64,000 nucleotides of DNA, from contig OZ253580.1 in NCBI GenBank assembly GCA_965263035.1, forward strand, positions 128,001-192,000. The letters are read 5' to 3'. How positions within the stretch are numbered: the first letter of the stretch is position 1; each line of letters starts with the position of its first letter. Of this stretch, positions 1-64,000 are shown one piece after another. This DNA comes from Acidobacteriota bacterium. GTDB taxonomy: Bacteria; Acidobacteriota; UBA6911; RPQK01; JAJDTT01. The notes below the pieces were generated by a model, which was not told where the DNA came from, did not search any database, and was given only the letters and a program-made list of their open reading frames with translations. A program made the translations under genes and the position numbers.

Positions 1-3000
1 CGACTCGGGTGGCCTGGGTGTAGTCCGCATTGACGGTCCAGGTGATCACCTGTAGCTCCGGCCCGGAGTGGCCCTGGCAGGTATAAAAGCGCCGGCTCGA
101 GGCAAAACTCGGATCGACGACGATGCCCATCAACCCCGTCTCTCCGATGGCGAACAAGTCGCTGAAATCGGCGGTGACGGTCTGGACCGTTCCGTCGGTA
201 AGCCGACTGCTCAGCACGCCTGACCGCTCGGTGAACAGCATCGTCCCGTCGGGCGCGAAGGCGATGCCCCAAGGGATGGACAGCCCGGAGACGAGGGTGT
301 CAACCTGGAGATCGAGCGGGGCGATCTCGCTGCTGCTTATCCCCTGCGCCTGCTTGCCGGAATCATGCCCGTCGTCGTAGGACACCGTGGCTCGCAGGTA
401 CATTTCCTGGTCGCCGCTGGACGGCGTGTAGCGGGCCGACGTAGCGCCGCTTATGTTCGTCCAGCCCGTGCTCCGCTCCGAAGACCTAGCCCATTGCCAG
501 GCCGCGCTGCTCACACCACCATCTGGGTCGCTCAACCTCGCCCCGATGGCAGCTCCCACCTGCGAGAAGCTGACCGTTCCGGCTTCCTCCACGTTGCGCA
601 CGCTGACGGTGATCGTCTGCCCCACCGTCAGCGCCCGCTCAGCCGCGCCGCCGGTTGCCGTCACGGCCACGATGTACTCGTTGTTCCCCGCCTCGTTCGG
701 GGGATCCGTGCTGGCGACATCCGCCGCTCTCTCGTAGTTCGGCGGGACCTTGAAGGTCAGCACGCCTGTCGTTTCGCCGATATCGAACTTCGAGGCGTCG
801 GCGCCGCCGGTGATCGCATAGGCGACCCCGTCGCCGCTGTCCGGGTCCGTGGCGGTCAGCGTGGCTGCCGCTGTCTGGTTCTCGTCCGTCTCGAAGCTCG
901 TGCCGCTGCTGAAGGACGGCGCAGTGTTGACCGACTGGCGGGTGAAGGTCAGGGTCGCGATCGGCTCGTTCGAGAACTTGCCGGTCCCCCGCAGGCTCGT
1001 GATGGTTTCCTGCGGCGAGGTCGCGGAGTTATTCAGCGAGAACTCGGTTCCCTCCTCGGTTCCGGCATCCCACGGATACAGATTCACCGTGCGCGATGCC
1101 AACCAGTCGCCTTGCGCATCGAGCAGGGACAGCCCGGAGACGCCCACGAACCAGTCCGGGCTCGGCGCCACCATCGTGAGCAGGGTGACCCGGGGATGGT
1201 CGGTGCCGAGCGTGACCATGTTGATGGTTGACGAGCCTGTCGGGCCGATATTGCCGCCGCTGCCCTGAACAACGCTGAGCGCATCCGGTTCGGCTGCCCG
1301 GACTTCATTCGCCAAGGTGCTCGTTCTGCCGAGTTCCGCCATCAACTCGACCCCCGCGCTGGCCATGCCGCCCTCTCTCAGGAAGGTCACGCCGGCGTTG
1401 TGGACACTGCCGATCAGGGTCGTGAAATGCGCTCCGGAGGGAAGGCCGTCGGAGGTGACGGTGGTGGTCCAGGTTCCCTGGAAGGTCACGCTGTAGGTGG
1501 CCGCAGACTTGACCGCGGCCACCGGATCGCTCGCCGGCGGGTTCAGCCACATATTGGGCAGCGCGGTTTCCGGCGTTTCGTTCGTCACCGACCGATTGCT
1601 CAATCCGATCGCAGCGTTGCCCGCCGCGTCCCGGATCGGATTCGTCCCCGGGCTGTAGCCCACCGTCACCGTCTCGTGATGCGCCACGACCGAGGCGAGT
1701 GTCAGCGTCACTACCCTTCCGCTCACCGAAACGTGGGTGACCGTGCGCCCATCCCCCGCGACCGTGACCGTGAAGGCGTCTGTCGCCGGCGTCGAACTCT
1801 CGTCCAGAGCTTCCCCATAGGTCAGCGTCAGCGCCACCCCGTTCACCGCCGCTGAGGCAAGAGCCGGATTGACGACGTCCACAAGGTTCGGCCTGAGGAT
1901 GAACAGGCCCTGCTCAATCACGCTGACAATCACGATTCCACTGTCAAAGAACGGATAGTTGCTCCACGTTCCGCCGCGGGTGTTCGTCGGGTCGCTGCCG
2001 GGGTTGAAGTCAAAGAAAGCTGCTTCACTTAGATTACCGTTGGCGATGTCGGTGAGATCCAAGATGCGCAATCCAGCGTAGTAGTTCGACTGGTAGGTGT
2101 ATTTGCCCTTGACGTACAGGTTGTGGTCGATCGCGGTTGTCGTGGAGTCGTGAGAACCGATGAGCGCCGGCTCGTCGAGATCGCTCACGTCCCACATGTA
2201 GGTACGGGTATTCGTGACATCGGGGTTATTCTTTTCATCCAACTCGTCGCCCAGCAAGAAGTAGGCCTGATCTTCCGTTAGCCAGCCTTGGTGGGTGTAC
2301 CTAGAACCGCTGTAACCCTTGCGGGCGAGCATCACCGGATCTGCCTTGTTCGTCACGTCGACGATCGTCAGCGTGTCCACGTTGGAGTTGAAGCAGATCT
2401 CTTTTCCCTGGTGATCGAGGTCAGGGCCATCGTAGTTCACACATTGTGCATCGTGGGTGTAGCCGTCGTCGCTGAAACAACCGGCTGAGGTCGGGCTCGT
2501 CGGAGTTTGAATGTTGATCATATGCAACCCGCCGCTGCAAGTGTTCGTACCTACCGCGTAAGCAAAGCCACTGTCTTCGTTAATCACGAGATTGTGAGCA
2601 AGCAAGAAATCAGGGTAGTGGGCGGTTTCGGAAAACGTGGCAGGGGGTGAGGCCACCGTTCTCAACTGAGTCAGGTCAAATACCTGCATGCCGCTGTTGT
2701 TTGCCTCCGTCACTATAAAGGCATGATCCGCGTATACCTTGATGTCCCGGAAGGTCGAGTTGGCGGAGCGTCGAGGAAGGTTGCCAAGATAGATCGGGTT
2801 GAGCGGGTCGCTAATGTCCACGAACGACGTGCCGTTGGTCCGGCCCATAATCGCGTACTCCTTGCCGGTCGAGGAATCCGTCCAGCCCCAGATGTCGTTA
2901 GCGCTGCCGCCGCCAATGTCGGCTAAAGCCAGAAACGACATCAGGTCGACATTACTGCAGGGGTAGGTTCCAGCCATCCCTCCGGAGCAGGTTGTGGGGT

Positions 3001-5479
3001 CGTCATCGATGATCGTGATCGTCTGCTCGGCGCCGATCGTGCCGCCCCCATGACTGGCCGTGATCAGGATCGTCTCGGCATCATCGTCGACCCTGTCTTG
3101 TACGGCTGTGACGGTGGTCGCAACCGAGCTCTGCCCCGCGGTGAGCGTGAGACTCTCCAACGCCACCGTGTAGTCCGTGCCCTTCGTCGCCGTGCCCGCA
3201 AAGGAGAGTGCGATCTCCTGATCCTCCGCGAAGGTGACGCCGTTGGTGATCTCAACCGTCACCATCGCGCTTCCACCCGCCTCTACGATCGCCGCTGGAG
3301 AAGCCGCCAGGGTCAACTCCGGGGCGGTGTTGACCAACTGGCGAGTGAAGGTCAGGGTCGCGATCGGCTCGTTCGAGAACTTGCCCATCCCCCGCAGGCT
3401 CGTGATGGTTTCCGGCGGCGAGGTCGCGGAGTTATTCAGCGAGAACTCGGTTCCCTCCTCGGTTCCGGCATCCCACGGATACAGGTTCACCGTGCGCGAT
3501 GCCAACCAGTCGCCTTGCGCATCGAGCAGGGACAGCCCGGAGACGCCCACGAACCAGTCCGGGCTCGGCGCCACCATCGTGAGCAGGGTGACCCGGGGAT
3601 GGTCGGTTGTGAGCGTGACCATGTTGATGGTTGACGAGCCTGTCGGGCCGATATTGCCGCCGCTGCTCTGAAGGACGCTGAGCGCATTCGGTGCGGCGGC
3701 CCGGATCTCACTCGCCAGGGTGCTCGTTCCGCCGAGTTCCGCCATGGACTCGACCCCCGCGCTGGCCATGCCGCCCTCTCTCAGGAAGGTCACGCCGGCG
3801 TTGTAAACACCGCCGATCAGGGTCGTGAAATGCGCTCCGGAGGGAAGGCCGTCGGAGGTGACGGTGGTGGTCCAGGTTCCCTGGAAGGTCACGCTGTAGG
3901 TGGCCGCAGACTTGACCGCGGCCACCGGATCGCTCTCCGGCGGGTTCAGCCACATATTGGGCAGCGCCGTCGTCTCCGCCGTCTTCTCCACCAGGGCACT
4001 GCGAGTCGCCTCGCCGCCCGCGACCACCGTCGCAACCTGGTACGTGTTGGTCGTGCCGGCGGTCACGTCGGTTTCGGTGAAGGTCAAAACCCTGAGGCCC
4101 CCGTCGAGGGTGTCCGAGGTGGCGCCGTCGTCGCGGGTCAGTCTGTAGGTGACGCTTGGCGGCGGGTCCCAGTGACTCACCGTCACCGGGGTCCAGGTCA
4201 GGGCCACCTGCGTCGGCCCGGCCGTCGCCGTCAGGGTCGGCCCTTCCCGAAGCTGGTAGCCGAACTCCTGCCACGTCGCGGTTCCGCTCTCATCGAAGTC
4301 CGTCTTGAGCGCCGGGTACTGGGCGTCCGTTCCGAAGTGCCAGGGATCGTCCGAGGTGCCGTCGTTGTTCAGGTCCACGTTCCAGTCCGCATAGATGCCA
4401 CTGTAGCCCGTGGGCGCCTGCAACTGTGCCGTTGTCTGACCGGTCCCGTCGCCGATTCCGTAGGTCTCCCGGCCCGCTGCAGGACTCGAGCTGATCTCGA
4501 TCCTGCGCACCGCCGGCCCCGGCGGGACCGTCAACGGCTTGGTCTCGGACTCGATCCGGAGCATCCCTCCGGAGACTGCCGCGCGCAGCGCTTCCGGTGA
4601 GGTGTGGTGGAATCCACCGGCCGCCTCCAGGATCAGAGCGACCATTGCCGCCGCTTCGGGCAGAGGCGCCGACGCCCCGCAAAAGGTCTCGAAATCCGGA
4701 TTGGCCGCGCTCACGCACGTCGCCGAGGAAAGATCAGATTTCGATCCGGCCGAATCCCCGGTTCTCGAAAAATCGTTTGGCGCCGACCGGCCTGGAAGGA
4801 ACTCTCTTTCCCAGATCCCGGCCTGATTCTGACCGCCGGCCGCAGAGACGTAGACACAACCATTGCGGACCGCCGCCTTGACCGCCTGGGCCTGGAGGCC
4901 GCCTTGACCGATCGTCGTCTGGTAATCGAAAAGATCGTCGACGATGACGTCCGCGCCCGCTTGGCAGAGCGCCTCGAGGTTGGCGGCGAACCGCGCCGGC
5001 CCACCCAGACCGGTCGCGAAGTAGAGGTCGGCCCCCGGGGCCAGGTCGTGGAGGATCGAGAGGGTCGCCGTCCCGTCGTCGCCTTCGCCCGCCTGCCCCG
5101 GCAACACCGTCACCCGGTCCCGCAGGTCCTCCGCCGCCTCACCGGCCATAACCGCGGCCACGCCGGTCGAGAGCACGCCGATCCCGACGCCCGTGCCGTC
5201 GACACTCTGACGCCGGCGTAGCGCAGCCAGTTGCTGCGATGCGCGATCCCGGGACGGACGGACCCTTCGATGCGCGATCTCGTCCTTCGGGCCCGTCCAC
5301 TCAACGGACGGGAACTCCGGCCACGGCTGCTTGATCGGCCGACTGGCCTGCTTCGGGATCCCGCCGACAACGGTCGGTGGTGGGTGCTGGGACCAGATCG
5401 GCTCCACCCACAGAGAAGTCGCCACCAACACCCCGAGGGCCCAGCACGTGTTTCCTGTCCAGCGTGGCTGCCGCATCAT
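1..5479 (-). CDS. Giant modular surface protein, 3' end outside window (>1820 aa): signal peptide, degenerate S8 subtilase-like domain, FN3-like, Spondin_N, Calx/Ig-like, choice-of-anchor B, SwmB-like, second Spondin_N, cadherin, start of a PQQ glucose/sorbosone dehydrogenase-like propeller
   Basis: ATG at 5479 (MMRQPRWTGNTCWALGVLVATSLW). The same frame reads DPSFASSRRFYTCQGH at the window edge, and the ORF track lists no closed ORF in this frame. Motifs read manually include TYSVTFQGTW..GAHFTTLIG (spondin), NDIWGWTD..KEYAIMG..HDAQCV..WSNYPFF (anchor B) and LTLTYGEALD..IRDAAGN (SwmB). Confidence 0.85.
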   Translation of the reverse strand, partial: MMRQPRWTGNTCWALGVLVATSLWVEPIWSQHPPPTVVGGIPKQASRPIKQPWPEFPSVEWTGPKDEIAHRRVRPSRDRASQQLAALRRRQSVDGTGVGIGVLSTGVAAVMAGEAAEDLRDRVTVLPGQAGEGDDGTATLSILHDLAPGADLYFATGLGGPARFAANLEALCQAGADVIVDDLFDYQTTIGQGGLQAQAVKAAVRNGCVYVSAAGGQNQAGIWEREFLPGRSAPNDFSRTGDSAGSKSDLSSATCVSAANPDFETFCGASAPLPEAAAMVALILEAAGGFHHTSPEALRAAVSGGMLRIESETKPLTVPPGPAVRRIEISSSPAAGRETYGIGDGTGQTTAQLQAPTGYSGIYADWNVDLNNDGTSDDPWHFGTDAQYPALKTDFDESGTATWQEFGYQLREGPTLTATAGPTQVALTWTPVTVSHWDPPPSVTYRLTRDDGATSDTLDGGLRVLTFTETDVTAGTTNTYQVATVVAGGEATRSALVEKTAETTALPNMWLNPPESDPVAAVKSAATYSVTFQGTWTTTVTSDGLPSGAHFTTLIGGVYNAGVTFLREGGMASAGVESMAELGGTSTLASEIRAAAPNALSVLQSSGGNIGPTGSSTINMVTLTTDHPRVTLLTMVAPSPDWFVGVSGLSLLDAQGDWLASRTVNLYPWDAGTEEGTEFSLNNSATSPPETITSLRGMGKFSNEPIATLTFTRQLVNTAPELTLAASPAAIVEAGGSAMVTVEITNGVTFAEDQEIALSFAGTATKGTDYTVALESLTLTAGQSSVATTVTAVQDRVDDDAETILITASHGGGTIGAEQTITIIDDDPTTCSGGMAGTYPCSNVDLMSFLALADIGGGSANDIWGWTDSSTGKEYAIMGRTNGTSFVDISDPLNPIYLGNLPRRSANSTFRDIKVYADHAFIVTEANNSGMQVFDLTQLRTVASPPATFSETAHYPDFLLAHNLVINEDSGFAYAVGTNTCSGGLHMINIQTPTSPTSAGCFSDDGYTHDAQCVNYDGPDLDHQGKEICFNSNVDTLTIVDVTNKADPVMLARKGYSGSRYTHQGWLTEDQAYFLLGDELDEKNNPDVTNTRTYMWDVSDLDEPALIGSHDSTTTAIDHNLYVKGKYTYQSNYYAGLRILDLTDIANGNLSEAAFFDFNPGSDPTNTRGGTWSNYPFFDSGIVIVSVIEQGLFILRPNLVDVVNPALASAAVNGVALTLTYGEALDESSTPATDAFTVTVAGDGRTVTHVSVSGRVVTLTLASVVAHHETVTVGYSPGTNPIRDAAGNAAIGLSNRSVTNETPETALPNMWLNPPASDPVAAVKSAATYSVTFQGTWTTTVTSDGLPSGAHFTTLIGSVHNAGVTFLREGGMASAGVELMAELGRTSTLANEVRAAEPDALSVVQGSGGNIGPTGSSTINMVTLGTDHPRVTLLTMVAPSPDWFVGVSGLSLLDAQGDWLASRTVNLYPWDAGTEEGTEFSLNNSATSPQETITSLRGTGKFSNEPIATLTFTRQSVNTAPSFSSGTSFETDENQTAAATLTATDPDSGDGVAYAITGGADASKFDIGETTGVLTFKVPPNYERAADVASTDPPNEAGNNEYIVAVTATGGAAERALTVGQTITVSVRNVEEAGTVSFSQVGAAIGARLSDPDGGVSSAAWQWARSSERSTGWTNISGATSARYTPSSGDQEMYLRATVSYDDGHDSGKQAQGISSSEIAPLDLQVDTLVSGLSIPWGIAFAPDGTMLFTERSGVLSSRLTDGTVQTVTADFSDLFAIGETGLMGIVVDPSFASSRRFYTCQGHSGPELQVITWTVNADYTQATRV
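921..1564 (-). repeat. Spondin-domain coding repeat (copy nearer the gene 3' end)
   Basis: Near-identical to 3324-3967, offset 2403 bp. Confidence 0.9.
3324..3967 (-). repeat. Spondin-domain coding repeat (copy nearer the gene 5' end)
   Basis: Near-identical to 921-1564. Confidence 0.9.
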
Positions 5480-5835
5480 CCTGGGGCGTCGAAGATCGGG
5501 TTCCGTGCAGTGGCTTCGGAAAGGAGCGGGAAGGGATGCCCGCTCTCATCAATGGTCTTTAGATCTCGGCTGGATCGCGTGTCCCGCGGGAACCTGCAAC
5601 TCACATGCTGAGTTCTCTGTGAAAGGTCAGGGGGCCAACGAATGGCCTCCAACACAGGATACAGAACACTCTGGCAACTTTAGAACGTTATGATGAAAAT
5701 GGAGTGATAATATGGGCTATTTTAGTGACATTAGTGTGAAATATTCCACCCGGTGGCTGGCCCAATGGGCTGCCGAGCTGGGCGTTCGGGGACGGGGAAC
5801 CGGGCCTCGCTCCGGGGTCCGAGAAGGTTGGACCA

Positions 5836-8078
5836 TTGAAGAGTTCTGAGGAATGCAGACGAGAGAACGAGGCGCTGCGGGACCGTGTCTCCAGGTTGAG
5901 CTCGGCGATCCTGCGCATCAGCGAGAGCCTCGACCTCGGCACCGTCCTGCGCGAGGTCGTGGACGGCGCCCGCGCGTTGACCGGCGCCCGTTTCGGCGGG
6001 GTGACGACCCTCTCCGATTCGGGACAGGTCCAGGAATTCGTCACCTCCGGCATCACTGCGGCCGAGCACCAGCGGGTGGCCGACTGGCCCGACGGACTGC
6101 AGATCTTCGAACACTTCCGGGATCTTCCGGGCCCACTGAGACTCGCCGACCTCCCCACCTATCTCCGGTCGCTCGGCCATTCCCCGGACCGGTTTCCGTC
6201 GAAGACCTTCCAGTGCACACCGCTGCGTCACCGGGGCGTGCATGTCGGCCACTTCTTTCTCGGCGAGAAGGAAGGCGGACAAGAGTTCACGAGCGAGGAT
6301 GAAGAGATCCTGGTGCTGTTCGGGGCTCAGGCAGCCACGGCCATGGCCAACGCCCGCACCTACCGGGATGAGCAGCGGGCCCGGGCCGAGCTGGAGGCCC
6401 TGGTCGACACCTCGCCGGTGGGGGTCGTCGTCTTCGATGCCCGGACCGGAAAACCAGTGTCTCTCAATCGGGAGGGAAAGCGGATTGTCGGAGGCCTGGG
6501 TCAGCCGGACCGCTCTCCGGAGCAACTGCTGGAGGTGATCACGCTCCGGCGCGCCGACGGGCGAGAGATCTCGCTGGAAGAGTTCCCCCTGGCGCAGGCT
6601 CCGAGTAGCGGCGAGACCTTGCGCGCGGAAGAGATCGTCCTCGAAGTCCCGGACGGCCGGAGCTTGACGACGCTGATCAACGCCACGCCCATCCCTTCCG
6701 AGGACGGCGCCCTCGACTCCGTGGTCGTCACCCTGCAGGACCTCGCGCCGCTGCAGGAGTTGGAGCGGATGCGGGCAGAGTTCCTGGGCCTGGTGAGCCA
6801 CGAGCTGCGGGCGCCACTGATCTCCATCAAGGGCTCGACCGCAACCGTACTGGGGGTCTCCTCGGCCCCGGACCCGGCCGAAATACACCAGATCTTCCGC
6901 ATCATCGACGAGCAGGCCGATCACATGCGCGGCTTGATCAAAGACCTGCTCGATGCGGGGCGCATCGAGACGGGCACGCTCTCGGTCGTCCCCGCGCCCA
7001 CGGAGGTCGCCAGCCTGGTGGACCAGGCCAGGAACATGTTCCTGAGTGGCGGCGGGAGGCACACCATCCCCATCGACCTGCCGCCGGACCTACCCCGGGT
7101 GATGGCCGACGGGCAGCGCATCGTCCAGGTCCTGAACAACCTCCTGTCCAACGCGGCCAGGAACGCTCCCGAGTCCTCCCCCATCCGGGTCGCCGCGGTC
7201 CGTGACGGCGTTCACGTGGCGATCTCGGTCGCGGACGAAGGCCGGGGGGTGGCTCCGGAACTGCTGCCGCACCTGTTCCGCAAGCACGCGCGGGTCGGCG
7301 GCGGTACCAGCGGGATCGGGGGATCCGGCCTGGGTCTGGCCATCTGCAAGGGACTGGTGGAGGCCCACGGCGGGCGCATCCAGGCCGAGAGCAGCGGCCC
7401 CGGTCTGGGCACCCGGTTCACCTTCACGGTTCCGGTGGCCGAAGAGGCCGGGACGAGCGCGGCCGGTTCCCACGGAGTTCGTCCCGCCCATCCCGGGAAG
7501 GGCGGGAGCGACCGCGCATCCTGGTGGTGGACGATGACCCGCAGACGCTCGGCTACGTTCGGGACGGTCTCGCCCCGGCCGGTTACTCCCCGCTGCTGAC
7601 AGGCGACCCGAAGGAGGTGCCGCGCCTGATCAAGACCAACCCGATCCGTCTGGTGCTGCCGGATCTGATGCTGCCCGGGACCGATGGAATCGAGTTGATG
7701 CAGCGCCTTCCCGAACTGGCCGAACTGCCGGTCGTCTTCATCTCCGGCTACGGCCGGGACGAGACGATCGACCGGGCCCTGGAGGCGGGGGCCGCCGGGT
7801 GACCCTGGACGGCCGTGTGGTGCTGTTGACGACCACCGAATACGAACTGCTTCGGGTTCTTTCGATCAACGCGGGACGCGATCAACGCGGGACGGGTCAT
7901 GACGTACGAATCGTTGCTGCGCCAAGTGTGGCGCCGGGAGGAATCCGGCGACTACCGGCCGGTGCGCGCCTTCGTGAAGATGCTCCGCCGCAAGCTGGGC
8001 GACGACGCGGCCCGCCCGACCTATATCTTCAACGTGCGTCAGGTCGGCTACCGCATGCCCAATCCCAGCGACCTGTGA
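5836..8078 (+). pseudogene. Hybrid GAF-PAS-HisKA-HATPase-receiver-winged helix sensor/regulator, disrupted in its 3' half
   Basis: H-box VSHELRAPL, N-box QVLNNLLSNA and G-box GSGLGL. Frameshift near 7470 before ILVVDDD. The receiver is cut before its KPF motif and jumps into OmpR-type wHTH (LTTTEYELL). A 16-bp tandem duplication lies at 7863-7894. Confidence 0.8.
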
Positions 8079-8145
8079 GCGACGTCCTTTCGGGTCGAAG
8101 AGGATTGGTTTTCACCGCAAGCTCAGGAGCCCGGATCGGTCGGCA

Positions 8146-8300
8146 TCAATTGTTCACTGCCTTCAGCTGATCCAGGTAGTCCGCCCACTCCTGCATCATC
8201 TTTTGCCGTTCCGGCAGATAGGCCGTGCGATTGTACGCCCGCCCGTTGGGGTCCCGCACCGCGTGGGCCAACTGGTGCTCGATAAAATCGGGACGAAATC
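8146..8300 (-). pseudogene. C-terminal remnant of a P4-like tyrosine integrase
   Basis: FRPDFIEHQLAHAVRDPNGRAYNRTAYLPERQKMMQEWADYLD contains the catalytic H and Y region; the 5' part is replaced by IS3. Confidence 0.8.
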
Positions 8301-8311
8301 CCCCCCCCCAC

Positions 8312-9814
8312 TGAGGTGGTCCCGGTTCTTTGGACCATCTGAGGGTCAAAATAAGGTAGGGAAAGTAGACTCCGAATGTTGAAATTGCACCCTCAAATCC
8401 ATGATACATGGCTCCGCTGAGCGACGCCCGTTTGCATGTCATCAGCACGTCAACTTGTCCGGTTTTTATGACACGTGATCTGTCCGGTCGGTGAACATTT
8501 GAACCCCCTCCTCGCGTTGCCTGGGGGCCGTCTGTGGGACTTCCGGTCAGACTTGGCCGGAAGCTTGCTTTCGGCCATGACAGCTCTTCACGCTCTGGGG
8601 AGCGTATCCGGCTCTCCGGAATCCCGACTTCACGCCGCCTCCCTCCCTTGGTGCGCTTCCCCTGGGGTCCGCCCACCCAGCGCCGAGTGAGGCCGCTCCC
8701 CGTTGTAGAACTCCATCCACTCCCCGATCACCCGCTCGGCCTCGAATCCGTCCGCGAGTTCACGCAGGTAAACCGCTTCGTACTTCAGCGACCGCCACAA
8801 CCGTTCGATGAACACGTTGTCCAGACAACGACCGCGACCGTCCATCGAGCACTGTGCCCCGGACGCCTGCACCCTCTCGGTGAACGCTCGGCTCGTGAAC
8901 TGCGCTCCCTGATCCGTGTTGAAGATCGTCGGTACCCCTGGTGAGAGCGCCCTTTCCAGAGCCTCGACACAGAACTCGCTGTCCATCGTGTTGGACAACC
9001 GCCACGACAGCACGTACCGACTGCCCCAGTCCATCACCGCCACCAAGTACAAATACCCCTTGTAGACAGGGATATACGTGATGTCAGCGCACCAGACCTG
9101 ATGGGGCTCGTCGATCTTCAGACCCCGGAGCAGGTAGGGGTAGACGCGGTGTTCCGATCGGGCCACGCTGGTTCTCGGCTTCGGGTAGATGGCCTCCAAA
9201 CCCAGGAGCCGCATCAACCGACGAATCCGGTGCCGACCGGCGAGGACCCCTTCGTGGCGCAGGTGGCCCCTCAGCTGCCGGCTGCCGTAGAACGGATACT
9301 GAAGATACAACTCGTCCATGCGGCGCCATCAGCGCCAGGTTCTCCGGGCTCTCCCCCTTAGGCGTGTAATACAGCGACGATCGACTGATCCCCAACAACC
9401 GGCACTGCTGGCGCCGGCTCAACTCCCCGTCCCGTTCCACCATCCGCAAACACTCGGAGCGACTCAGCGCCGCAACCCGCGCCGAAAAAAATCCCGCTCC
9501 ACCGTCAACTCTCCGATCTTCGCATGCAGATCCCGAATCCTCGATTCGTGATCCTTCTCGCGCTTCGAGCGCCGGCCCGCGAACACCTCCTTCAGTCCCT
9601 CCACGGCCTCACGCTTCCAGTTGCTCACCTGGCTCGGATGCACCTGGTGCTTGGCTGCAACCGCCTGAATCGTGTGGTCTCCTCGCAGCGCATCCAGCGC
9701 CACTCGCTGCTTGAACTCTGCCGTGAATCGTCTCCGTCTTGTGGCCATTCCAGACCTCCTCCAAGGCTCTGAAGTTTACCTTAACCCTTGGTCCGAAAAT
9801 GTGGGACCACTTCA
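8312..9814 (-). mobile_element. IS3-family element; orfB frameshifted
   Basis: TIRs TGAGGTGGTCCCGGTTCTTTGGACCA / TGAAGTGGTCCCACATTTTCGGACCA. orfA 9464-9748 (HTH), T7 slippery run at 9485-9491, orfB with WCADITY..DQGAQF..IERLWRSLKYE, and an extra base near 9325. Confidence 0.9.
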
Positions 9815-10392
9815 ACCTGGGGGGGATCGACTCTCGCCGACCAAGACTCGGACGCCACGAGCCGCTGGCTCGAGGGCACGCAGGAGCGTCTCGGCTTGAG
9901 GCCAAGCTGCGGAGGGGGCCAAGTCAACTGCGGCTCGCTCAGGAGAAGGAGCCGGTGTGGCTACAATGAACCCCCGGAAATCGGAGCGACTCAGGGCCGA
10001 CGAAGAGGTGGAATTAGGGGCATGTTACACGTAACGCCGATGGGGCGCTTTGACCCCGCTCCGGGGTCGGGAGCGGGGTCAAACAAGGATGCAAAACACT
10101 CAGGGGGGTGTTTTGCACGGGCGGGGGTCGCTCGCTTCTCAGTTATCCTTGCAGGAAGGCCGAAGGAAAACTACAGGAGACGAGGAGCTGGAGCCCCTCC
10201 GAGAGAGAACTCGTGACCTGGCGTGAGCGCGGGCTTTTTGTGATCCACAGTTTCTCCTTCATCGGGGGCCTCATCCTCACCCAGTCCCCCGCCGTCCGCT
10301 CAGAGCTTCGTGACGCTGCTGGGCTCGAGGCCGTTTCGATCGCCGGAGCTTGTCGGGTGAAGCCACTGGAGTGGGGGCGGAACTCGCTTGTT

Positions 10393-10662
10393 TTAGAGCC
10401 GTGACAAGAGCTGGTCGTAGGCGGAGTGAGAGCCTATCCAGAACCAGACGATCGCCTCGTCCTTCAGGACGCCCACGGCCCGATAGCCTTGGCTCACACG
10501 GACGGAGTAGATCGGATCGGTCTGGTGAACCCTCTTGAAGCGAAGACCGGGGTGACCGGGATTGTCCTGAAACAGCTGATAGGCTTGCCGGGCTTGGCTC
10601 TGAATGTCAGACGGCAACTGGGCGAAGCACTCGTGGAAGCGTCTGGTGCGGCGGGACTTCAC
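10393..10662 (-). CDS. RelE/ParE-like type II toxin
   Basis: 89 aa; F..NPGHPGLRFKRV..YSVRV..YRAVG..WFWIGSH; overlaps the stop of the upstream antitoxin. Confidence 0.8.
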   Translation of the reverse strand: MKSRRTRRFHECFAQLPSDIQSQARQAYQLFQDNPGHPGLRFKRVHQTDPIYSVRVSQGYRAVGVLKDEAIVWFWIGSHSAYDQLLSRL

Positions 10663-10877
10663 AGCCGGTCAGGATCGAGCGGCTCAGTTCGGCCGGCCAG
10701 ATCCTCTTTGAGAGCCTCCCGAGCAAGATTGGCGAGCTGCCGCTGGGAGGTCTCGAACGATCGGGACCAGCGCCGCTCGGACTCGATCTCGTCCAACAGC
10801 CATCGCGCGAATGCGTCCTGCTCGTCGTCGGGCAACCGGGCGGCCTTCGAGAACGCTTTCTCCAGTAGATCCGTCAC
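10659..10877 (-). CDS. Cognate antitoxin
   Basis: GTG start after AGGAGG; small acidic protein (MTDLLEKAFSKAARLPDDEQDAFARWLLDEIESERRW) coupled to the toxin. Confidence 0.75.
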   Translation of the reverse strand: MTDLLEKAFSKAARLPDDEQDAFARWLLDEIESERRWSRSFETSQRQLANLAREALKEDLAGRTEPLDPDRL

Positions 10878-11283
10878 AATCGACACCTCCTGAGACGATT
10901 GTACCGCGTCAGAGAGCTGGTGCGTCCTCAATCTGCTCGAATCCGAAACAGATACGGACGATGGCGAGGTTCTGTTCTACGTAAAAGATGGTATTCCGCG
11001 GGACCTCATCAGCGACATCACTACGCTCTGGCGGGAGACTTTTAGAGACGCGATGAACGCTCTAGTGGTGCGACATTTCCAGCCCCGATCCCGCGTTTAT
11101 ACGCGCACCTTCGTCTACCAAGACATGCCGAGGACGGTGGGTGACATCAACAGGGACGTCGGCGTCCGCCGCAACTCGTCACGGACTGTGCTAGAACCCG
11201 GCACCGCGTTCGGGTTCGTGCTCGATCACACTGGTAGGTGCTTGGCTTCGACTACGCTGACGATCACTCGGGGGGTTGACTGA

Positions 11284-12270
11284 CTAGACCGAAGTTCCAG
11301 CCACGAAGACAAGATAACCCCTTGATTATAAAGGGATCAGTCACGAATCCGCCTTGGTCGTCACTGGGAACGCTGTGACCAACTCCAGAGCCCGTCGTTG
11401 CAGCCTCGGACCGTCCGGGGCCGAGGCGGTTCGGCACTGGTGACGGGCACGTGTTCCCATCTCCGCCATCAGCGTGTGGAAGCTCTGGATCGGCAGTCCG
11501 TCCTCGGTTCGCCGCTCCGTCTTCTTCCGTTTGGCCGATGCCGACGGCTGGGCTTTCAGCACTGGATCCCGTCGAGCGCGGTGCGCGTCCAGGTCCTCGT
11601 CATCGAACAGCAACGGGGCCAGGGCCCGGCGCAAATGCCCCTCCACATAGTAGGACAGCAGGCACAGGAACAGGTGCGACCGCACCCGCGCCTCCGCCCG
11701 GTGACGGATGGGACGGATCTGCAAGTCCACGGTCTTCAGAGAGCGGAAGGCTCGCTCCACGTGCGTCAGGTTCTTGTAGCTGCGCACCACATCGGCGGTC
11801 GGCAGCCGCTCTTCCGGTTCGCTGGTGCGGATGATGTAGAAGCCGTCCAGTTGCGCCTCCCGGGCGACGGCTGCGGTGCGCCGGGCGTACTCGAAGCGCC
11901 CGTCTTCGATCACCAGCTCAAAGTGCTTGGCCACTTTGTACCGGTTCTTGACCCGACCCACCTTCTCGGCGATCTGGGGCGCCAGCAGAGGCGTCTGGGT
12001 GCGCCGGGCCACCTCCCGGGCGATCTTGCCCAGCTCCTCTTCCGTGGCCGCCACCAGGTTCTCGCGTTTGCGGCGCCGATACTCCCCCAGCAGCGGGTTG
12101 TGGCAGACGACGAGCCGTTCGCCCGGATAGGCCTCGGTCCGGATCTCCGCCAAGTGACGCTCGTCGAAGATCGAGAGCTGAACCGCTTTGGTTTCCACCA
12201 GTTCGCGGATCGCCGTATGCCGCAGGGCCGAGATCCAACCCAGTCCCGGATGGCGCTTCAGATGCTTGAA
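11284..12270 (-). mobile_element. IS1634-family element, 5'-truncated
   Basis: LDGFYIIRTS..YKNLTHVERAFRSLKT..IRPIRH..RVRSHLFLCLLSYYVE; end GAACTTCGGTCTAG at 11284-11297. Confidence 0.85.
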
Positions 12271-12352
12271 GGGGACTCTTTCGGATTCAGAGATCGGGTC
12301 TCCACGAATCTGAGACGGGTGTAGGTCCCAGATCCAGGGTCGTAGCTGAACA

Positions 12353-12381
12353 GGTCCATCCCCGCCTGTGCGGGGGAAACC
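12353..12381. CRISPR. Solitary type I-E-like CRISPR repeat (no array, no cas genes in window)
   Basis: 29 bp GGTCCATCCCCGCCTGTGCGGGGGAAACC with CCCCGC-N4-GCGGGG hairpin. Confidence 0.7.
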
Positions 12382-12999
12382 GATCCGGTTCTGGTGGAAC
12401 CGTTTTGGCCCGATCTTTGCCGCCGAGCTCCGCAAGAAACGGACAGGTCGAATGCGTGCGTTGTCGGCTTGGCGGTGGCACCTTGATGAGGTGTTCGTGA
12501 AAATCAATGGCGAACGCCATTACCTGTGGCGTGCCGTGGACCAGGAAGGCGAGGTGCTGGAGGCCTTTGTCTCGAAGAAGAGAGACCGCAAGGCCGCTTT
12601 GAAATTCCTCAGGAAACTGAGGAAGCGCTACCCCCCCAGGCCGGATGCGATCATCACGGATCGGCTGAGGTCTTACCGCGCGGCCTTGCGTGAACTGGGC
12701 GGATCCAGTCTGCATCAAGCTGGCCGATGGCTGAACAATCGTGCGGAGAATTCCCCCCTGCCGTTCCGGCGGCGAGAACACGCGAGGCTCCGTTTCAGGC
12801 GGATGCGAAGCCTCCAGAATTTTACCACCGTCCATTCTTCCGCCTACAACCACTTCAACCTGCGACGACCTCTCTGTTCACGGGACACTTTCAAGCTCAA
12901 CCGCGCCGCTGCACTTGCCCAGTGGCGTCAACTCGGGGCGGCCTAATTCCCTGTCCCCGGTGGAATAACTCAGACCTGCGATTTTACTCTGACAGTGCC
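12382..12999 (+). mobile_element. IS6-family transposase fragment (N-terminus and left end missing) with right TIR
   Basis: IRFWWNRFGP..WHLDEVFVKING..YLWRAVDQEG..LNNRAENS; end CTCTGACAGTGCC at 12999. Confidence 0.9.
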
Positions 13000-13107
13000 T
13001 TGCCGACTGGTCGGGAAGCAAAAGAGGCGGGTGCGTGGAACTCAAAGGATATTTTTGCAGCAATTTGGACAGTACCTTGAGCAGGCACTTCAGGCGGGCA
13101 TCCCCTC

Positions 13108-14376
13108 CTATCGATCACCCAAGGCTTCCGCCTGCCGTTCGAAGCTCTTATCGACCACTGCGGAACCAATCGAATCGCCGAAGACGTTCACCGCCGTCCT
13201 GAAACGATCTAGGAGCCAGTCGACCGACAGGATCAGCCCGATATATTCGACAGGTAATCCGACCGCGTTCAACACGATCACCATCGTGACCAGCCCGGCT
13301 TCGGGAATGCCCGCGGCTCCGATAGCCGCCATGGTAGCAGTGACGGCAATCACAAGCTGCGAGGTGATCGTGAGCTCAAACCCAATCGCCTGTGCGATGA
13401 ATATGGCAGCCGCGGCCTCATAGAGGGCGGTGCCATCCATATTGATCGTGGCACCCAAGGGAAGAACGAAATCGGAGGATTGTTTCGATACCTTGGCCTT
13501 TTCGACAGCACAATTCATCGTGATCGGCAGCGTTGCCGTTGAACTTGCAGTTGAAAAGGCCGTCAGTAGAGCCTGGGACATCTGGTACATGAAACGGAAC
13601 GGGTTCCTTCGGGTGAAGATCCACAGGATCAAGGGAAGCGTTAAAAATGCATGGACCCCCAGCCCGGCAAGGACCGTTCCAAAGTACGCTCCAGTCTGTT
13701 GCAGAACCGCTCCCAGATTTCCCCCAGCCTGGGCTTCACCAAAGCGGGCAGTCACCAGGCAGAAGATTCCGAACGGGGCCAGTTTCATCAGCAACAGGAT
13801 GAACGACAAGAGCGCTTCGTTGACTTGGACGATTATCTTGGTAAGCGCCTGGACTCGGGTGCCCATTGTCGTGAGCATTCCGGCAAAGATGATCGAGAAG
13901 AAAATCAGCGGTAGCAGGCTGGTCTTGGCTGCCGACTCGATCAGGTTGTCGGTAAAGAGCATCAGGACCAAGCCCCGAAGGATTGTTCCCAGGTCCGCAT
14001 CTTCCCGGCCAGCAGTGCTCACCTGACCCTCCGCGAGGCTCGCGTCCAGGGTCGTCTGGTCGACACCGACACCAGGTTGAATCAAATTCACCATAAGCAG
14101 ACCCACGATCACAGCCAGGACGGTTGTCATCAGGTAGTAGGTCACCGCAAAACCGCCGGGGCGGCCCAGTTTTCGAATGTCGCCGAGTCCAATGATGCCG
14201 CTCATCACGCTGGCCATCACCAGCGGAACGACCATCATCGTGAGCAGGTTGAGGAAGATCTCACCCCCAAGCTCGAACTGCATTGCAAATCCCGGAGCAA
14301 AAACAGCCAGGAGGATGGCCACAACAATCGCAACGGCGATGTACAAGGTCAGACGGCTCTTCGGTTTATCGGGCAT
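13108..14376 (-). CDS. Dicarboxylate/amino acid:cation symporter (DAACS, GltP/SDF family), copy 1
   Basis: AFSTASSTATLP, LPLGATINMDGTALY, GAAGIP, DWLLDRFRTAVNVFGD; multiple TM helices. Confidence 0.95.
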   Translation of the reverse strand: MPDKPKSRLTLYIAVAIVVAILLAVFAPGFAMQFELGGEIFLNLLTMMVVPLVMASVMSGIIGLGDIRKLGRPGGFAVTYYLMTTVLAVIVGLLMVNLIQPGVGVDQTTLDASLAEGQVSTAGREDADLGTILRGLVLMLFTDNLIESAAKTSLLPLIFFSIIFAGMLTTMGTRVQALTKIIVQVNEALLSFILLLMKLAPFGIFCLVTARFGEAQAGGNLGAVLQQTGAYFGTVLAGLGVHAFLTLPLILWIFTRRNPFRFMYQMSQALLTAFSTASSTATLPITMNCAVEKAKVSKQSSDFVLPLGATINMDGTALYEAAAAIFIAQAIGFELTITSQLVIAVTATMAAIGAAGIPEAGLVTMVIVLNAVGLPVEYIGLILSVDWLLDRFRTAVNVFGDSIGSAVVDKSFERQAEALGDR

Positions 14377-14762
14377 TGTGTAACCTCTCCGAGTTCGATG
14401 CGACGACTCTGCTTTCGCTTGGCGGCGATGAACCATCATTATGCTCTTGCCAAGCCTGAAAAAACTAGCGAACGAGCATCGCTGCGTTCCGAGGACAAGA
14501 ATCGGCCCTCAAAGGCCGCTCAACGGCCCCGAGTGGTTCTTACTCTGGCAGCCGTGGGAAAATGGATAGGAGGAGGCTGTTAGTACTCTACTTAAAGTTC
14601 TGCCCTTCAGTATCGCGGACAAACTATTCGACGGCATCCGGCGGCAGATCGAGATCGACTTTCCAGCCCAGATCCGCCAATCTCAGAACGCCCGCCGCAT
14701 AGAAGAGAAAAGCAATGGTCAGGACGGCCAGCACCCGCATACCAGCCGATAGGCATCCAGTA

Positions 14763-14892
14763 GGTGCTGTCAAGTTAAGTAGAATTCTCGGGTTTTGGAG
14801 GCGAAATCGGCCGTAGGCCTAACGTAGAATCAACAACTTAGGGAGTGGCCAAGGCGCTGAGCAGGAACCAAATCGGTTAACTTGACGGTACC
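14763..14892. mobile_element. 130-bp MITE with IS6-type ends
   Basis: TIRs GGTGCTGTCAAGTTAA / TTAACTTGACGGTACC; no transposase; no TSD seen. Confidence 0.65.
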
Positions 14893-15079
14893 GCCGGTTC
14901 CTTTCGGCGGGTCGGCAATGTCCAGTCTACAGCATGGACTAAAGGTGCCGATCCAGCGCCATGTCGCGTCCTCATCCTCGTCGCTGTTCTCGTCGAGCAC
15001 CCGGGGCTCGGCCACCAACATCCGGTCGCCGGAGGACGTCCCCACTGCGTACGGAGTGAGGGGGGAAAAGCGACACCTC

Positions 15080-15713
15080 CTAAAACGTAGTCGGGTCGCC
15101 AACCGCGGTCGCGATTCCATCGAACGATGAGGGCACGGCAGGCCCCGCGCCCAGGCTGATTGTCGTCCCATCCAGAGGGGTTATGGCAATTTCGGCGCTT
15201 CTCGTGTGCCCAACCGGAACCGTGATTTCAGATACGCCGGTCGGCAGCATTCCCCCAGTCGCGCTGATCGTCGTCGTCATGTCGAACGGCGCACCTTCAG
15301 GAACCACGACCACCACTCGGTTCGTGTTGTGAACACGCTGGATCGTCATGGTGAAATTGAAGTCCGCGCCCGGATTCGTCTCCAGGTACAGGGCCTCCAG
15401 ACTGGTGAGACCCGAAAACACACCTGCGGGCAACGTCTGCAACCGGTTGTTTGCCAGGTCCAGCCACTCAACGTCAAGACTGGCGAAGACCCTGTCCTCC
15501 AGCGTCGCCAATTGGTTGTGTGACAGATCCAACGTCAGGCTACCGCTGAGTGAATCGAACATCCCGGCCGACAGTGTTCGGAGCTGATTCGCCTCCAGGC
15601 CGAGGAATCTGAGGTTTAGCCCGGCGAACAGCCCGGAGGGTAATGTGGTCAGGTTATTGTACTCCAGATCCAGAATGTCCATGCTGGCGAGACCGTCGAA
15701 CAAGTTGCCTGGC
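15080..15713 (-). pseudogene. 3' fragment of a leucine-rich-repeat surface protein
   Basis: Repeats of LxxLxLxxNxLxxLPxxxFxGL; the 5' end is fused to the tRNA-adjacent non-coding segment. Confidence 0.8.
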
Positions 15714-16119
15714 AAGGGCCGGCCAACTCCCGCATCCTGGCGTTTCGAGGCGGATGTGTGCATGCCGGGCGTGGACGGGCTTCGGATTCCATTATGGGAT
15801 TCAGTCTGCCTGTTGACGTGTGCCGTTGATGCGGCCCGTCCCTGGAAGGGCATGGGAACCTTGGAGGTTGCGGATCAAACCGGGCCCCTGTTCAGAGACT
15901 TGGAGAGTTCTCCAGCAAATGAGTCCTCAACTCCTACCGGATTCTTGCTCCCGGTTCCGCAGGGCGCGAATGCGGACTAGGAGGACGACCCACTGGCCGC
16001 CATGCAATCGGATCTTAAGTCCCTGGGCGGCGACTTGGCCCCAGTGGTGACGACGGCGGCGGGCTTTGGGGAGGGCCGGGGCGCGGTTCCTCAGAAGGAC
16101 TGGATACCGTCCAGGCTAG

Positions 16120-16278
16120 GAGCCTGCGCCGCAGAAATTGATCTACTGCGAAAGCGGTAGAATCGGTCCATATTTCCTCGATTTCTCGGCGAATAGAACA
16201 ACTATGCACCTCAAAATCGAGAAAATCTGGCCTCGATTCCCCACTTTCTCGCTACGATCATTTCTACCGCGCAGCCTC
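16120..16278 (+). mobile_element. MITE family 1, copy A
   Basis: 159-bp core, TIRs GAGCCTGCGCCGCAGAAAT / ATTTCTACCGCGCAGCCTC, CTAG on both sides. Confidence 0.9.
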
Positions 16279-16282
16279 CTAG

Positions 16283-18053
16283 GAGCCTGTCCGAGAATTC
16301 GGCATTGAGCGACCTTCACCCATAACCATGCTCAGGGGCAATGGTCCAAGGCTCCGAAGACCCTCGAATCCTGGCCTCCGAAGCCGAGGGAACCGATGGA
16401 TTGCTCTAATTCCGACGCGAAAAGAGGCTACAGAGGCCGATTTTTGACTTCATCCGCCCTTATCCGCCCCTTTCTTACGCCCAGGCCGCTCGCTTCCCGA
16501 ACTCCGGACACACCTCTCCCCGCAGAGCCGCAAGCATGATCTTTTTGAGATTGTGTGCCACGCAGACCAGCGAGAACTCCCCCGCCACTTTCGCCTTGCC
16601 CCGCAGCCCGAATCCTCGAAATCCCGAGTTCTTGATCTGCCCGAACACCGGCTCCACGATCGTCTTGCGACGCGCGTAGATCGCCTGGCTCTCCGGTTTC
16701 GACATCCGCTCGTTCATCGCCCGTCGCAACGGCTCCTTCCCGTCGCTCGTGATCGTGCGCGCCGCCCCTGACTTCGACCGGCAGCAACGACGATAGTAGG
16801 CACAGGATCGGCACTCATCGATGTCCCCCTGATACACCCGCTGTCCCGTGCCGCGGGTGGTCTTCAACCTCAGCAGTTGGCCACCGGGACAATGAAAGCC
16901 GTCCTGCTCCTCGTCGTAACGAAAGTCCGCTTTCACCAAGTAACGCTTGCTCGCGTCCAGGTCCCCCTTCCCCCGCTTCTCTCCCCGGTCCGTCGCGATG
17001 TAGGCTTCCACCTTCCGATCCGACGTCTCCTGCAGGTTCTTCCCCGAGTAGTACCCGTTGTCCAAACTCAGCTTCTCCGGCAACCGACCGCTCGTCTCCT
17101 CCACCTCATCCAAGGCTGGAGCCACTTCCTGGGCATCGTTCGCCTGCTGGCTCACGTGCTGACCCACGATCACCTGCGACTTGCCGTCCACGCTGATCTG
17201 TGCGTTGTACGCGTACTCGAAGTCCCCTTTTTGCTTCATGATCCGCGCCTCGGGGTCCGCAAAGCTGATCTGCTTCTTGTCCTCGATCGCCTGACCCGGT
17301 CGAAGCTCCTGCTCCCGCGCTTCCAGCAGCTGCTTCATCTCCCGGACCTTCTTCAACCGCTGCTTCTTGTCGCGCAGGTCATCGGGCAGCTCATACCCGG
17401 TCCGCTCCTGGTAGACCCGATCCTCTTCCTCGTCGCAGCGGTCCGCCTGCCGGGTCAAGGCTTCGATCTCCTCGCACAATTCCTGCTCCTTCTCCTTCAG
17501 CCGTCCGTAACTCATCGCCTTGTGCTTCGAGCTGTTCGCCTTGAACTTGGACCCGTCCAGGCTCACGTGGCCCAAACTCACCAGCCCCAGCCCCATCGCC
17601 AGTTGCACCGTCTGCTTGAAGCAGGACCGGAAGAATTCCCCGTGGTCCTTCCGGAAATCGCTCAACACCCGGAAGTTCGGGCAGTTCCTCCCCGCGATGT
17701 ACATGAACCCCAGATCCTCCCGGCAGCGCTGCTCGATCTGCCGGGAGCTGAACACGCCGCGGCTGTAGGCGTAGATCAGGATCGACACGATCTGACGCGG
17801 CGCGTAGGCGCGCTGGCCCCGGTCGCTGTACTGGGCCTCCACTTCCGACGTGTCCAGTTGCTCGAACAGTTCCTGATAGAGGAAACATTCGTGATCCTCC
17901 GGCAAGAGGTCGAACACGTTGGCCGGAAACAGCTGACTCTGGTAGTAGTCTTTCGGGTAGGCTTTGAATCGCGGGGGCATCCAACATTCTCCTGATGATC
18001 AGATGCCCTGATTTTAAGGAGCTTCGGTGACAGCCCCGTTCTCGGACAGCCTC
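16283..18053 (-). mobile_element. IS1182-family element, apparently intact
   Basis: TIRs GAGCCTGTCCGAGAA / TTCTCGGACAGCCTC, CTAG on both sides. Confidence 0.92.
16475..17980 (-). CDS. IS1182-family transposase
   Basis: 501 aa; SSRQIEQRC..PNFRVLSDFRK, SLDGSKFKAN, YNAQ, LDNGY, CPGG/CxxC, RKTIVEPVFGQIK. Confidence 0.92.
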   Translation of the reverse strand: MPPRFKAYPKDYYQSQLFPANVFDLLPEDHECFLYQELFEQLDTSEVEAQYSDRGQRAYAPRQIVSILIYAYSRGVFSSRQIEQRCREDLGFMYIAGRNCPNFRVLSDFRKDHGEFFRSCFKQTVQLAMGLGLVSLGHVSLDGSKFKANSSKHKAMSYGRLKEKEQELCEEIEALTRQADRCDEEEDRVYQERTGYELPDDLRDKKQRLKKVREMKQLLEAREQELRPGQAIEDKKQISFADPEARIMKQKGDFEYAYNAQISVDGKSQVIVGQHVSQQANDAQEVAPALDEVEETSGRLPEKLSLDNGYYSGKNLQETSDRKVEAYIATDRGEKRGKGDLDASKRYLVKADFRYDEEQDGFHCPGGQLLRLKTTRGTGQRVYQGDIDECRSCAYYRRCCRSKSGAARTITSDGKEPLRRAMNERMSKPESQAIYARRKTIVEPVFGQIKNSGFRGFGLRGKAKVAGEFSLVCVAHNLKKIMLAALRGEVCPEFGKRAAWA

Positions 18054-18315
18054 CTAGGACCGGCACTACCGGAGGGATTTTGTATGCTTCGAGAGGACCT
18101 GGGCCGGTCGGTCCTGGCGGCGTGCGGAACTCCTCCGAGTTTGTATCTCGATGCAGACGGGGTGCCTTAAAGGGAGGCAATGAGGCGCTGGCCACGTCGG
18201 GGCCTCTGGCAGGTGGATAGCCGAGCGCTCGGTATCACTTCTGTTATTTAAAGTGATAATATTTTTTCCGAACTCCTAAAATATTATTTATTTCTAGTGA
18301 TTTATAAAAATTGGA

Positions 18316-18405
<90 letters not shown>

Positions 18406-18489
18406 AATCCGGAAATATCAAGCCGTGAATTCTACTTCCTGAGTGGGTTCGGAACAAGGCCGCGTCCCGGCGGGGGCCCGGCCGAGGCC

Positions 18490-19338
18490 TTACCCGGAGA
18501 CAGGATTCGGCCAGTAGGCAGCCGCGGCGTTCTCTCCCATGACGGCGGCCAATTCCGCGGGATCCAGGTCGGTGTAGAAGCGTTCCTGGAGGCCCAAAGC
18601 GCTGGCGTAGCTGCACTTGAGCAGGACGTGAGGGAAGTCGCTTCCCCAGACCAGGCGGTCCGTACCGAAGGCCTCATGGAAAGCCTTGAAGAACGGATGG
18701 CAGTCCGAGTACGGCCAACCCTGGCGGGAGTGGTAGTAGTAGCCGCTGACCTTCACCGAAATCTGGGGAAACCGGCTCAGATCCAGCAGGTCCCGGAATA
18801 ACGGATCGCCGGTTCCGGCCGTCACGTCGGGATAGGCCATGTGATCGATGAGGAGAGGGACCTGGGGAAACCGTTCCGCCAACCCGGCCAGAGCCGGAAC
18901 GTGCTCCATCCTCATGAGCAGGTTGACGGCGATTCCCAGATCCTGGGCCGCTTCCCAGACCGGATACGAAGCGGGCCGGCCAAAGGTCACTTCCTCTCCG
19001 GGAACGCTGGGACGGATTCTCAATCCCCGGCAACCCCGTTCCCGGACCCAGTAGCGGAGACGCCGGTCCGCGCCCTCCCGCCGTGGGTCCACATAGCACA
19101 CGGCCGCCAGGCGTTCCGGATCACGGGCGGCGCAGTCGGCTACGTAGGAGTTGTCCTCGCCCGGGTAGAGGGGTTGCACCACGACGGCCCGGTCCACCCC
19201 GTGCTCGTCCATGTACTGCTTCAGCAGTTCCACGGGGACGTCCGAGGTCGGACTGACGATGGTGGCGCCGGGATTGGGATGATCGGGAGCCGAGCGCCAG
19301 ACGTGAAGATGCGCGTCTACAATTATTCGTGTTTCCAA
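18490..19338 (-). CDS. Amidohydrolase_2 family protein
   Basis: IVDAHLHVW, IDHMA, WGSDFP. Confidence 0.9.
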   Translation of the reverse strand: METRIIVDAHLHVWRSAPDHPNPGATIVSPTSDVPVELLKQYMDEHGVDRAVVVQPLYPGEDNSYVADCAARDPERLAAVCYVDPRREGADRRLRYWVRERGCRGLRIRPSVPGEEVTFGRPASYPVWEAAQDLGIAVNLLMRMEHVPALAGLAERFPQVPLLIDHMAYPDVTAGTGDPLFRDLLDLSRFPQISVKVSGYYYHSRQGWPYSDCHPFFKAFHEAFGTDRLVWGSDFPHVLLKCSYASALGLQERFYTDLDPAELAAVMGENAAAAYWPNPVSG

Positions 19339-19369
19339 CGGTGGTCATGGACGGGGAGCGGCCTCGGCC

Positions 19370-20653
19370 TCATCTCCCGCCCGTCTTCTCCAAGGTCCAG
19401 AATACTCCCGCGACGACCCCTTTGAGGTGGTCCGGGACCGACTTGATGTGCTCGTAGTGGTAGACGGCCGTCATGAAGCGTCCCGGAGAAATCTCGATGG
19501 TCGGGGACGTGAACCCCGCCACGGGAGCCAGCAGAAACTTCTTGGACCCGTTCATGAGCGGGGTCCCGGAGCGGGTGCCGTTGACCCAGGTCTGTCCGCC
19601 GTCCAGGCTGATCCGCGCCGCCCTGCGCGTATTCCCACTGTGTCCCCAGGCGTGGGTCACCACCACGACGTTGCTGGGTGTCCAATCGACCGTCCCGCGG
19701 TGACCGTACCATTCGGTCATTCCGCCGGGCGCCAACTGGAAAGTCCGGCCGGCGTCCTTGGATTCGAAGAGCGCCCCCTGCTTGTAGTAGTGCATGGGGT
19801 TCCCCGTCTCCATCATCATCTTGGCGCCGTCCTCTTCGGGCCGGCCCAAGCGCTGGATCCGGGTCATGATCAGAACATGGTCCGGGTCGCCGGGTCCGAT
19901 GGCCAGCGTCGACTCGTGGGCGTTCAGGTCGGTGTAGACGCGGGCGGGTTCCCCCCAGGTCACTCCGCCGTCGGTGGAGCGCAAGACCACGTCCCCGAAA
20001 TAGTCCTCCGATGTGCCGCCGTACATGAAGTTGGGAGGACTCACCGGATCGGTGGGCGGATGTTTTTTCTTGTAGTCCTCGCTTGGCACGACGGTCGTGT
20101 TGAACAAGAGGGTCCCGTCCGGCTGCTCGATGACGGCCCGATTTCCATCCTCGTGGAACTTGATGTTGGGCGTCCCCGCCCCGAACTTGGTGAAATCGGT
20201 TTCAGAGGCGGTCCAGGTCTTGCCGCCATCGTCCGAGTAGGAGACAAACAGGTCCTGGCCGTAGAGGCGCAGCTCCTTCTGGTTCGGCGGATGCTCCCCG
20301 CTGGTCTGGTGGACCAGGAAGATCCTTCCTTTTCGGTTCACGCCCATTCCCTGCACCACCTGGTGGGGCCGGCCGAGTTCCGCCGGCGAGGAGGTCCAGG
20401 TCTCGCCATTGTCGGCGCTCGAGTACAGGACGGGCGGATCGGTCTGGAGCGCCAGGTAGATGGTCCCGTCCGGATGCCGCGCCATGGCCATCATCGCCCG
20501 TTTGGAGGCGCCCGCGGGGACGATGGTCACCAGCCGGTCGATTTTGACCGTCACCCGGTGATCCATCCCTTCTTTCTCTGTCTCCTGGGTTGCTTCCTGG
20601 CAGGCAGGAGAGATCAGCAAGAACAACGTCAGCCAGATCGGGATTTGTTTCAT
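19370..20653 (-). CDS. Sialidase-like Asp-box (BNR) beta-propeller lipoprotein
   Basis: Lipobox-like ISPAC; Asp-boxes SADNGETW, SDDGGKTW, STDGGVTW, SKDAGRTF, SLDGGQTW. Confidence 0.8.
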   Translation of the reverse strand: MKQIPIWLTLFLLISPACQEATQETEKEGMDHRVTVKIDRLVTIVPAGASKRAMMAMARHPDGTIYLALQTDPPVLYSSADNGETWTSSPAELGRPHQVVQGMGVNRKGRIFLVHQTSGEHPPNQKELRLYGQDLFVSYSDDGGKTWTASETDFTKFGAGTPNIKFHEDGNRAVIEQPDGTLLFNTTVVPSEDYKKKHPPTDPVSPPNFMYGGTSEDYFGDVVLRSTDGGVTWGEPARVYTDLNAHESTLAIGPGDPDHVLIMTRIQRLGRPEEDGAKMMMETGNPMHYYKQGALFESKDAGRTFQLAPGGMTEWYGHRGTVDWTPSNVVVVTHAWGHSGNTRRAARISLDGGQTWVNGTRSGTPLMNGSKKFLLAPVAGFTSPTIEISPGRFMTAVYHYEHIKSVPDHLKGVVAGVFWTLEKTGGR

Positions 20654-20850
20654 AATTTTTCGTTCTCCCAGAGCGGACATGGTGGTAGCGGCGATGGAAG
20701 ATCCGCGAATTGAATAACTTCCGCGCCGTCGACCGGAATAAGAAATCCAGAACGTTGGTCTATTGTCAACGCGACCGCAGCACGCCGTCAAGGAACGGTC
20801 CCTGGGTTATCTGCCCGATACACTCTGCCTCACCCTGCCTCACCGGGAAT

Positions 20851-21567
20851 TCACTTCCTGCTGACAAAGAGCACGCGGCTCGCTTCTTCGATTCCGTGGT
20901 TGCGGTCAAGGGATATACAAGAGACATCCGTCAAGCCGCTCCGTTCGAACGCCCGGACAACCGTGGAAACGGGATGCCAGGTCTGTAACAGATGAACAGT
21001 GTCGGGGCGAACCCGATCCGGGGATGATGTCGTCGCCCGGAACTCCGCCAGCCGAGTGTCCTCATCATATGACGCCGACACAACAGTTGTCATTCCCGGA
21101 TCGCGGATCGTCCGCGTGCCGGACCACGTCGTCCGATACATGATCGCAGTGTTGAGATCGAAGGCAAATGCGCCTCCTGGAGCGAGGCAACTTGAAACGT
21201 TGAGGAGTGCCGACTCGAGATCGTCCAACGTCAGCAGATGATTGAGGCTGTCGTACAGCGAGAAGGCGGCATCGAACTTGCGAGACAGGAAAAACGATCG
21301 GATATCCGCACAGATGAACTCACAACCGGGAGCGTTCACGGCCGCATGCCGGAGCATTTCGAAGGAGGCGTCGACACCAACAACCCGAAAGCCCTCTGCG
21401 CTCAGCTTCCGGGAAAACTGTCCGGTGCCACAGCAGGCATCCAGGATGGTGCTGCCGGGATCGAGCTTCCGCAATACAAGGCGCTCCATTTGCGGGAACC
21501 AGCCGAGGGAGGCCTCACCCCAGTGCCTGTTGTAGACGGCGGCGAATTTGTCGTACTTGGAAAGCAT
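20851..21567 (-). CDS. Class I SAM-dependent methyltransferase
   Basis: ILDACCGTG, GVDAS, YDSLNHL, LAPGGAFAFD. Confidence 0.9.
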   Translation of the reverse strand: MLSKYDKFAAVYNRHWGEASLGWFPQMERLVLRKLDPGSTILDACCGTGQFSRKLSAEGFRVVGVDASFEMLRHAAVNAPGCEFICADIRSFFLSRKFDAAFSLYDSLNHLLTLDDLESALLNVSSCLAPGGAFAFDLNTAIMYRTTWSGTRTIRDPGMTTVVSASYDEDTRLAEFRATTSSPDRVRPDTVHLLQTWHPVSTVVRAFERSGLTDVSCISLDRNHGIEEASRVLFVSRK

Positions 21568-21695
21568 GACTTTTACGGGTTAGAAGTTTCGTGGAACCGG
21601 CAGCGGCCCCGGCCCTCATTTCTCACCGTGAAATGCGATGATCACACTGGGTGGTGTCTTCGGTGTGCGCTCGCGAAAGCAAGCACGAAATGGGC

Positions 21696-21710
21696 TTGGC
21701 GGAGGAGGTG
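21696..21710. repeat. att core (displaced tRNA-Ser(CGA) 3' end)
   Basis: TTGGCGGAGGAGGTG is identical to 39899-39913 and lies 145 bp upstream of the integrase. Confidence 0.85.
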
Positions 21711-21854
21711 ACCCCTACCGGGAGGTTTTTTACGGTTTCAGGGAGTCTCACAAAGTCCACCTATCCCAAATCATTACTGGTATTTAGGGGTTCTTGACGT
21801 TTCACTCCGTTTCGGTTAGTCGCAGTACGATAGCGATACTGTAGGGAATACCGA

Positions 21855-23027
21855 ATGAAGAGACCACGGATACTGTCTGCGGCTTTTATCCGGAATGTCA
21901 ATCGGCCTGGACGCTATGGCGACGGGCGCGGTGGGCATGGATTGAGCCTTCTCGTCAAGCGTACCGCAAACGGGCGACTCTCGAAAACCTGGGCGCTGCG
22001 GCTCCGAAAGCATGGCAAACCGTTCAACGTCGGGTTGGGCATCTACCCGCTTGTGACGCTGGCCGAAGCTCGACAGGCTGCACTCGCCAACCGGCGGGCT
22101 TTGGTGCAAGGCCACGACCCGCGGGGTGGCGGCATTCCGACATTCGAGCAAGCCGCCGAAAAGGTCATCCGAATCCATGCGGCGACGTGGACGCCCGGCG
22201 GCAAATCTGAGGTGCAATGGCGGGCAAGTCTTCGCGACTACGCCATGCCGATACTCGGCCACATCCGGCTGGACAAGATCACGACGGCTGACGTGCTAGC
22301 CGTGCTCCTCCCAATCTGGAACGAGAAGCGGGAGACGGCTCGACGGGTGCGGCAACGCATCGGCGCCATCATGAAATGGGCGGTGGCTCAGAACTACCGT
22401 CAAGACAATCCAGCCGGGGAAGCCATCGGCGCCGCTCTGCCGAAAAACGGCGTTCATCGCCAGCACCACAAGGCGCTCCCGCATGGTGAAGTCGGGGCCG
22501 CAATTCAGAAGGTTCGACAGTCGGGCGCCTACCGGGCCACGGTGCTCGCGTTCGAGTTCATTGTGCTGACGGCTTGCCGCTCCGGTGAGGTTCGGGGCGC
22601 CCGGTGGAAGGAAGTGGACCTTTCGACGGCGACTTGGACCATACCGGGCAAGCGAATGAAAACTAGGCGGGAGCACCGGGTTCCATTGTCGAAACGGGCC
22701 CTGCAAATTCTGAACGAGGCGCTGGCATTCGCGGACGGTTCCGGGCTGGTGTTTCCGTCTCTGACCGGACGGACCTTGAGTGATTCGACGATTTCCAAGC
22801 TACTCAGAGAAATCGGTATCCCGGCGGTGCCGCATGGCTTCCGGTCCAGTTTCCGCGACTGGTGCGGCGACAACGGGACGGCGCGAGAAGTCGCGGAAGC
22901 GTGCCTAGCGCACACCGTCAAGGGTGTTGAAGGTGCATATTTTCGGAGTGACCTCTACGCGCGGCGGGCAATTCTTATGGAGAAATGGGCGCAGTATCAA
23001 TGTATGGAACTCAGTAAGACTCTATGA
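21855..23027 (+). CDS. P4-like tyrosine integrase with N-terminal arm-binding domain
   Basis: GRYGDG..GLSLLV..GLGIYPLVTLAEAR; TACRSGEV, PHGFRSSFRDW, LAH, AY. Confidence 0.95.
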   Translation: MKRPRILSAAFIRNVNRPGRYGDGRGGHGLSLLVKRTANGRLSKTWALRLRKHGKPFNVGLGIYPLVTLAEARQAALANRRALVQGHDPRGGGIPTFEQAAEKVIRIHAATWTPGGKSEVQWRASLRDYAMPILGHIRLDKITTADVLAVLLPIWNEKRETARRVRQRIGAIMKWAVAQNYRQDNPAGEAIGAALPKNGVHRQHHKALPHGEVGAAIQKVRQSGAYRATVLAFEFIVLTACRSGEVRGARWKEVDLSTATWTIPGKRMKTRREHRVPLSKRALQILNEALAFADGSGLVFPSLTGRTLSDSTISKLLREIGIPAVPHGFRSSFRDWCGDNGTAREVAEACLAHTVKGVEGAYFRSDLYARRAILMEKWAQYQCMELSKTL

Positions 23028-23172
23028 TATAATTACCGAGATTCGTTTTTAAATCGATGTTCTAGATCCGTGTCAAGGCAAGGGAAATAGACACGAATCA
23101 ACGGGCACTCTAGAACTCGAAAGAGCCATTCCGTCTTATAGGCAAGATGGCTTCACGAGAAGGAGTGCTAAA

Positions 23173-23566
23173 GTGTACATCGAACCTCAGATTCTCCGCA
23201 TCCACGAAATTTGCCGAGTTGTCGGTCTGAGCAAGCCGACCGTTTACCGCGAGATGAAGCGGGGCACATTTCCGCCGCCGATTCGACTAGGAGTCTGCGC
23301 GGTAGGAATGATCGTAGCGAGAAAGCGGGGAATCGAGGCCAGATTTTCTCGATTTGGAGGTGCATAGTCGTTCTATTCGCCGAGAAATCGGGGAAATATG
23401 GACTGATTCTACCGCTTTCGCAGTAGATTAATTTCTGCCGCGCAGGCTCCTAGGCAAGCGGGCCGTCGGCTGGCGGCGGTCTGATATCCAAGAGTGGCTT
23501 GACTCCAGGCCATCGTCAACCAGCGAGAGTCGGGGCTGTGCCGATGAATGTAGTTCAGTTTCCTGA
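23173..23566 (+). pseudogene. alpA: AlpA-family regulator/excisionase interrupted by a MITE
   Basis: Removing the MITE and one CTAG restores ILRIHEICRVVGLSKPTVYREMKRGTFPPPIRLGKRAVGWRRSDIQEWL. Confidence 0.85.
23291..23449 (-). mobile_element. MITE family 1, copy B
   Basis: Reverse-complement copy with CTAG on both sides. Confidence 0.9.
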
Positions 23567-23693
23567 ACCGGACCTGTTCGGCTCTCTGGACATTCCCCCC
23601 GAACCGCAGAATCGCAACGAACGGAATCATTTTTCGTTTGCGCGGGCTTTCGTTGCTCAGCATCCAGAGGACCGCCGCTTCGATTCGACTATA

Positions 23694-24767
23694 GCGGCCC
23701 GTGGTGAAAGTCCGGAAACGTCAACCCGGTCATATGAAATTGTGTTATGGCCATGGGAAAGAAACCGTCTGGAGGACCGCAGCGGAAGATGTGGGTGCCG
23801 ACGGAGAAACTGCCGCGCAGCCCGGGACATCCGTTCTACGAGCGGTTGAACCGAGTGCGGGAGAAAGCCGGCTTTGACGGCTTCGTGGAAGGCTTGTGCG
23901 CGGTTTTACGCGGAGCGGTTGGGTCGACCGAGTCTGCGGCCGGGAAGGTACTTTCGGATGCTGCTGATCGGGTACTTCGAAGGCCTGGACTCGGAGCGGG
24001 CCATCGGCTGGCGGGTGGCCGATTCGATGAGTGTGCGGGCCTTTCTGGAATACGATCCGGAGGAGGCGGTGGACCTGGAGACGGGGGCGGTGGTGGCGGT
24101 GACGGTACAAGGGGCGGAAGCGGGCGACACGAAGACGATGGACAAGACGTTGCGGATGGCCCGGGAGGAGGTGTCGGCGGTCCAGCCGGGGGCCGAGGTG
24201 AGGAAAGTGGTGGCCGACAAGGGATACACAGTACGAAAATCGCGTTGGAATTGAAGCAACAGGGATTTCGCAAGTACGTGTCCGAACCGGAGCGGAAGGG
24301 ACGACGACGCTGGAAGGGGCGGGTGGACGCCCAACGGGCCGTCTACGGCAACCGGCGGCGCCTTCGTGGCGTGCGCGGCCGGCGATTGCAGCGCCAGCGG
24401 AGCGAACGGGTGGAACGACCGTTTGCCCACAGGCGCGAGACCGGAGGGCTGCGCCGGATCTTCGCTCGGGGCCATCCCAATATGCGCAAACGACTGCTGG
24501 TGCACGTGTGCGGATTCAATCTGGGCCTCTTGATGCGCCAGCTGACCGGTTTCGGGACGCCCCGCAGCCTACAGGGACGCACGGTGGCATCTATTGGAGC
24601 GCAATTGGCTTGGTGGAGCGGCTTGGAGCGTTTGCTGAAGCGCTGCTGCGCGTCGATCCGCCCCGATCCGTCGATAGTCGCGTCCCAAATCCATCGTTAC
24701 ACTATCTGAACGTCAACGTTCGAATAGAACATTAACGCGCAAAATCAAGCCTTTTGCCACGGGCTGC
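23694..24767 (+). mobile_element. Internally deleted IS1182/IS5-like element (DUF772 + DDE), pseudogenised
   Basis: TIRs GCGGCCCGTGGTGAAAG / CTTTTGCCACGGGCTGC with TA flanks; GRPSLRPGRYFRMLLIGYFEGLDSER, ADKGY, VERPFAH split over frames. Confidence 0.8.
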
Positions 24768-24840
24768 TAGGAGCAATCGATTCCCATGTCTCAGAAAAAG
24801 CGTTTTTCCATACTATATTGAAAAGCATTGAAGCACCTAT

Positions 24841-26836
24841 CCCAGATTATTCATCATACAAACATAAAATGGGAAAGCGTTCCCGCCATGTCGAGTCGGA
24901 TCAGAGGGTTACGGGATACCCACAGAAAAAGGTCGAGAGCCGCCGTGGGTGAAACGCTATCGTGGTTTTCGACTCCGCCTTAATCTTTGGGTTCAGAGGG
25001 GTCCGAAACCCATGCATTTCCAAGGTTTTCTCCCCTTCCAGGGGCGGCATAAAGAGACGGCGTGCCCGTCATTTGTGGTATGATTATAGTGCTAAGAAAC
25101 AACCACAAAGAACGGAGCACGCCATGCCTGAGACGATACCGCAGATCCGGCCCTCATTCAACCGATCCCTCCGCCTCGAGACCCGCCCCGAGTTGCTCAG
25201 TGCGGACACGGGAGCCCTGGTGCAACGGGAGCTGATGGAGCGCAGCGGCCTCATCGATTGGTTGACCGAGCGGTTGCACGATCCGCGACACCCGAGTTCG
25301 ATCCGCTATCCGCTGTCGGATCTGCTGCGGACTCGACTCCTGCTGCTGGGGCAGGGCTGGCGCGACCAGTCCGACGCCGACCGCCTGCGTCAGGATCCGA
25401 GCTTGCGGGTGGCGAGCCAGACCCGTCGGGGCACGGCGGCCTTGGAGGAGGGCCACGGGCTGGCGTCGCAGCCGACCTTGTCCCGACTGCTGGACACGCT
25501 CAGCCGGGAGGAGAACCTTCCGGTCCTGCACCAGGCGGTGACGGAGCTGGCGTGCCGTCGGATCGAGATGATCGAAGGCCGGCGGCGAAAACGGGGGGAA
25601 AAGACCCCACGGAAGAAGAGACGGAAAAAGACGATGGTCCTGGACGTGGACGGTCTCCCGGTCGAGGTCCATGGGCATCCCCCGGGAAGCGAATGGAACG
25701 GATATTATCGCCAAAGGATGTACCACGGGTTGGTGGCGAGTTGTGCCGAGACGGGGGACCTGATCGACGGGGAGATTTATCCGGGGGCCAGCTACCTGGG
25801 GAAGCAGGCGCTGAAGTTGACGCTACGGGTGGTGGACCGCTGTCGCGGGCGCCTGTGCGGCTCGATGATCGTGCGGATGGATGCGGGGTTCCCGGAGCCG
25901 GGGCTGCTGAAGGGGCTGGAGTCGAGAAGCGTGCCCTATATCGCTCGAATCCGCAAGAATGAGGTCCTGAACCGGATGGCGAAGCCCTACTTGACCCAAC
26001 CGGCGGGGCGATCCCCGGATGCACCACCGAGGCTCTGGTTCCATGAGCTGACCTATCAGGCGGAGAGTTGGGATCGGGCGCGCCGGGTGGTGCTGGTGGT
26101 GCGGGAGCGACTGGGGGAGTTGTATCCGGATCATTTCTGGTTGCTGACGAGCCTGAGCCGGAAACGATACCAGGCTCAGGAGTTGCTGGCACAGTATCGA
26201 AAGCGGGGGAAGGCGGAAGGCCACATGGGGGAGTTGATGGACGTGCTCGATCCGGCCTTGTCCTCCGCGAGCCGGCCCAAGACGCACTATCGGGGCCAAC
26301 CGCTGAAGCCGGGAGCGAAGCCGGAAGCGACGACGGAGGCCGGGGTTCGACCCCACAACGAAGTCTTGTTCCTGCTGAATCTGCTGGGGTACGAGATCCT
26401 GCACCTGGGTCGGGTGCTGATGGAGCAGGCGACGCGTCGGGGCTGGAGTCTGCGTCGTTTTCGCGAGCGGGTGTTGCGAGTGGCATCTCGGGCGCTACGT
26501 CAGGGGAGGCGATTGATTTTCGTCATCAGTCAAGGGGCGACAGACTGGAAGCGGTTGTGGCAGAGCCTGGCGCGGGTGTCCTGGGCGCCGGGATAGGGGA
26601 CGGAGGAGAAATCGGGCCCGTGGAAGGGACCGAAACGGTGGGGATTTCTGGCCGGAAAGTCAACCTGTCGGCGGGTGACGGTCCCCCTGGCCGGTAAATG
26701 GTTTATGACTGGTTCAATCGTCCTGTTTTTGAGCCGATTCAGTCGAATCGACAGAGGTTCAAGAGAAACCGGGCTGCGACCGCACGAAAACGCCGGGTTG
26801 GAAGCCCTTATCAACATGTCCCATGAATAATCTGGG
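24841..26836 (+). mobile_element. IS1380-family element
   Basis: Perfect TIR CCCAGATTATTCAT / ATGAATAATCTGGG with 5-bp TSD CCTAT. Confidence 0.95.
25124..26596 (+). CDS. IS1380-family transposase
   Basis: LASQPTLSRL, LDVD, VRMDAGF, YRKRGKAE. Confidence 0.92.
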   Translation: MPETIPQIRPSFNRSLRLETRPELLSADTGALVQRELMERSGLIDWLTERLHDPRHPSSIRYPLSDLLRTRLLLLGQGWRDQSDADRLRQDPSLRVASQTRRGTAALEEGHGLASQPTLSRLLDTLSREENLPVLHQAVTELACRRIEMIEGRRRKRGEKTPRKKRRKKTMVLDVDGLPVEVHGHPPGSEWNGYYRQRMYHGLVASCAETGDLIDGEIYPGASYLGKQALKLTLRVVDRCRGRLCGSMIVRMDAGFPEPGLLKGLESRSVPYIARIRKNEVLNRMAKPYLTQPAGRSPDAPPRLWFHELTYQAESWDRARRVVLVVRERLGELYPDHFWLLTSLSRKRYQAQELLAQYRKRGKAEGHMGELMDVLDPALSSASRPKTHYRGQPLKPGAKPEATTEAGVRPHNEVLFLLNLLGYEILHLGRVLMEQATRRGWSLRRFRERVLRVASRALRQGRRLIFVISQGATDWKRLWQSLARVSWAPG

Positions 26837-26854
26837 CCTATTGATTTGACGCCA

Positions 26855-27316
26855 CTACAGTTTCAACTTGAGCCACTTGAATTTCCTCAACTTATCGACG
26901 ACGTGCCTTTCGTAGAATTCCTTGTTCTCGTGGCCAACTATATTTATTAGGGACGTGATAGTCTCGTCTATATTGGTGCATAGGTGCCGAACGTCTTTCT
27001 TTATCTCGTAGGGTAGGACAGACGAGTGGTCGTTCAGCACAACTTCCAAATTGGGTATCATTATTTTGAAACAACGGTATCTGGCCGCATTAATCCCGTC
27101 AAATGGCATAGGTTCTTGCATTGGATTGTCGTCAAGGATCGTGCTTACACCATCATGCACAATCCTCCTGACATTCTTGATCTGCTTACGTCTCCGGCAA
27201 TACGCTCGAAGGTTGAGATTAAAACCGAGAAATCCCAAGACTACGAGCAGGAACAGTAGATTATTCTGATCTAGAATATAATCCAGTATGTAATCGGCTA
27301 GTTCTGAAATATCCAT
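26855..27316 (-). CDS. Hypothetical protein with N-terminal TM helix, AT-rich
   Basis: 153-aa ORF with hydrophobic LLFLLVVLGFLGF segment; composition is clearly foreign. Confidence 0.6.
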   Translation of the reverse strand: MDISELADYILDYILDQNNLLFLLVVLGFLGFNLNLRAYCRRRKQIKNVRRIVHDGVSTILDDNPMQEPMPFDGINAARYRCFKIMIPNLEVVLNDHSSVLPYEIKKDVRHLCTNIDETITSLINIVGHENKEFYERHVVDKLRKFKWLKLKL

Positions 27317-27560
27317 TGGTTCCCGTCCGGTTCCTTGGAGTCTAACGACAATCCCTGACTACGAATCCCGTTGACTTCAGAGGTCCCCGGCCAGCGTCCA
27401 GGGCCAGGAATCGGCCTGATTCCGGCCAGATTACCGCCAGGGGCTTGACGCCTTCTCCCGGCTCCTGATAGCAGTTACCGGCAGTCGGATTTCAGATAAT
27501 TTCAGTTAACGGACGTAGAGTGTCCATCAGGGGAGACCGACCAAATCAGAGCGGCGGTCG

Positions 27561-27589
27561 GGTCCATCCCCGCCTGTGCGGGGGAAATC
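27561..27589. CRISPR. Solitary type I-E-like CRISPR repeat, copy 2
   Basis: GGTCCATCCCCGCCTGTGCGGGGGAAATC, one mismatch to 12353-12381. Confidence 0.7.
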
Positions 27590-28207
27590 GATCCGGTTCT
27601 GGTGGAACCGTTTTGGCCCGATCTTTGCCGCCGAGCTCCGCAAGAAGCGGACAGGTCGAATGCGTGCGTTGTCGGCTTGGCGGTGGCACCTTGATGAGGT
27701 GTTCGTGAAAATCAATGGCGAACGCCATTACCTGTGGCGTGCCGTGGACCAGGAAGGCGAGGTGCTGGAGGCCTTTGTCTCGAAGAAGAGAGACCGCAAG
27801 GCCGCTTTGAAATTCCTCAGGAAACTGAGGAAGCGCTACCCCCCCAGGCCGGATGCGATCATCACGGATCGGCTGAGGTCTTACCGCGCGGCCTTGCGTG
27901 AACTGGGCGGATCCAGTCTGCATCAAGCTGGCCGATGGCTGAACAATCGTGCGGAGAATTCCCCCCTGCCGTTCCGGCGGCGAGAACACGCGAGGCTCCG
28001 TTTCAGGCGGATGCGAAGCCTCCAGAATTTTACCACCGTCCATTCTTCCGCCTACAACCACTTCAACCTGCGACGACCTCTCTGTTCACGGGACACTTTC
28101 AAGCTCAACCGCGCCGCTGCACTTGCCCAGTGGCGTCAACTCGGGGCGGCCTAATTCCCTGTCCCCGGTGGAATAACTCAGACCTGCGATTTTACTCTGA
28201 CAGTGCC
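27590..28207 (+). mobile_element. IS6-family transposase fragment, copy 2
   Basis: Duplicate of 12382-12999. Confidence 0.9.
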
Positions 28208-28315
28208 TTGCCGACTGGTCGGGAAGCAAAAGAGGCGGGTGCGTGGAACTCAAAGGATATTTTTGCAGCAATTTGGACAGTACCTTGAGCAGGCACTTCA
28301 GGCGGGCATCCCCTC

Positions 28316-29584
28316 CTATCGATCACCCAAGGCTTCCGCCTGCCGTTCGAAGCTCTTATCGACCACTGCGGAACCAATCGAATCGCCGAAGACGTTCACC
28401 GCCGTCCTGAAACGATCTAGGAGCCAGTCGACCGACAGGATCAGCCCGATATATTCGACAGGTAATCCGACCGCGTTCAACACGATCACCATCGTGACCA
28501 GCCCGGCTTCGGGAATGCCCGCGGCTCCGATAGCCGCCATGGTAGCAGTGACGGCAATCACAAGCTGCGAGGTGATCGTGAGCTCAAACCCAATCGCCTG
28601 TGCGATGAATATGGCAGCCGCGGCCTCATAGAGGGCGGTGCCATCCATATTGATCGTGGCACCCAAGGGAAGAACGAAATCGGAGGATTGTTTCGATACC
28701 TTGGCCTTTTCGACAGCACAATTCATCGTGATCGGCAGCGTTGCCGTTGAACTTGCAGTTGAAAAGGCCGTCAGTAGAGCCTGGGACATCTGGTACATGA
28801 AACGGAACGGGTTCCTTCGGGTGAAGATCCACAGGATCAAGGGAAGCGTTAAAAATGCATGGACCCCCAGCCCGGCAAGGACCGTTCCAAAGTACGCTCC
28901 AGTCTGTTGCAGAACCGCTCCCAGATTTCCCCCAGCCTGGGCTTCACCAAAGCGGGCAGTCACCAGGCAGAAGATTCCGAACGGGGCCAGTTTCATCAGC
29001 AACAGGATGAACGACAAGAGCGCTTCGTTGACTTGGACGATTATCTTGGTAAGCGCCTGGACTCGGGTGCCCATTGTCGTGAGCATTCCGGCAAAGATGA
29101 TCGAGAAGAAAATCAGCGGTAGCAGGCTGGTCTTGGCTGCCGACTCGATCAGGTTGTCGGTAAAGAGCATCAGGACCAAGCCCCGAAGGATTGTTCCCAG
29201 GTCCGCATCTTCCCGGCCAGCAGTGCTCACCTGACCCTCCGCGAGGCTCGCGTCCAGGGTCGTCTGGTCGACACCGACACCAGGTTGAATCAAATTCACC
29301 ATAAGCAGACCCACGATCACAGCCAGGACGGTTGTCATCAGGTAGTAGGTCACCGCAAAACCGCCGGGGCGGCCCAGTTTTCGAATGTCGCCGAGTCCAA
29401 TGATGCCGCTCATCACGCTGGCCATCACCAGCGGAACGACCATCATCGTGAGCAGGTTGAGGAATATCTCACCCCCAAGCTCGAACTGCATTGCAAATCC
29501 CGGAGCAAAAACAGCCAGGAGGATGGCCACAACAATCGCAACGGCGATGTACAAGGTCAGACGGCTCTTCGGTTTATCGGGCAT
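28316..29584 (-). CDS. DAACS-family symporter, copy 2
   Basis: Same protein as 13108-14376. Confidence 0.95.
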   Translation of the reverse strand: MPDKPKSRLTLYIAVAIVVAILLAVFAPGFAMQFELGGEIFLNLLTMMVVPLVMASVMSGIIGLGDIRKLGRPGGFAVTYYLMTTVLAVIVGLLMVNLIQPGVGVDQTTLDASLAEGQVSTAGREDADLGTILRGLVLMLFTDNLIESAAKTSLLPLIFFSIIFAGMLTTMGTRVQALTKIIVQVNEALLSFILLLMKLAPFGIFCLVTARFGEAQAGGNLGAVLQQTGAYFGTVLAGLGVHAFLTLPLILWIFTRRNPFRFMYQMSQALLTAFSTASSTATLPITMNCAVEKAKVSKQSSDFVLPLGATINMDGTALYEAAAAIFIAQAIGFELTITSQLVIAVTATMAAIGAAGIPEAGLVTMVIVLNAVGLPVEYIGLILSVDWLLDRFRTAVNVFGDSIGSAVVDKSFERQAEALGDR

Positions 29585-29888
29585 TGTGTAACCTCTCCGA
29601 GTTCGATGCGACGACTCTGCTTTCGCTTGGCGACGATGAACCATCATTATGCTCTTGCCAAGCCTGAAAAAACTAGCGAACGAGCATCGCTGCGTTCCGA
29701 GGACAAGAATCGGCCCCCAAAGGCCGCTCAACGGCCCCGAGTGGTTCTTACTCTGGCAGCCGTGGGAAAATGGATAGGAGGAGGCTGTTAGTGCTCTACT
29801 TAAAGTTCTGCCCTTCAGTATCGCGGACAAACTATTGGACGGCATCCGGCGGCAGATCGAGATCGACTTTCCAGCCCAGATCCGCCAA

Positions 29889-31155
29889 TGACCTTGCCCC
29901 CTAAAACGAGTCCAGTTTGAATGTTAGGATTTTCGGTTTAGGAAGGAGGCAAGGATGGCACGGAAGCGGTTTACGGCAGAATAGATCATTATGAAGCTGC
30001 GTGAGGCAGAGGTGGGTCTGGCCCAAGGACAGACGGTGGGACAGGTGTCGAAGCAGATCGGGGTGACCGAGCAGACCTACTACCGGTGGCGCAAAGAATA
30101 CGGAGGGCTGCGGATGGACCCGGCCAAACGGTTGAAGACCTTAGAGCAGGAGAATACCCGGTTGAAGAAGCGGGTAGCGGATCTGTCTTTGGACCAGCAG
30201 ATCCTGAAGGAAGTGGCCTCGGGAAACTTCTAGGCCCGGCGAAAAGGAGACGCGCCGTGGTGTGGGTACGAGAGAGATCAGGAGCCGAGCGAGTTTCCGA
30301 ACGTCGGGCCTGTCGAGTGCTGGGGCAGGGTCGGTCGACCCAGCGAAGGGAAAGGCATGTTCGCGATGATGAGGCCCGATGGGTGGCCGAGATCGTGGAT
30401 TTGGCCACCCAATAGGGCCGGTACGGATACGGAAGGACCACGGCAATACTTCATCGGAAAGGGTGGAAGGTAAATCACAAGCGGGTCGAGAGGCTCGAGA
30501 GACAGGAGGGGCTGAAAGTCCCGTCCCGACAGCCAAAGCGAAGGAGACTATGGTTTCATGATGGATCCTGTGTTCGGTTACGAGCGGCTCCTAAGGATCA
30601 GGTCTGGAGCTATGACTTTGTCCCTGAGCGAACCCATGATGGACGGGCCTTTCGGCTGTTGACCCTCCTGGATGAGACCACTCGAGAGTGCCTGACGATT
30701 CATGCCAAACGACAGATGAATCATCAGGACGTGTTGGACCGATTGGCGGAGTTGTTCGTGAATCGGGGAGTACCGGAATACGTTCGATCTGATAACGGTT
30801 CAGAGTTCACAGCACAGGCGGTCAGGGATGGGCTCAAGGCTGTAGGGGGGAAGACGTTGTACCTCGAGCCCGGTAGCCCCTGGGAGAACGGGTATGTGGA
30901 GAGCTTCAATGGAAAACTCCGGGATGAGTTGCTGAATCTGGAGGTCTTCGACACGCTGTGGGAGGCGAAGGTATTGGCCGAGAGATGGCGTCGGGAGTAC
31001 AACCAACGTCGGCCTCACAGCGCCTTGGCCTATCGGCCTCCGGCGCCAGAGGCCAAACTCCCCAGGTCGCAGGCATTGGGTCCTATCCCTTGGAGTGGCC
31101 TTCAAATGGTCCCGGGGCTAACTTAGAGGGTGATACCACTCGTGGGGGCAGGTCA
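29889..31155 (+). mobile_element. IS3-family (IS407-like) element with nonsense mutations
   Basis: TIRs TGACCTTGCCCCC / GGGGGCAGGTCA. orfA MARKRFTAE* has a premature TAG near 29980. orfB has a TAG at 30413-30415 and carries WSYDF, RSDNGSEF and WENGYVESFNGKLRDE. Confidence 0.9.
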
Positions 31156-31194
31156 GGACAGATCCAGGTTTCTCTGTGAGGGTGGGGGCTATCC

Positions 31195-32730
31195 GTGATC
31201 AACCAAAACACAGAGGCTGCGTGGGAATATCACAACGCCACCAAGCATTCGCCGTCGAGTGTCCGGGCCAATACACACCGTATGGATTGGTCCATCAAAC
31301 CCCTTCCGTTCAAGATTTACCCCAAACTGGAGCCGATCCGGCTGGATCCGTCGATTGCCGGAACCGAAGTTCCGGCTCTTGTGGCCCTGTCGGCCACCGA
31401 GGTCGACTCGGAAACCGAAGCCGCTCCGAACCTCGAGCAGCTGGGGCAGTTGCTGTACCTTTCGGCGGGTGTCACTAAGAAAGTCGATTATCCGGGCGGG
31501 ACCCAGTACTTCCGTGCCGCATCCTGCACGGGCGCACTCTATGAGTTCGAGTTGTACATCGTATGCGGCGATCTCAATGGGCTCGACGCAGGCGTTTACC
31601 ACTTCGGTCCAGGCGACTTGAGCCTTCGCCGACTGCGCGAAGGCGATTATCGGGGTGTGCTGGCCGGGGCAGCCGGAAATAATCCGGCCATCGCCGGCGC
31701 TGCTGCGGTCCTCATCTGCACCGGCACTTACTGGCGGAACGCCTGGAAGTATCAGGCTCGAACGTACCGTCATTTTGGCTGGGATAACGGCACGATTGTT
31801 GCGAACACGCTGGCCGTTGCCGAGGCTCTCGGTCTCCCGGCGCAAGTGACGTGTGGTTTCATCGACGCTGATGTCAATCGTCTGCTCGACCTCGACACGG
31901 AACACGAGGTGGCGTTTTCGATGATTCCGCTGGGGAGTCAATCCGTTTCCCAACCAGCGTCTCCAAAGCACATTCCACCACTGAATCTTGAGACGGTACC
32001 GCTTTCAGAGAGCGAAGCGCAATACCCCCAGATGACCCGGATGCACGAGGCGTCGTCGCTCGGGAGTATTGAGGAGGTCGTGGCCTGGAGCGGACACACG
32101 CCGGTCGGCTCGGGACCGTCCTTAATAAACGGAACTATTTCTCTCTTGCCGCCGCCTGACAGTCAGATATCCAAAGACAGCATCGAGACAGTGGTCCTGC
32201 GACGTGGATCAACACGGCAGTTCGACCGGGTGTCGATAGAGGCCAAGCAGTTAGGGACAATGCTCCACTGTGCGACGCGGGGCATTCGGGCGGACTTTCT
32301 CTCTCGCTTCGGTTCGTTCCTGAACGACGTTTATCTGATCGTGAACGCCGTGGACGGAATCAAACCCGGCGCGTATGTGTACCATCATGAAGAGAACAAG
32401 CTGGAGCTTTTGAAGGAAGGGGATTTCCGTGGCGTGGCCTCACACCTGGGGTTGGACCAATCGCTTCCCGGCGACGCCAGTATCGCCGTCTTCTTTTTGG
32501 CGGACCTCGCCCCAATTCTCCGGCGGTTTGGAAACCGCGGATACCGTGCTGTGCAGCTTGAAGCCGGGATCCTCGGTGGGAAACTCTACCTGGGGGCCTA
32601 CGCCCAGCGTCTCGGCGCGACGGGACTCACCTTCTACGACGACGAAGTCATCGAGTTCTTCTCACCCCACGCCGCCGGCAAGAGTGCAATCTTCTTGATG
32701 GCGCTGGGCAAGAGCGTCAAGCGCGGTTAG
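31195..32730 (+). CDS. SagB/ThcOx-family dehydrogenase (tandem nitroreductase domains)
   Basis: YHNATKHS, FRAASCTGALYEFELY, WKYQARTYRH, RRGSTRQF, RGYRAVQLEAG, GLTFYDDEV. Confidence 0.85.
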   Translation: MINQNTEAAWEYHNATKHSPSSVRANTHRMDWSIKPLPFKIYPKLEPIRLDPSIAGTEVPALVALSATEVDSETEAAPNLEQLGQLLYLSAGVTKKVDYPGGTQYFRAASCTGALYEFELYIVCGDLNGLDAGVYHFGPGDLSLRRLREGDYRGVLAGAAGNNPAIAGAAAVLICTGTYWRNAWKYQARTYRHFGWDNGTIVANTLAVAEALGLPAQVTCGFIDADVNRLLDLDTEHEVAFSMIPLGSQSVSQPASPKHIPPLNLETVPLSESEAQYPQMTRMHEASSLGSIEEVVAWSGHTPVGSGPSLINGTISLLPPPDSQISKDSIETVVLRRGSTRQFDRVSIEAKQLGTMLHCATRGIRADFLSRFGSFLNDVYLIVNAVDGIKPGAYVYHHEENKLELLKEGDFRGVASHLGLDQSLPGDASIAVFFLADLAPILRRFGNRGYRAVQLEAGILGGKLYLGAYAQRLGATGLTFYDDEVIEFFSPHAAGKSAIFLMALGKSVKRG

Positions 32731-32782
32731 TTCGAGCAATACGAAAGGTCGTTCAAATCTTCCGCCACGCCGGACGGCGGAC

Positions 32783-33082
32783 TTGAACATCCTGAAGGCC
32801 CTGAAGCGCTCCACCCTGGGCCTGGACCTGTACATGTGGATCTCCTACCGGACCTTCATCTTGAAGAAGCCGGTGATGTTGCGCTGGCGTGATCTCTACC
32901 GCCAGTTCGGGGCGCACCCGTCCCAAGCGCGCGACAAGCGCACTGTCGATGCCTTTCGCACGAAGTGTCTCCGAGAGCTAAAGAAGATTGAGGAGGCGTG
33001 GACGGGCTTGAACTACGGGCTGGCGAGGGGTGTCCTCATTGTCGAGCCATCAACCCCGTCAATTCCCTCCCTCACCCAATAG
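32783..33082 (+). pseudogene. C-terminal fragment of a plasmid-type replication initiator (RepA_C-like)
   Basis: LKALKRSTLGLDLYMWISYRTF..LRWRDLYRQFG..FR..LRELKKI..W..PS..P. Confidence 0.65.
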
Positions 33083-33164
33083 GCTACGCACATTTTCCAC
33101 AGCACCTAGAAACTTTTCCACGGACAAACGGGTAGACTTCTTACAAGTAGTTAAGAGCATCTAG

Positions 33165-33323
33165 GAGCCTGCACTGCAGAAATCGATCTACTGCGAAAGC
33201 GGTAGAATCGGTCCATATTTCCCCGATTTCTCGGCGAATAGAACAACTATGCACCTCCAAATCGAGAAAATCTGGCCTCGATTCCCCACTTTCTCGCTAC
33301 GATCATTTCTACCGCGCAGACTC
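33165..33323 (+). mobile_element. MITE family 1, copy C
   Basis: CTAG on both sides; shares its right CTAG with IS630. Confidence 0.9.
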
Positions 33324-33326
33324 CTA

Positions 33327-34545
33327 GTACCTAATAACACTTAAAGTTTCGGGTACAGGCTCTTCAGCTTGATCCGTGCATCCTCCGTCTTGAATTGCCA
33401 GTTGATCTCGGTTTGCCGTTGATTCCGATCGCCGACCCACGCCTCGATCTCGCGTTGCATCTGGGCCTAGCTTGGAATGCGGCGGTCGAGGCATTGTCCG
33501 CACAGCGTGCTCAGTTCGATTTCCGCAATGTTGAGCCAACTCCCGTGCTTCGGCGTGTAATGGATTTCGAGTCGTTCCGCCAGTTGGCGAGCGTGTCGGG
33601 GCTCGTAGGTCGCGTACAGCGATTCGATTCCGTGCGTGTTCAGGTTGTCCATGACCAGGACCACCCGCTCGGCCTCCGGATATCGCCTCTCCAGCATGCC
33701 TTCGATCCAGCGGGCCCAATCCTGGCGCGTACGCCGCTCGCCCGCCTCCACATGGCTGCGGCCGGTCAGCGGCTCCACCTCCAGGAAGATCTGCGCGACC
33801 CCGTTGCGCACGTACTCGTGCTCGATCCGCTCCGGCTGGCCCGGCTCCACGGGCAGCGGCTCCCGCACTTCGCCGATCAACTGCTTGTGGGTCTCATCCA
33901 TGCAGACCACCGGCCGACGGGGATGGTAGGCACGGGCATAGACTTCCAAAACGTCCTCCATGCAGGCTACGAATGCGGCGCTGCCCCGCGGCGGGATCCG
34001 CCAATACTTCTTCCGATGAGGCTGCAGTTGGTTTTTTTTAGCGTCCGCTGCACCGTCATCACCGACACCCGCTCGACCCAGCCCAGTTCCACTACTTTCT
34101 CCGCCAGCAGGCGCAGGGTCCAGCGCTTCCGCCCCGGCGGGGCCTGGGAACAGGCCAAGGCGACCAAGCGAGCCTCGAACACGCCGTCGAAGATGACTTC
34201 CCGCGGCGGCCGCACCCGCCGCTTGCGCTCCAAGGCGAACTCCAGACCCTGCTCCACAAACCGCCGTTTCAAGCGCTCGACCGTGCGGACTGAGACGCCC
34301 AGCGCCTCGGCCACCCGGGCCACGGTCCATCCCGGCCCCTCCGACCCGCGGTCGCACAACAATAGAGCCCGTGCGTACAGGAACCGCTTGCCGGTGGTCT
34401 TGGTCGCGGCCCGGGTCAATGCCTTCAATTCCGAGCGCTCTTCCACAGTGAGCGTGACACGATAGCGTGGTGCCATGAGAACCCCTCCTTCCGAGTTCTC
34501 CAGCCTCCTACTATAGTATACGACCAATTACATGTTATGGGGTAC
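33327..34545 (-). mobile_element. IS630-family element with programmed frameshift and a premature stop
   Basis: TIRs GTACCTAATAACA / TGTTATGGGGTAC with TA flanks. orfA starts at 34476, A8 slip site at 34032-34039, VVCMDE, VMDNLNTH, PKHGSWLNIAEIE. In-frame TAG at 33467 precedes the natural YPKL* end at 33341. Confidence 0.9.
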
Positions 34546-34609
34546 TAGTTAGTTACAAGTAATCGGAGCGGGGTCGCTTTTTGAGCGAGCCAATAGGGCA
34601 GGTCGTTAA

Positions 34610-34711
34610 TCCCGGACCCTTGCCGCCCTTCAGGACACGCTGCTCCCCAGGGTCATGTCCGGCGAAATCCGCTTGGCCGAGGCCGAACAGGCGATGGAGG
34701 CTGAGGCATGA
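34610..34711 (+). pseudogene. hsdS: C-terminal remnant of a type I R-M specificity subunit
   Basis: RTLAALQDTLLPRVMSGEIRLAEAE* is the typical HsdS tail; ATGA overlap with the next gene. Confidence 0.7.
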
Positions 34712-35538
34712 GGTCTCTGACGGACATTGAGAAGCGCTATTTCGAGAAGCTGTTCGGCATGGGTAGCGGCTATGTGCTCGATTTCTCCGACGCCACTTTT
34801 GGCGAGTTCTTCGGACGGCACAACGTCGATATCCACGGGCGCAAGTATCAGACCTTCGGAACATCCAAGGCGAAGAAGCTTCGCGCCTTTTGGGGATCGG
34901 AACCCGATCGGCTGGTTGGAGCCGTGCTCTCTGAGATGCTGGATTCCTATGTGGCCGACTGCGAGCTCAATGGCAGGGACATGGACGGAGCTTTGCTGGA
35001 GAAAGCGCGTGGCATCGTTGGCCGCATAACCGGTCGATCTGTCGTCCTCAACTCTGCCATGAAGGAAAGAGAGTTCTTGGACCGCGAGTTCACTATTCCA
35101 AGCATCCAGAAGTTGCCGGTCGACGTGCAGGTCGCACCGATCGTCGAAGCGCGGCTCAACGAGGCCCGCGTAGCGCTTGGCGCCGGTGCCCATCTGTCTG
35201 TGATTTTCCTGTGCGGTAGCGTTCTGGAAGCCGTGCTGCTTGGCGCGGCTCAGCAGGCCCCAGCAAGCTTCAATCAGGCGAGTGCGGCGCCGAAAACGGC
35301 GAATGGATCGCCGAAACGCTTTCACGAATGGGGCCTCGCCCAGCTGATCGACGTCGCGTGCGAGGTCGGCGTCCTGAAGCTCGACATCAAGAAGTTCAGT
35401 CACGGGTTGCGAGACTTCCGAAACTACATCCACCCTTATCAGCAATTGATCTCGGGGTTTACGCCGGACGAACACACCGCCAAGGTCTACTTCCAGGTTC
35501 TCAAAGCGGCGTTGGCAAGCCTGACAGGAGAGCGCTAA
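34708..35538 (+). CDS. Putative abortive-infection protein: AbiJ-like N-terminal domain plus HEPN-like C-terminal domain
   Basis: EKLFGMGSGYVLDFSDATFGEFF..GTSKAKKLRAFW; C-terminal GSVLEAVL..LRDFRNYIHP. Confidence 0.65.
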   Translation: MRSLTDIEKRYFEKLFGMGSGYVLDFSDATFGEFFGRHNVDIHGRKYQTFGTSKAKKLRAFWGSEPDRLVGAVLSEMLDSYVADCELNGRDMDGALLEKARGIVGRITGRSVVLNSAMKEREFLDREFTIPSIQKLPVDVQVAPIVEARLNEARVALGAGAHLSVIFLCGSVLEAVLLGAAQQAPASFNQASAAPKTANGSPKRFHEWGLAQLIDVACEVGVLKLDIKKFSHGLRDFRNYIHPYQQLISGFTPDEHTAKVYFQVLKAALASLTGER

Positions 35539-35610
35539 TGATCCGCGTCCCCGTAAACCCTGGCCTTCTCCGTTGGGCGCGCGAGCGCTCCCGGATCGCG
35601 CATGAATACT
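35538..35610 (+). pseudogene. N-terminal stub of an XRE-HTH/ImmA-IrrE-like gene
   Basis: MIRVPVNPGLLRWARERS, TAATG-coupled to the upstream gene, then loses similarity. Confidence 0.5.
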
Positions 35611-35788
35611 TGGAGGACACCATCGTTGCGTGCGATCAATCCTTGTCAGTAGCCGGCTTGGGGTGGCAGCGTCCGGAGGTTCCGTAATGTCCCGGCTTCG
35701 CCGCCCAGACAGCGCTGGAAAAGCCTGGGAAATCTGGGGGTCAGGAGCGTAATCTAGGGTACGATAAAGTGCAATTATCGTGCTCTAG

Positions 35789-35947
35789 GAGTCTGCGCGG
35801 TAGGAATGATCGTAGCGAGAAAGCGGGGAATCGAGGCCAGATTTTCTCGATTTTGAGGTGCATAGTCGTTCTATTCGCCGAGAAATCGGGGAAATATGGA
35901 CCGATTCTACCGCTTTCGCAGTAGATCAATTTCTGCCGCGCAGGCTC
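35789..35947 (-). mobile_element. MITE family 1, copy D
   Basis: Reverse-complement copy with CTAG on both sides. Confidence 0.9.
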
Positions 35948-35952
35948 CTAGT

Positions 35953-36225
35953 ATGACCGATCAGAAGATCGCCCTCAAAACCCCGGCCGCGGCGGCCGAA
36001 ACCGACCTCCAGACGGCCTTCCCGGCTCTGCTCGTGCGCGCCGGCCGGGCCGCCTGCTTTGCGGCCGATGAGTTCTTCTCCGCTCAGATCTCGAACCCAC
36101 ACACCCGGCGAGCCTACGCCCGGGCCGTCAGTGAGTTTTTGGCCTGGTGCGAGGCCCAGGGACTCGAGCTGCGGCAAGTCACGCCCGGAACCGCCGGCCG
36201 TTTCATCGACCGTGAGAAAACCTGA
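35953..36225 (+). pseudogene. N-terminal (SAM-like) fragment of a tyrosine recombinase
   Basis: AADEFFSAQISNPHTRRAYARAVSEFLAWCE; truncated at the groEL terminator. Confidence 0.7.
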
Positions 36226-36229
36226 AGAC

Positions 36230-36261
36230 AAAAAAAGAGGGATCCGGCCGGACCCCTCTTT
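36230..36261 (-). terminator. Rho-independent terminator of groESL
   Basis: AAAGAGGGATCC-GGCC-GGACCCCTCTTT stem followed by a T-run on the minus strand. Confidence 0.8.
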
Positions 36262-36289
36262 CTGATATCGCAGGGATGGCTTCCCCGGC

Positions 36290-37948
<1,659 letters not shown>

Positions 37949-37995
37949 CTAAAGAATTGTGGGGATCGTTGCTGTTTGCGGCGATACGGGCCGGA

Positions 37996-38307
37996 TCAGG
38001 CACTGGCGGCGGCCGCCTTGCCTTCCAGGATGCCCAGGACTTCGTCCTCGCGCATGATCAGGTATTCCTCGTCGTCGAGGGTGACCTCGGTTCCGGCGTA
38101 CTTCCCGAACAGGATCCGGTCGCCGACCTTGACCGACATGGGCTGAAGCTGGCCGCTGTCGAGCACCTTGCCGTCACCGATCGCTACCACCTCACCCTCC
38201 TGGGGCTTCTCCTTCGCCGTATCGGGAATCACGATGCTCCCGCGGAATGCTTCTTCCGACTCGATGCGTCTGATCAGTATCCGGTCCTGCAATGGCCTGA
38301 TTGACAT
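37996..38307 (-). CDS. groES: Co-chaperonin GroES
   Basis: IRPLQDRILI, IPDTAKEKPQEGEVVAIG, VKVGDRILFGKYAGTEV. Confidence 0.98.
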   Translation of the reverse strand: MSIRPLQDRILIRRIESEEAFRGSIVIPDTAKEKPQEGEVVAIGDGKVLDSGQLQPMSVKVGDRILFGKYAGTEVTLDDEEYLIMREDEVLGILEGKAAAASA

Positions 38308-38384
38308 CAGTACCCTCCTCTTCAATCGTGTATCGCTGTTTTCAGGTTCCAGACCTCAAACCGCTCGAGGTCTGATTTCTCTGG

Positions 38385-38441
38385 CTGGCACTACCTCTAG
38401 TAGAGTGCCAAATTATAGGACCCCAACCCGCGCCAAGTCAA
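38385..38441 (-). promoter_or_regulatory. Sigma70 promoter with CIRCE (HrcA) operator for groESL
   Basis: TTGACT-18 nt-TATAAT followed directly by TTGGCACTC-N9-TAGTGCCAG (38385-38411). Confidence 0.85.
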
Positions 38442-38649
38442 GGAAGGCCGACTGCAGCGAGCCCCGCTGGCCGGGACCCGGGTGCTGGAGGTGCCTTCGC
38501 TAAGTCCTCAGCAGGCCTCCCTGTGGAAGAACGAGGCGCTACGGTCGCTGCTTCGTGAGATCGGAACTCAATGACCGTGGCTTCTCCTCTCTGAGGGGGA
38601 GTGACCCGCCCCGGCCATCCGGGCACGGGATCCTCAAAGAGGCAGTGTA

Positions 38650-38919
38650 TCAGCCGTCCAGGATGTCTCTTGACGTCTTGCCAGTTGGTGGTTTGTCCGC
38701 CGGCGTTATGAACTCCGGAGGAGTAGACAGGGGGTTGCCCGGTGACCAGAGTTCCAGGCTTTCGGCATGCGCCTCATAGTAGGCCGGATCGGTCGCCACC
38801 CGGACGGGTTCGTTCATGCCCAGTTTGAGCACACTGTATTCGCACTTCCCCTGCGGTTGGACCTCGAAGCCGGGCGGCATGAGATCGGGCGATCCGATCA
38901 CCCGGTCGAGGTCCTCCAT
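38650..38919 (-). pseudogene. C-terminal gene fragment, possibly of an SNF2 helicase from a defence locus
   Basis: EYSVL..GMNEPVRVATDPAYYEAHAESLELWSPGNPL recalled from helicase C-termini; not verified. Confidence 0.35.
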
Positions 38920-38946
38920 AGTTCAGCTTCTGCGTGTTCTTGCTAG

Positions 38947-39055
38947 GAGGCTGTCCGAGAACTCGAAAAATCATAGTTTTTGAAAACTTAACCCTTTATA
39001 AATCAATAGTTTACAAACAAGACTTTTTGAAAATAGTCTATTCTCGGACAGCCTC
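38947..39055. mobile_element. MITE family 2 (109 bp) with IS1182 TIRs
   Basis: GAGGCTGTCCGAGAA / TTCTCGGACAGCCTC, CTAG on both sides, AT-rich interior with IHF consensus AATCAATAGTTTA at 39001-39013. Confidence 0.9.
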
Positions 39056-39370
39056 CTAGTGCGATGGTCTCAGCACATTGGGAATGTTGGTCCCGTTCAT
39101 TTCTCCTGCCTAGATAGGTCGGCCCGTACTGGATTGTACTTGGCCTATAGTTGAAGGCCTATCCTGCGATCGATTCGGTTCATTCACGCCCCCGACATTC
39201 ATCTGAATAGCCTCTGAGGGGCCCACCGGGTCAGGAGATCAGGGCGCGTGCCGACTCCATCGGTCCTGAATCCGATAGAACGTGAATGGGTCCACACCGA
39301 AGAAGTTTTGTTTCTCATCAGCGTTGAACCCGGGCACCGGATCCTGACGCTGGTCGGGAAGTAGGACGTG

Positions 39371-39899
39371 AAGGGCCGGCGATTTCCCGCATCCTGGCGT
39401 TTCGAGGCGGATGTGTGCGTGCCGGACGTGGACGGGCTTCGGATTCCACTATGGGATTCAGTCTGCCTGTTGACGTGTGCCGTTGATCCGGCCCGTCCCT
39501 GGAAGGGCATGGGACCCTTGGAGATTGCGGATCAAACCGGGTCCCTGGGCGGCGACTTGGCCCTAGTGGAGACGACGGCGGCGGGCTTTGGGGAGGGCCG
39601 GGGCACGGTACCTCAGAAGGACTGGATACCGCCCCGGCTAGGACCGGAACTACCGGAGGGATTTTGTATGCTTCGAGAGGACCTGAGCCGGTCGGTCCTG
39701 GCGGCGTGCGGAACTCCTCCGAGTTTGTTTCTCGATGCAGGCGGGACACCTTAAAGGGAGGCAATGAGGCGCTGGCTACGTCTGGACTTCTGGCAGGTGG
39801 GTAGCCGAGCGCTCGACATCACTTCTGATATTAAAAGTGATGATATTTTTCCTGCAATCCTAAAATATTATTCATTTCTAGTAATTTAGAAACATGGAT
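39371..39899. repeat. tRNA-Ser(CGA)-adjacent conserved segment (uninterrupted copy)
   Basis: Homologous to 15714-16119 plus 18058-18315; single empty CTAG at 39638-39641. Confidence 0.9.
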
Positions 39900-39995
39900 T
39901 GGCGGAGGAGGTGGGATTCGAACCCACGTGCCCGGCTCATCACCGGACAACCCGATTTCGAGTCGGGCCCGGTACGTCCACTTCGGTACTCCTCC
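39900..39995 (-). tRNA. tRNA-Ser(CGA)
   Basis: CCCGA-CTCGAAA-TCGGG anticodon arm, long variable arm, GGTTCGAATCC..CTCCGCCA. Confidence 0.95.
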
Positions 39996-40191
39996 GCCGC
40001 TCATTAGAGCCAATCCGGCGGCTCCAAGTCAAGGAATTGGACCCCACCCGAGCGGCAGTCCAGCTCGCTCCCGCCGCGGTTGGGGAGTGGTATAGTAGGG
40101 AGCGTCCAGAGACCCTCGGCGGCGGGATCCACCCGGATTCCGGCCCTCGAAACGGGACTCCGGCCTCCTCTCCGAGACGGCGGGTTCATTC

Positions 40192-41835
40192 ATGAGCTAC
40201 GTGGTTCTGGCACGGAAATGGCGCCCTCAGACCTTCGATGAGATCGCGGGCCAGGAAACGGTCACCCGGGCGCTCAGGAACTCCCTCCGTAGTGGCCGCA
40301 TCGCCCATGCCTTCCTCTTTTCGGGAGTGCGGGGAGTGGGAAAGACCACCACGGCCCGGATCCTGGCCAAAGCCCTCAACTGCGAGAAGGGACCCACCGA
40401 CGAGCCTTGCTCCAAATGCGTTTCCTGCACCGAGATCGCCGCGGCCAACAGCCTGGACGTTCTGGAGATCGACGCTGCCTCCAACACCGGCGTGGACAAC
40501 ATTCGGGAACTGCGCGAGAGCGCCCGCTACACACCGGCCCGGGACCGCTTCAAGATCTACATCATCGATGAGGTCCACATGCTCTCCAACGCGGCCTTCA
40601 ACGCCTTGCTCAAGACCCTGGAGGAGCCGCCGGCTCATGTGAAGTTCATCCTGGCCACGACGGAGCACGCCAAGATCCCCGTCACCATCACCTCCCGCTG
40701 CCAGGAATACGCCCTCAAACCCATCCCCTTCGTTCTGATCCTGGAGCACCTGAAACGGATCTGTGCCAGCGAGGAGATCGAGATCAGCGACTACGGCCTG
40801 AGGGCCGTCTCCTCGGCCGCCGAGGGCAGCATGCGCGACGGTCAGTCGATTCTGGAGCAGCTCACCTCCCTTTCCGGGAAACAAGTTTCCGACGAGGACG
40901 TTCGCGTGCTGCTGGGAGTGGTCGACGAGAAACTCGTGGCCGGGCTGGTGGACTGCATTCAAGAGCGAGACGCCCCGGCCCTGCTGCAGCGGATGCAGGA
41001 TGCCGTCGAGTCCGGGATCGATCCACGGAATCTGGCGGGCCGGATGTTGGCCCACGTCCGAAACCTCATGGTCTTTCAGGTCAGTGGTTGGGAAGAACGA
41101 CTGCTCCAGCTCCCCGACAGCCAGAAGGAGGTGGTGACTCGGCAGGCAGCGGGTTTTTCGACTCCCGACCTGATCCGGTTCTTCGACGTTCTCACCCGAT
41201 GCGAGGGAGAGATGCGGTGGCACCCCAATCCAGGGCTCCACCTGGAAATGGCCTTCATGAAGCTCATCGAGCTGGCCGGACTCCCCCGGCTGGAGAGCGT
41301 CCTGGAGCAACTCGAATCGGGACGTTTCCAGGCGGTCGCAAGCACACCCGATAAACCTCCGGAGAACCCGGCTCTGTTTGCGAGCCGCCCCACTTCCCCC
41401 AGATCTACCGGCACGGTGAATCGCCCGCCGGGGCCCGCCCGGCCCGTCTCCGCACCCGCCCCCGAACCGGCCCGGTCCGAACCTGTCCAACACCGGCAGG
41501 GGTTCCGGGAACGGCTCCTGGCCGCGGTCCAGGACAGGGCGCCGGGACTCTACTCATCGTTGCTGCACTCCACGGACAGCCAGGTTCAGGACGGAAATCT
41601 GATCGTCGTCTTCCCCGCCTCCGAGCAGGTCCTTGCCGGCGTGGTGCAGGACAAGGCACAGCTCCTCGGCGAGCTCTCGGAACAACTGACAGGATCCCCC
41701 TGTAAGCTTCAGATCCGGTTCGAAGACACCCAGCCGGCGAGGAAGGATGAGGAAGAGGACCCCATGGAGAACCCCAAGGTCAAGGCCTTTCTGAAGCGGT
41801 TTCCGGGCAAGGTGATCGTGGAACGCGGCCCCTAG
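40192..41835 (+). CDS. dnaX: DNA polymerase III subunit gamma/tau
   Basis: LARKWRPQTF, GVRGVGKTT, EIDAASN, IIDEVHML, SRC. Confidence 0.97.
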   Translation: MSYVVLARKWRPQTFDEIAGQETVTRALRNSLRSGRIAHAFLFSGVRGVGKTTTARILAKALNCEKGPTDEPCSKCVSCTEIAAANSLDVLEIDAASNTGVDNIRELRESARYTPARDRFKIYIIDEVHMLSNAAFNALLKTLEEPPAHVKFILATTEHAKIPVTITSRCQEYALKPIPFVLILEHLKRICASEEIEISDYGLRAVSSAAEGSMRDGQSILEQLTSLSGKQVSDEDVRVLLGVVDEKLVAGLVDCIQERDAPALLQRMQDAVESGIDPRNLAGRMLAHVRNLMVFQVSGWEERLLQLPDSQKEVVTRQAAGFSTPDLIRFFDVLTRCEGEMRWHPNPGLHLEMAFMKLIELAGLPRLESVLEQLESGRFQAVASTPDKPPENPALFASRPTSPRSTGTVNRPPGPARPVSAPAPEPARSEPVQHRQGFRERLLAAVQDRAPGLYSSLLHSTDSQVQDGNLIVVFPASEQVLAGVVQDKAQLLGELSEQLTGSPCKLQIRFEDTQPARKDEEEDPMENPKVKAFLKRFPGKVIVERGP

Positions 41836-41912
41836 GAATCCGCATGTAATCTGGTCGGGGATGCGCTCGGTCCAATCCCTTGGCGCTTCGATTCGCCGGC
41901 TCACAGGAGTGA

Positions 41913-42218
41913 ATGCGCATGAAGATGCGAAGAAAGAACATCAAGGGCCTGATGAGACAGGCTCAGCAGATGCAGGAGCAGTTGCAGCAACAGATGCTTC
42001 AGACCCGCGTGGAGGCCACCAGTGGCGGCGGCGCCGTCCACGTCGTCATGGACGGATCCAAGAAGATGCACTCCATCCGCATCGATCCGGATGCCGTGGA
42101 CCCGGATGACGTGGAGATGCTGCAGGATCTAGTCCTGGCTGCCGTCAACGAAGCGGGACGCAAGGTCGATGAGATGATGAGTTCCCAGGTCAGCAGTCTG
42201 ACCGGCGGAATTCTTTGA
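41913..42218 (+). CDS. ybaB: YbaB/EbfC nucleoid-associated protein
   Basis: AQQMQE..SGGGAV..DVEMLQDLVLAAVNEA; lies between dnaX and recR. Confidence 0.95.
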   Translation: MRMKMRRKNIKGLMRQAQQMQEQLQQQMLQTRVEATSGGGAVHVVMDGSKKMHSIRIDPDAVDPDDVEMLQDLVLAAVNEAGRKVDEMMSSQVSSLTGGIL

Positions 42219-42241
42219 CCCGCATCTCACTGGGAGAAGCC

Positions 42242-42844
42242 ATGAACACCCACCGCCCGGACCCCATCAACAGACTCGTCGACGAGTTGAAGCGCCTGCC
42301 CGGCATCGGCCCCAAATCGGCGCAACGGCTGGTCTTCCACCTGATTCGTAAGCCCGACTCCGAATGCGACCGGCTCGCCCAGGCCATTGGAGATCTCAAG
42401 CGCAGCCTGGTGTTCTGCTCCGTATGCAACCACATCGGCGGTGCCGATCCCTGCTCCATCTGCAAGCAGGCCAATCGAGACCGAGAAACCATTTGTGTTG
42501 TGGAGGAGCCCTTCAACGTGCTCTCCATCGAGAAGACGGGTCAATACCGGGGCCTCTACCACGTGCTCCACGGCGCCATCTCTCCCATCAATGGAATCGG
42601 CCCCGAGGACCTCAAATTGAGGAACCTCTTCGAACGCTTTCGCGACGGCGAGGTCAAGGAGGTCATCGTAGCCACCAACCCCACTAACGAAGGCGAGGCC
42701 ACCGCGCTCTATCTCTCCAAGCTCATCAAACCCCTGGAGATCCGAGTCTCCCGAATCGCGCTCGGCATCCCCATGGGAAGCGATCTGGAGTACACCGACC
42801 AGTTGACCCTGACCCGGGCATTGTCCGGGCGCCAGGCTCTTTGA
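42242..42844 (+). CDS. recR: Recombination mediator RecR
   Basis: LPGIGPKSAQR, C4 zinc finger, YHVLHG, ATNPTNEGEATA. Confidence 0.97.
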   Translation: MNTHRPDPINRLVDELKRLPGIGPKSAQRLVFHLIRKPDSECDRLAQAIGDLKRSLVFCSVCNHIGGADPCSICKQANRDRETICVVEEPFNVLSIEKTGQYRGLYHVLHGAISPINGIGPEDLKLRNLFERFRDGEVKEVIVATNPTNEGEATALYLSKLIKPLEIRVSRIALGIPMGSDLEYTDQLTLTRALSGRQAL

Positions 42845-43086
42845 CCGCCTTCCCTTCGCCGACTGGCGAAGAGCCCTTTTCCCTCATCTGCGCAGGGACC
42901 CGGTAGAAATACATCCTAACCCGGCGTAGCCGGAACCGAGATTGCTTCGCCGGAGCGGCGGCTTTCTGCCGCCGACTCTTCATTTGGCCGCGCCTGGCTC
43001 CGATACAGACCGAAGAGGTCACCCACAAGGGACGCTCCTACGAAAAATCCTTCGTCCAATTGCACAGGATTTTGAGGGTACGGGCC

Positions 43087-43130
43087 AAAAAACAAAAATG
43101 CCTGCACCACCCGGAGGCGGTGCAGGCATT
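43087..43130 (-). terminator. Terminator downstream of the OmpA gene
   Basis: AATGCCTGCACC / GGTGCAGGCATT 12-bp stem plus T-rich tail on the minus strand. Confidence 0.75.
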
Positions 43131-43188
43131 CGGATCACTCAATGGTCACCGGCTCGATGGGACCCCATCCAGCCGTGGAGTCTGGGCC

Positions 43189-44442
43189 TTACGGAACGTA
43201 GAGTTCCACTTCGACCCGGCGATTCTCCTTGCGGCCCTCGCGCGTCTTGTTGTCAGCGGCGGGCATGGATTCGCCGGCGCTCTTGGTGGCGATCCTGGAA
43301 TCGCCGACGCTGTGCTGCGTGGTCAAGTAGGCCTTCGTTCGGTCGGCCCGCTTGGCTCCGGCCCTCATGTTGCCCTTCTCGCTGCCCACTGAGTCGGTGT
43401 GGCCGGTGATCGTGGCCATCAGACTCGGGTTCTGCTGCATCTTGAGGGCGATCTCGTCCAGCTTGGCCTTGGCCACGTTGTTCAGCCGGCCGTTGACCTG
43501 GATGATGATCTTCTCGCGGACCTTGAAGGAGGCCGTGGCCATTCCCTTTCCGCCTCGATCGTCACTGGCCGTGACCGAAACCGCGTGAGAACCGCCGCCC
43601 ATTCCACTGGTGTTGACCGTGGAGGTGCTGCCGGAACCGGACATGCTGCGACCGTTCACCGCCCAAGCGTAGGTGATGGGATCGCCTTCGGCGTCGCTGG
43701 CCTTGGCCGTGGCCATGACCGCTTCACCCATCATGACCTCCGACTTGTTGAGGCTCAGGGTCACCTTGGGATCGGTGTTGGGCCTGCGGTTGAGGTTCAC
43801 GTTGAAGGTGCAGCTGGCCGTCATGTTGTCGGAGTCTTTGACCGTGACCATGGCCTTGTGGGCCCCGACCGAACGGCCGGCGGTCCCGAACTGGAAGCTC
43901 GCCATGTTGCCGCTCACCGAACTCCCGTCGACCTTCCACGAATAAGTCAGAGGATCGTTGTTGGCATCCGATGCGCTGGCCTTCAGCATGACGCTCTTCC
44001 CTTCGGTCACATTCACCATGCTGGGGTTGCAGGAGATCATGGGTTTCTGCTTGTTTTTTTCGACCATGACGTCGATGGAGCAGGTCTCCTGCAGCTTGCG
44101 GTCGTCCAGCTCAGCCGTGACCTGATACGTGCCCGGCTTCAAACCCGTCGAGTCGAAGGTCGCGGACACCGATACCGGAGTGTTGGCATCCTGGTCCAAC
44201 CCGCCTCCCGACACCCTTCCCTGGCTGGCCGACCAGCTGAGTGTCAACTTGTTGCTGTCTCCACCGAAAGTGAATCGGTCGGGATCGGAGGCCTGAACCG
44301 TCAACTGCACGGAACTGCCCTCGACCACGGAAGCTCGACCGGCACCGCAGTCGATCTGGGGCGGACGATTCACACAACCCGTCGCTAACAGAACCGCAAG
44401 ACCCAGCACTGATACCGCCAGGAACCGTTTTCTCCAAGCCAT
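43189..44442 (-). CDS. OmpA-family lipoprotein with three PKD/Ig-like repeats
   Basis: LLATGC lipobox; ASD..DPLTYSW repeats; GHTDSVG..NRRVEV. Confidence 0.9.
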   Translation of the reverse strand: MAWRKRFLAVSVLGLAVLLATGCVNRPPQIDCGAGRASVVEGSSVQLTVQASDPDRFTFGGDSNKLTLSWSASQGRVSGGGLDQDANTPVSVSATFDSTGLKPGTYQVTAELDDRKLQETCSIDVMVEKNKQKPMISCNPSMVNVTEGKSVMLKASASDANNDPLTYSWKVDGSSVSGNMASFQFGTAGRSVGAHKAMVTVKDSDNMTASCTFNVNLNRRPNTDPKVTLSLNKSEVMMGEAVMATAKASDAEGDPITYAWAVNGRSMSGSGSTSTVNTSGMGGGSHAVSVTASDDRGGKGMATASFKVREKIIIQVNGRLNNVAKAKLDEIALKMQQNPSLMATITGHTDSVGSEKGNMRAGAKRADRTKAYLTTQHSVGDSRIATKSAGESMPAADNKTREGRKENRRVEVELYVP

Positions 44443-44576
44443 GACATTCCCCCCTGTGGATAATTTCGATGAACTATACTCAGTGGGCATTATACAGACG
44501 CGGTTTCCAATGTAAATACCCCAACAGAACCAAAAGACCGACGACTTCAAGTCTCTTGTGGAGTACCGCCGCGTGA

Positions 44577-45575
44577 TCAGGTCCAATTGATACAGACACC
44601 GATCATTTCCGCCTCTCCCGAATCCATTTTGGCATAGACGTCTGGCAATTCCTCCCATTCGAACTGGTGGGTGACCATGGGAGCCACTTGCAGGCGTCCT
44701 CGGGCAAGGTAATCCAGTGTCAAATCGAGAGAGCGCCGGCGGTCCCAACGTTGCCCTGCCGGCGGGTAACCGTAGGAGGTCTTCAAGGAAAGATTTTTGC
44801 GCAAGTAAGGATAGTTCACCGGACTGAAGTGGGGCTGGTCGGTGTGGCGCGCCACCACCACGACCCTGCCCCCGGACCGGGCCACGTCCAGGCCCGTCTC
44901 GACGGCCTTCCAGGTGGAGGCCGCCTCGACCACCAAGTCGGCTCCCTCACCACCGAAAAATCCCATGATCCGGTCCGTGAAGTCTTCCTCGGCCGGGCTT
45001 CCGGTCCAGTCGGCTCCCATCGATCGGGCCACCTTCAGACGATTCCGGTCCAGGTCCACGACCGCCGTCCGGCAACCGAAGACGCGGCAAAAAGCCAATG
45101 CCGAGAGACCGATGAGGCCCGATCCGACGATGGCCACGTTTTCCCCGGGCAGGACGTCACCCCGGCGCAGGGCGATGTGAGCCACTTCCATGATGCTCAG
45201 GAAAACACCCAAGTGGTCCGGTAAATCCTCGGGAAGGCGCGTGGCCGCTTCGGCCGGGGACACCGCCATCTGCTTGTGAGGCTGCGGAACGAAAACCCGA
45301 TCGCCGATCCGGAAATCGGAGACGCCGGACCCTGCCTCCACGACTTCTCCCACCATGGAATATCCGTTCTCCACCGGGAACTGCAGCGGGAATCCGGGAT
45401 ACAGGTACTTCTGCTCCCGATCCACGGGAATCCCGCGGTAAACGCGAAGCTCGGTCCCCGTGCTGATGGCGGTCATTCGCGCCCGGACCAGCAGGCCGCC
45501 GGCCGGACAGTCAGGATCGAAAACCTCTTGGAACTGAGCGTTTCGGGGGTCGGTAACGATGAGTCGTTTGGACAT
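44577..45575 (-). CDS. Zinc-binding alcohol dehydrogenase family protein
   Basis: ISTGTE, GYSMVGEV, GSGLIG. Confidence 0.88.
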   Translation of the reverse strand: MSKRLIVTDPRNAQFQEVFDPDCPAGGLLVRARMTAISTGTELRVYRGIPVDREQKYLYPGFPLQFPVENGYSMVGEVVEAGSGVSDFRIGDRVFVPQPHKQMAVSPAEAATRLPEDLPDHLGVFLSIMEVAHIALRRGDVLPGENVAIVGSGLIGLSALAFCRVFGCRTAVVDLDRNRLKVARSMGADWTGSPAEEDFTDRIMGFFGGEGADLVVEAASTWKAVETGLDVARSGGRVVVVARHTDQPHFSPVNYPYLRKNLSLKTSYGYPPAGQRWDRRRSLDLTLDYLARGRLQVAPMVTHQFEWEELPDVYAKMDSGEAEMIGVCINWT

Positions 45576-45658
45576 TTTGAGCTTGTGCCTTTCCCAATCC
45601 CGCACACTATAATGGATCGCCGTTCGTCATATGATCGGCGCGGTTTCAAGGAGGGTCC

Positions 45659-46405
45659 ATGAGTTATCAGGAATACAAGGCGGCCTACAAGCGGGATGGA
45701 CATCTCGTCATCCGGCAATTCTTGACCCAGGACGAGTTCCAGGAACTTTCCGACAACATCGGCCGGTATATCCGGGACGTGGTGCCGGGCCTGCCCCCCA
45801 GCAAGGCGTTCTATCAGGACCCCGAGAAGCCCGAGACCTTGAAACAGCTTCAGGACATGGAGGAAGATCCCTTCTTCCGGGATTTCCTCGATCACCCGAA
45901 GCTGGTCTCTCTCGCCGAAACCCTGGTGGGGGAGCCGGCCAGAGGGAATACGGAATGGTTCAATAAGCCGCCCAACACCCAGCACCCCACGCCGCCTCAC
46001 CAGGACAATTACTACTTCTGTCTGATTCCCTGCAACGTCGTGACCCTCTGGCTCCCGCTGGAGCCGGTCGACGAGGAGAACGGCTGCCTGCGCTACGTCA
46101 CCGGCTCCCACATGGAAGGTTACCGCCCCCACAATCCGACGGAAGTCATCGGCTTTTCCCAGGGGATCACCGACTACGGACCTCGGGACCGGCTCCAGGA
46201 ACACCGGGTGGTGCTGCAGCCGGGCGATCTGGCCGCCCACCATGGGATGATGATCCACAGCGCGGAACCCAACCGCTCCACCCACCGTAATCGGCCGGCA
46301 TTCGCCGTGGTTTTCAAAGGAGTCAGTTGCCGCCGGGACGAAGATGCGGCCCGCCGCTACCGGGAGAACCTCCGAAGGCAACACCAAGAGGCCGGAATGG
46401 CCTGA
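45659..46405 (+). CDS. Phytanoyl-CoA dioxygenase (PhyH) family protein
   Basis: PPHQDNYY, ENGCLRY, PGD..HH..IHSA..N. Confidence 0.9.
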   Translation: MSYQEYKAAYKRDGHLVIRQFLTQDEFQELSDNIGRYIRDVVPGLPPSKAFYQDPEKPETLKQLQDMEEDPFFRDFLDHPKLVSLAETLVGEPARGNTEWFNKPPNTQHPTPPHQDNYYFCLIPCNVVTLWLPLEPVDEENGCLRYVTGSHMEGYRPHNPTEVIGFSQGITDYGPRDRLQEHRVVLQPGDLAAHHGMMIHSAEPNRSTHRNRPAFAVVFKGVSCRRDEDAARRYRENLRRQHQEAGMA

Positions 46406-46428
46406 ACCGGCGGCCGGGTTTCTGGCGG

Positions 46429-48000
46429 ATGATACTCGTATCTGTTCTGATCGGTTTCCTGCTCACCCTGCCGCTCGCGGCTCAGTCCGCGCCCATCTCC
46501 ATCGGTTCCGAGAAACAACTGTTCCTGGACCAGCGGCTGATCCAGTCGAGCCGAAATGTGGAACTGGTGCTGAACCTTCCCGAACAGCCTCGGGAAAATC
46601 TCATCCTCAAAGACCGTCCCTGGGAACAGGGGAGGGCGGGTGGATACGCCCATGTCCTTCGCGACGGCGCCCTCTACCGCATGTACTACAACAGCTTCGA
46701 CCGCTCCTACCGGGTCCGGTATTTCTGTCTGGCCCTCTCTCACGACGGCGTCCACTGGACCAAACCGAACCTGGGCCTGATCCCTTACGCCGGGAACTAC
46801 GACACCAACATCATCGCCTTGGACGTTTTCGGGAGCCCGTTCATCGACCTCTTCGACTCACCCGAGCGTCGCTACAAGCTCTATTCCCGTGTGGGACGGG
46901 CCCGGGGAGAGCGCGATCAGATCATGCAGGGGGACTCGCCGGATTCGGGTTCGTTCTCCTGGCCGCCGGCGCAGGACGCCGATCCCCAGAGCGTCTACCT
47001 CCTGTACTCCGGGGACGGCGTCTTCTGGCAGCGGGAGCCGGAACCGGTGATGCCTTTCTACGTGGGCGCGCCCACCTCGGTTTTCTGGGACGAAGACGCC
47101 GGCGTCTGGGCCATCTATCCCCGGGCCTATCTTCCCGGCAGTCGCGTTCGGGTCTTCAGCCGAACCACCGCCGGCAAGCATGAGCTGGGAGAAGCCTTCG
47201 ACCTGAATCTCATGTCGCCGGCCCGCCGCCGGCTTGAGCAACAGACCGGATCTCGGGTCACAGGTCTCCTGGACGAACTTCCGGTGGCGCTCAAGCCGGA
47301 TCTCGAAGACCCCGATGGAATGCAGGTCTACACCATCTACGCCTACAACTACCCGGCTCAGGACGCGTACGTCGCGTTTCCCAGCATGTGGTATTCACGG
47401 CGCCCCGACGATTTCGAAAGAGTGGACGCCGGGGCAAGCGACACGCTGGAGATTCAATTCACCTTCTCCCGGGACGGAATCCGATGGCAGCGGCCCTTCC
47501 GGCAGCCCCTGGTCTCCCTGGGCTCACGGGGGTCGGCCTGGGAACACCAGATCTACGGAGCCGGACTGGTCGAGAGCGGCGATCGGCTCTATTTCTATTA
47601 CAACGGCCTGCCCAGCGAGCACCTGACCATGGACAAGGCCGCGGACTGGACGTGTGTGACCGCCCGGGCCATCTTCCGCCTCGACGGCTTCGTTTCGGCC
47701 GACGCGGCCTACGAGGGAGGAGAACTCACCACGCCACCCCTCACCTTCACCGGTTCCAGGCTCCAATACAACGCCAAGACCGGGGGCGGCGGCTTCATCC
47801 GGACCGAGATCCTGGATTCCACCGGCGCTCCCATTTCCGGGTTCACCCTGGCGGACTCGGACCGGGTCAACGGCAACAGCGTCCGTCACCTGGCCTCCTG
47901 GAGAGGCTCCGCCGACGTCTCCCCCCTGGCCGGGCAGCCGGTGCGGCTGCGGCTGGTGATGCGGGACACGAAGCTGTTCGCCCTCCAGTTCGTCCGCTGA
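46429..48000 (+). CDS. Secreted beta-propeller glycoside-hydrolase-like protein
   Basis: Signal peptide; KQLFLD, YRMYY, SHDGVHWTKPNLG, SRDGIRWQR, RLDGFVS. Confidence 0.7.
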   Translation: MILVSVLIGFLLTLPLAAQSAPISIGSEKQLFLDQRLIQSSRNVELVLNLPEQPRENLILKDRPWEQGRAGGYAHVLRDGALYRMYYNSFDRSYRVRYFCLALSHDGVHWTKPNLGLIPYAGNYDTNIIALDVFGSPFIDLFDSPERRYKLYSRVGRARGERDQIMQGDSPDSGSFSWPPAQDADPQSVYLLYSGDGVFWQREPEPVMPFYVGAPTSVFWDEDAGVWAIYPRAYLPGSRVRVFSRTTAGKHELGEAFDLNLMSPARRRLEQQTGSRVTGLLDELPVALKPDLEDPDGMQVYTIYAYNYPAQDAYVAFPSMWYSRRPDDFERVDAGASDTLEIQFTFSRDGIRWQRPFRQPLVSLGSRGSAWEHQIYGAGLVESGDRLYFYYNGLPSEHLTMDKAADWTCVTARAIFRLDGFVSADAAYEGGELTTPPLTFTGSRLQYNAKTGGGGFIRTEILDSTGAPISGFTLADSDRVNGNSVRHLASWRGSADVSPLAGQPVRLRLVMRDTKLFALQFVR

Positions 48001-48027
48001 TCGAGCGTCTCTCCGATTCGATCTGAG

Positions 48028-49302
48028 TCAGGCAGCCGGACTCACGTAGGGAATGGTCTGCGGTCCCTGGGGCAGGACGCCGAGGCGGGCGTCGGGACCG
48101 TATTCTTCCAGCAACTCCCGGACGGTGGCTTCCAGGTCCTGGACCGGTTCCAGGTGTGCGCTCCGGATCTGGCGCGGAGTCAACCCGTCCGACTTCAACA
48201 GGACGCGGGCCTTGAGTTGGATCTGGCTCTGGATCTGGACCTGCCACTGGTCGTGCGTGGTGACGTCTTCCCGTTGGATCCTGTCCAGAAAACTGGCGGG
48301 GTCAGCGGTCGAGGCCAGAAGTTTGCGGTACTCACCATGCTCCGGGATCCCGTCGGAGCACTCCGCGGCACAGACGATGGCGCCTCCCCGGCGGACGATG
48401 CGGGCCGCCGCCGACATCCCCTTCACCGACTGATAGAGGTTCAGGTCCAGGGGATAACCGCTGTTGGTGGTCACGACCACGTCGAACGGCCGGGCCACCG
48501 GTTGCATGGCCGTTTTCTGGGCAAAGCGGCAGGCGGACCCGTGGGACTCGAAGATCTCACCCGCGTGCACGCTGCTGATCTCATGGTCCCGATTCAAGGT
48601 GACGTCCAGACTGAAGTCCACGCCGGAGAGCGCAGCGACCTCGCGAATGGCGTCATGAATGGGATTGCCGTGGGTGATCCCCCAGGTGGCTCGCGGATGG
48701 GCGATCAGGGGGGCGCTGTGAAGGTTCATGATGGTGTCGAACCCGGCCAGACCCGGAGCCACCAACTTGGGTCCGCCACTGAACCCGGCAAAGAAATGGG
48801 GCTCCACGAACCCGGTGGTGATCCTCACGTCCGATTCAAGCCAGATCGAGTTGAGCCAAACCGGAATCCCGGAGGGAAGGGTGCCCCGGTAGCTGAGCGT
48901 TTCGGGCCGGAAGGACTGGTGATTGATGACCGGGTAGTTGCGGACCACTTCCGCTCCCAACATGCCCTCCAGTTCCTCCACGGTGTTGGAGCGGTGGGTG
49001 CCGGTGGCCACCAGGATGGAGATCCGGTCCCTGGGCACGTGCTCCAACTCGGCCAGCAGCACGGGAAGAACTCGGGAACTGGGCATGGGGCGTGTGATAT
49101 CGCAGACCGAGATGGCGACGGTCTGGTCGGGCCGCGCCAACTCTCTCAGGGGGAGAGTGCCCATGGGGCTTCGGAAGGCTTTCCGGAGCGCCTCCTCTTC
49201 GCACCGGACCCCCGGGAGATACGAGGGCTCCAGAACCGTCGTCCCCTCCCCGGGAAGCTCCACCACGAGACCGTTCTTACCGTATGCCAACTCAACCCGC
49301 AC
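48028..49302 (-). CDS. larA: Nickel-dependent lactate racemase family protein
   Basis: DITRP, ATGTHR, EPHFFAGFSGGPK, YPLDLNLYQSVKG. Confidence 0.9.
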   Translation of the reverse strand: MRVELAYGKNGLVVELPGEGTTVLEPSYLPGVRCEEEALRKAFRSPMGTLPLRELARPDQTVAISVCDITRPMPSSRVLPVLLAELEHVPRDRISILVATGTHRSNTVEELEGMLGAEVVRNYPVINHQSFRPETLSYRGTLPSGIPVWLNSIWLESDVRITTGFVEPHFFAGFSGGPKLVAPGLAGFDTIMNLHSAPLIAHPRATWGITHGNPIHDAIREVAALSGVDFSLDVTLNRDHEISSVHAGEIFESHGSACRFAQKTAMQPVARPFDVVVTTNSGYPLDLNLYQSVKGMSAAARIVRRGGAIVCAAECSDGIPEHGEYRKLLASTADPASFLDRIQREDVTTHDQWQVQIQSQIQLKARVLLKSDGLTPRQIRSAHLEPVQDLEATVRELLEEYGPDARLGVLPQGPQTIPYVSPAA

Positions 49303-49831
49303 GGATTTCCTCCGATGTCTCTCCCGGGACGGGCCGTCCCGTCCTCCGGGTGGGGCCGCTCTCTCCGACGCCTCGATTCCTCAGGCGGGAAAAAAAGCCT
49401 TGCAGAAGCTGGCGCGCCTCGGCTTCCCGGACGCCCGGCACCACCTCGGGAGCGTGATTGAATCGACCCGGCTTCAACAGGTCGACCCGGGAGGAAACGG
49501 CTCCCGACTTCAAATCCGGTGCGGCGTAGACCAGACGTCCCACCCGAGCCCAGATCAGGGCGCCGGCACACATGGCGCAGGGTTCCAGCGTCACATAGAG
49601 GTGAGTGCCGGTCAATCGGTAGTTGGACAGGAGCTCGCCCGCTCTTCGCAGTACCAGGATTTCCGCGTGGGCCGTGGGGTCGGATCTCTGGATGCTCCGG
49701 TTGTGGTCCCGGGCCAGAAGCTCTCCCTCGTGCACCAACACGGCTCCTACCGGCACTTCTCCCTCACGGGCGGCCTGCCGGGCCTCCTCCAGGGCGATCT
49801 CCATCCAGCGATCCACCGCACTCTGTCCCAT
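49292..49831 (-). CDS. tadA: tRNA adenosine(34) deaminase
   Basis: GEVPVGAV, DPTAHAEI, TLEPCAMCAGA. Confidence 0.92.
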   Translation of the reverse strand: MGQSAVDRWMEIALEEARQAAREGEVPVGAVLVHEGELLARDHNRSIQRSDPTAHAEILVLRRAGELLSNYRLTGTHLYVTLEPCAMCAGALIWARVGRLVYAAPDLKSGAVSSRVDLLKPGRFNHAPEVVPGVREAEARQLLQGFFSRLRNRGVGESGPTRRTGRPVPGETSEEIRAG

Positions 49832-49957
49832 CGGAGCCCCTCCTGACGATCGGATTCGACCTGAGCCAGGATAGCAGCCTGTGGTGAGCCACCGGAATTG
49901 GCGCCCTTGTGCCGGACTCGCCTCACGGTTGGGGCAGCGATCGCCGGCCGGCGGCTC

Positions 49958-50120
49958 AACAGTCCGTGGTGAAAGTCCCGCGAGCACCGAGACCGTTCCT
50001 GCGCCCGCCGGACAAGGCGCGATGCGGGAGCATACCGGGAGTATGTGAGCCGATAGCAACGCAGTCCGCGCACGATGCAGGGACGGTCGAATGCCGTGAC
50101 GACTTTTGCCACGGGCTGTC
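49958..50120. mobile_element. MITE family 4 with ends like the element at 23694-24767
   Basis: ACAGTCCGTGGTGAAAGTC / GACTTTTGCCACGGGCTGT termini; internal hairpin CATAC-CGGGA-GTATG. Confidence 0.7.
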
Positions 50121-50200
50121 AACACCGTGCGATTTGCAATGATCCCGCAAGGCTGGCATAAAATCGATGTCCGGAAACTGCCGAGACGCCCTCACAATTC

Positions 50201-51109
50201 ATGACAGTCCCCCGAATTGCAACGCTCATCCTGACCGCACTCCTGGCCTCGTGCCAACGTTCGACCGAGACCGTCACCTTTTTCCACACCGCGAGTCTGT
50301 CTCCCCTGGTCGAGACCGTCTCCAAGCGGTTCGAGAGCATGCATCCGGACGTCGTGGTGGTGGGCGAGTCCGGGGCCGGGCTGGACATCATCCGCAAGTT
50401 GTCGGGCCAGGCACCGGGCCCGGATCTGCTGGCGATTTCGGACCGGCGGCTGCTGGAGCGGCTCCTGGATTCCGGCACCGTGAGCCGCGCCTTCGAGTTC
50501 CTGGGGAATGACGTGGTGCTTGCCACCCGGGACCCCGAAATCCTGAGTGCGACCCGGCTCTCGGGACGTTCCCACCGGCGCTGGCATGAAATCCTTCTGG
50601 AGCGGGATTATTCCTACGGGATCGCTGATCCCGACCGGGACCCACCCGGTTACTGCGCGCACCTGGTGTGGAAACTGGCCGAGATCCACTATGAACGTCC
50701 CGGTCTCTACCGGCGGCTCCTGAATGGGCTGGATTCGCGCTGGATCTGTCCTGAGTCCGGCGAGCTGGTGGCGCTGCTTCGGGCCGATGTCCTGGACCTG
50801 GCTTTTCTCTACCGGTCCACGGCGCTCCAGAACGATCTGGCCTTTCTGGATCTGCCTCCCCAGATCTCTCTCGGGGAAATGCCCTATCGGGAGGTCTACT
50901 CGCAGGCCACTCTCCGGGTCACCGGTGCGGGTCCCGATTCCATGGCCGAGATCAGCGGCGCGCCGATACGGTACGGCGTGGTCCTGACGCGGGAGAGCAA
51001 TCCGTGGGCCGAACGCTATCTGAACTACCTTCTGAGTCCCGAGGTCCAGGCCCTCTACCGGGAGTTGGGCTACCGCAACGTGCCGGTGACCGAGATTCCT
51101 CCCTGGTAG
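50201..51109 (+). CDS. Molybdate/tungstate ABC substrate-binding lipoprotein (WtpA/ModA-like)
   Basis: LLASC lipobox; FHTASLS, ADPDRDPPGY, AFLYRS, GAPIRYG. Confidence 0.8.
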   Translation: MTVPRIATLILTALLASCQRSTETVTFFHTASLSPLVETVSKRFESMHPDVVVVGESGAGLDIIRKLSGQAPGPDLLAISDRRLLERLLDSGTVSRAFEFLGNDVVLATRDPEILSATRLSGRSHRRWHEILLERDYSYGIADPDRDPPGYCAHLVWKLAEIHYERPGLYRRLLNGLDSRWICPESGELVALLRADVLDLAFLYRSTALQNDLAFLDLPPQISLGEMPYREVYSQATLRVTGAGPDSMAEISGAPIRYGVVLTRESNPWAERYLNYLLSPEVQALYRELGYRNVPVTEIPPW

Positions 51110-51443
51110 CGCTTGGCGGAAATCGCCACCGGGTGTGGTCGGCAGTCTCACTCATTCCGAGGAAAGAGAAAAGAGGAATAGAGAAAAGAGTGAAGATAGG
51201 CGCATAGTTTACGCGTAGCGGGCACCTCAACCGAAATGATCTCTTCAGGGATACCGGAGCCAGATTGGTTCGACGCCCTGTTTCTCCCATGTATCCGCCG
51301 GGGCCCAGCCGGTGAGGGTGCTTTCCTCTTTTCTCATTCCCTCTGTTTCAACGAAGAGGAAAGAGGCTGTGTTCGTCCAGTCGGCCAGATCTCCCTTTTG
51401 AAACCTTCTTCCCGACACCTCTTTGGGGTAAAGTGACGCCACC

Positions 51444-54143
51444 ATGGGAAGAATACGCACGATGATCCCCCTGCTGTTGATTCTGACGGTCTGGGGCGCA
51501 CTCGCCGGAGGGGTCAGCCTCTATATCGACTATCTCTGGTTCGATGCCGTGGGCTACCTGGAAGTCTTCCAGACCACGCTCGCCTCCAAGTTTCTATTCT
51601 GGCTGGCCGGATTCGCCGTCAGCTTTCTGATCCTGGGTTCGAACCTCTACCTGGCCGCCCGGCGTCACCACGGCATCTACTGGATGAGTCCGGAACTGCA
51701 GGCGACCGCCCGGAAGGGAACCCAACTCGTCTTCTGGATCGCCATTCTGGTCCTGTCCGTTCTGATGGGAATGGTGGTCCAGAGCCAATGGCTGACCTTT
51801 CTTCAGTTCTGGAACCGGGTGCCGACGGATTTCGTGGATCCGATCTTCAATCAGGACATCTCGTTCTACATTTTCTCCCTTCCTGTCCTGAGCTTCCTGG
51901 TCCATCTGGGACTGGTTCTGGTTGCCCTCTCCGTACTGGCGGCTGCCATCACCTACGTGACCCATGGTCACCTGGCCTACCTGCAGCGCCTGCAACTGAG
52001 CCACGAGGCCCGAGTGCATCTGACCCTTCTGGCTGTGGCGGGATTCCTGCTGCTGGCCGGCCGTTTCTGGCTCAATTGCTACGAGATTCTATACAGCCGG
52101 GAAGGAGTCATCTTCGGCGCCGGGTACACGGACGTTCACGCCCGTCTTCCCTGCACCATGATCCTGGCCGGCGTCTCCGTCCTGACTGCGGTCGCCTTCG
52201 CCGTCTCCATCTTCGGAAAGAACCTTCGAACAGCCGTCTATTCGGGAGTCTTCTTCGGGGCCGCGTACCTGGCCCTGAACTTCTACCCCATGGTGATTCA
52301 GACCTTCATCGTGGAACCCAACGAGCTGCAGTTGGAGACTCCGTTTCTGGCACACAACATCGGTCTGACCCGCAAGGCCTACAACCTGGACAAGATCGAA
52401 GTGCACGACTTCTCCGGGACCGGTGACCTCTCCCGGGAGGAAGTGGCCGCCAACGAGACCACCATCAGCAACATTCGACTCTGGGGATGGCGGCCCCTGA
52501 TGGACTCCTACAACCAGCTTCAATCGATCCGCTCCTACTACGAGTTCCAAGGGGTCGACCTGGACCGCTACGTCATCGACGGGAAATACCGGCAGGTGAT
52601 GCTGTCGGCCCGGGAACTGGATTTCAGCAAGATCTCGGAGCAGGCGCAGACCTGGATCAACCAGTACTTCGTCTACACCCACGGCTACGGCCTCTGTCTG
52701 AGCCCGGTCAACGAGGTCACGCCGGAGGGACTTCCCGAGTTCTTGATCAAGGACATCCCGCCTCAGAGCAATGGGAGCTTCGAGATCACCCGTCCCGAGA
52801 TCTACTTCGGCGAAAAGACCGACAATCCGGTCTTCGTCAAGACCGCCCAGGAGGAGTTCGACTATCCCCTCGGCGACCAGAACGCCTTCACGACCTACCA
52901 GGCCGAGCGGGGACTCGGCATCGGCTCGTTCGTTCGAAAGCTTCTCTTCGCCTGGGAACTGAAAAACTACAAGATTCTCTTCGCCGACGACTTCAGGTCC
53001 GAGAGCCGCGTGCTGCTGCACCGGCGCATCCAGGACCGGGTGCCCAGGATCGCACCGGCGGGCCTGGATTTCGATCCGGACCCCTATCTGGTGATCCACG
53101 AGGGCCGCCTCTTCTGGATTCAGGACGGCTACACCTCCACCAGCCGCTATCCCTATTCGGAGCCGACCCGCCGCGGGATCAACTACATCCGCAATTCCCT
53201 GAAAGTCGTGGTCGACGCTTATCTGGGAGACGTGACCTTTTACGTCTCAGACCCGGAGGACCCCCTGATTCAGGTCTACTCCGCCATCTTTCCGTCCACT
53301 TTTCGGCCGCTGGAGACGATGCCCGAGGGTCTGCGCCTGCACCTGCGGTATCCCGAGGTCCTCTTCAACGTTCAGCGGGAGATGTTCCGCACCTATCACA
53401 TGCGGGACACCGGCGTCTTCTACAACAAGGAAGACATGTGGGACATCCCCACCGAGATCTACCGGGACCAGGAGCAGGTCATGGAGAGCTACTACGTGAT
53501 CATGAGACTGCCCGAATCTCAGGAGGAGGAGTTCATCCTTCTGGTGCCCTACACCCCCCGAAACAAGAACAACATGATCTCATGGTTGGCGGCCCGGTCG
53601 GACGGGGAACACTACGGGACCCTGGTTCTCTACCAGTTTCCCAAGCAGGAGCTGCGCTACGGACCTCTCCAAATCGAAGCCCGCATCGACCAGGACCCGA
53701 CCATTTCCCCCCTTCTGACCCTCTGGAGTCAGCAAGGATCGGAGGTGATCCGCGGCAACCTTCTGGTGATTCCCATCGAGGGGACCCTGCTCTACGTCGA
53801 GCCTCTGTACCTGCAGGCGGAAAAGAACATGATCCCCGAGTTGACCCGGATCATCGTGGTGTTCGAGAACCGCGTGGCTCTCGGGGAAACGCTGGATGAA
53901 GCCCTGGCAGCCGCCATCTGGCCCGACGAGGCGCCCGGAGTATTCCGGGCGCAAGCCGCCGAGGCATTTTCCCCGAATGCGAAGGTCGAACCGGGACGCG
54001 ACAGCCCTCTGATGGTCCGGGCTCTGCAGCACTTCAGTCAGGGTCAGAAATACCTGCGCGAGGGAAATTGGGCCGGCTACGGAGAGGAACAGGAAAGGCT
54101 GAAGCAGGTCCTGGAAGAGTTGGTCCGGGAGTCCAGAAAATAG
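51444..54143 (+). CDS. UPF0182 family membrane protein
   Basis: DYLWF, DPIFNQDISFY, GAGYTDVHA, YTHGYG, NYIRNS, VIRGNL, YVEPLYL. Confidence 0.92.
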   Translation: MGRIRTMIPLLLILTVWGALAGGVSLYIDYLWFDAVGYLEVFQTTLASKFLFWLAGFAVSFLILGSNLYLAARRHHGIYWMSPELQATARKGTQLVFWIAILVLSVLMGMVVQSQWLTFLQFWNRVPTDFVDPIFNQDISFYIFSLPVLSFLVHLGLVLVALSVLAAAITYVTHGHLAYLQRLQLSHEARVHLTLLAVAGFLLLAGRFWLNCYEILYSREGVIFGAGYTDVHARLPCTMILAGVSVLTAVAFAVSIFGKNLRTAVYSGVFFGAAYLALNFYPMVIQTFIVEPNELQLETPFLAHNIGLTRKAYNLDKIEVHDFSGTGDLSREEVAANETTISNIRLWGWRPLMDSYNQLQSIRSYYEFQGVDLDRYVIDGKYRQVMLSARELDFSKISEQAQTWINQYFVYTHGYGLCLSPVNEVTPEGLPEFLIKDIPPQSNGSFEITRPEIYFGEKTDNPVFVKTAQEEFDYPLGDQNAFTTYQAERGLGIGSFVRKLLFAWELKNYKILFADDFRSESRVLLHRRIQDRVPRIAPAGLDFDPDPYLVIHEGRLFWIQDGYTSTSRYPYSEPTRRGINYIRNSLKVVVDAYLGDVTFYVSDPEDPLIQVYSAIFPSTFRPLETMPEGLRLHLRYPEVLFNVQREMFRTYHMRDTGVFYNKEDMWDIPTEIYRDQEQVMESYYVIMRLPESQEEEFILLVPYTPRNKNNMISWLAARSDGEHYGTLVLYQFPKQELRYGPLQIEARIDQDPTISPLLTLWSQQGSEVIRGNLLVIPIEGTLLYVEPLYLQAEKNMIPELTRIIVVFENRVALGETLDEALAAAIWPDEAPGVFRAQAAEAFSPNAKVEPGRDSPLMVRALQHFSQGQKYLREGNWAGYGEEQERLKQVLEELVRESRK

Positions 54144-54277
54144 GCTCGGCCCTGGTGGCGGCCCGTGGCGACGACCCGCTGAGAAATTCGGTCCAGTATT
54201 GTTCCACCTCTGACCCTCAGGCGGTTTGAAGTCGGTGGCGCGCCCGCGTAGAATCACCAAGCAGGAGGCCAATTCTC

Positions 54278-54601
54278 ATGATTACCCTGACGAACGAGGC
54301 AGTGAACCAGGTCCAGAAGGTCATCTCGGAACAGACTAAGGGGTTTGCCGGTCTCCGGGTAGCGGTGGTGGGTGGGGGCTGCTCCGGCTTCCAATACACC
54401 ATGAACCTGGAGCCGCAGAGCCGCGAGGGCGATGACGTCGTGGAGATCGACGGCTTCAAGGTCTTCGTGGATCCTCAGAGCATGCTCTACCTGGACGGGA
54501 CCGAGATCGACTACGTCGAGACGACTCAAGCCGCCGGGTTTCAATTCAAGAATCCCAACGTCACCGGCTCCTGCGGCTGTGGCGAGTCTTTTCACGTCTG
54601 A
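54278..54601 (+). CDS. Iron-sulfur cluster assembly accessory protein (IscA/ErpA/HesB)
   Basis: GGGCSGFQY, NPN..SCGCGESF. Confidence 0.95.
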   Translation: MITLTNEAVNQVQKVISEQTKGFAGLRVAVVGGGCSGFQYTMNLEPQSREGDDVVEIDGFKVFVDPQSMLYLDGTEIDYVETTQAAGFQFKNPNVTGSCGCGESFHV

Positions 54602-54687
54602 ACCCGTTCCTGCTCTAAGCATTTCGATCTGCCGTCCGTATTCTGCGACGCCGGTTCGGGCCTTCCTTGAAGCGCCTCCGTCCTAGG

Positions 54688-54846
54688 GAGCCTGCGCCGC
54701 AGAAATTGATCTACTGCGAAAGTGGTAAAATCGGTCCATATTTCCCCGATTTCTCGGCGAATAGAACAACTATGCACCTCAAAATCGAGAAAATCTGGCC
54801 TCGATTCCCCACTTTCTCGCTACGATCATTTCTACCGCGCAGACTC
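54688..54846 (+). mobile_element. MITE family 1, copy E, 12 bp upstream of moaA
   Basis: Flanks CCTAGG / CTAGG. Confidence 0.9.
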
Positions 54847-54858
54847 CTAGGTTAGATA

Positions 54859-55881
54859 ATGAGCGGCATGGAGACGACCGACGTATTTCGCAGACCCATG
54901 AAGGATCTGCGAATTTCGGTGACGGACCGGTGCAACTACCGCTGCCGGTACTGCATGCCGCTGGACCAGTACGTCTGGATCGAGAAGCGGGAGTTGCTGA
55001 CCTTCGAAGAGATCGTCCGCCTGGCCCGCCTCTCCGTCGACCTGGGCGTCAGGAGAATCAGGATTACGGGAGGCGAGCCCCTGGTCCGGCGCGATCTGGA
55101 TCGGCTGCTTCGGGACCTGTCTGGAATCGGGGGCTTGGCGGACCTGAGTCTCACCACCAACGGCTCGTTTTTGGCGCGGTCCGCTCCAGCGTTGAAACGG
55201 GCGGGGCTGCGGCGGATCAACGTCAGCCTGGACACGCTGGACCCGGAGAAGTTCAGGACCATCACCAAGCGGGGACGGCTGGACGACGTTCTGGAAGGGA
55301 TCCTGGCCGCCCGGGACACGGGAATGACGCCGATCAAGATCAACACGGTCGTGATCCGAGGCATCAACGAGGACGAGATCCTGGACCTGGTGGAGTATTC
55401 GCGCGAGCACGGTCTCCAAGCCAGGTTCATCGAATACATGGACGTGGGAAACGCCAACGACTGGAGTCTCGAGAGGACCGTCACCAAACAGGAGATCCTG
55501 GATCGGATCCAATCCCGGCACCCCCTGGAGGCCGTGGGACGGGAGGAGAGCCGCGCACCCGCCGTCAACTACCGCTTCCTGGACGGCGCCGGACAGATCG
55601 GAATCATCGGGTCGGTGACCGAACCGTTCTGTTCCACCTGCAGCCGGGTCCGGCTGACGGCCGACGGGCAGATGGTCACCTGCCTGTTCGCCTCCCAGGG
55701 CCATGACCTGAAGCGCCTCCTCCGAGGCGGTTGCTCCGACGTCGAGATCCGCTCTTTCCTGGAGCAGGTCTGGTCCGTTCGGGAGGACCGGTTTTCCGAT
55801 CGTCGCTGGCAACAGATTCGCACCGGCGGTTACCATCGGGAAGATCATCGGAAGATCGAAATGATCACCCTCGGTGGGTAA
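54859..55881 (+). CDS. moaA: GTP 3',8-cyclase
   Basis: LRISVTDRCNYRCRYCMP, FCSTCSRVR..CLF, C-terminal GG. Confidence 0.97.
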   Translation: MSGMETTDVFRRPMKDLRISVTDRCNYRCRYCMPLDQYVWIEKRELLTFEEIVRLARLSVDLGVRRIRITGGEPLVRRDLDRLLRDLSGIGGLADLSLTTNGSFLARSAPALKRAGLRRINVSLDTLDPEKFRTITKRGRLDDVLEGILAARDTGMTPIKINTVVIRGINEDEILDLVEYSREHGLQARFIEYMDVGNANDWSLERTVTKQEILDRIQSRHPLEAVGREESRAPAVNYRFLDGAGQIGIIGSVTEPFCSTCSRVRLTADGQMVTCLFASQGHDLKRLLRGGCSDVEIRSFLEQVWSVREDRFSDRRWQQIRTGGYHREDHRKIEMITLGG

Positions 55882-56044
55882 CAGCCTGTGCGGAGTCGTG
55901 AAGACTCGGTCAATTTGCCCCCGTTTCCTGGTCCGGACCGTGAGCCGGGGGTTAAACTGGCGTCATCCCCCGGAGAGATACTGTTGCCGTCCGGGGCCGA
56001 CGGCGAATCCATAGTTTCGAAGACTCAGACATCACAGGACAGCC

Positions 56045-57925
56045 ATGACATCAAATCCAGATTCTCCTGTAGTCACTCCAGACCGAATCCGATCCCTTCA
56101 GGTGATGGCCAACCGTTTGCGGCGCCACTCCCTGGTCTCCACCACCGAGGCCGGTTCGGGACACCCCACTTCCTGCTTTTCCTGTGCCGATCTGGTCTCC
56201 ACCATCTTCTTCCAGTTCCTGCGCTTCGATCTCACCCGGCCGGATCATCCGGCGAATGACCGCTTCGTGCTTTCCAAGGGACATGCCGCACCGGTCCTTT
56301 ACGCGGCCTTGGCCGAAGGCGGAGCCTTTCCGGTCGAGAAGCTGCTCACACTGAGGCGGATCGACAGCGAGTTGGAGGGGCATCCCACCCCGCGAAGTCC
56401 GTGGGTGGACGTCGGTACCGGTTCTCTGGGTCAGGGACTGGCCATCGGCGTGGGCATGGCGCTGGCCCTCAGGAACAGCCCGGCGGGAAACCGGGTCTAT
56501 GTCCTCATGGGAGACGGAGAGACGGCCGAGGGGGCAGTGTGGGAAGCGGCCGCCCTGGCTGGATTCTACGGGCTGGACAATCTCATCGGCGTGGTGGACG
56601 TGAACGGGTATGGCCAGAGCCAGGACACCATGTACGGCCACGACGTGAACGGCTACTGCGAGCGTTTTCGAGCCTTCGGCTGGCACGCGTCGGCCGTGGA
56701 CGGCCACGACGTGGAGGAGATCGCCGCCGCACTTCAGGACGCGTGCAACCAGACCGGAAAACCCTCGGTCATCGTCGCCCGCACCCTCAAGGGGAAGGGA
56801 GTCTCCTTCATGGAGGACAGGGACGGGTGGCACGGGAAACCGATTTCCCGGGGTGCAGATCTGGACCGGGCGCTGGAGGAGCTGGGTCCCGACGTGCCCG
56901 CGGACCCGTCTCTCCGTGTGGCGCTTCCGGCCTCAAACGGGGATTCCGGGGACTCGGATGCCGACGGGACCTCGAAGATGGAGCCTCCCGGCTACACCGA
57001 TCAGGATCAGGTGGCTACCCGCGTCGCATACGGGACCGGCCTGCAGAAGCTGGGAAACGCCAATCCCCGGGTGGTGGCTCTGGACGGCGATACCAAGAAC
57101 TCCACCTACTCGCTGCGGTTCATGGAACGTCACCCGGACCGGTTCTTCGAGTGCTTCATCGCGGAGCAGGCCATGGTCGGGGCGGCAGTGGGAATGGGCG
57201 CCGTGGGCAAGATTCCATTCGCCTCAACCTTCGCCGCCTTCATGACCCGTGCCTACGACCTGATTCGGATGGCGGCCATCTCCCAGAGCAACCTCAAGCT
57301 CTGCGGCTCCCATGCCGGCGTCTCCATCGGTGAGGACGGCCCCTCTCAAATGGGCCTGGAGGATCTGGCCATGATGCGGGCCATTCAAGGATCCACGGTC
57401 TTCTATCCCAGCGACGCCGTCTCCACCGAGCGCCTGGTCGAGGTGGCCTCCCAGACTCCGGGCATCGTCTATATTCGAACCACCCGTCCCAAGACCGCCT
57501 GCCTCTACGACTCTGCGGAGGCCTTCATCCGGGGCGGGTCCAAGACGGTTCGCACCAGCCCTTCGGACCGGGCCACGGTGGTGGCCGCCGGAATCACCCT
57601 TCACGAAGCACTCAAGGCCCACCGGCAGCTGCAGGAGGAGGGCATCGGCATCCGGGTCATCGACCTGTACTCGGTCAAGCCGGTCGATTCCGAGACCCTG
57701 ACGCGGGCGGCACGGGAGACCGGCGCCATCGTCACCGTGGAGGACCACTACGCCGACGGAGGCCTGGGAGACGCCGTCGTGGACGCCCTGGCGGGACAGC
57801 AGTACCGCTACCGGAAGCTGGCCGTGACCGACCTGCCCCGGTCCGGACCCTCAGGCGAGTTGATGGACAACCACGGCATCGGCGCCCGCGCCATCATCGA
57901 GGCCGTGCGGGACCTGGTCTCGTAG
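56045..57925 (+). CDS. tkt: Transketolase (short, mammalian-like subtype)
   Basis: SGHPTS, LSKGHAAP, GDGETAEG, ECFIAEQ, IGEDGPSQM. Confidence 0.93.
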   Translation: MTSNPDSPVVTPDRIRSLQVMANRLRRHSLVSTTEAGSGHPTSCFSCADLVSTIFFQFLRFDLTRPDHPANDRFVLSKGHAAPVLYAALAEGGAFPVEKLLTLRRIDSELEGHPTPRSPWVDVGTGSLGQGLAIGVGMALALRNSPAGNRVYVLMGDGETAEGAVWEAAALAGFYGLDNLIGVVDVNGYGQSQDTMYGHDVNGYCERFRAFGWHASAVDGHDVEEIAAALQDACNQTGKPSVIVARTLKGKGVSFMEDRDGWHGKPISRGADLDRALEELGPDVPADPSLRVALPASNGDSGDSDADGTSKMEPPGYTDQDQVATRVAYGTGLQKLGNANPRVVALDGDTKNSTYSLRFMERHPDRFFECFIAEQAMVGAAVGMGAVGKIPFASTFAAFMTRAYDLIRMAAISQSNLKLCGSHAGVSIGEDGPSQMGLEDLAMMRAIQGSTVFYPSDAVSTERLVEVASQTPGIVYIRTTRPKTACLYDSAEAFIRGGSKTVRTSPSDRATVVAAGITLHEALKAHRQLQEEGIGIRVIDLYSVKPVDSETLTRAARETGAIVTVEDHYADGGLGDAVVDALAGQQYRYRKLAVTDLPRSGPSGELMDNHGIGARAIIEAVRDLVS

Positions 57926-58016
57926 CCGCTCGTCAGCAATGTATGAAGTTCTGGAGATGCCGGCAGCAGTTTGCCTATCGTAGGAGCCAACCGATGGAGC
58001 GTGCCTCCACCAGACG

Positions 58017-61000
58017 ATGAGTGCTTCTCCCTCTGTCGCAGCGCGCCTTGACCGCTCTCGGCGGGACCTCCTTGACCTCACCCTCCGCAATCCCCTCCTT
58101 AATTTTCGCCCGTCCAAGACCCGCGGACTGACCATCACCGGCGAGATCCCAAGGGAGATCTTCAGGATCATCGCCCGGGATGAACGTCTGATGTATTTTC
58201 TGCCGACGGGTTCGAGTGGGGAAGACGAGTCGCTTGAAGCGGTGATTCCCCGGGCACTGCTGTCCTCGATCACTGAATACGAGGACCCTTCCGCCGAGCC
58301 GGCGGCTCATCACGTCGACAACCAGCTCCAGACACCCTACTCGGCAACCCATTTGGAAATCCGGCTCAAAAACACTTTCAGGGCGGCCCACACTTCCATC
58401 GAAGAGCAAGGCGTCAACATTCTCTTTCTCGCTCTCGGCACCCTCAACTGGTCCGAATCCGAATCGAGCGAATTACCCCGCATCGCTCCTCTGATCCTGG
58501 TTCCGGTGAAGCTGGCGCGCACCAGCGTCCGAGCACGCTACCGGCTTGGCTACACCGGCGAAGAGATCGGGGCTAATCTCTCCCTGGAAGCCAAGCTGAA
58601 AGCAGACTTCGATATCCGGCTGCCGGAACTCCCGGATGCGGAAGACCTTGACGTCAACGACTATTTTCAAAAGGTCCGCGCTGCGATTTCCGGAAAGGAG
58701 AGGTGGACGGTTGACGCCAACGCCATCTTCCTGGGCTTTTTCTCCTTCAGCAAGTTGCTGATCTACAAGGATTTGGACCCGGCATCGTGGCCAGAAGATG
58801 CGCCACCGTCGGATCATCCTGTCGTTGAAGCTCTTCTGAGCCCGGACGGCTTCCGAAACGGTGCACCCGACGACATCGAAGAAGAGGGTCTCGACCCCCG
58901 CTTGACCGCTCCGGATGCCCACCAGATCCTCGATTCCGACAGTTCACAGACTCTCGCCGTCATCGATGCCATGAAGGGCCGCAACCTGGTCATCCAAGGC
59001 CCACCCGGAACCGGCAAGTCGCAGACCATCACCAATCTGATCGCCGAAGCGATCGCCCAGGACAAAAAGGTGCTGTTCGTCGCCGAGAAGATGGCGGCTC
59101 TCGAAGTCGTGAAGCGGAGACTCGACAGCGTTCACATCGGGGACGCCTGCCTCGAGTTGCACAGCCATACCGCCAACAAGAAGGCCGTCGTCGATGAACT
59201 GAGGCGCACGCTTCATTTGGGGAAACCCCAGATCAAGGATGTGACGGAAGACCGGCTGCTGATGGAGAGGCGGAGAAAACGGCTCGATGGGTATTCGACC
59301 GCAGTCAATACACCCATTGGCCAAAGCGGCTTCACTCCCCACGAAGTCATCGGAAAACTGTCCCGGTTCGAGGAATTGGATGCCGGAACCGCCTGGCCAC
59401 TTCTCTCCGGTGGCGTCGTGGCCTCTTGTGGGCGGCGCGAATTCTTGCTGTTGCAGGAGTTCGTGGCGGAGCTTCAGGAGTCGGTGAGTGCCATCGGCAA
59501 GCCCCGAGAGCACATTTTCTGGGAAAGTACTCGGACATCGTACCTGCCGACGGAACGATTGAGGATCTTGACGGCACTCCGGAACGCCGCCGATGCGCTC
59601 CGCAAGCTCCGTGGATCGGTCGTGACCCTACAGAAATCCGCGCGATTGGACGATCTGGAGCCGGACCTGGAGAAGGTGGCAAGACTGACCCGCACGGTTT
59701 TGCGTGCCACCGAACGTCCGGACCTCATGAACGTCGATCATCGCCATCCTGATTGGAAGTTCCGGCACGACGAGATCGAGGAAACCGCCCGGGAATTACT
59801 CGAGGTTTCCGAGATTCGGTCCCGATACGAGTCCCTCCTTGTTCCTGAAGCCTGGGACCAGAACGTCTTGAGTTACCGCCGGCCTCTAGTCGAGTGTGGT
59901 GACAAATGGTGGCGGTTTCTCTCCGGCAAGTACCGCGCGGCCCGCAACGGTTTGCAAGTCCTTTGCCGGAGCGATCTCCCTTCCGAGGGATCGTCTCAGG
60001 TGAAAATCGTCGAGGCGATTCTTCGCGAGCAGCGCCTTCGAAAACGGATCGAAGACTCAACCCTTCTCCCCCATCTCTTCCCGGGATTCAGACTGGATCG
60101 GAATCCCGCAAGGAATCGTCAACTCAGCGAAGTGATGAACTGGCTTCTCGTTCTCTACCGCGAGAAAGCGGGGGACGCCGTCGATGAACGAGTCCACGAA
60201 CTGCTCGACCGAGATCTGGACCGCGAGGAACTGAAACACTTGGTTGAGACCTGCACTGGTGACGCGGGAATCCTCTCTGCTGCCCTTGCAACCGTGGCTG
60301 AGATCCTGGAGCTGAACCCTTCGCGCTCCCCCAAAGGAATCGCACTGGCCGAGCACCGATTCTCCGATATGGAGATCTGGCTCGATGCCGCCCGGAACCA
60401 GCTCAACTCTCTTCGCGAAATCGTCCGATTCAATACCACCGAGAAGCGGTTGGTCGACGCCGGACTGAAAGAAGTGATCGATACCGCAATTTCCTGGAGC
60501 CAAGCTGGAGTTCATCTGGTCGATCTGTTCGAGCGTAGCTGGTTGGTCGCTCTGATCGAGGCAGCCTTCCGAGAACGTCCGGTATTGAGCGAATTCGACG
60601 GGGGCACGCATCAGAAGTTCATCGAACAATTCTGCAAGCTGGATACCGATTTTTTCCAGCACAATCGGGCTCTCGTCGCTCAAGCTCATTGGGGGCGGCT
60701 TCCTCGTCATCATGGCGGCGGGCAACTCGGTGTTCTGAAGCGTGAGTTCGAGAAAAAGAGAAGGCATCTTCCCCTGCGGAAACTCATGGCCAAGGCCGGA
60801 AACGCGATCCAACAGGTCAAACCGATCTTCATGATGAGTCCGCTCTCGGTGGCGAAGTTCATACCTCCGGAATCGGTCCGGTTCGATCTCGTCATTTTCG
60901 ACGAGGCCAGCCAGGTCAAGCCGGTTGAAGCTATGGGCGCCATCCGCCGCGGCCGACATTCGATTGTCGTGGGTGACAGCAAGCAGCTTCCGCCCACTCG

Positions 61001-62771
61001 TTTCTTCGAACGGATAGTCGAGGGGGAGGAAGACGAGGATCAGTTTGCAACGAGCGACATCGAGAGCATTCTGGGACTGTTCGCCGCTCAAGGAGCTCCG
61101 GAGCGGATGCTTCGCTGGCACTACCGAAGCCGTCATGAATCGTTGATCACCGTCTCGAACCATGAGTTCTACGAGAATCGGCTGGTGATTTTTCCGAGTC
61201 CGGACGCGCAGCGGAAGAAGGTCGGACTCCAGTTTCGGTGCGGCCCCGACAATTACTACGAGCGGGGCGCCGGGCGGAGTTTCAATCCAGGCGAAGCCCG
61301 TACAGTAGCCGGAGCGGTCATGGAACACGCGCGAACTCAGCCCGATCTGACGCTGGGAGTCGCCGCGTTCAGCATTTCGCAGGCCCGAAGGATCGAGGAT
61401 GAACTGGAAATTCTCCGCCGCCAGGATCCCTCCCAAGAATCATTTTTCGCCAAGCACCCGGATGAGCCTTTTTTCGTCAAGAACCTGGAGAACGTCCAGG
61501 GGGACGAACGGGATATGATCTTCATCAGCGTCGGCTACGGCAAGACCGAGGACGGGCGCATGCCGATGAATTTTGGACCTCTCAACCAGGACGGTGGCGA
61601 GCGGCGCCTGAACGTGCTCATTACGCGCGCTCGCCGGGTTTGCGTCGTCTACTCGAACTTCAACGCCGACGACTTGGACCTGAGGCGAACCAACGCTCGC
61701 GGCGTCCAGGCTCTCCAGACGTTTCTGAAGTATGCCGCGACCGGAATCCTTGAAGTCCCGCGAGCATCAGGGCGGGAGGCCGATTCCTTGTTTGAGGAGG
61801 CGATCGCCTCGAGATTGAAAGCGCGCGGCCATTCCGTCGAACACCAGATCGGATCGAGCGGATTCTTCGTGGACCTGGCGATCGTCGACCGGAATCGCCC
61901 GGGACGTTATCTGCTGGGAATCGAATGCGACGGGGCCACTTACCACAGCGCGCGCTCGGCTCGCGATCGAGACCGCCTCCGGCAGCAGGTACTCGAGGGC
62001 TTGGGCTGGACCATCCATCGTATCTGGAGCACCGACTGGTTCCATCACCCCGAGCGGGAGATGGAAAAGGTCGAAGATGCGATCCGGCGGGCCAAGCTGG
62101 ACGATTCCTTCAGCGAACCGGCTCCCGAGAGACCCCGGAGTCACGCGGCTCCAATTTCCCGCGTTCAGGTCCCGGAGGCTACACAGCAGGTTGCTGGTCC
62201 ATACCTCCTGGCAAACCCAGGGGTCCGCCTAATGGGTCAGGAATTCCATGAAGTGTGGTCCGAGCATTTGATGAATTGGATTCTCCAGGTAGTTCACGTG
62301 GAGAGTCCGGTGCACCTGCAAGAGGTCGCGCGCCGAATTGCCACCGCGGCCGGTGTGAAGCGGGTCGGCCGCCGAATTCGAAATCGAATTCAGACTACTG
62401 CTGACGAAGCCGTCCGCGACGGAAAGATTTACCGGATGGACAACTTCCTGTGGCGTCGCGACCACAAACAGGTTCCACTTCGGCGCCGGGACCGCCTGCC
62501 ACCTGCGATGCGCAAGATCGATCTGATCTCACCGCAGGAAATCGGCACCGCTCTAATACACGCGGTCCGAGCCAGCCATGGCATCGACAAAACCGGTGCC
62601 ATCAACGAGGCGGCCCGGCTATTCGGGTTCAAAAGGGTCGGGCCGGGTATTCGATCAAGCTTCAAGACCGTCCTTGACAGACTTGTCGAGGGCGGCGCTC
62701 TGAATTATCAACGGCAGCACCTGCATCCGGGTCCAAACGAGATTCCGCTTCCGGGTGCGGATGAAGGATAA
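58017..62771 (+). CDS. DUF4011-SF1 helicase-Vsr-like nuclease-DUF3320 protein (Hhe-like anti-phage gene)
   Basis: LLDLTLRNPLLNF, GPPGTGKS, FDEASQ, GDSKQLPP, VQGDERD, NVLITRAR, IECDGATYH..RIWSTDW. Confidence 0.85.
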   Translation: MSASPSVAARLDRSRRDLLDLTLRNPLLNFRPSKTRGLTITGEIPREIFRIIARDERLMYFLPTGSSGEDESLEAVIPRALLSSITEYEDPSAEPAAHHVDNQLQTPYSATHLEIRLKNTFRAAHTSIEEQGVNILFLALGTLNWSESESSELPRIAPLILVPVKLARTSVRARYRLGYTGEEIGANLSLEAKLKADFDIRLPELPDAEDLDVNDYFQKVRAAISGKERWTVDANAIFLGFFSFSKLLIYKDLDPASWPEDAPPSDHPVVEALLSPDGFRNGAPDDIEEEGLDPRLTAPDAHQILDSDSSQTLAVIDAMKGRNLVIQGPPGTGKSQTITNLIAEAIAQDKKVLFVAEKMAALEVVKRRLDSVHIGDACLELHSHTANKKAVVDELRRTLHLGKPQIKDVTEDRLLMERRRKRLDGYSTAVNTPIGQSGFTPHEVIGKLSRFEELDAGTAWPLLSGGVVASCGRREFLLLQEFVAELQESVSAIGKPREHIFWESTRTSYLPTERLRILTALRNAADALRKLRGSVVTLQKSARLDDLEPDLEKVARLTRTVLRATERPDLMNVDHRHPDWKFRHDEIEETARELLEVSEIRSRYESLLVPEAWDQNVLSYRRPLVECGDKWWRFLSGKYRAARNGLQVLCRSDLPSEGSSQVKIVEAILREQRLRKRIEDSTLLPHLFPGFRLDRNPARNRQLSEVMNWLLVLYREKAGDAVDERVHELLDRDLDREELKHLVETCTGDAGILSAALATVAEILELNPSRSPKGIALAEHRFSDMEIWLDAARNQLNSLREIVRFNTTEKRLVDAGLKEVIDTAISWSQAGVHLVDLFERSWLVALIEAAFRERPVLSEFDGGTHQKFIEQFCKLDTDFFQHNRALVAQAHWGRLPRHHGGGQLGVLKREFEKKRRHLPLRKLMAKAGNAIQQVKPIFMMSPLSVAKFIPPESVRFDLVIFDEASQVKPVEAMGAIRRGRHSIVVGDSKQLPPTRFFERIVEGEEDEDQFATSDIESILGLFAAQGAPERMLRWHYRSRHESLITVSNHEFYENRLVIFPSPDAQRKKVGLQFRCGPDNYYERGAGRSFNPGEARTVAGAVMEHARTQPDLTLGVAAFSISQARRIEDELEILRRQDPSQESFFAKHPDEPFFVKNLENVQGDERDMIFISVGYGKTEDGRMPMNFGPLNQDGGERRLNVLITRARRVCVVYSNFNADDLDLRRTNARGVQALQTFLKYAATGILEVPRASGREADSLFEEAIASRLKARGHSVEHQIGSSGFFVDLAIVDRNRPGRYLLGIECDGATYHSARSARDRDRLRQQVLEGLGWTIHRIWSTDWFHHPEREMEKVEDAIRRAKLDDSFSEPAPERPRSHAAPISRVQVPEATQQVAGPYLLANPGVRLMGQEFHEVWSEHLMNWILQVVHVESPVHLQEVARRIATAAGVKRVGRRIRNRIQTTADEAVRDGKIYRMDNFLWRRDHKQVPLRRRDRLPPAMRKIDLISPQEIGTALIHAVRASHGIDKTGAINEAARLFGFKRVGPGIRSSFKTVLDRLVEGGALNYQRQHLHPGPNEIPLPGADEG

Positions 62772-62808
62772 GGAAGTCTCCATCGTTCCCTTCATCAATT
62801 TCACCGAG

Positions 62809-62967
62809 GAGCCTGCGCCGCAGAAATTGATCTACTGCGAAAGCGGTAGAATCGGTCCATATTTCCTCGATTTCTCGGCGAATAGAACAACTATGCACCT
62901 CCAAATCGAGAAAATCTGGCCTCGATTCCCCACTTTCTCGCTACGATCATTTCTACCGCGCAGACTC
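62809..62967 (+). mobile_element. MITE family 1, copy F
   Basis: CGAG on both sides (variant target). Confidence 0.9.
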
Positions 62968-63023
62968 CGAGGTTCGGGCAACCTGCGACGGCAGTCCTCT
63001 TTCGACTTGGGATCAGTCCACTC

Positions 63024-63875
63024 TTAGTCGAGATTGGCTTCAGCGAAACCTTTGGAGGGGTCTTTCTTGATGGCGATGATGGTCCGATCGTCGTACTGTC
63101 GATCGGCACCGTCGAAGGCCGCAACATCCGCCATGATGGTGTCGCAGATCTCCTTGGCGGAGCGGTGCCGGTTGGCCCACGCCAGCTTTCGAAGGGCCTC
63201 GAACCCGTATTCCCTTCCCTCCCCGTTCCGAGTCTCGATGATGCCATCGGTGTAACCGAGGAGCACGTCATCCAGCTCCATACGCGTCTCGCCGATCCGA
63301 TACTCGATGGGTGGAGTCCAAAATGCCCCCAGGACCAGGCCGCCCACGTCCAGGGTTTCGATTCGATCCCGTTTCAGGATCAGGGGACTGAAATGGCCGG
63401 CGTTGATGTAGCGGACGACGCCGTCTACGTGAACTTCCCCGTAGAACGCGGAGATGAATTGATCGGTCCGGGACGACCGGAACATGCGGCGATTGATCTT
63501 GGAAAAGAGTAGAGAGGTCGTATCCTGGGCGTAGGCCGCCTCGAAGGCGATGGCCGTATAGAGGGCCGTGTTGAAGTCCCGGATCAGCATCGCCGCCACC
63601 AGACCGTGACCGGCGGCATCGGCAATGACGACGCCGAAACGGCCCTTGAGACCGAACCGCCCTTCCAGATTGATGAAATCGTAAAAATCCCCTCCGACGA
63701 CGGCGGTGGGGAGGGTCATGCCGAAGATGTCGTAGTCGGCATAGGCCGTCACCCGCCCCGGATCGGGCATGATGCGGCGCTGCATGTCGGCCAGGGAGAC
63801 GAACTCCTCTTCAATCTCCCTCAGGTCCATGCGGGCGATTCGGGTGAGCTTGTCCGGATCGCTCGCCTCAGTCAC
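63024..63875 (-). CDS. PP2C/SpoIIE-family phosphatase
   Basis: VGGDFYD, IADAAGHG, NAGH, YTDGIIE, DDRT. Confidence 0.92.
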   Translation of the reverse strand: MTEASDPDKLTRIARMDLREIEEEFVSLADMQRRIMPDPGRVTAYADYDIFGMTLPTAVVGGDFYDFINLEGRFGLKGRFGVVIADAAGHGLVAAMLIRDFNTALYTAIAFEAAYAQDTTSLLFSKINRRMFRSSRTDQFISAFYGEVHVDGVVRYINAGHFSPLILKRDRIETLDVGGLVLGAFWTPPIEYRIGETRMELDDVLLGYTDGIIETRNGEGREYGFEALRKLAWANRHRSAKEICDTIMADVAAFDGADRQYDDRTIIAIKKDPSKGFAEANLD

Positions 63876-64000
63876 GCTTCCTCACTCGTAAAGCGATCCA
63901 CGACCCGGGCCTGGATCTGACTCTCCGGACCCGACTGCACGCCAAGAATCTGTCCCGGACGGGCAAAAGCCCGCCTCACATACCCCAGGGCAATGGGTCC
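63872..64000 (-). CDS. 3' end of a GcvT/YgfZ-like aminomethyltransferase-family gene (partial)
   Basis: PLPLGYVRRAFARPGQ..ARVVD; GTGA overlap with the phosphatase start. Confidence 0.45.
   Translation of the reverse strand, partial: GPIALGYVRRAFARPGQILGVQSGPESQIQARVVDRFTSEEA

What the first reader, a model, noticed from the sequence alone, without database searches (positions are those of the whole stretch)
12353..14681. A solitary CRISPR I-E repeat is the exact endpoint of a 2.33-kb block present in both islands
Seen: identity between 12353-14681 and 27561-29889 starts at the first base of a 29-bp I-E-like repeat, and the sequence to its left is unrelated in the two copies. On the other side the repeat is fused to a headless IS6 transposase through a probable GAAAC microhomology (where ETIRFWW would be encoded), followed by an intact DAACS transporter. 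No cas genes are in the window. Known: Cas1-Cas2 joins DNA precisely at repeat borders, and solitary repeats on mobile elements can act as RNA anti-CRISPRs (Racr). Inference: the repeat served as a recombination or integration site that moved kb-scale cargo, possibly by aberrant Cas1-Cas2 activity or repeat-repeat recombination, and/or it is an expressed decoy.
Basis: partly seen in the sequence, partly recalled or inferred. Interest (0 to 1): 0.8.

Follow-up and report, generated by a model that had tools for sequence, protein, structure and literature searches.

The report
Leftover CRISPR repeat bordering duplicated transporter cassette
A lone CRISPR repeat that starts a twice-present 2.3-kb block is a real leftover of a decayed CRISPR array fused to a broken insertion sequence and a transporter gene, which is mostly ordinary genome decay with one curious detail: both edges of the repeat are recombination joints.

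Summary
Window 12353-14681 and 27561-29889 differ at 7 of 2329 bases, and identity starts at the first base of a 28-nt repeat.

That repeat is identical to the repeat of this genome's own 16-repeat type I-E array, which sits beside a complete cas operon 1.95 Mb away.

Copy 2 keeps 64 bp of the array's trailer flank (93% identical over a 91-nt alignment that includes 27 nt of the repeat). It is therefore the last repeat of a second, decayed CRISPR locus in a paralogous integrase island. Similar scars exist at 5.66 Mb in this genome and in a same-genus genome.

The rest of the block is an 813-bp IS6-family element missing its first 198 bases, plus a DAACS transporter. Another family of the same order holds this unit at 92% identity.

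The repeat/IS6 joint is blunt, with at most 1 nt of overlap. The proposed GAAAC microhomology fails. The right end of copy 2 is an IS3-family insertion.

Copy 1's left flank is an orphan 83 bp of unknown origin.

My best reading is array relic plus imported cassette, later copied between islands with a crossover in the repeat. Cas1-Cas2 joining and a decoy RNA remain untested.

The parts
11285..12269 (-). 3' part of a DDE (IS4/IS5-type) insertion sequence, cut off internally at 12269
   Evidence: PF01609 hit. It is 89.8% identical to G000 990210-991221, where the open frame runs on to 538 codons. All copies in relatives stop matching at 12269.
12270..12352 (.). 83-bp orphan flank ('X') to the left of the copy-1 repeat; origin unknown
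   Evidence: No match elsewhere in G000, in 20 relatives or in the 75 other genomes of the order (1 of 76 matched, the genome itself). Exact sub-strings are absent from viral and metagenome contigs.
12353..12380 (-). Solitary type I-E CRISPR repeat, copy 1 (functional orientation on the minus strand)
   Evidence: 28 of 28 identical to the repeats of the native array. Hairpin of -20.3 kcal/mol. The Rfam CRISPR-DR28 match is below threshold (20.8 bits against 35).
12381..12999 (+). IS6-family element lacking its first 198 nt (left inverted repeat and N-terminal part of the transposase); right inverted repeat ends at 12999
   Evidence: It is 93% identical to intact 813-bp copies in other genomes of the order.
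13108..14439 (-). DAACS (sodium:dicarboxylate symporter family) transporter gene, copy 1
   Evidence: NCBIfam DctA/GltP-like hits below the equivalog cut-offs. PF00375 matches the copy-2 product.
14682..14762 (.). 81 bp beyond the duplication that still match the outgroup cassette (ancestral right flank, kept only in copy 1)
   Evidence: G020 locus L004 aligns to window 12383-14762; 78 of 81 bases are identical.
27497..27560 (.). Trailer-type flank of a CRISPR array, to the left of the copy-2 repeat
   Evidence: Window 27497-27587 is 93.4% identical to G000 2107992-2108081. The same flank lies beside the G002 array and the G007 lone repeat.
27561..27588 (-). Solitary type I-E repeat, copy 2 (27 of 28 identical; last base T)
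27589..28207 (+). Truncated IS6-family element, copy 2
28316..29845 (-). DAACS transporter open frame, copy 2 (509 codons as listed; the domain starts at residue 96)
   Evidence: PF00375, E 5e-115, profile positions 1-386 of 387
29889..31126 (+). Degenerate IS3-family element whose left end forms the right edge of copy 2
   Evidence: The OrfA-like frame 29991-30233 hits NF033516 (E 4.5e-13, below cut-off). The frame 30659-31126 hits rve and rve_3. Sequence. The joint is seen as a loose end in runs X1 and X5.
21855..23027 (+). Tyrosine integrase, paralog of the integrase beside the native cas3
   Evidence: Pfam Phage_integrase and arm-binding domains. It is 86.6% identical in protein to the integrase at G000 2118927-2120075.
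18316..18405 (-). tRNA-Ser(gga), at the right end of island 1
   Evidence: ARAGORN. The adjoining module 15714-16121 plus 18054-18344 is shared with the other islands.
39900..39995 (-). tRNA-Ser(cga), at the right end of island 2
   Evidence: ARAGORN. The adjoining module 39164-39928 is shared with the islands at 2.07, 2.90 and 5.65 Mb.

Best explanation
The lone repeat is a relic, not a new device.

This genome carries a family of about five related islands with shared modules. Three of them hold integrase paralogs, and the two in the window end at tRNA-Ser genes. One island still holds a complete type I-E CRISPR-Cas locus.

In the island holding copy 2, a sister locus lost its spacers, leader and cas genes. 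Only the trailer flank and one repeat are left.

An imported cassette became joined to the leader-side edge of that repeat in a single illegitimate event. The cassette is an IS6-family element plus a DAACS transporter, of the kind that IS26-like elements carry between genomes. The joining event removed the first 198 nt of the IS.

The fused unit (repeat, truncated IS6, transporter) was then copied to the neighbouring island about 15 kb away. I take the left crossover of that copy event to lie inside the 28-bp repeat, that is, recombination with another copy of the repeat. That would explain why identity begins exactly at the repeat edge.

An IS3-family insertion later trimmed copy 2 on the right, and an IS fragment now lies to the left of copy 1.

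Shown: the repeat's identity, the trailer homology, the truncation point, the foreign origin of the cassette, and the IS3 edge.

Inferred: the order of events, and the repeat-repeat crossover.
For: - Repeat identity: the repeat equals that of the native array with its I-E cas operon. The exact 26-mer occurs in only one other record of the species collection, a 13-repeat array. The repeat is therefore native to this genus and did not arrive with the cassette.
- Copy 2 keeps 64 bp of trailer flank (93% identical over a 91-nt alignment that includes 27 nt of the repeat). G002 has the same flank beside a full array. G007 has the flank plus one repeat followed by unrelated DNA. G003 has the copy-2-type upstream flank without a repeat.
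- A third scar in G000 at 5660583 has 22 of the first 23 repeat bases followed by a shortened trailer.
- There is only one cas operon in the genome.
- Islands share modules and integrase paralogs. The window holds two tRNA-Ser genes.
- The cassette is foreign. Its GC content is 57% against 62% for the genome. G020, of another family, holds IS6 plus transporter at 92% identity. Intact 813-bp IS6 copies occur in several genomes of the order. G000 holds no other IS6 DNA or protein.
- Copy 1 keeps 81 bp more of the ancestral right flank. The right edge of copy 2 is the end of an IS3-family element.
- Both copies carry their own derived substitutions (3 in copy 1, 2 in copy 2, 1 ambiguous; the seventh difference lies in the repeat's last base and has no outgroup counterpart). 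This indicates a real, recent duplication.
- Homologous recombination between a lone repeat and array repeats has been proposed in print for mobile elements (review PMC8616872 and Racr paper PMC10651486, passages read).
Against: - No second repeat, degenerate repeat or spacer-repeat periodicity lies to the left of copy 1. The 83-bp flank matches no trailer, leader or spacer in any collection searched. The partner repeat required for the crossover is therefore hypothetical.
- No homology that could have served as the right-hand crossover was found.
- The shared island modules are only 89-93% identical while the block is 99.7% identical. Whole-island duplication is therefore excluded, and a separate transfer event has to be assumed.
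- The repeat/IS6 joint falls within 0-1 nt of the repeat edge. Under a purely random deletion I estimate this at about 2 in 33, which is my own figure and not a tool result.
Confidence: 0.5

Rival explanations
1. Relic plus chance. The repeat is an array remnant as in the best explanation, but both joints are ordinary illegitimate or IS-driven breakpoints that happen to fall at the repeat edges. The repeat played no part in either joint.
For: - The region is a patchwork of broken mobile elements: a truncated DDE element, a truncated IS6, a degenerate IS3, IS1182 and IS1380 copies, and 6 copies of a 167-nt element in 64 kb.
- The other duplication edge is demonstrably an IS3 insertion.
- No partner repeat was found at copy 1.
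- The finding was picked out from a scan of very many windows, so a rare coincidence is to be expected somewhere.
Against: Two independent joints both lie within about 1 nt of the two edges of one 28-nt element. My rough joint chance is about 1 in 1000, which is my own estimate.
Confidence: 0.25
2. Spacer-protospacer recombination made the repeat/IS6 joint. The decayed array once held a spacer taken from the IS6 element (IS nt about 198-231). A circular IS6 translocatable unit or plasmid then recombined with that spacer, so the IS sequence starts exactly at the repeat edge with no microhomology.
For: - The joint is blunt and exactly where a spacer would begin.
- IS elements are natural CRISPR targets.
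- Recombination between spacers and their targets is documented for phages (Varble 2019 and Watson 2018, as cited in review PMC8616872; passage read, the original papers were not read).
- The array looks active in the population. Runs X1 and X15 hold spacers between repeats that are not in this genome's array (table 5c).
Against: - 0 of 27 spacers (15 from G000, 12 from G002) match the IS6 or the cassette.
- The bases at the expected PAM position read, on the crRNA strand, GAT or AGA rather than AAG. AAG is the E. coli I-E motif and is recalled from memory. The PAM of this system is unknown, and three spacer look-ups in viral contigs found nothing.
- No reciprocal product (IS6 head beside a repeat) exists in the genome.
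Confidence: 0.1
3. Cas1-Cas2 joined long DNA ends to the two edges of the repeat (aberrant or half-site integration), creating the joints.
For: - Both joints sit at the two phosphodiester positions that the I-E integrase attacks. This is established biochemistry, recalled, compared with the joints.
- An intact cas1 and a cas2-like frame are present.
- Spacer content varies between samples.
Against: - The hallmark of integration, a duplicated repeat on both sides of the insert, is missing. There is no further repeat in the window at up to 6 mismatches.
- The insert would be at least 2.3 kb rather than 33 bp.
- No leader lies beside either copy.
- I know of no in-vivo precedent. My four literature searches were not aimed at this, so its absence from print is not claimed.
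Confidence: 0.05
4. The lone repeats are kept because they are transcribed and act as decoys for Cas6e/Cascade (Racr-like), protecting the islands from the resident I-E system.
For: - The repeat is an exact or near-exact copy of the host's repeat, lies on integrase-bearing islands, and stands alone.
- The functional orientation is the same strand as the transporter gene 728 nt upstream, and no terminator-like site lies between them. Read-through transcription is therefore possible.
- I-E Racr candidates were shown to inhibit (PMC10651486, passages read).
Against: - The trailer homology shows that copy 2 is an array remnant, not a mimic evolved on a phage or plasmid.
- No promoter-like site lies upstream on that strand.
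- No recognisable anti-CRISPR or phage gene lies nearby: 0 families for the small flanking frames.
- No spacer of the resident array targets these islands, so there is no evident need for a decoy.
- No RNA evidence was obtained. The one RNA run laid gave contigs only and none informative for the repeat.
Confidence: 0.08

Closest known systems
Degenerate or orphan CRISPR loci (array remnants left after loss of cas genes)
   Same: A repeat identical to that of a resident system lies next to the conserved trailer flank, with cas genes and leader gone. Parallel scars occur in a paralogous island and in a related genome.
   Different: The array is reduced to a single repeat. That repeat is fused on its leader side to a truncated IS6, and it travels with a 2.3-kb cassette as a duplicated unit.
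Solitary repeat units / RNA anti-CRISPRs (Racr; Camara-Wilpert et al. 2023, PMC10651486)
   Same: An isolated repeat matches the subtype of the host's CRISPR-Cas system and is located on an integrative island.
   Different: Its origin as an array remnant is shown by the trailer flank. No promoter, no neighbouring acr genes and no expression data were found. It overlaps the start of a remnant transposase frame rather than lying in a clean intergenic gap.
IS26/IS6-family translocatable units (pseudo-compound transposons)
   Same: An IS6-family element and the adjacent transporter gene are shared as one unit at 92% identity with a genome of another family, which also has further IS6 copies in the same orientation nearby.
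   Different: Here the IS lacks its left inverted repeat and the N-terminal part of its transposase, and no intact IS6 exists in the genome. The local duplication therefore cannot have been made by IS6 transposition.
Mobile elements that use CRISPR repeats or arrays as targets (array-targeting Tn7-like elements, Mob DNA 2025, PMC11837452; abstract and outline read)
   Same: Foreign DNA sits at a fixed position relative to a CRISPR repeat.
   Different: Those elements insert within spacers and carry TnsABC/D genes and transposon ends. No such families appeared among the Pfam hits for the frames scanned around the two copies; I ran no search aimed at Tns genes or transposon ends.

Membership tests
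Type I-E CRISPR repeat | Same sequence as the repeats of an array that adjoins an I-E cas operon (cse1 and cse2 signature genes) | tested here: met
   28 of 28 (copy 1) and 27 of 28 (copy 2) bases match the 16-repeat array at 2108055-2108997. Cse1 TIGR02547 and Cse2 TIGR02548 pass their cut-offs. Cas1, Cas5, Cas6e, Cas7 and Cas3 were found.
Type I-E CRISPR repeat | Palindromic core able to form the Cas6e hairpin; 61-nt repeat-spacer period in the parent array | tested here: met
   Six-pair G-C-rich stem with a 4-nt loop, -20.3 kcal/mol, z -2.08. The period is 61 nt with 33-nt variable parts.
Type I-E CRISPR repeat | Match to a curated Rfam CRISPR-DR family | tested here: not met
   The best match is CRISPR-DR28 at 20.8 bits against a gathering score of 35 (E 0.17). 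Rfam holds only some repeat families, so this does not outweigh the array evidence.
Array remnant (decayed CRISPR locus) | Flank homologous to the trailer or leader of a full array | tested here: met
   Met for copy 2: 64 bp of trailer flank (93% over 91 nt including the repeat). Not met for copy 1: the flank has no homolog. No leader homolog exists anywhere else in the genome.
Solitary repeat unit / Racr | Repeat not associated with other complete or partial repeats | tested here: met
   No other repeat in the window at up to 3 mismatches or up to 6.
Solitary repeat unit / Racr | Intergenic, directly downstream of a promoter, expressed as a small RNA | tested here: inconclusive
   No sigma-70-like site on the functional strand between 12381 and 13107, but the consensus may not apply to this phylum. 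No usable RNA evidence was obtained.
Solitary repeat unit / Racr | Binding and processing by Cas6 and inhibition of interference | not testable with these tools
   This needs small-RNA sequencing, pull-down and interference assays.
Solitary repeat unit / Racr | Carried by a virus or plasmid, often beside acr genes | tested here: inconclusive
   It lies on an island with an integrase paralog. The small neighbouring frames hit no Pfam or PHROG family. No acr-specific library was available.
IS6-family insertion sequence (intact element) | DDE transposase of the IS6 family | tested here: met
   NF033587 at 130.7 bits against a cut-off of 125, but only profile positions 44-201 of 202. PF13610 was also hit.
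IS6-family insertion sequence (intact element) | Two terminal inverted repeats and a full-length transposase | tested here: not met
   The right inverted repeat is present at 12987-12999. The left inverted repeat and IS nt 1-198 are absent in both copies. It is a remnant and cannot move by itself.
Cas1-Cas2 integration product | Insert flanked by a duplicated repeat; insert of spacer length | tested here: not met
   There is one repeat per copy and no second repeat. The joined DNA is at least 2.3 kb.
Cas1-Cas2 integration product | Joints exactly at the repeat borders | tested here: met
   The left border is exact. The right border is within 0-1 nt.
DAACS / SDF transporter | Full-length sodium:dicarboxylate symporter domain | tested here: met
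   PF00375 positions 1-386 of 387, E 5e-115. The DctA and GltP models score below their equivalog cut-offs, so the substrate is not assigned.

The most novel reading that the evidence does not exclude
A lone CRISPR repeat is an active recombination substrate. The resident Cas1-Cas2 integrase (or a repeat-guided recombination step) joined kilobase-scale DNA to both borders of the repeat and so moved a transporter cassette between genomic islands. That would be an adaptation enzyme acting as a gene-shuffling integrase outside an array.
Probability: 0.06. Interest if true: 0.85.

Novelty: new member of a known kind. Interest (0 to 1): 0.3.

Why it matters
Mostly this is a cautionary and descriptive case.

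It shows step by step how a type I-E locus on an island decays to a single repeat in an IS-rich genome. It also shows that such relics can look like the 'solitary repeat units' that are now screened for as RNA anti-CRISPRs. The trailer-flank test used here separates relics from evolved mimics.

One point is worth keeping. Both borders of a 28-nt repeat are rearrangement joints, and the repeat now travels with a transporter cassette.

If repeat-repeat recombination is confirmed, CRISPR relics would count among the short portable homologies that shuffle cargo between islands. If the integrase were involved, that would be a new activity for Cas1-Cas2.

Tried and rejected
1. GAAAC microhomology. 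Rejected after aligning 6 intact IS6 loci with both window copies.

2. Intact IS6, or the missing IS6 head, elsewhere in the genome as a reciprocal product. None was found by blastn (word size 7) or tblastn.

3. Copy-1 flank X as an array remnant, trailer, leader, spacer or mobile-element end.
- No match in G000, in 20 relatives or in 75 other genomes of the order.
- No copy of its last 20 nt at up to 4 mismatches beyond chance-level hits.
- Exact sub-strings are absent from viral contigs and metagenome contigs.
- By eye, a 29-nt stretch next to the repeat shares its first 5 and last 4 letters with the repeat but only 12 of 28 overall. I did not count this as a repeat.

4. The same repeat/IS6 joint in other genomes. 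There were 0 hits in genome contigs and metagenome contigs; records of the window's own genome may be left out of those scans.

5. Synteny of island 1 in the genus. Window 14682-16115 matched 0 of 8 same-genus genomes, so no ancestral state could be read.

6. att-type direct repeats of the tRNA-Ser 3' ends within -28 to +87 kb. None found.

7. PAM of this system. Three newest spacers searched in viral contigs gave 0 hits. No self-targets were found. The PAM test of the spacer-recombination idea therefore stays open.

8. Leader remnants. None outside the native locus.

9. Anti-CRISPR or phage genes beside the repeats. No Pfam or PHROG family was found for 5 small frames.

10. RNA evidence.
- The runs on record as RNA held only small shares of the words (0.07-0.17).
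- The one RNA run laid (X15) gave contigs that cover the transporter with few differences but show neither strand nor the repeat joint. That is no evidence for or against transcription of the repeat.

Supplementary files of the Racr paper (lists of solitary repeats) were not seen and might list this repeat family.
Full report
**Observation**

Window 12353-14681 and 27561-29889 are a direct duplicate of 2329 bases with 7 mismatches. The sequence to the left of both copies is unrelated, and identity stops after 14681/29889. The first 28 bases occur only at these two places in the window, and none is expected in shuffles.

**The repeat is genuine and native**

The whole genome is one contig of 6.2 Mb, and the window is 128001-192000.
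- It holds 16 copies of the same 28-mer at a strict 61-nt period at 2108055-2108997. Thirteen copies are exact, and the three variant copies lie at the left end.
- Directly to the right, on the minus strand, lie cas1, cas6e, cas5, cas7, cse2, cse1 and cas3 (Pfam; Cse1 and Cse2 pass the NCBIfam I-E models). A cas2-like frame sits between cas1 and the array (read by eye).
- From the known layout of I-E loci (cas2, leader, array) and the degenerate repeats at the far end, the left flank is the trailer and the functional strand of the repeat is the minus strand.
- There is only one cas operon in the genome (tblastn).
- The exact 26-nt core of the repeat occurs in only one other record of the species-level collection, a 13-repeat array in a record titled as an Acidobacteriota MAG. 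Same-genus genome G002 has a 13-repeat array with the same repeat.
- The Rfam match (CRISPR-DR28) is below threshold. The repeat folds into the expected hairpin.

**Copy 2 is the last repeat of a decayed array**
- The 64 bp to the left of the copy-2 repeat belong to a 91-nt alignment (27497-27587 against 2107992-2108081) that is 93.4% identical and includes 27 nt of the repeat.
- The same flank borders the G002 array (93%). In same-genus genome G007 it borders a single repeat (2 mismatches) that is followed by unrelated DNA and lies next to tRNA-Leu and tRNA-Pro genes.
- G003 has the sequence further upstream of copy 2 (window 27401-27519, 80%) without a recognisable repeat.
- In G000 itself a third scar lies at 5660583: 22 of the first 23 bases of the repeat followed by a shortened trailer. 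A trailer-like stretch without a repeat lies at 3962013.
- No leader-like sequence exists outside the native locus.

**Island context**
- The integrase next to cas3 has paralogs at 2.93 Mb (99.5% protein identity) and in the window at 21855-23027 (86.6%).
- Several modules are shared, in different orders and orientations, between five regions: two in the window and those at 2.07-2.12, 2.90-2.93 and 5.65-5.67 Mb.
- Both window islands end at a tRNA-Ser gene (18316-18405 and 39900-39995), each preceded by a related module that is 89-93% identical.
- The CRISPR-Cas locus is thus cargo of a family of islands. It is intact in one, and reduced to trailer plus repeat in two.

**The cargo**

The bases after the repeat are nt 199-813 of an IS6-family element.
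- In six loci from other genomes of the order the element is 813 bp, with inverted repeats GGCAYTGTCAGAG.
- The remnant frame matches positions 44-201 of 202 of the IS6 transposase model.
- The genome has no other IS6 DNA or protein.

Downstream lies a full-length DAACS transporter gene on the minus strand.

G020, of another family in the order, holds IS6 plus transporter as one unit at 92% identity, with further IS6 copies nearby. By part, identity is 93.2% for the IS, 95.3% for the transporter region and 78 of 81 for the next 81 bp. The block has 57% GC against 62% for the genome.

The cassette is therefore imported, most likely as an IS26-type unit. That last step is inference from the known behaviour of this IS family.

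**The joints**

(a) Repeat/IS6.
- Intact elements read ...CACGAGAC|GATCCGG (encoding HETIRFWW). The window reads ...GGGGGAAAC|CGATCCGG.
- IS-derived sequence starts at the C or the G, so the joint is blunt or has 1 nt of overlap.
- The native leader also starts with C after the repeat. The joint may therefore sit at a former leader-repeat border.

(b) Left edge of copy 1.
- Identity with copy 2 starts at the first base of the repeat.
- To the left lie 83 bp with no homolog anywhere I could search, then a DDE element cut off internally at 12269.

(c) Right edges.
- Copy 1 runs on for 81 bp as in G020.
- Copy 2 is cut by the left end of a degenerate IS3-family element.
- The right edge of the duplication is therefore secondary.

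Each copy has its own derived substitutions relative to the outgroups: 3 in copy 1, 2 in copy 2 and 1 ambiguous; the seventh difference lies in the repeat's last base, where the outgroups have no counterpart.

**Independent data**

Twenty rows of public runs from nine studies hold part of window 12150-13150. Four runs were laid, all as contigs.
- A 286-nt contig of X1 (12094-12379) and a 142-nt contig of X6 (12239-12380) match with no differences across the 83-bp flank into the repeat. Only 27-28 nt of repeat lie beyond the joint, short of the tool's 31-nt rule.
- X1 and X5 show the IS3 sequence as a loose end at 14681, and X5 has a contig that runs through 14681 into the copy-1 flank.
- No listed contig bridges the repeat/IS6 joint.
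- Between repeats, X1 and the RNA-library run X15 hold spacers that are not in this genome's array. Arrays with this repeat therefore differ in spacer content between samples, which is compatible with ongoing spacer acquisition.

**Interpretation**

With high confidence (about 0.9) the lone repeat is a relic of a decayed I-E array, and the block is a relic-plus-imported-cassette fusion that was duplicated recently. What remains unexplained is why both borders of the repeat are joints.

My preferred reading is that the copy-1 edge reflects a crossover inside the repeat with another copy of the repeat. This kind of event has been proposed for solitary repeats on mobile elements (passages read in PMC8616872 and PMC10651486). 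On the same reading, the IS6 joint is a one-off deletion or illegitimate joint at the leader-repeat border. The weakness is that no partner repeat or array trace exists at copy 1.

The rivals are:
- pure coincidence in a heavily rearranged, IS-rich region;
- recombination between a former IS6-derived spacer and the IS, which is neat for the blunt joint but has no supporting spacer and a PAM position that does not read AAG (the E. coli motif, recalled);
- Cas1-Cas2 chemistry, for which the joints are in the right places but no repeat duplication, no leader and a wrong insert size argue against it;
- a decoy RNA, which is possible through read-through from the transporter gene since no terminator-like site lies between them, but has no promoter, no acr neighbours and no RNA data.

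**Comparison with known systems and novelty**

The closest known things are orphan or degenerate CRISPR loci and IS26-type cargo units. Solitary repeat units (Racr) are what it resembles in form but not demonstrably in origin or function. I file it as a new member of a known kind (array relic), with a low-probability, high-interest alternative.

Noticed in passing
window 16116-16282, 23287-23453, 33161-33327, 35785-35951, 54684-54850, 62805-62971: A 167-nt element with terminal inverted repeats (CTAGGAGCCTGCGC...GCGCAGCCTCCTAG). It has 6 copies in the window and 167 copies of at least 150 nt genome-wide, with a median identity of 97%. This is a very successful miniature transposable element.
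   Followed up: partly
G000:C1:6090239-6096082 (outside the window); window 24838-26844: The IS1380-family element of the window has about 20 copies in the genome at 94-99.6% identity. They include three head-to-tail copies in direct succession at 6.09 Mb.
   Followed up: no
G000:C1:5660583-5660640: A third CRISPR scar: the first 23 nt of the repeat (1 mismatch) followed by a shortened trailer, in the opposite orientation to the native array, with no cas genes or leader nearby.
   Followed up: partly
L024 1958-2051 (G000:C1:2108449-2108542): The native array holds the same 33-nt spacer twice in succession (spacers 7 and 8), a sign of repeat-spacer unit duplication by recombination within the array.
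   Followed up: no
window 12380-12353 (laid contigs of runs X1 and X15): Contigs of public runs hold spacers between copies of this repeat that are absent from this genome's array, including in a metatranscriptome library (table 5c). Arrays with this repeat differ in spacer content between samples.
   Followed up: no
window 31195-32730: A 511-residue protein with two SagB-type (nitroreductase-fold) peptide dehydrogenase domains lies just right of the IS3 remnant. It may be part of a peptide-maturation cluster.
   Followed up: no
window 12368-12946: The open frame of the truncated IS6 transposase now starts at a GTG inside the CRISPR repeat. A headless transposase of 192 residues lacking the N-terminal DNA-binding part could be made if the frame is transcribed.
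   Followed up: no
window 917-1564 and 3320-3967: A 648-bp direct repeat at 96% identity, 2.4 kb apart. Weaker relatives lie at 5.57-5.59 Mb and at 123-125 kb of the genome. It was not annotated.
   Followed up: no
window 12999-13055: Some contigs of runs X6 and X15 skip 55 bases between the IS6 right end and the transporter. This matches the shorter form seen in the G020 locus, so the spacer between the IS and its cargo is polymorphic.
   Followed up: no
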